Of a stretch of 33,497 nt of DNA, positions 1 to 33,497 are shown in pieces. The DNA lies in the sequence record SRR31156797_18266; one strand, given 5' to 3'. Numbering within the stretch: the stretch's first letter is position 1; each line of letters starts with the position of its first letter. The notes under the pieces are model-generated. The model saw only the letters and a list, made by a program, of their open reading frames with translations, did no database searches and was not told the DNA's origin. Position numbers and translations under genes: made by a program.

Positions 1-396
1 CCCGATGAGTTCGGTTGTGCCCGCGGAGGTGGAGATAAACGGTTTCTTATGAATCTCGGCCTGTTTGGCAACGGCCAGGGCAGCCGCACTGTTGGGACAG
101 GCGATGATCACATCAACATCATATTTCTCATAGAGTTCCTTGGCCTTTTCGTTGGCGATGCCCGGATTGTAGGCATGGTCCTTGGAGATCAATTCCACTT
201 TTTTCCCCAACACCGGTCCATAATCCTCGATGGCCATTTCGGCGGCCCATTTCTCCCCGTTTCCGATCACGGCAAGGGGACCGGACAACACACTGAGCAC
301 CCCCACCTTTACACCGTCCCCGGCGCCTGCCGGACATATTGTGAAAAGAAACGCAACGATTACCAATATTGCCATCAATGAAAACTTCTTACACAT
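1..396 (-). CDS. Branched-chain amino acid-type ABC transporter substrate-binding protein (LivK/LivJ-like), 5' part; runs off the left edge
   Basis: Not in the ORF track. Manual translation from ATG 396 (SD GAGGAGG upstream) gives MCKKFSLMAILVIVAFLFTICPAGAGDGVKVGVLSVLSGPLAVIG...GKKVELISKDHAYNPGIA..., i.e. a signal peptide plus the typical LivK N-terminus. The frame is open to position 1 and lies downstream of livG-livF. Confidence 0.85.
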   Translation of the reverse strand, partial: MCKKFSLMAILVIVAFLFTICPAGAGDGVKVGVLSVLSGPLAVIGNGEKWAAEMAIEDYGPVLGKKVELISKDHAYNPGIANEKAKELYEKYDVDVIIACPNSAAALAVAKQAEIHKKPFISTSAGTTELIG

Positions 397-510
397 GGTG
401 ATCCTCCTCTGTTTTTTTGATTTCGCTTAGGGTTTGAACCGCTTGATTACATTCCTGATGCGGGCGTCACCCCCTTCCCTCCATGGACAAGGATAAAACC
501 GTTCGCCCTT

Positions 511-1206
511 TCAAACACCCAGATACCGTTTCTGAACCTCCTGATCGTTGCGAAAATGCTCATTGTCCGCACCGTATACAATTTTTCCCCCATAGAGGAT
601 CTGGTGTCTATCCGCCACTTCGGTTGCAAAACGGGTGTTTTGCTCGATCAGAAGAACCGTGAGCCCGTTGTTTTTGATTTCTCCGATGATGGCACCGATG
701 GACCGGACCAACAGGGGGGCCAGCCCTTCCGTGGGTTCATCCAGAAGGATCAGGTCCATCCTGGCCCTCAAGATCCGGGCAATGGCCAGCATCTGCTGTT
801 CCCCGCCACTGAGCTGGGACCCCTTGTTGCCGGAACGCCGTTTCAGAACCGGGAAAAATTCGTATATCTTTTCCAGTCCCCAGCCCTCTTCCTTGGTTCC
901 CCATACCGGGAACATGATATTTTCGAAAACGCTCAGGCTTGGAAAAATCCTTCGCTCTTCAGGGACGAATCCGACACCCCTTCGTGCGATTTTATGGGGC
1001 GACAAGCCCGCAATATTCCGGCCGTTCAACACGATTTTGCCGGATCTCGGCGGCACGATCCCCATAATGGCCTTGACAGTGGTGGTTTTTCCGGCCCCGT
1101 TTCGGCCCAGAAGCGTCACCACATCCCCTTTTTGAATATCCATGGAAAGACCGTGGAGGATGTGGCTTTCATCGTAATATACTTGAATGTCTTCCAAAGT
1201 CAGCAA
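511..1206 (-). CDS. livF: ABC transporter ATP-binding protein, LivF family
   Basis: Walker A GRNGAGKTT, GFVPEERRIFPSLSV, signature LSGGEQQMLAIAR, LLDEPTEGLAP. Confidence 0.93.
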   Translation of the reverse strand: MLTLEDIQVYYDESHILHGLSMDIQKGDVVTLLGRNGAGKTTTVKAIMGIVPPRSGKIVLNGRNIAGLSPHKIARRGVGFVPEERRIFPSLSVFENIMFPVWGTKEEGWGLEKIYEFFPVLKRRSGNKGSQLSGGEQQMLAIARILRARMDLILLDEPTEGLAPLLVRSIGAIIGEIKNNGLTVLLIEQNTRFATEVADRHQILYGGKIVYGADNEHFRNDQEVQKRYLGV

Positions 1207-1208
1207 TC

Positions 1209-1961
1209 TTAGTATCCCCCCAGATAGGCCGTCTGGACCTTTTCATTTTCCTGAATTTGGGCAGGGGACCCTTCGGCAATGACCTGCCCCTGGTTCAGGA
1301 CCGTAATCACATGGCTCAGGGCGATGACCAGATCAATGTTGTGATCGATGAGAATCACCGTCAATCGATTTGAAATATCCCGCACCAGTTTCATCATCCA
1401 CTCCACATCCGCGGCCTGAAGTCCGGCCATGGGTTCGTCAAGAAGGATCAATTGGGGATCGGTGGCCAAGGAAATGCCGATATCCAGGATCCGCTGCTCA
1501 CCATAGGAAAGGTTTTTGCTGATCAGTTTCCCCTTATCCGCAAGTCCGATGGCTTCCAGAACCTCATCGGCCTTCCCGGCGGCCCGTTCAAGTTTTGAGA
1601 AGTGCCTGAGAAAATTGATGGACGTCCGTTCCCTGGCTTGTGCCGCGATGCGAAGGTTTTCGTGGACCGAAAGCTCGGGAAAAATACTGGTGATCTGAAA
1701 CGAACGGGCGATCCCCTTTTCCGAAATCCTGTAAGGGGGCAGGTCGGTGATATCCTCTCCCTTAAAAAAAACCTTTCCCGCGCTTACGGGGATAAAACCC
1801 GTCAGAAGATTGAAAAGAGTGGTCTTACCGGCGCCGTTGGGTCCGATAATGGAATGGATGCTCCCCGTTGCGATCTTTAAAGCCACTTGGTCGATGACCT
1901 GCAGCGAGCCGAAGTTTTTACTGATATTTTTTACTTCAAGGATGTTCAAAGCGTTCATCAC
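1209..1961 (-). CDS. livG: ABC transporter ATP-binding protein, LivG family
   Basis: GPNGAGKTT, GIARSFQIT, LSYGEQR, LLDEPMAGL, C-terminal VQTAYLG. Confidence 0.93.
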   Translation of the reverse strand: MMNALNILEVKNISKNFGSLQVIDQVALKIATGSIHSIIGPNGAGKTTLFNLLTGFIPVSAGKVFFKGEDITDLPPYRISEKGIARSFQITSIFPELSVHENLRIAAQARERTSINFLRHFSKLERAAGKADEVLEAIGLADKGKLISKNLSYGEQRILDIGISLATDPQLILLDEPMAGLQAADVEWMMKLVRDISNRLTVILIDHNIDLVIALSHVITVLNQGQVIAEGSPAQIQENEKVQTAYLGGY

Positions 1962-1984
1962 GCCCCCGTCTATAGGGAAATATC

Positions 1985-2896
1985 TTATGTTTTGGGCAAA
2001 TGAAGGATCTCTCTGGCTTCCGCGGGTGTGGCGATCTCACGGCCCAGTTCCTTGGCGATCCTCACCACCTTTGCCACCAGTTCCGCGTTGCTTTTGGCCG
2101 GAACCCCCTGGGACAGATAGATGTTGTCCTCAAACCCCACCCGCACATGCCCCCCCATGATGATGGCCATGGTGGCCATTTCAAACTCCTTTAAGCCGAC
2201 GGCGCACACGGACCAGGGAGAGCCTTCGGGAATGTTGCGCACCATGTGGAGGAGATTATCCACGGTTGCGGGAATCTGGCCCAGTATCCCCAGAACACAT
2301 TGGAAGTACAGGGGTTGTTCCAGATGACCCATCTCCGCCAATACCTTGGCGTTGTTGATCATTCCGATATCATAACATTCCAGCTCGGGCTTAACATGGT
2401 TGGCCTTCATGACTTGGGCCATATGCACCATATCGGGAAAACTGTGGACCATGACGAACTTGAGCAGAAAATCCTTTTTTTTCCGGTTATAGATATCAAT
2501 GACGGGAGAACCGGCGTTAAATGAGGCCAGATCCGGTTTTGCCAGGGGGTTTTGGGCCAGGGCTGGCACCACGCTCAAACGTCCTTGGACGCTTTCCTCC
2601 GGCACTTCCTTGAACAGCCACTCCCCATCCACGCGTTTCCCCGTGCCGCCGGTGGATACGTTTACGATAATGTCGCACTGTTCCTTGATGGGAACAACCG
2701 CCTCCTCAAACCATTGGGCTTTGTTCTCCCCTTTTCCGGTTTCCGGGTTTCTCGGGTGCAGGTGAACCACAGAGGCACCCGCTTCATAGGCTTCCAGGGT
2801 CGCCGCCACCTGCTCTTTCGGGGTCTTGGGCAGATACGGGTTTGACTCCGGAGAGGCGCCACCGGTAATGGCAGCCGTGATAATCAGTTTTTCCAT
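1985..2896 (-). CDS. Beta-keto acid cleavage enzyme (BKACE / DUF849, Kce-like)
   Basis: N-terminal IITAAITG, metal-binding HLH, STGG, KPELECYD, GGHVRVGFEDN, C-terminal GREIATPAEAREIL. Confidence 0.92.
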   Translation of the reverse strand: MEKLIITAAITGGASPESNPYLPKTPKEQVAATLEAYEAGASVVHLHPRNPETGKGENKAQWFEEAVVPIKEQCDIIVNVSTGGTGKRVDGEWLFKEVPEESVQGRLSVVPALAQNPLAKPDLASFNAGSPVIDIYNRKKKDFLLKFVMVHSFPDMVHMAQVMKANHVKPELECYDIGMINNAKVLAEMGHLEQPLYFQCVLGILGQIPATVDNLLHMVRNIPEGSPWSVCAVGLKEFEMATMAIIMGGHVRVGFEDNIYLSQGVPAKSNAELVAKVVRIAKELGREIATPAEAREILHLPKT

Positions 2897-2915
2897 TAAC
2901 AGATCCTCCCAAATT

Positions 2916-2932
2916 GTTTACTGATAGTAAAC
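2916..2932. promoter_or_regulatory. Candidate operator of the XRE-cupin regulator, upstream of the BKACE-liv genes
   Basis: Perfect palindrome GTTTACT-gat-AGTAAAC about 20 bp upstream of the BKACE start; a related copy lies at 3540-3556. Confidence 0.6.
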
Positions 2933-2949
2933 CAATTGCGCAAAAAAAA

Positions 2950-3528
2950 TCAAATCCTTCGATATGAATATATAACGCACAAAAAAACGGCTTTCTCCTT
3001 CCCAAGGCTTCTTCCCGAGTGAGGGATGGCGCCATTGAAATAAGCGCTGTCGCCCGTTTCAAGGGTATGGGATTTCCCCTCATAAAAAAAATTAATCTTA
3101 CCTTCAAGGATAAATATGAATTCTTCGCCCTCGTGCTGAAAACGCCTCTCGGGAGACCGGTCATCCAGGGTAATCAGCATGGGCTCCATGTTCTTGCCGG
3201 GCATACGATAAGCCAGAGATTCATAGACATAACCGGCTGACGCATCTTTTGAGCCAACGACCTTCCGGTCTCCTGCTCTGACAATATCCAGGTTTGCATC
3301 TTTTTTGGTTTCATCATCGTCGGTCAGAAAAGAGATGATTTCCGAATGGAATGCCGACGCTATCTTGGAAAGCGTCGAAATGGGCGGCGACTTCTCGGAA
3401 TTTTCAATCCGGGAAAGATACCCTTTGGTAAGACCGGTGATGGAAGCCAACCGATCGAGGGTCATGCCGCTATTAAGGCGAAAAGACTTTATCCGTTCGG
3501 CGATTTTCTTTTCGTCGAAATCGTTCAT
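2950..3528 (-). CDS. XRE-family HTH transcriptional regulator with C-terminal cupin domain
   Basis: HTH_3 pattern MTLDRLASITGLTKGYLSRIEN...PPISTL; cupin HEGEEFIFILEG...GDSAYFNGAIPH. Confidence 0.93.
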   Translation of the reverse strand: MNDFDEKKIAERIKSFRLNSGMTLDRLASITGLTKGYLSRIENSEKSPPISTLSKIASAFHSEIISFLTDDDETKKDANLDIVRAGDRKVVGSKDASAGYVYESLAYRMPGKNMEPMLITLDDRSPERRFQHEGEEFIFILEGKINFFYEGKSHTLETGDSAYFNGAIPHSGRSLGKEKAVFLCVIYSYRRI

Positions 3529-3536
3529 GACTGCCG

Positions 3537-3565
3537 TGTGTATACAAAAAGTAAACCATTGTCAA
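3537..3565 (-). promoter_or_regulatory. Candidate sigma70 promoter of the XRE gene with an embedded operator copy (3540-3556)
   Basis: Minus-strand TTGACA (3565-3560) and a weak -10 TACACA 17 bp further on; GTATACA-aaa-AGTAAAC spans the spacer and overlaps the -10. Confidence 0.5.
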
Positions 3566-3616
3566 GCACAATCGTTTATGGCGCCGAGGAAATATTGAAT
3601 GGGGGTTCTTTTGGTT

Positions 3617-4393
3617 TTACGCTTTGCTCTCGCGTCCGATGGAGATGATTTCCGCCATGATGGCCACTGCGATTTCCTCGGGGGTCTCGGCCCCGATACT
3701 CAGTCCGATGGGCGAATGAACCCGGTCCAAAAGATCCTGTTCAATGCCCTTCTCCAACAGTTCGGCATAGATCTTGGCCCTCTTGGTGCGGCTGCCGATC
3801 ATCCCCAGGTATCGGGCCGGTGAGCGGATGACGGTCGAAAGGGCCACCCCGTCCAATTCATGGCCGCGGGTGACGATCACCACATGGCACCAGGGGGTAA
3901 TGGGGTATTTCTTAAGTTCGTCTTCCACATCTCCCACGATTATTTCACGGGCATCGGGAAAACGCTCTTTATTGGCATAGTCTTTGCGGTCGTCAAACAC
4001 GATCACGTCCATGCCGAGATAACTCCCCAGTTTGGAGAGTTGCCGCCCCAGATGGCCCGCGCCCACAATGATAAGTTGTTTTCTTCCGGCGATCACATCA
4101 ATAAAAATATCATTATCACCACCGCAGACCCCCAGATGGCCCAGTTCCACTTCTTTGAGTTGGTATTTCACCATTTTGGGCATGCCGTTTCTGAGCGCGG
4201 ATTTGGATTCTTCAATGACCTGGTTTTCCATGGCACCGCCGCCGATGCTTCCCACAATCCGACCATCCGGAAAAACCAGCATTTTGGCCCCAATGGCCCG
4301 GGGGGTTGATCCATGGGATCGAACGATGGTGGCCAATGCAACATTTTCACCGGTCCGCAAGGTTTTTAAAGCCGCTTCAAAAATATCAATCAT
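3617..4393 (-). CDS. xdhC: XdhC/CoxI family molybdoenzyme maturation factor
   Basis: ALATIV..GSTPR..GAKML, GSIGGG, CGG, VGAGH, IVTRGH, YLGMIGS, SPIGLSIGAETPEEIAVAI. Start moved to ATG 4393 because of GGAGG SD at 4402-4406. Confidence 0.92.
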   Translation of the reverse strand: MIDIFEAALKTLRTGENVALATIVRSHGSTPRAIGAKMLVFPDGRIVGSIGGGAMENQVIEESKSALRNGMPKMVKYQLKEVELGHLGVCGGDNDIFIDVIAGRKQLIIVGAGHLGRQLSKLGSYLGMDVIVFDDRKDYANKERFPDAREIIVGDVEDELKKYPITPWCHVVIVTRGHELDGVALSTVIRSPARYLGMIGSRTKRAKIYAELLEKGIEQDLLDRVHSPIGLSIGAETPEEIAVAIMAEIISIGRESKA

Positions 4394-4413
4394 GACAATC
4401 ACCTCCAATAAAG

Positions 4414-4441
4414 GCTGTTAGCGATTAGCCCTTAGCTGTTA
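4414..4441. repeat. Degenerate heptamer tandem repeat (GCnnTTA)x4
   Basis: GCTGTTA GCGATTA GCCCTTA GCTGTTA, directly upstream of the xdhC SD. Confidence 0.6.
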
Positions 4442-4537
4442 GTTTCCGGTTTGCGGGAATTCTTGGCGACAAATTCATCCAAAGAACCCATGAATTGAAA
4501 ATGAGCGAGGGATATCATCAATTTCCGTTTCCAACGG

Positions 4538-5338
4538 CTAATTGCGATTAATGGCCATCAAAACCGCTTCCAGCACCCCTCCGCCGATGGCCAGGGCTTT
4601 ATCGGAAATAGTCCAGCAGCTTTCCTGAACATTCCGGGGATCCACGTCACCACTCTTCAGGCCTTTTATTACGGATACGCCGTCATGGAGCAATCCCCGC
4701 AGCATCCCGGAAATGGGCGCCCGAATGGGCCTGTCCCCTGCATAGGCAACAATATCGCCCTTTTCAACATGGGTCCCGATGGAGAGTACACCCTTCAAAA
4801 CGCCTGGGGCCGGAGCCCGGATGACGCGTTCGGAGCCGAAGCCCTTCACTTCACCGGGAATACCGGTATTGGGGATTGCCGATCCTTGCCGGATAACCCG
4901 GCCCAGGGTATGCCCCCGCTTGGTTTCAACAACGGCGTGAACATCCACTCCGGCCGTGAACCCGGGTCCCAGACCCACCACCAAGGTCGCATCATCCATG
5001 TGGGTACCCATGTTCTTCTTGGCCATGATGGCGTCTATGACGGCAAAAGCATCTATTCCCTTTACGATTCCAGCCTTTGGATCCACCATTACGGGAATCA
5101 CCCGATCATCCAGGGCCTTCAGGATATCCCTTCGCCCCTCCACCCGCCGGGCCGTCATATCCTCCACGGTTACTTCCCCTTCATAAACCGCATCCGACAG
5201 GGAAACACTTCGGCGAACCGTCAGGGGCTGCTCGATTTCGGTCATTATAACAGGGAAACCGCTCCGCCACAAGCGGGCGGCCACGCCGGTGGCAAGATCC
5301 CCTGCCCCTTTGATAACAATTCGTTTTTGGCTGAACAT
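4538..5338 (-). CDS. yqeB: Selenium-dependent molybdenum hydroxylase system protein YqeB
   Basis: IKGAGDLATGVA, VRRSVS, DAIMAKKN, GLGPGFTAG, ETKRGHTLGR, PNTGIPG, GDVDPR, TISDKALAIGGGVLEA. Confidence 0.92.
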   Translation of the reverse strand: MFSQKRIVIKGAGDLATGVAARLWRSGFPVIMTEIEQPLTVRRSVSLSDAVYEGEVTVEDMTARRVEGRRDILKALDDRVIPVMVDPKAGIVKGIDAFAVIDAIMAKKNMGTHMDDATLVVGLGPGFTAGVDVHAVVETKRGHTLGRVIRQGSAIPNTGIPGEVKGFGSERVIRAPAPGVLKGVLSIGTHVEKGDIVAYAGDRPIRAPISGMLRGLLHDGVSVIKGLKSGDVDPRNVQESCWTISDKALAIGGGVLEAVLMAINRN

Positions 5339-5387
5339 ATTTACCCTCCCTTCTTATCCGGCATCACCTCAAACTGTAAACCGTTAA

Positions 5388-6434
5388 CTATTTTCCAAAT
5401 GAACACCGTGGAAAATGACACGTATCGCACTCCAAACACATGCCCCCGTGGGCCATGGCCGCAAGATCTTCCCGGGTGATGCGCTCCCCCGCCAGAACCC
5501 TGGGCAAAATGAGATCCAGCACCGTGGCCCGGAAAAAAAGCACACAGGCCGGCAGACCCAGGACGGGAACCTCTCCGAAACGGCCATAGAGAAACATGGC
5601 GCCCGGCAGTACGGGGGTCCCGTAAACCACATCCTCGGCCCCGGCATCTGCAATGGCCACGCGCGTAATATCATCGGGATCCACGCTCATGCCGCCGGCC
5701 ACCACGATCATTTCAGCACCCTGTTGAAGGTATTGACTGATTTCGGAAGAGATGCGCTCTCTGTCATCGGGGGCAAAGGCGATCCCCATGATACCGCAAT
5801 TGAAATCTTTCAATTTCTTCCGGATAATGGGCGCGAATTTGTCGTCGATGAGCCCTGAAAACACCTCGTTGCCGGTGATCACAATGCCGGTTTTGGGTGT
5901 GAAGAAAGGTTTTACGGAGAAAAAATCGTCCACGGCCAGGGCAATCTCTTCCGCGGATTGAAGGTTTTCCTCGTCAATGATCAGGGGGATGGCCCGCACA
6001 CCGGCAAGGACATCTCCCGGTTCCACCACGGAATCGGCATGTCTGGAGGAACAACTGATGTCCGGCACCAGATTAAGACGGGTAAGGGCTTCTACGTCCA
6101 CCTTCAAAAGACCACCATAACGCGCTTTCAGCTGAACTTTCCCCTCTGAAGGGTGGGAATCAAAGACCACGCCTTTGCCGGAAAGAGCCGTTGCCAGGCG
6201 AAGTGCGGCGTCGTCCTCGTGGATTTCTCCGGGTTCCAGGTGCAAAACGTACAGATGCTCCTTTCCAACCCTTTTCAAATGGGGCACATCTTCTTCCTTG
6301 ATGATATACCCTTTTTTAAAGGCGGGACCCTTGAATTGCCCCGGCCTGATTTCGGTGATATCGTGGGCCAGGATGGTTCCCACGGACTGACCAACGGGAA
6401 TGATGGTTGCCGAAGATTTGAACTTATTGGACAT
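5388..6434 (-). CDS. MoeA-like molybdopterin-binding protein with C-terminal Cys cluster
   Basis: LAHDITEI..G.FKG.AFKKG, SEGK, ITGNEV, GGMSVDPDD, YGTPVLPGAMFL, GLPACV; ends CLECDTCHFPRCSFGK. Confidence 0.88.
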   Translation of the reverse strand: MSNKFKSSATIIPVGQSVGTILAHDITEIRPGQFKGPAFKKGYIIKEEDVPHLKRVGKEHLYVLHLEPGEIHEDDAALRLATALSGKGVVFDSHPSEGKVQLKARYGGLLKVDVEALTRLNLVPDISCSSRHADSVVEPGDVLAGVRAIPLIIDEENLQSAEEIALAVDDFFSVKPFFTPKTGIVITGNEVFSGLIDDKFAPIIRKKLKDFNCGIMGIAFAPDDRERISSEISQYLQQGAEMIVVAGGMSVDPDDITRVAIADAGAEDVVYGTPVLPGAMFLYGRFGEVPVLGLPACVLFFRATVLDLILPRVLAGERITREDLAAMAHGGMCLECDTCHFPRCSFGK

Positions 6435-6466
6435 AATTACGACTCCTTGAATCCGTTGCTACGCTT

Positions 6467-7510
6467 TTAGCACCCGTGAAGGGCCCGAAGTTTGAGTATT
6501 CCGTAAACGGAATCTTCGGGCGATAGAGAAAAAGACCGCGCCTGTTCGCCGGTCATTTGAGCATGCACATACTGGTCCGCCACCATGATTTCCACATGGG
6601 CCATGCCTCCCACGTGACTGATTTTCTTGATCCGGCCTTGAAACCGGTTCACCCGGGGGCCCGGTGGAGGGTAGGGGGAAACATAAACATCCTTTGGATG
6701 AATGGCCACCCTGTAAAAGGGTTTACCGCCGTCTTCCGGAACAAACAACTGACGATCGGCCCATTGAACGTGAACCAAGCCGTTTCCCAGGCTCTCCCGG
6801 TAAATGCAAGAGAGCACGTTCGGTTTTTCAAGAAAACCGCATTCGGAGGGTTTTCCCTGAAGCATGATTTCCCGAATTCCACCCACCTGTTCCAATTTGC
6901 CGTCCGTCATAACGCCCATGCGATCGCCCAAATCGCGGGCTTCCTCCAAGTTGTGGGTAACAAACAACATGGTGGTTTCGAGCTGTGATTGAATCCGTTT
7001 GAGTTCGAGGCGGAGATAGCGGGCGGTTCGAAAATCAAGGCTGCTGAAGGGTTCGTCCAGTAACAGAACCTTTGGGGATGAAATCAGTGCCCTGGCAAGG
7101 GCCACCCTCTGTTTTTCTCCGCCGCTCAAGGCCTCGGGCAGTCTTTTTGCAAACGGCGCCAGGTGAAAGAGTTCCATCATATGGGAAATCCGGTTCTGCT
7201 GCTCCTCCTTGCCGAGACCCAGTCTTTTGAGGGCCATCAGCATGTTTCTCTCCACGGACATATGAGGGAACAGCAGCAGATCCTGAAACAGGTACCCGAT
7301 GTTTCGCTTGAAAGGGGGAAGATCGTTTACGCTATCTCCGTCCACCAGAATATTGCCCCCATGGGGAATGAGGCCAGCCACCATGTTGAGCAGGGTGGTT
7401 TTGCCCGCACCGGATGGCCCCATCAGCACAAAGAGCTCTCCGTCCATGATATCCACGGAAACCCCTTTGATGATGCCGTTTCGAATATTTTGCAGGGTGA
7501 TTTCAGCCAT
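6467..7510 (-). CDS. modC: Molybdate/tungstate ABC transporter ATP-binding protein with TOBE domain
   Basis: GPSGAGKTT, LSGGEKQRVALARAL, LLDEPFSSLD, TOBE-like C-terminus. Start taken at ATG 7510, just after the modB stop. Confidence 0.85.
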   Translation of the reverse strand: MAEITLQNIRNGIIKGVSVDIMDGELFVLMGPSGAGKTTLLNMVAGLIPHGGNILVDGDSVNDLPPFKRNIGYLFQDLLLFPHMSVERNMLMALKRLGLGKEEQQNRISHMMELFHLAPFAKRLPEALSGGEKQRVALARALISSPKVLLLDEPFSSLDFRTARYLRLELKRIQSQLETTMLFVTHNLEEARDLGDRMGVMTDGKLEQVGGIREIMLQGKPSECGFLEKPNVLSCIYRESLGNGLVHVQWADRQLFVPEDGGKPFYRVAIHPKDVYVSPYPPPGPRVNRFQGRIKKISHVGGMAHVEIMVADQYVHAQMTGEQARSFSLSPEDSVYGILKLRALHGC

Positions 7511-7515
7511 TGTCT

Positions 7516-8304
7516 TTACCGGGAGGGCCAAGTTTCGGGTCGGGGCGCATGTCCGATCCACCGAAGGGCCAGAAGGAGCAGGAATCCCGCGGCCATGAGG
7601 ACCCAGGCGCAGGAAAGGGCCGTGCCCAGTTCACCGCTGGAAATGTTCAGAAACACCGCTATGGGAAGGGTCTCGGTTTTGAAACGGATGGCGCCGGCCA
7701 CCATGAGGGTGGCGCCGAATTCCCCCATGGCCCGGGTCCACCCCAGGACGGTTCCGGCCAGGATTCCCTGCCGGGCCAATGGCAGGCTGATCCGGAAAAA
7801 AACCTGGGCGGGCCGTAACCCAAGGGTGGCCGCGGCCCATTCATACCGGTGTCCCACCCGTTCAAAGGCCGCCCGGCTGCTTCTCATGACGATGGGGCCG
7901 GCCACAAATGTCTGGGCCAGAACCGCGCCCCAGGGTGTGAACAGGATGTGGATGCCCCATTCTCCCAGGGGGCGGCCCAGCATGTTCCGTCCGAACAGGA
8001 AGAGAAGTCCCACCCCGGCGATTAAAGGGGTGATCACCAGGGGTAAATCGAGAAAGGTATCCAATACGGCTTTACCGGGAAATGTGGTCCGGGCCAGGAA
8101 ATAGCCTGTGGGCACGCCCAGAAGCAGGGCCAGGAAGGTGGAAAAAATGGAGGTGGTCAAACTGAGGCGCAGGGCGAAACGGGTCTCCTCCGATGTCAGG
8201 GCCGTTATGATTTCTCCGGGGGACAGGCGGAAAAAAAGGGAAAACAGGACGCCTGCCGTGAAAAGGGATAGCACCGTCAGGGGAAGAACGAATAGGCGAT
8301 TCAT
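7516..8304 (-). CDS. modB: Molybdate ABC transporter permease
   Basis: DLPLVITPLIAGVGLL, EAA-type loop AAATLG, RAMGEFGAT, TETLPIAVF. Confidence 0.9.
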   Translation of the reverse strand: MNRLFVLPLTVLSLFTAGVLFSLFFRLSPGEIITALTSEETRFALRLSLTTSIFSTFLALLLGVPTGYFLARTTFPGKAVLDTFLDLPLVITPLIAGVGLLFLFGRNMLGRPLGEWGIHILFTPWGAVLAQTFVAGPIVMRSSRAAFERVGHRYEWAAATLGLRPAQVFFRISLPLARQGILAGTVLGWTRAMGEFGATLMVAGAIRFKTETLPIAVFLNISSGELGTALSCAWVLMAAGFLLLLALRWIGHAPRPETWPSR

Positions 8305-9104
8305 GGCTTCCTTTTTTGTGCGGCGTCTGCGGCCAGGGGCAGAAAACCGAATCGTTCAAACAGGGCGATCGCCCTTTTGGAAACCATGAAATCCCGGAAT
8401 CGGGATGCGGTCTTCAAGTCTTTTGAATCTTTCAACACGGCAATGGCAATGGTTTCGGGCTGAAAGTACTCCTTGGGAATCGGGACCATTTGAATTTGAT
8501 CCCGAAATTGAAAAACGTCGGCCCTTCCGATGATGGCGGCATCCACGTCTCCCTGGGCCACATACACGGCCAGTTGTTTGACCGTGGCCCCATATACCAC
8601 CACATTTTTGAGGATCGCCTCTTTTAAAGGGGAACAGGAAAGGATTTTTTGCGCTGTACGCCCAAGCGCCATGGCCTTGGGATCTCCCAGTGCCAGCCTG
8701 AGACCGGGGCGAGCCAAATCGTCAAAAGAACGGATGACATCCGCTTTGGAAGTATTGACGCCCAGCACTGCGGTGTGGACGGCCAGATTTTTGAAGGAAT
8801 CGATGCGTCCCATTTTTTCAAGTTTTTGGATATAGAAAAAGGCCCCCGGCATGTAAAGATCCCCCTGGCCCGACGCCAGGATGGACGACATGAGCTGCCC
8901 GCTGCCCGCATAGCTGACGCGCACCGAGTGCCCGGTCTCTTTTTGAAACGTTTGAATCAACCGGTCGGTGGGTTGCCGGAGACCAGCCCCCGCAAAAAGG
9001 AGCAGGTCCGCTGAAATGCCCGGTGCGGACCATCCGAAAAGCATGGCTAACAGGGCGCTTGAAACCAGGAGCATCTTGGGGATGAAAGATAAACCTTTGT
9101 CCAT
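8301..9104 (-). CDS. modA: Molybdate ABC transporter substrate-binding protein
   Basis: Signal peptide, FAGAGL, YAGSGQL, LALGDPKAMALG, ATVKQL; overlaps the modB start (ATGA). Confidence 0.88.
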   Translation of the reverse strand: MDKGLSFIPKMLLVSSALLAMLFGWSAPGISADLLLFAGAGLRQPTDRLIQTFQKETGHSVRVSYAGSGQLMSSILASGQGDLYMPGAFFYIQKLEKMGRIDSFKNLAVHTAVLGVNTSKADVIRSFDDLARPGLRLALGDPKAMALGRTAQKILSCSPLKEAILKNVVVYGATVKQLAVYVAQGDVDAAIIGRADVFQFRDQIQMVPIPKEYFQPETIAIAVLKDSKDLKTASRFRDFMVSKRAIALFERFGFLPLAADAAQKRKP

Positions 9105-9113
9105 GACGGTCTT

Positions 9114-9839
9114 TTAGCGGCTGCGGGGGCAGAATCGTTCCCACCCCATCAAATGGGCGGCGCCCGCAACGGTGGTCCCGTAAAAAATGATCGGTTTTTT
9201 CCCCAATAGGGGCGTGATGGTGCCGTTGGCCAGGACGGTTCCCGTGGCCAGGACCAGGTCGGCCCAGTTGACGGCGTCATCGGTTTTTTCGGCGCCCTCG
9301 ATGGTTGTCCCGAATTTTTGGGCACCGATGTTGTCCGGATCCATGTCCAGAACCCGCAATGGGTGCGCCCGGCTCAGGTTTTCGATCATTCGCGGTTGGA
9401 AACCCACCTGGACGATTTTAGCGCCGTTGTAGCGATCTTTCAGGTAAGGAACCAGGGCTTTTCCACATTCCACAGGCTCCTCGTCACGACAATGGATGGA
9501 TCCCTCAATGCGGCCCAAACACCGCAATACCGCATTGAGGGAGGCCACGAATACGGCCCGCTGGTGGTTGTTTTCCATGGGGAGTTGCAGGACCTGTTCA
9601 AGGGTTCCCTCGTAATCGCCGTACATGTCCGTAAATGCCTGACCTCCGGCTCCCCTGAAAGTTGCCTGCATCAGTTTTTCTTTACCCTTTTGGATGGGAA
9701 AATCCTGATGTTCGGGACTACCGATGGCCTCTTGGGTACTGAGGGCCCGAGCCCGAATCTCTATTTTCTCGGTGAGAAGCCCTTCCGCTTTCCACAAATC
9801 AAAAACGCGTTCTTTCAACTGTCCGTATATGGTGTTCAT
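9114..9839 (-). CDS. DUF364-like Rossmann-fold protein (putative metal-chelation domain)
   Basis: EAIG.P...DFPI.KGKE.LMQA.F.G..GQAFTD, RAVFVASLNA, IHCRD..P..C, LATGTVLANGTI. Family assigned from memory. Confidence 0.7.
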   Translation of the reverse strand: MNTIYGQLKERVFDLWKAEGLLTEKIEIRARALSTQEAIGSPEHQDFPIQKGKEKLMQATFRGAGGQAFTDMYGDYEGTLEQVLQLPMENNHQRAVFVASLNAVLRCLGRIEGSIHCRDEEPVECGKALVPYLKDRYNGAKIVQVGFQPRMIENLSRAHPLRVLDMDPDNIGAQKFGTTIEGAEKTDDAVNWADLVLATGTVLANGTITPLLGKKPIIFYGTTVAGAAHLMGWERFCPRSR

Positions 9840-9844
9840 TTCAT

Positions 9845-10375
9845 CTAACTCCTCAATTTAGCAAAAAAAGCGGCCTCTTTTTTCAACCAGTCAAGCCATC
9901 CCTTAAGTGTCGAAATCCTGAAACCGAAAACCAACCGCTTGTAATCGTCTTCTTCCGCCCGTCTCCTCTCCGTCAGACGATTTTGGAACCGTTCTAAAAG
10001 ATCAATCTGAGAATTCACCAGGGCGCCTCCCCCCTGAAGACCCAGATGATGAAAAAAATAGAGTTTGGCCAAAAATTCAATACGCAAATCCCGCGCATGG
10101 TCCGTTGGATTTTTCAACCATTGCAAAAAACGCTTCCTGCCCGCGGGCAATATGGAAAAAACCCGTTTGGAGGGTCGCGCATCCTGGGTTTCGAGGGTTG
10201 AATTTACCAACCCTTCCTTATCCAGGCGTTTTAAGAGCACGTACAGTTGGCTCGTACTGACACGCCAGGCCGGTCCCAGGCCGGTCTCCAGGAATTGGAG
10301 TATTTCATAACCGTGCCGGGACCCCGACATCAAAGCCCCAAGCAGGGCATACTCCGTGGCAGGCTTGTCTTTCAT
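9845..10375 (-). CDS. PadR-family transcriptional regulator with C-terminal Vir_act_alpha-like domain
   Basis: ALLGAL...RHGYEI, SQLYVLLKRL..EGLV, RPSKRVFSI..AGR. Start uncertain (10375 with an AGGGGG SD, or 10402/10405). Confidence 0.9.
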   Translation of the reverse strand: MKDKPATEYALLGALMSGSRHGYEILQFLETGLGPAWRVSTSQLYVLLKRLDKEGLVNSTLETQDARPSKRVFSILPAGRKRFLQWLKNPTDHARDLRIEFLAKLYFFHHLGLQGGGALVNSQIDLLERFQNRLTERRRAEEDDYKRLVFGFRISTLKGWLDWLKKEAAFFAKLRS

Positions 10376-10448
10376 GGCCCCCCTTTGCTTTTCGTCAATC
10401 ATCAAGGAATCAGGTGAAAAAAATGGACCTTAGGGTTCACGAAAAACC

Positions 10449-10489
10449 TATTCCACAACAGAATATTCCAAAATGATTCATTTCGTCAA
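10449..10489 (-). promoter_or_regulatory. Candidate promoter of the padR-mod operon with an overlapping inverted repeat
   Basis: Minus-strand TTGACG (10489-10484), 18 bp spacer, TATTCT (10465-10460); inverted repeat TATTC-N7-GAATA (10449-10465) overlaps the -10. Confidence 0.45.
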
Positions 10490-10619
10490 GGAAAAAAGAT
10501 CCCATTTACCATCTATTTCAAAAGCACATTGACTTTTGTTTCGGTTGATGCAGAATGTGCAATGGGTTTAGGGCCCGGCATGGGGGAACTGAAAAATCAG
10601 CAAACAGCGGGAACGGAAC

Positions 10620-11513
10620 ATGCGCATCGGATGGACCGGAGAAATTGCCGACGGGTTTTATGTGCTGGGACATTCGGCGGCCCCCATCTATCTTCTGGAC
10701 GGCCCGGCGCCGATCCTGTTTGATGCGGGCTTTACCGGCCTGTTGCATCTATACGAAAAGGCGATCAAAGATGTTTTAGGCAAGCGGTCTCCGGCCTTTC
10801 TCTTACTGACCCATTCTCACTGGGATCATGTGGGGACAGGGGCCTATCTCAAAGAAATCTGGCCCGAGATGCTCATTGCGGGATCCCCCGAATCCTCCAA
10901 GATCCTCGCCCGCGAAGGTGCCCTTTCGCACATAAAAGCACTCAATGAAGGGGCGCTTGGGGTTCTTCGCAGTTGGGGCCTTTCGGAAATTCATGAAGGC
11001 GAATTCAGACCCTTCGCCCTCGATGTTGTCTTGGAAGATGGTCAGAGGATGGAGATCCAAAAGGATTTGACGGTTGAGGTGATTGCCGCGCCGGGCCATA
11101 CATGGGATTCCACCGCCTATTTTATTCGGGAGAAGAAGATTCTGGTGGCTGGTGAAGCAGCCGGTTGCGACGGGGTCTGTGAATTCCTGGTTGATCACGA
11201 GGCGTATGTGACGTCCATGGAGCTTCTCTCCGGACTGGACGTGGAAATACTGAGTACGTCACATAACTTTGTTTTCACGGGCCCGGATGTGAAAACCAAC
11301 ATGATCCGTGCCATGGGTCAGGTGGGTGAATACGTGGACCGGGTAAAACGATATCTGAAAGAGGAAAAAGGTGATATAGACCGCGTTTCAGCCCGTGTCA
11401 AGGTGGAGGAATGGGACCCGAAGCCGCTGCCCAAACAACCGTTGGAAGCCTATATGATGAGCACGAAAACACGCGTTAGAACCATCCGGAAGCACATGGC
11501 GGATTCCGCCTAA
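10620..11513 (+). CDS. MBL-fold metallo-hydrolase
   Basis: LFDAG, THSHWDH, APGHT, LVAGE, TSH. Confidence 0.9.
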   Translation: MRIGWTGEIADGFYVLGHSAAPIYLLDGPAPILFDAGFTGLLHLYEKAIKDVLGKRSPAFLLLTHSHWDHVGTGAYLKEIWPEMLIAGSPESSKILAREGALSHIKALNEGALGVLRSWGLSEIHEGEFRPFALDVVLEDGQRMEIQKDLTVEVIAAPGHTWDSTAYFIREKKILVAGEAAGCDGVCEFLVDHEAYVTSMELLSGLDVEILSTSHNFVFTGPDVKTNMIRAMGQVGEYVDRVKRYLKEEKGDIDRVSARVKVEEWDPKPLPKQPLEAYMMSTKTRVRTIRKHMADSA

Positions 11514-13270
11514 TGGCTTTTTTTCACCGGCTTGATGCTGCAAAAAGACCAGCGATTGCCGATGCCGCCCACCGTATTGACCCAGCCCGTAAACCGGTCC
11601 TCACGGACCCCCTCAGCCAGTTTGGGTGTGTAAAGTGGCAACCACGGCAGATCGTGCATTAAAATCTTCTGCATTTCCCAGATGAGTTGCCGACGCTTTT
11701 CACGGTCCATGGCATCAGCACTGGCATGGGCAATACGATCAAAGACAGGGTTATTGTAGCCACTGGTATTCCACCCTTTGGGTTTGTTGTTTTTTGAGAC
11801 AAAGAAATTTCTTAAATAATCCGGATCCAGCGACAGGTTTCCGTACCCCAGGACGAAAAGATCAAAAGCATGGCGGGTCTTCACCTGTTGAATGAGGGAG
11901 CCCAGGGGCATGGGTTTGGAGGTGGCGGGGATACCCAGCATTTTGAGCCATTCCTGAATCATGATTCCCACCATGGCCCTCTGGGGGTCGTAATCCGCGG
12001 GAGGCGTGAGGATGGTCACCCTTTTCATGTCACTGCCGTCCGGCAGACGCAAATCTTCACCCTGAACAACCTCACCTTGGGCATTCACCGGAGGATCTTC
12101 CCAGGTATAGCCCCCTTCCTTCAACAGGTGATGGGCCTTTCGAATCCTTTCATCCCGGCTCAACCCCTCCCCATACAGGGGCACATTTGGGTCATACCAG
12201 AAGGCGTTGCTGGAAGGCACAATGGAATCGGCCTGCAGAGCGTACCCTTGGAGAATTCTTTTCACAATGAAATGTTTATCGGTTATGAGGGCAACGGCTT
12301 TTCTGAATTGAATGTCATTGAACGGTTTTTTTCTGAGGTTGAACCCCACATAATAAAGGGCGCTTTTTTCGCTGGTGTAAATTGTAACGTTTTCATGATC
12401 CTCCAAATCCGCAAGATACCCCTGCTGCAACCCCCACCAGAACATGTCGATGCTCCCTTTCATAAGGGCCAGCACCGCAGCGTCGCTGGTGCCGAAAAAC
12501 TTAAATATAATGCCGTCGATATGGGGACCCAAACGGTATCCGGCGATCTTTTGACCTTGCCCGAAAAAGTGTTCATTTTTCTCCAGAAACACATAAGCCC
12601 CTTTATGCCACTCTTTAAGCACAAAAGGGCCGCTGCCGATGGGGTTCGTAATCTTTTGTTTCAGAACTTCCAGAAGCGGTTTTTCAAGGTCTTTCACCCG
12701 TTCCAGAATCGCTTTCCAGTATTTTTTTTGAACAATGGGCGTGGTGAGGGTCCGAGACAGAAAAATGGCCTTGGGTTCCCTGAGGGTGAATCGGACCGTA
12801 CGCTTATCCGGTGTTTCAATTTTTTGGATGAATTCCCAGCAGGATAGATATCGGGGGACCTTCAATGTTTTGATGAGTTGCCCCGTAAAAGCCACATCTT
12901 CGGATGTCAGTTGGGATCCGTCAGACCATTTTGCAGCCCTCATTTTGACAGTGTAAGTAAGCTTTTCGGGATCATACACCGGATGATCCGCAGCCAGCCA
13001 GGGTGTCAGATCCAGGTTTTTGGGCTCGCGAATATAGAGTGGCTGATATATCTGGCTCAGGACCTTGCTGGACCAGGCATCTGTGGCCAACCAGATATTG
13101 AGGGTTTTGGGTTCCTCCAGAAGACCGATTTTGATGTAGTTTTTGGCGTGGGCGCTCGGTACAGAACAAATCGGCATCAGCAGAATCGACAAAAGAAATG
13201 TCAAACAGGTGGCACAGAGCCTTCCCCTATTAGATATCATTTTTAGCATTTTCAGATAATTTTCCATCAT
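11510..13270 (-). CDS. Peptide/nickel ABC transporter substrate-binding protein (family 5)
   Basis: Signal peptide, EPKTLN, PWLA, KWSDG..LTSEDVAFT, PIGSGPF, FRKAV, GYNNPVFD. Exact start uncertain. Confidence 0.9.
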   Translation of the reverse strand: MMENYLKMLKMISNRGRLCATCLTFLLSILLMPICSVPSAHAKNYIKIGLLEEPKTLNIWLATDAWSSKVLSQIYQPLYIREPKNLDLTPWLAADHPVYDPEKLTYTVKMRAAKWSDGSQLTSEDVAFTGQLIKTLKVPRYLSCWEFIQKIETPDKRTVRFTLREPKAIFLSRTLTTPIVQKKYWKAILERVKDLEKPLLEVLKQKITNPIGSGPFVLKEWHKGAYVFLEKNEHFFGQGQKIAGYRLGPHIDGIIFKFFGTSDAAVLALMKGSIDMFWWGLQQGYLADLEDHENVTIYTSEKSALYYVGFNLRKKPFNDIQFRKAVALITDKHFIVKRILQGYALQADSIVPSSNAFWYDPNVPLYGEGLSRDERIRKAHHLLKEGGYTWEDPPVNAQGEVVQGEDLRLPDGSDMKRVTILTPPADYDPQRAMVGIMIQEWLKMLGIPATSKPMPLGSLIQQVKTRHAFDLFVLGYGNLSLDPDYLRNFFVSKNNKPKGWNTSGYNNPVFDRIAHASADAMDREKRRQLIWEMQKILMHDLPWLPLYTPKLAEGVREDRFTGWVNTVGGIGNRWSFCSIKPVKKSH

Positions 13271-13284
13271 TTCCCCCTAATATT

Positions 13285-13719
13285 TTATCGATTCGCCTCG
13301 TAATCGGTTAAATCGACGGTTGGGAATTTGAACAGAACCGAGGTACAGGTCCCTTTGACAATGACATCCAGATTACACGGCAACACTTTGCCGGTCTCAA
13401 TGCCGTATTTTATAAGGAATCTAAGTTTGGGGCGGCTTCCGTTTGTGAGCAGCAGGGGGTGGGTCTTTCCCTTAACCCGTGCATAGGTTTCCCGGGGGGT
13501 ATTTTCGGAATGAAAAAGGAACATCACATCATACCCGTCATCACCTTTTTTTACCGAGACCACCTCCGCCTTGCCTGCATATGATTCATAGCTGCAGGGA
13601 CCCCCCACGACCCGCCCGATTTCCCGGGGTTTCGTTTCCGCACAGGAAGCAACCATCAGAACGACGGAAAAAAACAGGCAGAACCGGTTCAGCACAAACG
13701 CCATGCGTCTTTTTTTCAT
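13285..13719 (-). CDS. Putative lipoprotein of unknown function
   Basis: Basic N-terminus MKKRR, hydrophobic stretch and lipobox VASC; GGAGG SD at ~13730-13734; motifs GGPCSY and KGTCT. Confidence 0.7.
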   Translation of the reverse strand: MKKRRMAFVLNRFCLFFSVVLMVASCAETKPREIGRVVGGPCSYESYAGKAEVVSVKKGDDGYDVMFLFHSENTPRETYARVKGKTHPLLLTNGSRPKLRFLIKYGIETGKVLPCNLDVIVKGTCTSVLFKFPTVDLTDYEANR

Positions 13720-13724
13720 TTGGA

Positions 13725-14978
13725 TCAAACCTCCGGAGAATCTTTTGTACCATGGCCGGGCCATGTGAATTCAATCTCCAGCAGGGAGACGTCGTCATCA
13801 AAAATCCCTTTTCCCTGCCGGGTTTTCATGGAATCGATGATCCCTTTTATGTGGGCCTGATTCTCTTTAAAAAGATCACCCACGATCCGGACAAAATCCT
13901 CCGCCATGCAGGTTTTACCGCCACAGCCGTTCACTTCATAAATACCGTCGCTGAAAATATAGAGTCGCGTAAAAGGCTTCAGCGAGAATGAAAAGCTGGG
14001 ATAATCCTTATCCGGCATGGCACCGATAATGAACCCTTCTCCCGCCAGTTTGACGGGGACGGCCGTTTCAGGCGAATCGCCGGTAATGGCAATGGCCGGG
14101 GGGTGGCCGCCGCCGGCGTAAATAATCTCACTTTTCCCTTTATGATACACCCCGTACCAGATGGTGAAAAACATATCGTTATGGTTTTCCATTTTAAAAA
14201 CCTGGTTGAGTTCAGCCAGAACCTGGGCCGGGTCCCTGAAATCCACATGACTCAGGGATTCGGACCGCAATGCATTGATAACGGATATGGACAAAAGGGC
14301 TGCCCCGATGCCGTGTCCGCATACATCCAGCAGGTACATGGCAAAATGATCCGTGTCGATCCAGTGATAGCCGAATGAATCCCCTCCAAGAGAGGTGGAT
14401 GGAATAAATTCCCAGTCCGTACGGATATCTCCCCCAAGCCTTTCGGGGAGAAGAGCGCGAACATAGGCCGCCGCCTGCTTCAACTCACTTTCGAGGGCCG
14501 CCTGGCTGGCCAAAAGGGCGTCATAGGTTTCGTTACGCTCAAGAAGGGTGATATAGGCTTTCGAATGGTAACGGATCCGGGCAATGAGTTCGATCTTGTC
14601 GGGCAACTTCACCAGGTAGTCGTTGGCGCCCCTGGCAAATGCCTCCGCCTTGGTGGCGGGATCTTCCTTGGTGGAAAGCACGATCAGCGGTATCTGGCGC
14701 GTGGCTTCGGAGGCCCTGAAAAACCGAACCAAGGTCAAGCCGTCGATGCCCGGCATAATCAAATCCTGCAAAATGAGGGTGGGGTGGATTTTTCTCGCCA
14801 TATCAAGGGCCTTTGTGGGATCCCGGCAATATTCCAGTCGGATATCCGGTTCTCCCGCCAACATGCGCCGAACCGCTTCAGCCACAATTTCCTGGTCATC
14901 CACCAGAAGCACGGTGATGGTATGTTGGGAAAAAACCGGAGGGTTTTCATTGCATTGTTGAAGGTTTTGGACTGGCAT
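13725..14978 (-). CDS. Response regulator: WspR-like REC domain fused to a SpoIIE/PP2C phosphatase (RsbU-like)
   Basis: VLLVDDQ, ILQDLIMP, GANDYLVKLPD..EL.ARIRYHS; PP2C motifs LGGD, LDVCGHG..AAL, FFTIWYG, GGGHPP, FSDG, DDDVS. Confidence 0.92.
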   Translation of the reverse strand: MPVQNLQQCNENPPVFSQHTITVLLVDDQEIVAEAVRRMLAGEPDIRLEYCRDPTKALDMARKIHPTLILQDLIMPGIDGLTLVRFFRASEATRQIPLIVLSTKEDPATKAEAFARGANDYLVKLPDKIELIARIRYHSKAYITLLERNETYDALLASQAALESELKQAAAYVRALLPERLGGDIRTDWEFIPSTSLGGDSFGYHWIDTDHFAMYLLDVCGHGIGAALLSISVINALRSESLSHVDFRDPAQVLAELNQVFKMENHNDMFFTIWYGVYHKGKSEIIYAGGGHPPAIAITGDSPETAVPVKLAGEGFIIGAMPDKDYPSFSFSLKPFTRLYIFSDGIYEVNGCGGKTCMAEDFVRIVGDLFKENQAHIKGIIDSMKTRQGKGIFDDDVSLLEIEFTWPGHGTKDSPEV

Positions 14979-15000
14979 GTTTTATTTGCTCCTGTTTCTC

Positions 15001-16467
15001 TCAGGCCGCTGCGGATTCAGACATCATACGCTCAAGAAAGGTGGTGACCGAAGGGGGAACGGAGGTCATGCTGACGTGAAAAATTGGCGGATCCTTTGAG
15101 ATACTTTTAACCACCTTAGCGTAGAGATCCGATGAGATCTCATTTTGATTAAGGTCAAAAAGGGAAATTTTCAAATTAACCAGCTTATCAGCCGAAACCT
15201 CGGCTGATATCTGGGCGGTTTTTTCGAGCAGTTTATCCACAGTCCCCCGATACCGGGTATCGCCCGCGTGTTTTCCTTCAAGTACCGTAAATTCAATGGG
15301 GATGGGACGGGGCAGATCCACCAGGGCCACATCCACCTTTTCCGGTAAAAACAGATCGTATTCACCTCTTATGCCACCCACCTCAAAAATTGTAATCGGT
15401 TTTTTAACGCCTTTGGGCATGACGTCAATCTGATCGTCAATTCTTAAGAGGTGCTGGCCGCATTCTTCCATGGTGTTTTCAGAAATGAAGATCTGACCAC
15501 CCACCGTGTAGCTTTCGATGCGTGCGGTCAGGTTTACATTACGGCCCACCACACCGTATTTCATCCGCTTTTTGGAACCGATATTGCCCACCACCAACTG
15601 GCCCGAATTGATACCGATACCCTGATGGACTTCAGGATATCCCTTCTCCCGACACTTTGCATTCACCTGTGCCATGGCAAGCTGCATCTCCACGGCGCAT
15701 GCCACTGCACGCTTGGCATCATTATCACGGAGTATGGGCGCTCCGAAAATCACAAAAATGGCATCGCCGATAAATTCGTCGATGGTTCCCTGATATTTCA
15801 AAACAATCTCGGTCATGGTTTCAAGATAAATATTGATAATCCCCACCACGTCTTCCGCGGGAAGACGCTCGCCGATTGCCGTAAATCCCCTGAGATCGGT
15901 CATCATGATGGTGACGAACCGTTTTTCACCGCCCAGGGCGGCACCTTCGGGACTTTCAAGGATAGCATCTACAATATCATCGGAGAGGTACTGGCCAAAT
16001 GTTTTTCGAATAAGCCGATTGGCTTTTTCCAGTTGGGCCTGGGCCTCATTTCTCTCCAGCAGATTAATGTAGCCCCTGCTATGGTAACGGATACGTGCCA
16101 GAATTTCCAGCCTATCCGGCAATTTCACCATATAGTCGTTGGCACCAAGGGCAAACGCTTCGGCTTTGGTCAGGGCCTCTTCCTTGCTGGAAAGAACGAT
16201 CAACGGCACTTGCCGGGTTGCGGGGTTGGCACGATAGTAGCGGACCAGGGTCAAACCGTCAATTTCCGGCATCACCAGATCCTGAAGGATGACCGTTGGT
16301 TGGATGCGGTTTGCGGTCTTGATGGCCTTGGTGGGATCCTGGCAGTAATGAAAATCGATATCATGTTCTGGCGCCAGCATACGACGAAGGGCTTCGCCGA
16401 TCATGTGCTGATCGTCAACGAGCAAAACGGTTATCCGGTGCTGGGTTAGCAAAGTTTTATCGGGCAT
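15001..16467 (-). CDS. Response regulator: WspR-like REC domain fused to a class III adenylate/guanylate cyclase plus a C-terminal extension
   Basis: VLLVDDQHMIGEA, ILQDLVMP, GANDYMVKLPD; cyclase motifs TDLRGFT, IDEFIGDAI, GIGINSG, KYGVVG.NVNLTARIE. Confidence 0.93.
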   Translation of the reverse strand: MPDKTLLTQHRITVLLVDDQHMIGEALRRMLAPEHDIDFHYCQDPTKAIKTANRIQPTVILQDLVMPEIDGLTLVRYYRANPATRQVPLIVLSSKEEALTKAEAFALGANDYMVKLPDRLEILARIRYHSRGYINLLERNEAQAQLEKANRLIRKTFGQYLSDDIVDAILESPEGAALGGEKRFVTIMMTDLRGFTAIGERLPAEDVVGIINIYLETMTEIVLKYQGTIDEFIGDAIFVIFGAPILRDNDAKRAVACAVEMQLAMAQVNAKCREKGYPEVHQGIGINSGQLVVGNIGSKKRMKYGVVGRNVNLTARIESYTVGGQIFISENTMEECGQHLLRIDDQIDVMPKGVKKPITIFEVGGIRGEYDLFLPEKVDVALVDLPRPIPIEFTVLEGKHAGDTRYRGTVDKLLEKTAQISAEVSADKLVNLKISLFDLNQNEISSDLYAKVVKSISKDPPIFHVSMTSVPPSVTTFLERMMSESAAA

Positions 16468-16480
16468 AACATATCCTCTT

Positions 16481-17488
16481 TTAAATCCGCCTCAGAATCG
16501 CCGGAGCGATCTGGTCAATGGGCAGGATTTCCGATGCCGCACCCAGATCCCGGGCCGCCTTGGGCATGCCGTAAACAACGCTGGTGGCTTCATCCTGGGC
16601 AATGGTATGCCAGCCCACACGGTGCAGCATTTTCATGCCTTCAGCCCCGTCCCTGCCCATTCCCGTCAGCAATACGGCAATACCCATTGAAGGCCAATGG
16701 GCTGCAACACTTTTGAACAACACATCCACCGAAGGACGAAAAGGGGTGGCGATCGGTTCTTTGATGTAAGCCAGGCCAAGGTTTGACGTCAAAACAAGGT
16801 GATCATTTTTTCCGGCCAGCAGAGCGGTTCCACGGGATGGATAGGCCCCCTCTTCCGCCAGGCGGATGGAAAGGGGGCTCTGTTCATCGAGCCAGCTGGC
16901 CATGCCGGCGGTAAACTCCCCGTCAACGTGCTGGGCGATGAGGATGCCGGCTCCCAGATTCGCCGGCATACGGCTCAGGATATCCGCCAGGGCTTTGGGT
17001 CCACCGGTGGAAGCGCCGATGGCAATGAGGGAGGAAACTTTTAAAGAGGATGCTCCCTTTGACTGGCGTTGCATGGGAGTCACTTGAGAAGTACAGCTGA
17101 GCTTTTCAATGATGGCAATCTTTTTCAGCAGGGCATCGCGACTTTTCCGGGCGCTTTCTCCGCTCCCCATCATGGGCGTATTAATGGCATCGAGGGCCCC
17201 ATGGCCCATGGCTTCAAAAACTTTGCCGGCATTGTCTTCCATGGTGGCGGTGACCACTAAAATGGGGCATGGTGAGGCATACATGATCCTGCGCGTTGCT
17301 TCCACGCCGTCCATGTCCGGCATGAACAGATCCATGAGAATCAAATCAGGGGTATCGGCTTCACATTTTTGAACCGCCTCTTCACCGGTTTTAGCGATCC
17401 AGGCCACCTTATGGACGGCGCTGTCCAGAACAATCCTCCTGAGAATTTCCACGGCCAGAGACAAATCATTAACAATGGCGATCCGCAT
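16481..17488 (-). CDS. cheB: Chemotaxis methylesterase response regulator CheB (WspF-like)
   Basis: MRIAIVND..LAVE.LRR (WspF-type start), GASTGGP, AQH, FRPSVDVLF, LTGMGRDGAEG, AQDEATSVVYGMP. Start at ATG 17488 with a GGAG SD. Confidence 0.93.
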   Translation of the reverse strand: MRIAIVNDLSLAVEILRRIVLDSAVHKVAWIAKTGEEAVQKCEADTPDLILMDLFMPDMDGVEATRRIMYASPCPILVVTATMEDNAGKVFEAMGHGALDAINTPMMGSGESARKSRDALLKKIAIIEKLSCTSQVTPMQRQSKGASSLKVSSLIAIGASTGGPKALADILSRMPANLGAGILIAQHVDGEFTAGMASWLDEQSPLSIRLAEEGAYPSRGTALLAGKNDHLVLTSNLGLAYIKEPIATPFRPSVDVLFKSVAAHWPSMGIAVLLTGMGRDGAEGMKMLHRVGWHTIAQDEATSVVYGMPKAARDLGAASEILPIDQIAPAILRRI

Positions 17489-17492
17489 GGTT

Positions 17493-20400
17493 TTAGGCTT
17501 CTCCAATGAGATTGACGGTAGCCCGTATGAACGAGTCGTCTTGAAAACTACTCTTGGTCAAATAGTAGTTGGCCCCGGCCTGCAGGCCCGCCAATCGGTC
17601 CTCTTCCTTGTCCTTATAGGAAACAATAATCACGGGGATGCTTTTGAGCTCGGCATGGCGTTTAATCTGGTTCACAAACTCAATGCCGTTCATTCGGGGC
17701 ATGTCCACATCGCTTATGACCATATCATAGCTACCCGTGCGGACCGCATTCCAGCCGTCCACCCCGTCAACAGCCGTATCCACCCGGTACCCCTTGCTTT
17801 CAAGCAGTTTTCGTTCCATCTCCCGAACCGTAAACGAGTCGTCCACCACCAATATGCGCTTAAGTTTTTGGGCCTCAATGGCCTCAAAGGATGGGGTTAA
17901 TTTGCGAAGCCTGCGCCCGGTCAGGAGATTATCAATGGAACGAACCAGATCCTCAACATCAAAAATCAAAACGGGCGATCCGTCCAGCATCACCGCAACC
18001 GAGCTGATATCGGGGACTTTGCCCAGCCTGGGGTCCAGGGGTCGCACCACCAGATCGCATTCACCCAGGAATTTGTCAACGGCCAAACCGTAAGCATTCA
18101 ACCTGTCGCTCAGCACCACCACAAAAAGTTTTTCCCGGTTTTCAAGGGGCGTTTCCAGCTCCAGGACATTGTGGATATCCACCAAGGCGATGTTATTGTT
18201 GTCAAACCTGAAGTACTGGCGGTCCTCAACGATGTCCATGTCCGATGGTGACAGCTCCAGGCACCGATCTATGCGGGCCAGGGGAAAGGCGTAGGGTTCG
18301 CCGGCAATCTCCACCAGAAAAGTGCGTACCACCGAAAGGGTCAGGGGCAGTTCGATATGGAACGTCAGACCTTCACCAAGGTTTGAAACGGCCCGGACCA
18401 CGCCGCCCACTTCATGAACCATGTTATGAACCACATCCAGGCCCACACCCCGACCTGAAATTTCAGTGACGTTTTTTGCCGTGGAAAATCCCGGCAAAAA
18501 CAAAAACTCCATCAATTCGGCCTCGGTCATCTGGGTGGCCATTTCCTGGGTGGTCATCTTTTTTTGAACAATTTTCCGTCTCAAAGTTTCCGGATCAATT
18601 CCACGGCCGTCATCCCTAATGGTAATCATGAGCATCCCTGATCGGTGGGAGGCTTCCAGCCGTAAAAGGCCGGTTTCCGGTTTTCCGGCGGCGACCCTTT
18701 TCTCGGGGGATTCAATGCCGTGGTCCACCGCATTTCGAATCAGGTGATTTAAGGGGGCATCCAGTTTCTCAAGAATATCCCGGTCCACCTCGGTACCTTT
18801 CCCCATGATCTCCAAGCGCACCTTTTTGCCCAGATCCCGCGCAAGATCCCGCACCAGCCTTGGGAATCCATGAACCCCATCTGAGAAGGGCCTCATGCGA
18901 ACGGAAATCACTTCATGGTAAATACGATCGGAAAGCGCCGCGGTAGCACCGGTAAAAATATCGAACTGATTCAAACGGTCCGCCAACTGAAGGGTACAGG
19001 CTTTGGTCTTCTCCCGGGCACGCACAACCAATTCCTGGGCCTGGGCGTGCTTCTCTTTCCGCATGATGGTGTCCTGGAGTCCATCCAAGAGGGTCAATAA
19101 CTCCAGATGATTCCGTTTGAGTTCCAGAAGGGATTCGGAAAAGGTGGGCAACCACCCGGCGCCCACCACCACTTCCCCGGCCTGCCCCATGAGCCGTTCA
19201 ATTTTGGCGGCGGTCACCCGCACCGTCCGATCCAATTCCTCCGAGTTCCGCAGGGCCGTGGCGTTTTCGGTGGTTTCTTTTGGAACCGGCTTGATATCCT
19301 CGGCTTTTGCCAGGGAAAATTCCCTTTCACGGTCTGATGGAACCACCGGGACAGTCTCTTCCACGGAAGGTTCCTCCACCGGAGAGACGGGAATGGGCGC
19401 ATCCCCATGAATGATGGCGGTGATCGACGCCATGAGATGATCAATCTCTTCGCCGTGACGGCTCACCCAATCCGTTTCATCATCGTGGATGGATTCTGCA
19501 ATATGAATCAGGATATCAACAATTTGCAGCAGCACATCGATCTGCTCCGACCCAAGGGAAACCGCACCTTTCTGTGCCGCAACGAAACAATCTTCCATGG
19601 CATGGGCCACTTTAACGGCGGCATCAAGACCCACAATCCTGGCACCTCCCTTGATGGAATGGGCCGCACGCATGAGGGCTTCAAGCTGATCGGTGGCCCC
19701 GGGATTATTTTCCAGTTCCAGGAGACCGTCATTTAAAACCGCCACATGGGTTTCCACCTCCGCCTGAAAAAGATCCAGCATGGCGGGGTCCGCCATGAAG
19801 GCACCACCGGTCTGCTCTAACGGCTGATCCTGCGCGCCCATATCAGATGCTTCTTGATCCGCTTCGGAGGCTTTGCGGGGTTGCGAATGCACCGATTCAT
19901 CCAGCGCGGGGGCGGCATGATCCATGGAAACAATATTTTCAATGGAATCCCTGACCGCCCCAATATCCTTCATGTGGCTGGAAAGCCATGGGGAACCGTC
20001 TTCACCCACATGTTCAGAGATACGGTTCAACATATCGATGCCCTGAAAAAGGATGTCGGCCTTACCGGAATCCAGATTGATGAGCCCCTTCCGGGCCGCC
20101 ACAAAACAATCCTCCATGGCATGGGCAATGTCGGCAGCACCCTTCTGTCCCACAATTCTGCCGGCCCCTTTAAGGGAATGGGCGGCCCGCATCATCACGT
20201 CCAATTGTTCCGACGATGCCGGATTCTGCTCCAAAGCCAGCAATCCATCGTTTAAAATGGCCACATGGTTCTGGGTTTCCGTTCGAAAAAGCTCGCACAT
20301 GGCAGGATCCAGCGGCATGTCTTCATCTTCCTGCGGTGCGTCTTCAACAGGGGGCGGGGGTGTATCTTCAAACGGGGCTGAAACGGTCGCCGTTTCAGCT

Positions 20401-20861
20401 GCGGAGACCTTCACGGGCTCCTTGGATGTCACCGGAGTCTCACCGGCGGAGAAGCGTTCACTTTTATTCACCCAGGCATTGATCTCTTCAGGGTGCAAAT
20501 CAATCCATATTGGATCTCCACCCTGTGGCGCTTCAGACATGTGGTTGAGGATTTCAACACCTTCAAACAGGTGTTTTAACCCCGCTTCATCCAGTATAAA
20601 TTCGCCCTTCTCAGCCGCCACAAAAACACTTTTCATGGCCTGAGCAATGGCCACAGCCCTTTCCAGATCAATGATCTGCGCCCCCCCCTTGATGGCCTGA
20701 ATTGCAGGGATCATGGTCTGGAACCTGTCAAGAGCGGTGGGATCGGCCGTGAGCGACTGAAGGCCGTCATGAATGGTCAGTGCATGCCGTTTGACCTCCG
20801 AACGAAAAAGATCCATCATGGCGGAGGTATCACTCTCTTTTTGTTGACTCCCTTCGTTCAC
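17493..20861 (-). CDS. cheA: Hybrid CheA-REC histidine kinase (WspE-like) with three Hpt domains
   Basis: Hpt motifs IQAIKGGA, AAHSLKGA, AAHSIKGG; HLIRNAVDHGIE, DDGRG, FLPGFST, SGRGVGLDVV; CheW domain; C-terminal REC (VVDDS, SDVDMP). Confidence 0.95.
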   Translation of the reverse strand: MNEGSQQKESDTSAMMDLFRSEVKRHALTIHDGLQSLTADPTALDRFQTMIPAIQAIKGGAQIIDLERAVAIAQAMKSVFVAAEKGEFILDEAGLKHLFEGVEILNHMSEAPQGGDPIWIDLHPEEINAWVNKSERFSAGETPVTSKEPVKVSAAETATVSAPFEDTPPPPVEDAPQEDEDMPLDPAMCELFRTETQNHVAILNDGLLALEQNPASSEQLDVMMRAAHSLKGAGRIVGQKGAADIAHAMEDCFVAARKGLINLDSGKADILFQGIDMLNRISEHVGEDGSPWLSSHMKDIGAVRDSIENIVSMDHAAPALDESVHSQPRKASEADQEASDMGAQDQPLEQTGGAFMADPAMLDLFQAEVETHVAVLNDGLLELENNPGATDQLEALMRAAHSIKGGARIVGLDAAVKVAHAMEDCFVAAQKGAVSLGSEQIDVLLQIVDILIHIAESIHDDETDWVSRHGEEIDHLMASITAIIHGDAPIPVSPVEEPSVEETVPVVPSDREREFSLAKAEDIKPVPKETTENATALRNSEELDRTVRVTAAKIERLMGQAGEVVVGAGWLPTFSESLLELKRNHLELLTLLDGLQDTIMRKEKHAQAQELVVRAREKTKACTLQLADRLNQFDIFTGATAALSDRIYHEVISVRMRPFSDGVHGFPRLVRDLARDLGKKVRLEIMGKGTEVDRDILEKLDAPLNHLIRNAVDHGIESPEKRVAAGKPETGLLRLEASHRSGMLMITIRDDGRGIDPETLRRKIVQKKMTTQEMATQMTEAELMEFLFLPGFSTAKNVTEISGRGVGLDVVHNMVHEVGGVVRAVSNLGEGLTFHIELPLTLSVVRTFLVEIAGEPYAFPLARIDRCLELSPSDMDIVEDRQYFRFDNNNIALVDIHNVLELETPLENREKLFVVVLSDRLNAYGLAVDKFLGECDLVVRPLDPRLGKVPDISSVAVMLDGSPVLIFDVEDLVRSIDNLLTGRRLRKLTPSFEAIEAQKLKRILVVDDSFTVREMERKLLESKGYRVDTAVDGVDGWNAVRTGSYDMVISDVDMPRMNGIEFVNQIKRHAELKSIPVIIVSYKDKEEDRLAGLQAGANYYLTKSSFQDDSFIRATVNLIGEA

Positions 20862-21523
20862 TGAAGACTCCTCTTGAGGTTGTAAAACAGCAGTTCATCA
20901 TCAAGCAGGGCCACATGTTTCTCTTCCCATTTGATAATCCCCTTCGTGAAGGTGGATTTGCATTTGGCGATGGTCACGGGAACATTCTGGAGCAGACCGG
21001 GATTAAAGTGATGGATACCATGGATTTCATTGACGGGAAAAACCCATTTTTCGCTATCCTTTGACACCACCATCAGCCGTTTTTTGGCCTTTTCCACCCC
21101 GTATGGTCCGCGGGGCTCATCCTCCAGGTTCATGAGGTTTTTTAAAGAGACACACAGTTGAATTTCGCCGTGCACATTCACAAGACCCAACAAAACAGGG
21201 GTTTTTCGGTGGGGAAGGGTGTGGATGCTGACGTCGTCGATAATCTCCGCAAACAGACCGGCCCCTAGGGCCATCCATTCCGATTCAATACGAAATACAA
21301 CCACCGCAATGGCACCCGCCGGTTCTTCGCCCTTCTTTTTCACAAGGATGCTTCCCCACTCATCCTTGTATTCCTCGGGAAGAGGCCGTTCCAGGAGATT
21401 CCGACCGGCCTGGGTAAACACATCACAATTGCGGCAATGGATCACTTCTTCAAGCCTGGAGCAACGGGGCTCTTCATTTCCCCAAACCCCTATCCGTTTC
21501 CAACATCGATCCCTATTGTCCAT
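20858..21523 (-). CDS. cheW: CheW-family scaffold, WspD-like
   Basis: N-terminal CWKRIGVWG..RC..L...IHCRNC motif characteristic of WspD, then a CheW domain (IHTLPHR..VLLGLVNVHGE). Confidence 0.9.
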   Translation of the reverse strand: MDNRDRCWKRIGVWGNEEPRCSRLEEVIHCRNCDVFTQAGRNLLERPLPEEYKDEWGSILVKKKGEEPAGAIAVVVFRIESEWMALGAGLFAEIIDDVSIHTLPHRKTPVLLGLVNVHGEIQLCVSLKNLMNLEDEPRGPYGVEKAKKRLMVVSKDSEKWVFPVNEIHGIHHFNPGLLQNVPVTIAKCKSTFTKGIIKWEEKHVALLDDELLFYNLKRSLQ

Positions 21524-21548
21524 GGTTTATTCTCGATTGTGCTGTTTC

Positions 21549-22844
21549 TTACGGCGCACGATGCATCGCAGCCCTGCTGATCCGTTGCGCCCGTTGCCGC
21601 AACCGCTCAGCGCCGTTTTCGTTTCCCCGCCGTGATTCAATGAAAGCCAGATGTTTCAACGCTTCCACATGCTCCGGGTTCAGATAGATGGCTTTATTGA
21701 AAAAGGTTTCGGCTTTATTATCATTGTGCAGGGCTTCATGAATCAGCCCCATGAGAAAATGGGCCTCAGCGTGTACCGGGTTTTCACCCAAGAATGCCCG
21801 GCACAATTCAAGGGCTTTGGGTAGTTGCCCCTGATCCGCCATTTCTCGGGCCTCCAGAAATAAATTGACCTCTTCCCGGGACGTGGGCACGCCGGCCTCA
21901 ACCCTGGAACAATTTTGTTGTTCAGACGATTTTCCAGATGGAAAATCAACCGGCATCACGGGTTTTAAAATGGGTTTTATTTTCTTTTTTTGAACCTGCC
22001 GTTTAAACGGCGCCGATTTGGCGACAACCGACGGGCTTTTTTGACTGGATTCCCGGCATCGCTTTCGACACGCAAAAACACCGGGTTCAGGAACTACCTC
22101 AAAACCCCAGTCGATGGCCGTCTGCCGTTCTGCGTGACCGCAGAAAAGGATGCCTGTTTCAGCCAGTAATCGACTCATGGTTTCAAGGATTCTATCCCTT
22201 GCCTCCGGGCTCATATAAATCATTAAATTTCGACAAAAAATAACATCAAATAAAGCACCGGCCCCAAAACAGTTTTTCAGGACGTTGCCGGCCTTGAACC
22301 GTACCTTCTCCCTGACATGATCCAAAAGTTGATACCCATGGTTTTTTGGCTGAAAATGGCGATTCCTGAATTCCAGGTCCTTGCCTCGAAAAGAACCCGA
22401 GCCATATTCTCCGCGCCGTGCTTTTATAAGGGCTTTCTCACTGATATCAATACCATCAATGTGAAAGCGGTCTTTATGGATCCCCGCATCCATGAAAGCC
22501 ATGGCGATTGAATACGGTTCCTCTCCCGTGGAACAGGGGATACTCAACACGTGAAGCATACGGCCTCGATTTTCGGGCAGCCAGGAATCCTTTACAAAAC
22601 GGACCAGATAATTAAATACTTTCCGGTTCCTGAAAAACCAGGTTTCCGGCACCACCACCATTTCAATGAGGTTCTTCCATTCAGCATTTGAATCAAAAAG
22701 GGTTTTTGCATAGATCTCCAGGCTGGTTAACCGGCACCGATCCATTCTCTGCCGGATGGCATTTTCGATCACTTTACGGCCGATGGCGTCTATGTCCAGA
22801 CCGATCTTTTCCTTAAGTAACGATTCAATGATGTTCTGTTTCAT
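21549..22844 (-). CDS. cheR: CheR methyltransferase with C-terminal TPR (WspC-like)
   Basis: VVPETWFFR, SIPCSTGEEPYSIAM, FDVIFCRNLMIY, GHAE; TPR AHFLMGLI..AETFFNKAIYLNPEH. Start taken at ATG 22844. Confidence 0.92.
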   Translation of the reverse strand: MKQNIIESLLKEKIGLDIDAIGRKVIENAIRQRMDRCRLTSLEIYAKTLFDSNAEWKNLIEMVVVPETWFFRNRKVFNYLVRFVKDSWLPENRGRMLHVLSIPCSTGEEPYSIAMAFMDAGIHKDRFHIDGIDISEKALIKARRGEYGSGSFRGKDLEFRNRHFQPKNHGYQLLDHVREKVRFKAGNVLKNCFGAGALFDVIFCRNLMIYMSPEARDRILETMSRLLAETGILFCGHAERQTAIDWGFEVVPEPGVFACRKRCRESSQKSPSVVAKSAPFKRQVQKKKIKPILKPVMPVDFPSGKSSEQQNCSRVEAGVPTSREEVNLFLEAREMADQGQLPKALELCRAFLGENPVHAEAHFLMGLIHEALHNDNKAETFFNKAIYLNPEHVEALKHLAFIESRRGNENGAERLRQRAQRISRAAMHRAP

Positions 22845-23298
22845 GATGAGTGTTTTCAAGGGCCGGTAGAAACTGGAAACTTTCAGGAAGAAGATCCAGA
22901 TCCACATACTGAATCATCTCCTTTTCTTCCATCATGAGGCCGCCCAGATAGGGGGCGTCTTCCATATGCAATCCCGGCGCCATAAAGGCGCTTTTGTCTC
23001 TTCTTGCGGTTTCCGTAACCCGTTCGGCCATGAGTCCCAGGATATAGGGTGTATTATCGTCTTTCACATAGTCCACCAGAATAACGCGCGTACTCATACG
23101 CATCTCACAGGGTTGTCCCTGGATAAGCCGGCGCAGATCGATCACGGGAACAATAACCCCGCGATAGTTGAACAGGCCGGCAACATAGTCCGGCGCGTGA
23201 GGCACCGCTTTTAGTTTTACGATGGGGGCCACTTCGCGTACCCGATCGCATTTCATGGTGTACATGATGTCGCCCAGATAAAACAGCAATACAAGCAT
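22825..23298 (-). CDS. cheW: CheW-family scaffold, WspB-like
   Basis: VPHAPDYVAGLFNYRG.IVPVIDL, STRVILV, GLMAERVTET, APYLG. GGAGG SD before ATG 23298. Confidence 0.9.
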   Translation of the reverse strand: MLVLLFYLGDIMYTMKCDRVREVAPIVKLKAVPHAPDYVAGLFNYRGVIVPVIDLRRLIQGQPCEMRMSTRVILVDYVKDDNTPYILGLMAERVTETARRDKSAFMAPGLHMEDAPYLGGLMMEEKEMIQYVDLDLLPESFQFLPALENTHHETEHH

Positions 23299-23308
23299 AT
23301 CCCTCCTC

Positions 23309-24961
23309 TTAACCAACCTTAAAGCGGCTCACTTCATCCTGCAAACCCCTTGCCGCCTCATTGAGTTGTTCAATGGCGGAATAGGATTCATGGAGTGATT
23401 CCATGGTTTGTTGCATTTCCTCGCTTAAATTAATGATGGCCGTATTGATTTCCATGGCGTTATCGGACTGCTGCGCCATGGATACATTCACATTTTCAAA
23501 ACTGGGTGACAGGGCCTGGACCTGTTCGATGATCCTGGCCAGTTGGGTACTGATCCTCCCCACATCTTCCGCGCTCCGCTTGACCTCTCCAATAAATTTA
23601 TCCATCTCCATGACGCCGGCGGAAACCGCCGACTGCATTTCCTGGACCATCTGTTCAATATCCAGTGTGGCAACGGCCGTCTGGTCCGCCAATCGTCGGA
23701 TTTCCCGGGCCACCACATTGAACCCGCGACCATATTCACCGGCCTTCTCAGCTTCAATGGCCGCATTGAGCGACAGCAGGTTGGTCTGGTCGGCCACCTT
23801 GGTGATGGTAACCACCACAGTGGTGATATTTTCCGCCTTTTCATTAATGGTTTCCAACCGGCCCGAAATGGATTTGGAAGCGGATTCCATATTGTGCATG
23901 GCCGCTTCCATTCGACCCAGATCCGACTGCCCTTTTGTGGCGAAACCGGCGGTTTCCTGGCTCATGGCGGCCACCTGGTCCATGGTTTTCACCAGTTCAT
24001 TGGACACTTCGGATATTTCCTCAACGGACGCCACCACTTTGTTGGTGGATGCCAGTTGAGTACCCATGGTCGCTTCCTGCTCCCTGGCGGTGGCGGCCAG
24101 TTCCGTGGACGATGACGTCACCTGGATGCCGGACCGCTGAACCTGCCCCAGAACCATTCGAAAGGATGACGCCATCTCGTTAATGGCGTTGAGCAGGGCC
24201 CCCACTTCATCCTTTCGCTTGGTGTCGATGGTTACCGCAAGATCAAAATCCGATAGCTGATGGGCAATTTTTGATACATTTTTAAGGGGTTTTAAAACCA
24301 GTGCCCGCAGGAAAAATATCAGGGAAACCACCAGCACCACCAGGATAAGAAATACCCCGATGCTCTGGCTGACAATGGCATTCTCCAGTTGGGACCGCGA
24401 ATTGGCCTCAAACTTGTCCGCATCCAGGAATGCCTCTTTTTTAAGGGTTTGAATTTTTCGTTTCAGAACCGCATCCGAGTAAAAAATTTTGAAAACACCG
24501 ATTTTTTTCTCTCCCCGCAGGCATTCCACCTGGGAAGATAGGGTTTTGTTGAGGTCCAGATCTTCGGGAAGGGCGTTACCGATTTCCACATGGGGGTTTC
24601 GCCATGCGGCTGCAAAGGGCTTTCCACGCTCATCCAGCACACGAATGGCCACAACTTGCTCGTAATTCATGAAGGGCCTGAGGGACTGCTTGAGTCCCTC
24701 CCGATCCAGATTATACAAATAGGCGGCCCCGATGCCGTTTAAAATTTGAGTGCTGAAGTTAACCCTTTGTTTCAGGGAATGCTTTTCCTCCATCTCCCGG
24801 TCGTTGATAAGCTCATGGTAACCCCTTAGGATTTCATCCGTAAAAGTATCCACCATCTTAATCTCAAACCGGATTAGAATATATCCCCCCAGCAACACCA
24901 GAAGACACACGATACCGGATGTTGATGCCACGATTTTTGTGACGATGCTCCAGTTTTTCAT
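23309..24961 (-). CDS. Methyl-accepting chemotaxis protein (WspA-like signalling domain), MCP-1
   Basis: Two TM helices, HAMP (KDEVGALL.AINEM), ADQTNLLSLNAAIEAEKAGEYGRGF.VVAREIRRLADQTA. Confidence 0.95.
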   Translation of the reverse strand: MKNWSIVTKIVASTSGIVCLLVLLGGYILIRFEIKMVDTFTDEILRGYHELINDREMEEKHSLKQRVNFSTQILNGIGAAYLYNLDREGLKQSLRPFMNYEQVVAIRVLDERGKPFAAAWRNPHVEIGNALPEDLDLNKTLSSQVECLRGEKKIGVFKIFYSDAVLKRKIQTLKKEAFLDADKFEANSRSQLENAIVSQSIGVFLILVVLVVSLIFFLRALVLKPLKNVSKIAHQLSDFDLAVTIDTKRKDEVGALLNAINEMASSFRMVLGQVQRSGIQVTSSSTELAATAREQEATMGTQLASTNKVVASVEEISEVSNELVKTMDQVAAMSQETAGFATKGQSDLGRMEAAMHNMESASKSISGRLETINEKAENITTVVVTITKVADQTNLLSLNAAIEAEKAGEYGRGFNVVAREIRRLADQTAVATLDIEQMVQEMQSAVSAGVMEMDKFIGEVKRSAEDVGRISTQLARIIEQVQALSPSFENVNVSMAQQSDNAMEINTAIINLSEEMQQTMESLHESYSAIEQLNEAARGLQDEVSRFKVG

Positions 24962-24976
24962 TGCCGCCTCATTTGA

Positions 24977-25729
24977 TTATTTTAAAATATATTTCTTGAT
25001 AATGTCATCATAACGCCCGCTACTGCGCAACTGTTTCAAGCCATCATTAAAATCATCCCGAACCTTTTTGTCAACAAATCCCACGCGAAAGGGGACTTTC
25101 GGGAAAATAAACCACATATCGATGGGTTGCGTTGTATCCACCATTTCATTGCGGTTTCGATGATGAAAAAAAATATTTTTATCCAGAACAATGACGTCCA
25201 CACGATCCCCATAGAGCAGATTGATCTGAAGTTGCTGTTTACTGATTTCACGATAATCGGGAGACGCCTCCGCCGCCGCTTTAAATTCTTTGCCCAGGTA
25301 CTTTTTGGCATCTTGGAAGGTCAGGATGCTTTTGTCTTTGAGATCACCGATTTTCTCAATTTTGAAATCGTTTTTTTTCAAACTGACCGCCACATTTTCA
25401 CAGGCAATGTGCTGATCGGATAAAAAAACATCGATATCTGAATTTTCATTGACGGTCAGCACCCCGTCCACTTCCCCTTCAACGATTTCCCGAATTCTGC
25501 GGGCAAAAGGCACATATTTGGTCTTGATCCGGTACCCTTTCATCTCCAGCGCTTCACGCACGATATCCATTTCAATACCGCAATTTTTCTCCGGGATATT
25601 GTAAGGGGCCAGGGCCAGACCCACGGCAAAGGTCAACTCCTTGGGTTCAGCGTGGGATGGGGGGCACGGCAGTGCTCCCGTCATCAGGATCATCAAAAAC
25701 ACTTGGAAGGTTTTTACCGGAATTCTCAT
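24977..25729 (-). CDS. Periplasmic solute-binding protein, family 3 (amino acid-type), within the chemoreceptor cluster
   Basis: Signal peptide, LAPY..GIEMDIVREAL, VPFAR, RVDVIVLD, FNDGLKQLRSSGRYDDIIKKY. Confidence 0.88.
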   Translation of the reverse strand: MRIPVKTFQVFLMILMTGALPCPPSHAEPKELTFAVGLALAPYNIPEKNCGIEMDIVREALEMKGYRIKTKYVPFARRIREIVEGEVDGVLTVNENSDIDVFLSDQHIACENVAVSLKKNDFKIEKIGDLKDKSILTFQDAKKYLGKEFKAAAEASPDYREISKQQLQINLLYGDRVDVIVLDKNIFFHHRNRNEMVDTTQPIDMWFIFPKVPFRVGFVDKKVRDDFNDGLKQLRSSGRYDDIIKKYILK

Positions 25730-25747
25730 GGAAAGTCCTGCCTCATC

Positions 25748-27955
25748 TTAGCCATCAATGGCCTCATGCCGCCCATCGCTTACTTTGAAATGTGACACTT
25801 CCTGCTGCAACCCCCTCGCCGCTTCGTTCAACTGCTCGATGGCTGAAAAGGTCTCTCTCAGGGATTCGGCGGTGGAACGAATCTCCCCACTGAGTCCGGC
25901 AACGGCATGATTGGCTTTGTTGGCATTTTCAGACTGGTGGCCCATGGCCACGTTAACTTCATCAAAACTGGGGGAAAGGGCCTGAACCTGTTCAATGATC
26001 CGCCCCAACTGGCCGCTGATTTTCCCCACATCTTCAGCGCTCTGTTTTACATCGGCTATAAATTTATCCATCTCCATGACGCCCGCGGACACTGCGGACT
26101 GCATACCTGCCACCATCTGCTCGATATCAAGGGTCGCAACAGCCGTCTGATCCGCCAACCTTCGAATTTCCCGTGCCACAACATTGAACCCGCGACCGTA
26201 TTCACCCGCTTTCTCAGCTTCAATGGCTGCATTGAGGGACAGCAGGTTGGTCTGATCCGCCACTTTGGTGATGGTGGTCACCACATTGGTGATATTTTCG
26301 GCCTTTTCGTTGATGGTCTCCAGTCGACCCGATATGGATTTGGAAGCGGATTCCATATGATGCATGGCATCTTCCATGCGGGCCAGATCGGTCTGGCCTT
26401 TACTGGCAAATCCGGCGGTTTCCTGAGATCTTGCGGCCACCTGCTGCATGGTGGCCTCCAGTTCGGTCGCCACACTGGAGATTTCCGCCGCAGCCTGACT
26501 CACGCGGTTAGTGGCCTCCCCCTGCTGGTTCATTGCCGTCTGCTGTTGCTTGGCAGTGGCTGCCAGTTCTGTCGTCGAAGCGGTTACTTGAATGCCGGAT
26601 CGCTGAACCTGCCCGACCAATCCGTTAAGGCTTTCGGTCATTCCCTTGATGGAAATCAATAATGTACCGGTTTCATCATCCGGGGAACCGATTCGATCCG
26701 CTTTGTCGCCTTTCACCATTGCATTTACGGCATCCGCTGCCGCTCCAAGGTTACCTTTGGCGATCTCCCCCGCAATATCCGTGATCTGAGTGATCCGTTT
26801 GGTAAATTTGTTGCCGAAGAAAAGGGCCAGACCCACAATGGGAATCAAAATCAGGACTCCGCTCATGAGCAAAACCCAGAGCATCTGGGTCATGGCGGTT
26901 TCCACGTTGTTTTTGACATCGTGATAATCGTCTTCATAGGTTCCGGCCCCGATCACCCAGTCCCAGGGTTCAAAATAGGTCAGCGCCACCACTTTCCATC
27001 GGGGCTCCCCGTCCCCCGTATTTTTCCAGGCATACCGATCATGACCCACTTGGTTTTTTTTCAGTTTAACGGCTTTTTCCACGATGGACCGGATGTAATA
27101 GCGACCGTCCGTGGACCTGGAATCCCATAGATTTTCACCATCCCGCTTCCCCCCTTTTGAAATGATGTAATGCCCGCGATGAAAGGCGTTTTTACCTCCC
27201 AGCACATAAACGTACCCGCTCTTGCCGACTTTCATATCCATAATGGCCTGTCGCAACGATGCGGGCGCCTGGAAAGGGGCTTCGGTAAAGAGCATCCCGA
27301 TAATACGACCGTTTTTATCGGCGATTCCCTTGCAGGCGGTGAAATGCCAGCCATCGGCAAGATCGGCAATGCCATGGAAGACCCGGTTTTTAAGGATATG
27401 CTGAATGACCGGATTGGCAACCCCCTTTTGTTTGGCCGGAAGATAAAGATTTCGGAGCTTCCGGCCCTTTTTGGACAAAAGGGTTGTGGCGATCAACACC
27501 ATATCGCCCGCTTCATTGACCCTTTGAAACAGGCCGTAATTTCCACCGAATTTTTCCCGGATCACATCAATATAGGTCTCAGGCTCGAAAACCTCTGCAA
27601 TCATCATTTTGGGAATGGAGATGTTCTTTTCTTTATGATTTCGGTAATTTATGGATTTTATGGAAACGGTTTCAGATGACAGGGAAAAACCGCCCATGTC
27701 TTGAAAAAAAGCGTCCGAATCCTGCAGGCGAAGATTCAGGTATTTCTGTACCATCTTGCTGGTGGCCTCACAGGTATTGTAGACCGCAAGGGCAAGATGT
27801 TCAATGTTTTCACGGGCGAGAACATCCAGCTCCCCTTCAATCTTTTCAGTGACGCTTTTTTTCTGGACGGATGTGAGCACCAGCATCACCAGAACCGGCA
27901 GCACTGCTGCCAACACAGGCAAGCCGATCACTTTCTGTTTCAACGATAATTTCAT
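25748..27955 (-). CDS. Methyl-accepting chemotaxis protein with tandem Cache (Cache_3-Cache_2-like) sensor, MCP-2
   Basis: LFQRVNEAGDMV.IATT, VGKSGYVYVL, YFEPWDWVIGAGTY, HAMP, MCP signalling domain. Confidence 0.94.
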   Translation of the reverse strand: MKLSLKQKVIGLPVLAAVLPVLVMLVLTSVQKKSVTEKIEGELDVLARENIEHLALAVYNTCEATSKMVQKYLNLRLQDSDAFFQDMGGFSLSSETVSIKSINYRNHKEKNISIPKMMIAEVFEPETYIDVIREKFGGNYGLFQRVNEAGDMVLIATTLLSKKGRKLRNLYLPAKQKGVANPVIQHILKNRVFHGIADLADGWHFTACKGIADKNGRIIGMLFTEAPFQAPASLRQAIMDMKVGKSGYVYVLGGKNAFHRGHYIISKGGKRDGENLWDSRSTDGRYYIRSIVEKAVKLKKNQVGHDRYAWKNTGDGEPRWKVVALTYFEPWDWVIGAGTYEDDYHDVKNNVETAMTQMLWVLLMSGVLILIPIVGLALFFGNKFTKRITQITDIAGEIAKGNLGAAADAVNAMVKGDKADRIGSPDDETGTLLISIKGMTESLNGLVGQVQRSGIQVTASTTELAATAKQQQTAMNQQGEATNRVSQAAAEISSVATELEATMQQVAARSQETAGFASKGQTDLARMEDAMHHMESASKSISGRLETINEKAENITNVVTTITKVADQTNLLSLNAAIEAEKAGEYGRGFNVVAREIRRLADQTAVATLDIEQMVAGMQSAVSAGVMEMDKFIADVKQSAEDVGKISGQLGRIIEQVQALSPSFDEVNVAMGHQSENANKANHAVAGLSGEIRSTAESLRETFSAIEQLNEAARGLQQEVSHFKVSDGRHEAIDG

Positions 27956-27973
27956 GTCTGATCCATTATTTAT

Positions 27974-30034
27974 TTAAACCACCTCAAAACGGGAAACCTG
28001 TTCCTGCAGCCCGAGAGCCGCTTCGTTGAGATCTTCCGCCGCCAATTTGAATTCCCTAAGGGATTCCAATGTATTCTGGGTTGCTGAATTCAAATTTTCC
28101 ATGGTCTCGCTGATCTGGCCCGCACTTCTGGACTGATCCACCATCCCCTTGCTCACCGCCTCGAAATCGGGCGGAAGGGTCCGCACTTTTTCCATAATAC
28201 CGCCCAATTGGCCGCCGATATCCTTCATTTTACGGGCCGTGGATTGAACAACCCCGCTAAACGCTTCCATTTCAGAAGCCCCTGTGGATACGGATTTTTC
28301 CATCTCCATAACCATGTCTTCGATATCCAGGGCCGCCACCGCGGTCTGGTCCGCCAATCGTCTGATTTCATTGGCCACCACTGAAAAACCTAAGCCATAT
28401 TCCCCCGCTTTCTCCGCTTCAATGGCGGCATTCAAACTCAGCAGGTTGGTCTGATCCGCCACCCTTGTGATGGTGACCACAATGGAGCTGATGACATGGG
28501 CATTTTTTTTCATGGCCGCAAGCTTACCTGAAACCGATGCCGTCCCTTTCAGGACCTCCTGCATGGAAGCTTCCATGCCCATGAGACCCGCCTGGCCGGC
28601 CTCGGCCAGCTCAGCCGTTTCGGTTGTGGCCCATGATACGTCATCCACGGTACCGGCAAGTTGTTCCGCCGTTTTGGAAATCAGTTTTGACGAAGCACTC
28701 ACCTGGCTTGTGGATGCCGCCTGCTGGTTCATGGTCGCTTCCAATCCCCTGGAAGAGGCGGCGATCTCAGTGGAAGACGCCGTCACCTGGTTGCCGGACT
28801 GCTGGATCTGGCCAAGCAATGCATTGAGTTTTTCAGCCATGCTTTGAAACGCCCCGAAGAGCAGACCGGTTTCATCCCTGCTGGAAGAAAATCTTCCATG
28901 AAGCGTGTCCAGGGTTTTTTTGGCATCAATGAGCTTCCCTTGGGCAATTTCCCGTGCCACATGGGTCAAATTGCTGATGGGATTGCAGATACGTCTTACC
29001 GTGAAAAAAGCGATCACCAGGAATAGCAAAATCTGAAAGGCAATCACCGCGACGGATGTAAGCATGTTGGCATGGTTGAGTTCGTTGATCCTGGCAAACA
29101 GCTCCTTTTGGGGGGCCAGTATCCCCAGTACCATTCCGGTCTCCGTAAGGGTATAGAAGAGTGAAAAAGCTTCGCCCTTCAGGGTCAATGTCTTCACCAG
29201 TATGTCCCCGGGCCTTATGCCTCCGGCATTTGATATGGCATCACCCCACGCAAGGGTTTCCAGCTTCTGCAGAACCTTCATGGGATTTCCCGGAAATGAA
29301 ATCAACAGTCGGCTGGAGATATCCGCTGCAAAGGGAAGGGAGTTGGGCGTAACCGTCATTTTTGACACCATTGCCTTGAGGTTTTCCAGGGTGAAGTCAA
29401 CAGTGGAAATACCGACAATGCGGCCCTTGGAATCATACATCAACGCATCTACGGTAATCATGAGGGCCGTGGTGGCGGCCATATCAAAATAGGGATCCGT
29501 CCAGTAAATATTGAGCGGCCTTTTCAGGTTCCGATCCCATTCTTCCGGAATCGCCAACCGGTACCAATTCTGATTGTGGTAGTCGTACGCAGGCGTGTTG
29601 AGATCCCAGGTAAACAATACCTGATTATTTTTTCTAAAGGCGTAAGGACCGAAACGTTCCTTGTTGTGAAAAAGCGCATTGGGCTCATACCAGAGACCAC
29701 CGCCGATGGCCTCTGACAGTTTCTTAAAATTGTTCAGCAGGTAACCCTCAATCTGTGGGGTAATATCTTGACCCGTTTCATGAACAATGGCAAAAAAGGC
29801 CTCCCCCGCCGTGGCCAGGTCAACGGCATTCTTTTCCATCACCAACATGGCGGCTTCAATCCGCTCGGCGTTGAGTCCGACCATGGCCCGGATATGTTCT
29901 TCCGTTTCAACCCGTAGATTTTTCCCGATGACCCGTGCGTTCTGAATCAACAGAATGCATCCCAGAAGAGAGGAGAAGGTAATGATGGCCACCATGAAAA
30001 GGATGTTCTGTTTAAGGGTTATCCGCACATTCAA
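27974..30034 (-). CDS. Methyl-accepting chemotaxis protein with dCache-like sensor, MCP-3
   Basis: GGGLWYEP, FGPYA, YDY...WY, YWTDPYFD, VGISTVD, HAMP, MCP signalling domain. Start codon uncertain (TTG/GTG). Confidence 0.93.
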   Translation of the reverse strand: MNVRITLKQNILFMVAIITFSSLLGCILLIQNARVIGKNLRVETEEHIRAMVGLNAERIEAAMLVMEKNAVDLATAGEAFFAIVHETGQDITPQIEGYLLNNFKKLSEAIGGGLWYEPNALFHNKERFGPYAFRKNNQVLFTWDLNTPAYDYHNQNWYRLAIPEEWDRNLKRPLNIYWTDPYFDMAATTALMITVDALMYDSKGRIVGISTVDFTLENLKAMVSKMTVTPNSLPFAADISSRLLISFPGNPMKVLQKLETLAWGDAISNAGGIRPGDILVKTLTLKGEAFSLFYTLTETGMVLGILAPQKELFARINELNHANMLTSVAVIAFQILLFLVIAFFTVRRICNPISNLTHVAREIAQGKLIDAKKTLDTLHGRFSSSRDETGLLFGAFQSMAEKLNALLGQIQQSGNQVTASSTEIAASSRGLEATMNQQAASTSQVSASSKLISKTAEQLAGTVDDVSWATTETAELAEAGQAGLMGMEASMQEVLKGTASVSGKLAAMKKNAHVISSIVVTITRVADQTNLLSLNAAIEAEKAGEYGLGFSVVANEIRRLADQTAVAALDIEDMVMEMEKSVSTGASEMEAFSGVVQSTARKMKDIGGQLGGIMEKVRTLPPDFEAVSKGMVDQSRSAGQISETMENLNSATQNTLESLREFKLAAEDLNEAALGLQEQVSRFEVV

Positions 30035-30306
30035 CCTCTTTGGGAATCTGGATAAAAGCCATCATTGGACAAAGCATTTCCATGGGCGCAGACAACCTGT
30101 CGATTCTGTTTTCCTTTAAGCCATAGGGGCTTTATGAAGTCGCAATCCAAAACAAAACATGATAGGATACCGATCAGACCGTTAACCGTTGGAATAGTAT
30201 AATACAATTTTCCGGGATGCAAGACTTTCAGGCCCGGTTTGAAACCTGTAATGGGTAAAAAAGGCAATCCCGGTGGCATTGGAAACCCATTGAACGGACT
30301 CTCATC

Positions 30307-30669
30307 ATGGATAAATCTGAAAAAAAGGCGACAAATAATCGAACTGAACCGCGGACGCTTCTGGATCAATACACCAGCGTGGAATTTTCCTTGAATAAAC
30401 AAGACCCCATCTTTCAATTCCGGGTTCGGGATATATCCCCCTCCGGAATGGGGGTTCTTGTCAACGAAGGGTCAATGGCATTGAAATATCTGAAGGTCGG
30501 GCAGATTCTGAACATGAAATATAACCCGGCGAACCCTGACGGCTCGCCTGAACAGATGGAAACGGAAATCAGGCACATCACCCACCTGGACAAAGGCCGT
30601 TACAGGGGCCATTATCTGGTGGGACTGTTAATCATCACCGGGTCCACAGGTAAACTCAAAGAAGCTTAA
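30307..30669 (+). CDS. PilZ domain protein (putative c-di-GMP receptor)
   Basis: RxxxR (RTEPR) and DxSxxG (DISPSG) motifs; beta-barrel end IRHIT..YLVGL. Confidence 0.8.
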   Translation: MDKSEKKATNNRTEPRTLLDQYTSVEFSLNKQDPIFQFRVRDISPSGMGVLVNEGSMALKYLKVGQILNMKYNPANPDGSPEQMETEIRHITHLDKGRYRGHYLVGLLIITGSTGKLKEA

Positions 30670-30872
30670 AAACAATGGTTAGCATGTCTGCCTTTCATTC
30701 TTTTTGCTTCCTTCTGCAAATCGTTCCAGTTAATTTTATCCGTCCGATTCAAGTACAATAGCTGGATAATTTCTGATTTGCCTGTGGTTTCTATTAGCAT
30801 TTTAGTTTCTTTGTAGGCTTGCAGGTAGGCGGTCCTTATCTGAATTCCTGTTACAGGATCGCGGAGAAACAA
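30666..30872 (-). pseudogene. AT-rich ORF fragment, possibly the 3' remnant of a gene cassette
   Basis: Protein-like reading frame IRTAYLQAYKETKMLIE...KEAKRMKGRHANH with no convincing start; it passes through an R''-like TGCTAAC (30684-30678) that has no partner arm. Confidence 0.3.
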
Positions 30873-30922
30873 ACAGAATGGCTCTCATTCCATTCTCATT
30901 TCGAGGAGCACAAAAGAAGCCT

Positions 30923-31087
30923 TCATCGCAGGGCAGGCACGTCATGCTGGATGGAATTAAGTATCATGTCCCCGGAATTCACAGCACCGATGAACAACAT
31001 AGCTCGGTCACGTGGTATAAGCCAATACTTGTCGCCAAGTTTCTGTTCAATACCGGTATAGAGCTTTTTGAATTCGTCCTGTTCCAT
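30923..31087 (-). pseudogene. Truncated cassette ORF (54 aa, MEQDEFKKLYTGIEQKLGDKYWLIPRDRAMLFIGAV...)
   Basis: Below the ORF-track cutoff. ATG 31087 with an AAGG SD follows the attC1 crossover; the frame runs into the 30954-30980 motif and stops; no intact attC downstream. Confidence 0.55.
30954..30980. mobile_element. Short terminal/REP-like motif GAATTAAGTATCATGTCCCCGGAATTC
   Basis: Resembles, from memory, the TTAAGTAT..TGTCCCCGGAATT motif that flanks Y1/RAYT-like (IS200-related) transposase genes. No transposase in the window. Confidence 0.4.
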
Positions 31088-31119
31088 GTTGATACCTTTC
31101 TTTGGGTGTTCTGCTTAAC

Positions 31120-31249
31120 GTTTAACGGTTGAGCTGAGGGGCCGGGCGTTTAACCTGGAGCCTTCAGATAAAAATTTTCGTTTTCCTAAACCACACACTT
31201 CCAAAAAGGTGCGCAGTACGCCCGGTCCCACTCCAGCGATGGGTTAGGC
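31120..31249 (-). mobile_element. attC: Integron attC site 1 (130 bp)
   Basis: Minus strand R'' GCCTAAC (contains the methyltransferase TAA stop) to R' GTTAAAC. Plus (bottom) strand folds as GCT-GAG-GGG-CCGGGCGT with ACGCCCGG-t-CCC-a-CTC-c-AGC, leaving extrahelical bases. Confidence 0.88.
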
Positions 31250-32140
31250 AATTCCACTGATTATCAGAACGATCTCAATTGAGTAATCCCAAACAGATAC
31301 ACCTTTTTCAACAAACAAGAAACGTTTAGAGTATCGTTGATTTATTAATTCTTTTAAGTCTTTTATATGGTTTTTAGAAAGCTTATTTTTTAATAGTGGA
31401 AGCATCCTTTCAATATTCTCTATTTCCTCGTTTTTGTAGCTTTCTAATATAGCAGCCTTTTGATCAAGGCTGTTTCTATAATTATCCGGAACCACCGGGA
31501 GTGCCAATGCATCAACCTGAATATCAGAAAAACCCAATTTCTCAAATAACGCTGGCAAGTCATACAATTCAGGGTTATATTTCCCCACCATGCTTTCGGC
31601 ATGAAGTGATTTTTGCAATTCGACAATAGGAGCCCAAAGTTCATGTTCACGCTCCGAAACTTGGGGAATAATATCGGGATTGGAACGAATAGAGCTTTTA
31701 GGTTGTGCCATCATGACTGACACTCTGCCACCACTACGACAAACACGTTTTTGTTCAGTTAGAAACTCACGGTTTGGCACATGCTCTATTACAGTGTGAG
31801 AGATAACGGCATCGAGATAATTGTCTACCAGAGGTAATGAAAGAACATCGCTTTCTAAGAATTTAAGATTTTTAAGAGATGCTTTTTGTGCCTTACCCTT
31901 AGCATATTCAATAAATGCTGTGTCACGATCGATCCCTATTATACACGAAGAGTCACCAAGCCAAGTCGCTATTTTTCGTGTAAGCGAACCTGGCCCACAA
32001 CCTGCGTCTAATACGCTCATTCCGGGAATCAACCCTAAAGCATTGAGGACCATTTCTTTGCGATCGTCACGGAACCGCCACTTGCGGCTTTGATCAAGGC
32101 ACATTATTCCTTGTATTTTACTTGAATATGAACAATTCAC
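31244..32140 (-). CDS. Class I SAM-dependent methyltransferase, integron gene cassette
   Basis: VLDAGCGPG, IIGID, DAVISHTVIEHV, RVCRSGG. AT-rich. The cassette begins G/TTAGGC and ends GCCTAAC (exact complements). GTG start uncertain. Confidence 0.9.
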   Translation of the reverse strand: MNCSYSSKIQGIMCLDQSRKWRFRDDRKEMVLNALGLIPGMSVLDAGCGPGSLTRKIATWLGDSSCIIGIDRDTAFIEYAKGKAQKASLKNLKFLESDVLSLPLVDNYLDAVISHTVIEHVPNREFLTEQKRVCRSGGRVSVMMAQPKSSIRSNPDIIPQVSEREHELWAPIVELQKSLHAESMVGKYNPELYDLPALFEKLGFSDIQVDALALPVVPDNYRNSLDQKAAILESYKNEEIENIERMLPLLKNKLSKNHIKDLKELINQRYSKRFLFVEKGVSVWDYSIEIVLIISGIA

Positions 32141-32156
32141 TATTATAATTCTAGTT

Positions 32157-32281
32157 GCCTAACTGTAAGATCACCCGCGGGATTTAAAAAAGATAAAGTA
32201 AAAAATAGCTACGAACCATTTAGGAGCAGTGCGTAAAGAGAACCACGCGATAATCCCGTCGGGTGAATTTTGTGGTTATAA
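32157..32281 (-). mobile_element. attC: Integron attC site 2 (125 bp)
   Basis: Minus strand R'' TTATAAC, 8 bp after the kinase stop, to R' GTTAGGC. Plus strand TCACCCG-CGGGATT pairs with AATCCCG-t-CGGGTGA, plus a bulged A. Confidence 0.87.
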
Positions 32282-32289
32282 ATTCATTG

Positions 32290-33417
32290 TCAAAAAGGAA
32301 TATCATCGTCTAAATCAGAACTGCTTGTGAAACGGTCTATTGCATCTAGCCGATTGTACAGATTATTAATAATAATTTTTTGCTTTTCTTTTGGATTCTT
32401 TTTAAGGAGATCAATGAAGTTCTTTAACCATGAAACATAGATAGTTTTCTCCTTATAATATCGATACTCACCAGAAACAAAACACCGCGTTAGCTCTACA
32501 GAATTTTGTACAGCTTCTTCTAGTAAATTCTTTTTATATAAGGTTTCTAATTTATGAATTAATTGGTCAATATCTATGACATATTGTGCATTGGATTCGA
32601 TTTTTGAAAAAAGCGGAACGAAGCTATCTGCAAACCTTTGGTATGTTTGAATCTCAGGATCAGAAAAATCTATTGTTATATTTTCTTGATTCAATAACGC
32701 TCTATTTATATCATTAAACGATTTGATGCGATCCTTCTTTTCAAACTTTATCATTTGGTTCAGGATTTCTTTGTAGGCAAACACTTCAATCTCATTATCT
32801 AATATGGCCTTTTCAAATAACTTTCCCACAAAATAAATCTCCGTCGAATGATCATATTTATTCTCTGAAAAATCATCGGGGAGGTCGCACCACCAATTCA
32901 GGCTGATACTTTTATTAAAATCCTTACTGAAAGCCACTTTTTTGCCGAACCCAAAATCAATAATTTTCGCTTTTTCGTTTGAATCTACAAGAATGTTCTG
33001 TGGCCTAATATCTCTGTGAAGTATTTTAATCGATTCTAGATACCTAAAACCTTCTATTACCTGAACAAATATTTCATTAATCGACTCTGGCCGGGCATGA
33101 AGAAATTTATCAAGATTATTACCTTCAATAAATTCCATCAAAATATAGCCTGTAAATCTTTCAGGATATAAATAGTAGTTAAAAACTCTCACAATATTTG
33201 CGTGAGATACCAAATGTAATATTTTTATCTCCTGAATAAAATTTTTAAAGAAATCCTCTTTTAATTCCGGGTAGTACGGCTCATATTTCTTACAAACAAA
33301 AAGAGTATCTATGGTTTCGTCTTTCAAAAGAACAGTCTTTCCAAAACCACCTTGGCTGATTTCCTTGATAAATACATAATCTTTTTGGCGAATGAATTTA
33401 ATTACTTCATTTTCCAT
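32290..33417 (-). CDS. Ser/Thr (Hanks-type) protein kinase with a C-terminal domain ending in an SSB-like acidic tail, integron gene cassette
   Basis: QGGFGKTV, VCKK, alphaC FIQEI, HANIV, ILMEFIEG, HRDIRPQNIL, IIDFGFG; ends DLDDDIPF. Start moved to ATG 33417 (GGAG SD) because the upstream extension lies in attC3. Confidence 0.92.
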   Translation of the reverse strand: MENEVIKFIRQKDYVFIKEISQGGFGKTVLLKDETIDTLFVCKKYEPYYPELKEDFFKNFIQEIKILHLVSHANIVRVFNYYLYPERFTGYILMEFIEGNNLDKFLHARPESINEIFVQVIEGFRYLESIKILHRDIRPQNILVDSNEKAKIIDFGFGKKVAFSKDFNKSISLNWWCDLPDDFSENKYDHSTEIYFVGKLFEKAILDNEIEVFAYKEILNQMIKFEKKDRIKSFNDINRALLNQENITIDFSDPEIQTYQRFADSFVPLFSKIESNAQYVIDIDQLIHKLETLYKKNLLEEAVQNSVELTRCFVSGEYRYYKEKTIYVSWLKNFIDLLKKNPKEKQKIIINNLYNRLDAIDRFTSSSDLDDDIPF

Positions 33418-33432
33418 TAAATTTCTCCAAAC

Positions 33433-33497
33433 AACCAACGTGGCCTTCACCGGTGGCAATGTAGCGTAGCGGAATTGCCATCCGAGTGCAAGGCATG
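33433..33497 (-). mobile_element. attC: Integron attC site 3 (short type; R'' cut off by the window edge)
   Basis: R' GTTGGTT on the minus strand (33439-33433). Plus strand GCCTT-CAC-CGG-TGGCAAT pairs with ATTGCCA-t-CCG-a-GTG-c-AAGGC. Confidence 0.8.

Follow-up and report, generated by a model that had tools for sequence, protein, structure and literature searches.

Why does a protein kinase end in what looks like the C-terminal tip of SSB? The question is raised by a gene (P0001) at 32290..33417 on the minus strand of a 33,497-nt stretch of DNA (sequence record SRR31156797_18266; the whole stretch is called the window here), which ends at 33497, 80 nt upstream of the gene. The open reading frame comprises 375 codons and a stop, running from an ATG at 33415-33417 to a TGA at 32290-32292. 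GGAGA lies 7 nt 5' of the ATG, and the N-termini of aligned homologues agree with this start. The 375-aa translation has the C-terminus ...RFTSSSDLDDDIPF. The initial annotation had divided the protein into a kinase, a non-kinase domain of ~110 aa, a short Ser linker and the tail DLDDDIPF at 32293-32316, and each of these parts was recovered: the reading frame ends as described, with the tail at these positions, the non-kinase domain occupies about residues 250-362, and SSS precedes the tail.

The predicted product is an intact Hanks-type Ser/Thr kinase with all catalytic residues in place. We delimited the kinase domain (residues ~14-245; 32683..33378, minus strand) using Pfam, invariant alignment columns, AF2 and Foldseek. 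The Pfam family Pkinase (PF00069) matches residues 14-210 with an E-value of 5.2e-32 and 111.7 bits against a cut-off of 31.7. The Gly-rich loop reads GGFGKT (residues 23-28), and K43, E63, H134-R135-D136, N141 and D154-F-G are unchanged across an alignment of 28 diverse members. The full-length AF2 model (mean pLDDT 82.6) has a bilobal kinase fold, whose top Foldseek matches are PknB of S. aureus and M. tuberculosis and GCN2 (E about 1e-13; structures 4eqm for PknB, with E 5.7e-14, 3orm and 1zyd). The activation loop (157-170) was modelled with low confidence and is followed by the invariant S170. P0001 shares with PknB and GCN2 an RD kinase domain with a flexible activation loop but, unlike PknB, PKR and GCN2, has no PASTA, dsRNA-binding or tRNA-synthetase-like sensor, and its only recognisable recruiting element is the 8-residue peptide at its end.

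Between the kinase domain and the tail lies an alpha/beta domain (residues ~250-362; 32332..32670, minus strand) for which AF2, Foldseek and profile searches gave no family or fold match. Modelled alone, it reached a pLDDT of 87.9. The best Foldseek match in PDB had an E-value of 1.6 with TM 0.2-0.3, from which the fold could not be named, and the same search showed no resemblance to known SSB-Ct-binding folds. A sequence profile search against PDB returned nothing below E 0.17, and no match was detected in Pfam, PHROG or the ESM Atlas. In a search for fused forms longer than 657 aa that contain the C-terminal part, none of 1,020 candidates gave a score, which is weak evidence of absence. The domain may supply a second specificity or regulatory contact. 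It is followed by a short flexible linker (FTSSS; 32317..32331, minus strand), recognised from alignment columns 374-384 and from the low pLDDT that begins at residue 368; its length and sequence vary across the kinase family in these columns, while the tail is conserved.

The tail itself (DLDDDIPF-COOH; 32293..32316, minus strand) appears to be a copy of the SSB C-terminal tip, as judged from the reading frame, the ends of homologues and the comparison with host SSBs. Like SSB-Ct it consists of an acidic run and then [ILV]-P-F at a free C-terminus, after a disordered linker. The conserved SSB-Ct is the hexapeptide DDDIPF, onto which partners dock, as set out in PMC5872125 and PMC10164576. The carrier differs from SSB in that it lacks the OB fold (P0001 has no SSB (PF00436) or OB match in Pfam at E up to 1) and bears one tail per chain, as against four per SSB tetramer; its gene is accessory and mobile, whereas ssb is essential. 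In the full-length AF2 model, residues 368-375 have a pLDDT below 50. Both the full-length and the domain-only model leave the tail unplaced (pLDDT below 50-57), which fits a free tail and says nothing on its ligand.

An [ILV]PF end is present in all 121 sequences compared (the query and 120 listed homologues with 48-78% identity), at 80 of 80 genomic loci of homologues, and in 114 of the 150 top-ranking representatives of clusters at 50% identity, with identities to the query as low as ~33%; most of the 36 representatives without it look like fragments. The three full-length relatives on viral contigs have the tail as well. Among the 1,212 other ORFs called in the same 80 loci, none ends in [ILVMF]PF. 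We also searched 15 host genomes for DDIPF followed by a stop and obtained 28 occurrences, made up of 15 SSB genes and 13 kinase genes and nothing else, while a reversed control pattern gave one match in these genomes. As a sequence feature, the SSB-like tail of the kinase is not due to chance.

In 73 of 75 genomes, the I, L or V of the kinase tail is the residue found in the SSB of the host (L/L 37, I/I 31, V/V 5), although two large clades contribute most of this agreement; the comparison leaves out five of the 80 genomes, which yielded no SSB with a PF end. Of the host SSBs, one ends in DLPY and another in NLP. On average, 5.48 of the last eight residues are identical between kinase and host SSB, often seven or eight, so that over the last 6-8 residues the tail is identical or nearly identical to that of the host SSB. 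Some tails are wholly identical (NFDDDIPF, EMDDDIPF and SGMDDVPF), and others have long stretches in common with the SSB (LDDEIPF, FTDDIPF and PVDDLPF). Proteobacterial copies such as L009, L029 and L074 end in DFDDDIPF, the SSB tip of E. coli. The two mismatches are a kinase with I against a host L on a 1.7-kb contig of a Fluviicola MAG (L008) and a kinase with I against a host V in a Desulfocapsa MAG (L044). The SSB-tail mimicry proposed in the initial annotation, which had asked whether homologues conserve a terminal D-D-I/L-P-F, is therefore supported family-wide, and the tail is in addition matched to the host.

Copying of ssb DNA is a poor explanation of this match. Only 206 of 411 identical tail residues are encoded by the same codon in the kinase gene and the host ssb, and the 30 nt downstream of the two genes are unrelated (8.4 of 30 matching). 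Because synonymous codons differ and the downstream sequences are unrelated, the match is kept at the protein level, and gene conversion from ssb was rejected as the source of the tail for most pairs. The exception is L061, with 26 of 27 nt identical, where gene conversion may be the source. In a tree built without the tail, switches of the tail follow the host within kinase clades: a Chlorobiota kinase ending in LPF is sister to a Planctomycetota kinase ending in IPF, and VPF is found twice in Desulfovibrionia and, alongside IPF, in Acidobacteria. On starred branches, the tail tracks the host in five of five independent pairs (sign test p 0.0625), a small number of contrasts. Judged from these comparisons, the tail changes in step with the SSB tail of the host in which the kinase gene resides. 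For the window, SSB ends were read from relatives, not from the host: the genome nearest by the CheB of the window (66% identity) has EEDIPF, and the next four have DDDVPF, DDDIPF, EDDVPF and EDDIPF. The nearest genome belongs to the phylum of the Syntrophaceae MAG of L056, a rough placement of the host.

The kinase family, with at least 2,665 members, comprises 215 clusters at 50% identity (E up to 1e-30). A pattern scan, which gives a lower bound, placed relatives in at least 375 of 185,579 species genomes from more than ten phyla. In two bacterial families, a profile of the C-terminal domain matched one genome of 201 and two of 199, starting genomes included. Identical kinases are carried by Phocaeicola and Bacteroides, and the tail-free tree indicates transfer of the gene across phyla. 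The kinase gene stands alone, is horizontally mobile and is very patchy in its distribution. We considered that the family could be mainly phage- or plasmid-borne and rejected this: tblastn of 72,556 plasmid records gave no match at E 1e-20, phage records gave only partial kinase-domain matches of at most 31% identity, and IMG/VR contained three full-length relatives in 2.9 million viral contigs.

In the window, the kinase gene has as neighbours a cassette that encodes a methyltransferase and a cluster of chemotaxis genes, and the GC content of the cassette region is 30-40%, compared with ~50% in the core. Inverted repeat I9, DNA folds and arm alignment place a 125-nt attC-like site behind the kinase gene (32157..32281, minus strand). 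It opens 8 nt past the stop with TTATAAC, a degenerate R''-like box (4/7 to the consensus partner), and closes with the canonical R' GTTAGGC; its arms pair with bulged bases (alignment score 5.5), and the DNA fold z values are -3.0 and -2.5. The next ORF, in the same orientation, encodes a class I SAM-dependent methyltransferase of 298 aa (31244..32140, minus strand; Pfam Methyltransf_31/25/11, with no NCBIfam model at or above its cut-off) and is context, not a part of the kinase. It has an attC-like site of its own, again recognised by repeat, fold and arm alignment (130 nt; 31120..31249, minus strand), whose canonical R'' GCCTAAC overlaps the stop codon and which ends in the canonical R' GTTAAAC. 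The arms GCTGGAGTGGGACCGGGCG and CGCCCGGCCCCTCAGC pair; fold z values are only -0.45 and -0.85, and the arm score is 3.5.

This arrangement resembles integron cassettes that carry anti-phage systems, in which each compact co-oriented ORF has behind it an imperfect palindrome bounded by RYYYAAC- and GTTRRRY-type cores, 57-141 nt apart in attC sites, and the AT-rich array adjoins core genes. Within the window, which ends 80 nt upstream of the kinase gene, no intI or attI was seen. The arrangement differs in the degenerate R'' of the kinase site (TTATAAC) and in that 77 of the 80 homologues lie outside cassettes recognisable to a crude detector. This detector flagged three of 80 homologue loci, compared with 11 of 1,600 shuffles, and is a blunt instrument that scores the sites of the window at just 5.5 and 3.5, so that 3/80 is a floor. 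In the window, the two attC-like sites support the description of the gene as a putative integron cassette, a setting that is rare among homologues. Many sedentary-integron cassettes encode defence systems (10.1101/2024.07.02.601686), according to a preprint whose main text contains neither the word 'kinase' nor 'SSB'.

Does the kinase belong to a known defence system? The best PADLOC match of the kinase domain is mad6 (2.1e-34), and many PD-T4-6 models also match (E 5.6e-26 and weaker). The best of the latter, PDLC04047, aligns residues 11-157 with profile positions 9-157 of 327, and the others behave alike; they cover the N-lobe and catalytic loop only, none matches at full length, and the kinase C-lobe, the C-terminal domain and the tail fall outside the match. 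The NCBIfam equivalog for MAD6 gave 70.9 bits, where its cut-off is 460. The MADS kinase MAD6 is a protein of about 610-660 aa in a multi-gene methylation-associated system, whereas the kinase described here stands alone; no MADS multi-gene locus surrounds it, and mad2 matches occur in two of 143 homologue neighbours. Matches with scores this far under the cut-offs, and with no reach beyond the N-lobe and catalytic loop, do not show a defence function. Stk2 and PD-T4-6, single-gene Ser/Thr-kinase defence candidates, are likewise stand-alone Hanks-type kinases of 300-500 aa.

Fusions and some neighbours are of the kinds seen in conflict genes. Three of ten long forms scanned have an N-terminal AbiJ_NTD5 fusion, and two of ten have an N-terminal DnaG CHC2 zinc ribbon. 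The 143 immediate neighbours include Shedu SduA (4), Schlafen/AlbA_2 (5), AbiJ_NTD4 (2) and Fic (2). They matched 173 PADLOC models, compared with 73 for 143 ORFs at least 7 kb away, an enrichment obtained with a crude ORF caller and by counting redundant PADLOC models. Housekeeping neighbours are also present (BipA, GatB and urocanase), and copies in gut Bacteroidales lie near DUF3945 and DUF4099 genes, presumably conjugative-transposon genes. Clustering of neighbours gave no conserved partner gene, the largest family being present at no more than six of about 64 loci, and we rejected the idea of a two-gene system on this basis. The initial annotation had looked to defence islands or cassette arrays as the surroundings of homologues: defence-type genes often lie beside them, and the crude detector flagged cassettes at three of 80 loci. 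The proposed anti-phage defence role, the most likely one for the kinase, is drawn from the likeness to PD-T4-6 and MAD6, the AbiJ_NTD5 fusions, the patchiness and the neighbours. That its biological role lies in defence or conflict is modestly more probable than not.

PknB, PKR and GCN2 are activated by back-to-back dimerisation of their N-lobes. We predicted a homodimer of P0001 and obtained a score of 0.45, compared with 0.00 for the best of three controls; among proteins of solved structure, 21 of 30 that form pairs of one chain come up to the mark for a dimer, as do 0 of 23 single-chain proteins. Contacts agree by at least 91% between runs, with a partner pLDDT of at least 79. The predicted interface joins N-lobe to N-lobe (residues 2-17, 31, 35-38, 42, 61-73, 77-84, 91 and 95), and the symmetric dimer runs via the N-terminal strand, the alpha-C helix and the N-lobe sheet, using neither the tail nor the C-terminal domain. 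The interface resembles solved PknB- and PKR-type dimers, so that the pass may reflect the memory of the model; compared with these kinases, the dimer of P0001 is a prediction only.

As the best overall explanation we propose a stand-alone mobile kinase with a host-matched SSB tip that acts as a single-gene abortive-infection or anti-mobile-element defence, with a probability of roughly 0.5. The part of this proposal in which we have most confidence is that the tail would bind SSB-tip pockets, which is quite probable. By docking where the SSB tip normally binds, the tail would place the kinase on the proteins that have such pockets. Candidate pockets are those of host replication, repair and recombination enzymes and those of invader proteins that exploit host SSB, for example phage RecT/Red-beta-type annealases; the function of phage RecT needs the C-terminal 7 residues of host SSB, according to PMC13490951. 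As an RD kinase whose activation loop is disordered, the kinase would be a low-activity monomer at rest. Oligomeric proteins of the invader that bind the tail could gather several kinase molecules, whose N-lobes would then pair in the back-to-back manner of PknB and PKR, and the kinases would autophosphorylate. Phosphorylation of the bound protein and of replication proteins nearby would follow, and this would halt the replication of invader DNA and perhaps that of the cell. The specific step in which clustering is the trigger is tentative and may well not be how the kinase is activated.

A bolder form of the proposal is a bacterial 'integrated decoy', in which an immune kinase displays a host-matched SSB tip, the peptide that phages and plasmids must grasp if they are to use the replication and recombination hub of the host. 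Oligomeric binders would bring about N-lobe dimerisation and PKR-like autophosphorylation of the kinase, and phosphorylation would then shut replication down. We regard this form as doubtful. Possible triggers would be annealases of the RecT, Red-beta or Erf type or phage helicase loaders, the primase zinc ribbon fused in some members could serve as a second replisome decoy, and an invader would escape only by abandoning the use of host SSB.

Bait for invader proteins and steering to SSB partners, the two alternatives of the initial annotation, both agree with these results. Other readings of the tail place it differently. It could be an autoinhibitory pseudo-ligand, held in cis or in trans by the C-terminal domain so that the kinase is off until exposed tails of host SSB displace it; the trigger would then be a large amount of ssDNA-bound SSB with free tails, arising from phage or plasmid replication or from DNA damage. 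This would account both for the tail having to equal that of the host SSB and for the well-folded domain that always lies beside it, and SSB-bound ssDNA and phage SSBs are described as defence triggers in work on DARNA, Retron-Eco8, DRT4 and Hna. However, neither AF2 model docks the tail on the C-terminal domain (pLDDT below 50-57), the predicted dimer involves neither of them, and the domain is unlike any known SSB-Ct-binding fold in Foldseek. We consider autoinhibition decidedly unlikely. A regulator of DNA metabolism is also improbable: as an accessory factor, the kinase would be steered by its tail to SSB partners at forks or gaps, for example under stress, and phosphorylation would tune replication restart, recombination or repair. 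The host-matched tail would suit such a regulator, as would the housekeeping genes among the neighbours and the primase-type CHC2 zinc ribbon of some members, which suggests an association with ssDNA or the replisome. The extreme patchiness of the gene (1/201 and 2/199 genomes, and at least 375 relatives in 185,579 species genomes) speaks against this, as do cross-phylum transfer and identical copies in different genera; conflict genes typically show such a cassette context, AbiJ_NTD5 fusions and neighbours of defence type.

Conflict need not mean defence of the host. The kinase could be a toxin-like or inter-element weapon that poisons replication and recombination proteins of plasmids, ICEs and phages entering as SSB-coated ssDNA, or it could keep its own element or cassette array stable. 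Such a role would agree with a mobile gene found in a putative integron cassette in the window and, in gut Bacteroidales, near DUF3945/DUF4099 genes of presumed conjugative transposons. No conserved neighbour is available to serve as an antitoxin, though, and relatives are missing from 72,556 plasmid records (tblastn, E 1e-20) and limited to three full-length sequences in 2.9 million viral contigs, and we consider this role a long shot. Finally, short C-terminal motifs can have several readers, and the [ILV]PF end could be a signal that has nothing to do with SSB, for instance a degron or a motif for sorting or clamp binding, with the likeness a coincidence. This is very hard to reconcile with a tail that co-varies with host SSB, including the rare VPF and DDEIPF forms and identities over 7-8 residues, and with the finding that DDIPF-stop in 15 genomes marks only the kinase and SSB genes; we give it almost no weight.

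A literature search that covered mainly open-access papers found no kinase with an SSB tail, in agreement with the initial annotation, which knew of no characterised kinase of this architecture. The SSB C-terminal tip is a universal docking handle of bacterial genome maintenance that has so far been seen as a property of SSB only, and the kinase family would be the first enzyme to hijack this handle by short-motif mimicry. With this tip, its members can probably join the network of proteins that replicate and repair DNA. Matched pairs of tail and kinase would be natural reagents for mapping the readers of the SSB tip by phosphoproteomics, and the SSB-like tail could be used as a portable tag to send any enzyme to the SSB interactome. 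If the family is immune in function, its logic would be simple and testable, with invaders sensed or hit through an unavoidable host hub, in parallel to the integrated decoys of plants and to PKR-type activation by proximity, and the tail could account in part for why phage recombinases are host-specific. Even if it is not, the family would reveal an unrecognised phosphorylation input into replication and repair.

The kinase gene lies on the minus strand, from an ATG at 33415-33417 to a TGA at 32290-32292, with GGAGA 7 nt ahead of the ATG. Its 375-residue product (P0001) ends in ...DRFTSSSDLDDDIPF, and the eight-residue tail (32293-32316) sits where the initial annotation had placed it. The ATG, rather than an upstream TTG, agrees with homologue N-termini in the alignment. 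The Pfam protein kinase domain spans residues 14-210 (E 5.2e-32), with a complete catalytic set (GGFGKT loop, K43, E63, H134-R135-D136, N141, and D154-F-G) that is invariant in an alignment of 28 diverse relatives. The protein belongs to the Hanks kinase superfamily and is, by its sequence, a competent RD-type kinase. An AlphaFold2 model on the family alignment reached a mean pLDDT of 82.6, with values below 50 in the activation loop (157-170) and the final eight residues; the closest solved folds were Staphylococcus aureus PknB, Mycobacterium tuberculosis PknB and GCN2 (E ~1e-13). Residues ~250-362 form a distinct alpha/beta domain (pLDDT 87.9 when modelled alone) for which Pfam, PHROGs, PDB sequences and the ESM Atlas gave no match and Foldseek against the PDB a best E of 1.6. 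The linker ahead of the tail differs in length and sequence across the family, and P374 and F375 are invariant in the 28-member alignment. The tail reads as a free, disordered copy of the SSB tip (the C-terminal docking peptide of bacterial SSB).

Against 5.8 billion proteins the query had 2,665 matches, of which the best 120 (367-399 aa, 48-78% identity, source names from many phyla) were examined. Conservation of the terminal motif among homologues, a point raised in the initial annotation, was confirmed: [ILV]PF terminates all 121 sequences, query included (DIPF 48, DLPF 41, DVPF 11, EIPF 9, and ten others), many of the 120 ending in DFDDDIPF. An exhaustive HMMER search covered 1.84 billion cluster representatives, 215 of them matching with E up to 1e-30; the best 150 extend down to ~33% identity, and 114 of these end in [ILVMF]PF, while the other 36 are mostly short or match part of the query, a few with near-miss ends (IPY, LPFN, LPFT, LPFY, TPF, IQF). 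Scanning 185,579 species, each represented by a single genome, for a sequence pattern yielded 469 candidate stretches, of which 375 were confirmed as relatives. At the best 80 of these loci every kinase carries the motif (LPF 42, IPF 33, VPF 5); of the 1,212 further ORFs called there, 0 end in [ILVMF]PF.

The SSB family (PF00436) is present in the genomes behind all 80 loci, with a readable PF-ending SSB in 75, to which the comparison applies. The residue before PF is identical in kinase and host SSB in 73 of these 75 (L/L 37, I/I 31, V/V 5). The mismatches are L008, on a 1.7-kb contig of a Fluviicola MAG (kinase I, host L), and L044, on a Desulfocapsa MAG contig (kinase I, host V). Among the five genomes outside the comparison, SSB frames end in DLPY (one), in NLP (one) or are short or end otherwise (three). 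The SSB of G072 (locus L214) ends in ...GHDLPY and that of G065 (locus L181) in ...EGNLP, and the kinases there keep ...DDLPF; these SSB ends may reflect genuine variation, paralogues or faulty assembly. Many Bacteroidota carriers (e.g. genomes G013, G021, G022, G048 and G068) encode several short SSB paralogues (105-125 aa) with ...ELLMLGK-like ends and no acidic tail, alongside one canonical tail-bearing SSB.

Over the last eight residues, kinase and host SSB share a mean of 5.48 identities. The full octapeptide is common to both at L022 (NFDDDIPF), L047 (EMDDDIPF) and L059 (SGMDDVPF), and unusual tails are shared at L025 (LDDEIPF), L016 (FTDDIPF), L077 (PVDDLPF) and L061 (YDF.DIPF). At positions -8 to -4, own-host identity was 2.51 versus 2.14 +/- 0.07 after shuffling hosts within the I/L/V class, a control that leaves relatedness in; 0 of 10,000 shuffles reached the observed value. 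A quick IQ-TREE phylogeny of the kinases (LG+G4, last 12 residues excluded) shows an LPF clade rich in Bacteroidota and a mixed IPF clade; inheritance therefore accounts for much of the agreement. Inside these clades the tail switches with the host: a Chlorobiota copy (kinase and host LPF) is the starred sister of a Planctomycetota copy (kinase and host IPF), Zixibacteria and one unclassified MAG carry LPF within the IPF clade, VPF occurs in Desulfovibrionia at two separate places, both VPF and IPF occur in Acidobacteria, each equal to its own host, and Spirochaetota and the window copy carry IPF within the LPF-rich clade. The whole tree holds eight changes; five independent I versus non-I pairs on starred branches all run in the same direction (sign test p 0.0625, where at least six pairs are needed to pass 0.05 and independent contrasts are few). 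The same codon is used at only 206 of 411 identical tail residues, and the 30 nt past the stop are unrelated between kinase and ssb (8.4/30 identical), so the match is kept by selection on the peptide rather than by copying of ssb DNA. L061 may be an exception, since 26 of 27 nt are identical between its kinase and ssb tails.

The PADLOC mad6 model matches the kinase at 2.1e-34 and many PD-T4-6 models also match (best 5.6e-26), but these alignments are limited to residues ~10-165; against NCBIfam MAD6 the kinase scores 70.9 bits versus a cut-off of 460, and no NCBIfam model comes near its own cut-off. The kinase fails full-length tests for PD-T4-6 and MAD6 membership; nor is it an SSB protein. 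The literature describes several SSB-sensing defence systems (DARNA, Retron-Eco8, DRT4, DRT10 and Hna), and a preprint describes a phage SSB-like protein ending in DDIPF (10.64898/2026.10.27.754916). Full-text searches found no kinase or other defence enzyme with an SSB tip, in line with the initial annotation, which knew of no characterised kinase of such architecture. The words "kinase" and "SSB" are both absent from the main text of an integron "biobank" preprint, whose supplementary tables could list such cassettes.

Positions 1-30,400 of the window (GC ~50%) encode a chemotaxis and transport region (MCPs, CheA, CheW, CheR, CheB, response regulators), and GC drops to 30-40% from ~31,000 on. 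The chemosensory cluster (13725-30034, minus) includes three MCPs (dCache, Cache_3-Cache_2 and HAMP types), a solute-binding protein, CheR with TPR repeats, CheW, CheB, a 1,122-aa CheA with Hpt domains and a receiver, a receiver-guanylate/adenylate cyclase (15001-16467, minus) and a receiver-SpoIIE phosphatase (13725-14978, minus). After the kinase stop lies a 125-nt attC-like element (32157-32281, minus; TTATAAC start, canonical GTTAGGC end) whose arms CACAAAATTCACCCGACGGG and CCCGCGGGTGATCTTACA form a bulged pairing (fold z -3.0, -2.5). The next ORF, a class I methyltransferase (31244-32140, minus), is followed by a 130-nt element (31120-31249, minus) running from GCCTAAC over the stop to GTTAAAC, with pairing arms and weak fold z (-0.45, -0.85). 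Given these two attC-like sites, the kinase gene most likely belongs to a chromosomal integron as one of its cassettes; the window ends before the integrase side. The initial annotation's cassette assignment is supported for the window and less so for the family: with a crude detector, a site lay just downstream at only 3 of the 80 homologous loci (vs 11 of 1,600 shuffles), with flanking sites at L021 and L016, so cassette carriage seems occasional, the count being a floor. The methyltransferase cassette is followed by a 54-aa ORF (30923-31087, minus) without a family match or a detected attC-like site after it, and a PilZ-domain ORF (30307-30669, plus) is the apparent array end against the core genome. 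Between the kinase start and the window end, 80 nt (33420-33497) contain ...GCCACGTTGGTTGTTTGG..., with a non-canonical GTT core. They could represent the 3' arm of an attC belonging to the cassette before the kinase, the other arm of which would lie beyond the window.

In 15 host genomes (~75 Mb), DDIPF-stop occurs 28 times, 15 of them in SSB genes and 13 in the kinase, versus one match to the reversed pattern. In the closest genome found for the window by CheB (66% identity) SSB ends in EEDIPF, with DDDVPF, DDDIPF, EDDVPF and EDDIPF in the next four, which fits the IPF of the window tail but is no proof of a match. Many genome-maintenance proteins dock on the SSB tip (PMC5872125, PMC10164576), and RecT-type phage annealases are reported to need a host SSB whose C-terminus is compatible (PMC13490951); from this we infer recruitment of the kinase to proteins reading the SSB tip. 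Less favoured readings make the tail an autoinhibitory pseudo-ligand, the kinase sensing exposed SSB tails, or a C-terminal signal unrelated to SSB; others cast the kinase as a non-immune regulator of DNA metabolism or as an inter-element weapon. Structure prediction supports homodimer pairing, at the level of a model: the score was 0.45 versus 0.00 for the best of three controls, a mark reached in calibration by 21 of 30 proteins solved as one-chain pairs and 0 of 23 solved as single chains, with at least 91% contact agreement between runs and partner pLDDT of at least 79. The predicted contact is N-lobe to N-lobe (residues 2-17, 31, 35-38, 42, 61-73, 77-84, 91 and 95), and the tail is absent from it. 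PknB and PKR are activated by back-to-back dimers, and the predicted dimer resembles theirs, so the pass may reflect the model's memory. We favour activation by proximity, in which an invader's oligomeric tip-binding proteins would gather kinase molecules; these would phosphorylate first themselves and afterwards proteins of replication or recombination.

Among the 143 of 152 immediate neighbours of homologues that were scanned (nine longer than 800 aa omitted), recurrent families were Schlafen/AlbA_2 with HATPase_c_4 (5), Shedu SduA (4), AbiJ_NTD4, Fic, PDC-S04 and Aga SIR2 (2 each); ordinary genes (BipA, GatB, urocanase) also adjoin homologues. At E 1e-5, 173 PADLOC models matched these neighbours versus 73 for 143 control ORFs (drawn from the 270 lying 7 kb or farther off, with no more than three from any of 52 loci), none of the 73 more than once; the neighbour count is rough, resting on ORF calling and redundant models. 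The gene stands alone: clustering six genes on each side found no family at more than 6 of ~64 loci. Directly downstream of the tail-bearing kinase, L029 (Gallionella MAG; 12582-13862, 426 aa) and L059 (Desulfovibrio MAG; 11188-13038, 616 aa) carry a second, distinct HRD-type kinase gene without an SSB-like tail. Ten family members of 460-500 aa with an added N-terminal domain were scanned: three have AbiJ_NTD5 (P0140, P0206, P0242), two a DnaG primase CHC2 zinc ribbon (P0128, P0134), and five gave no Pfam match there. AbiJ_NTD5 is named after an abortive-infection protein, and all five forms with either domain keep the SSB-like tail, behind the kinase and C-terminal domains.

The gene has a very patchy distribution: searching with a profile built from the C-terminal domain and tail recovered it in 1 of 201 genomes sampled from the family of a Bacteroides carrier, namely the carrier, and in 2 of 199 from that of a Burkholderia carrier. 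It also moves between hosts, with identical copies in Phocaeicola and Bacteroides and nearly identical ones in Phocaeicola and Muribaculaceae. It is not plasmid-borne (tblastn of 72,556 plasmid records, nothing at E 1e-20) and hardly phage-borne, with only partial kinase-domain matches in phage records and three full-length relatives in IMG/VR, all with the tail. Gut Bacteroidales copies (L064, L066, L075, L076, L079) are identical or nearly so across Phocaeicola, Bacteroides, Muribaculaceae and Alistipes and share a ~590-aa upstream neighbour, with DUF3945 and DUF4099 genes nearby, which suggests recent spread on a conjugative element. We read the family as a probable single-gene kinase conflict system in which the means of recruitment, mimicry of the host's SSB tip, is new and well supported.
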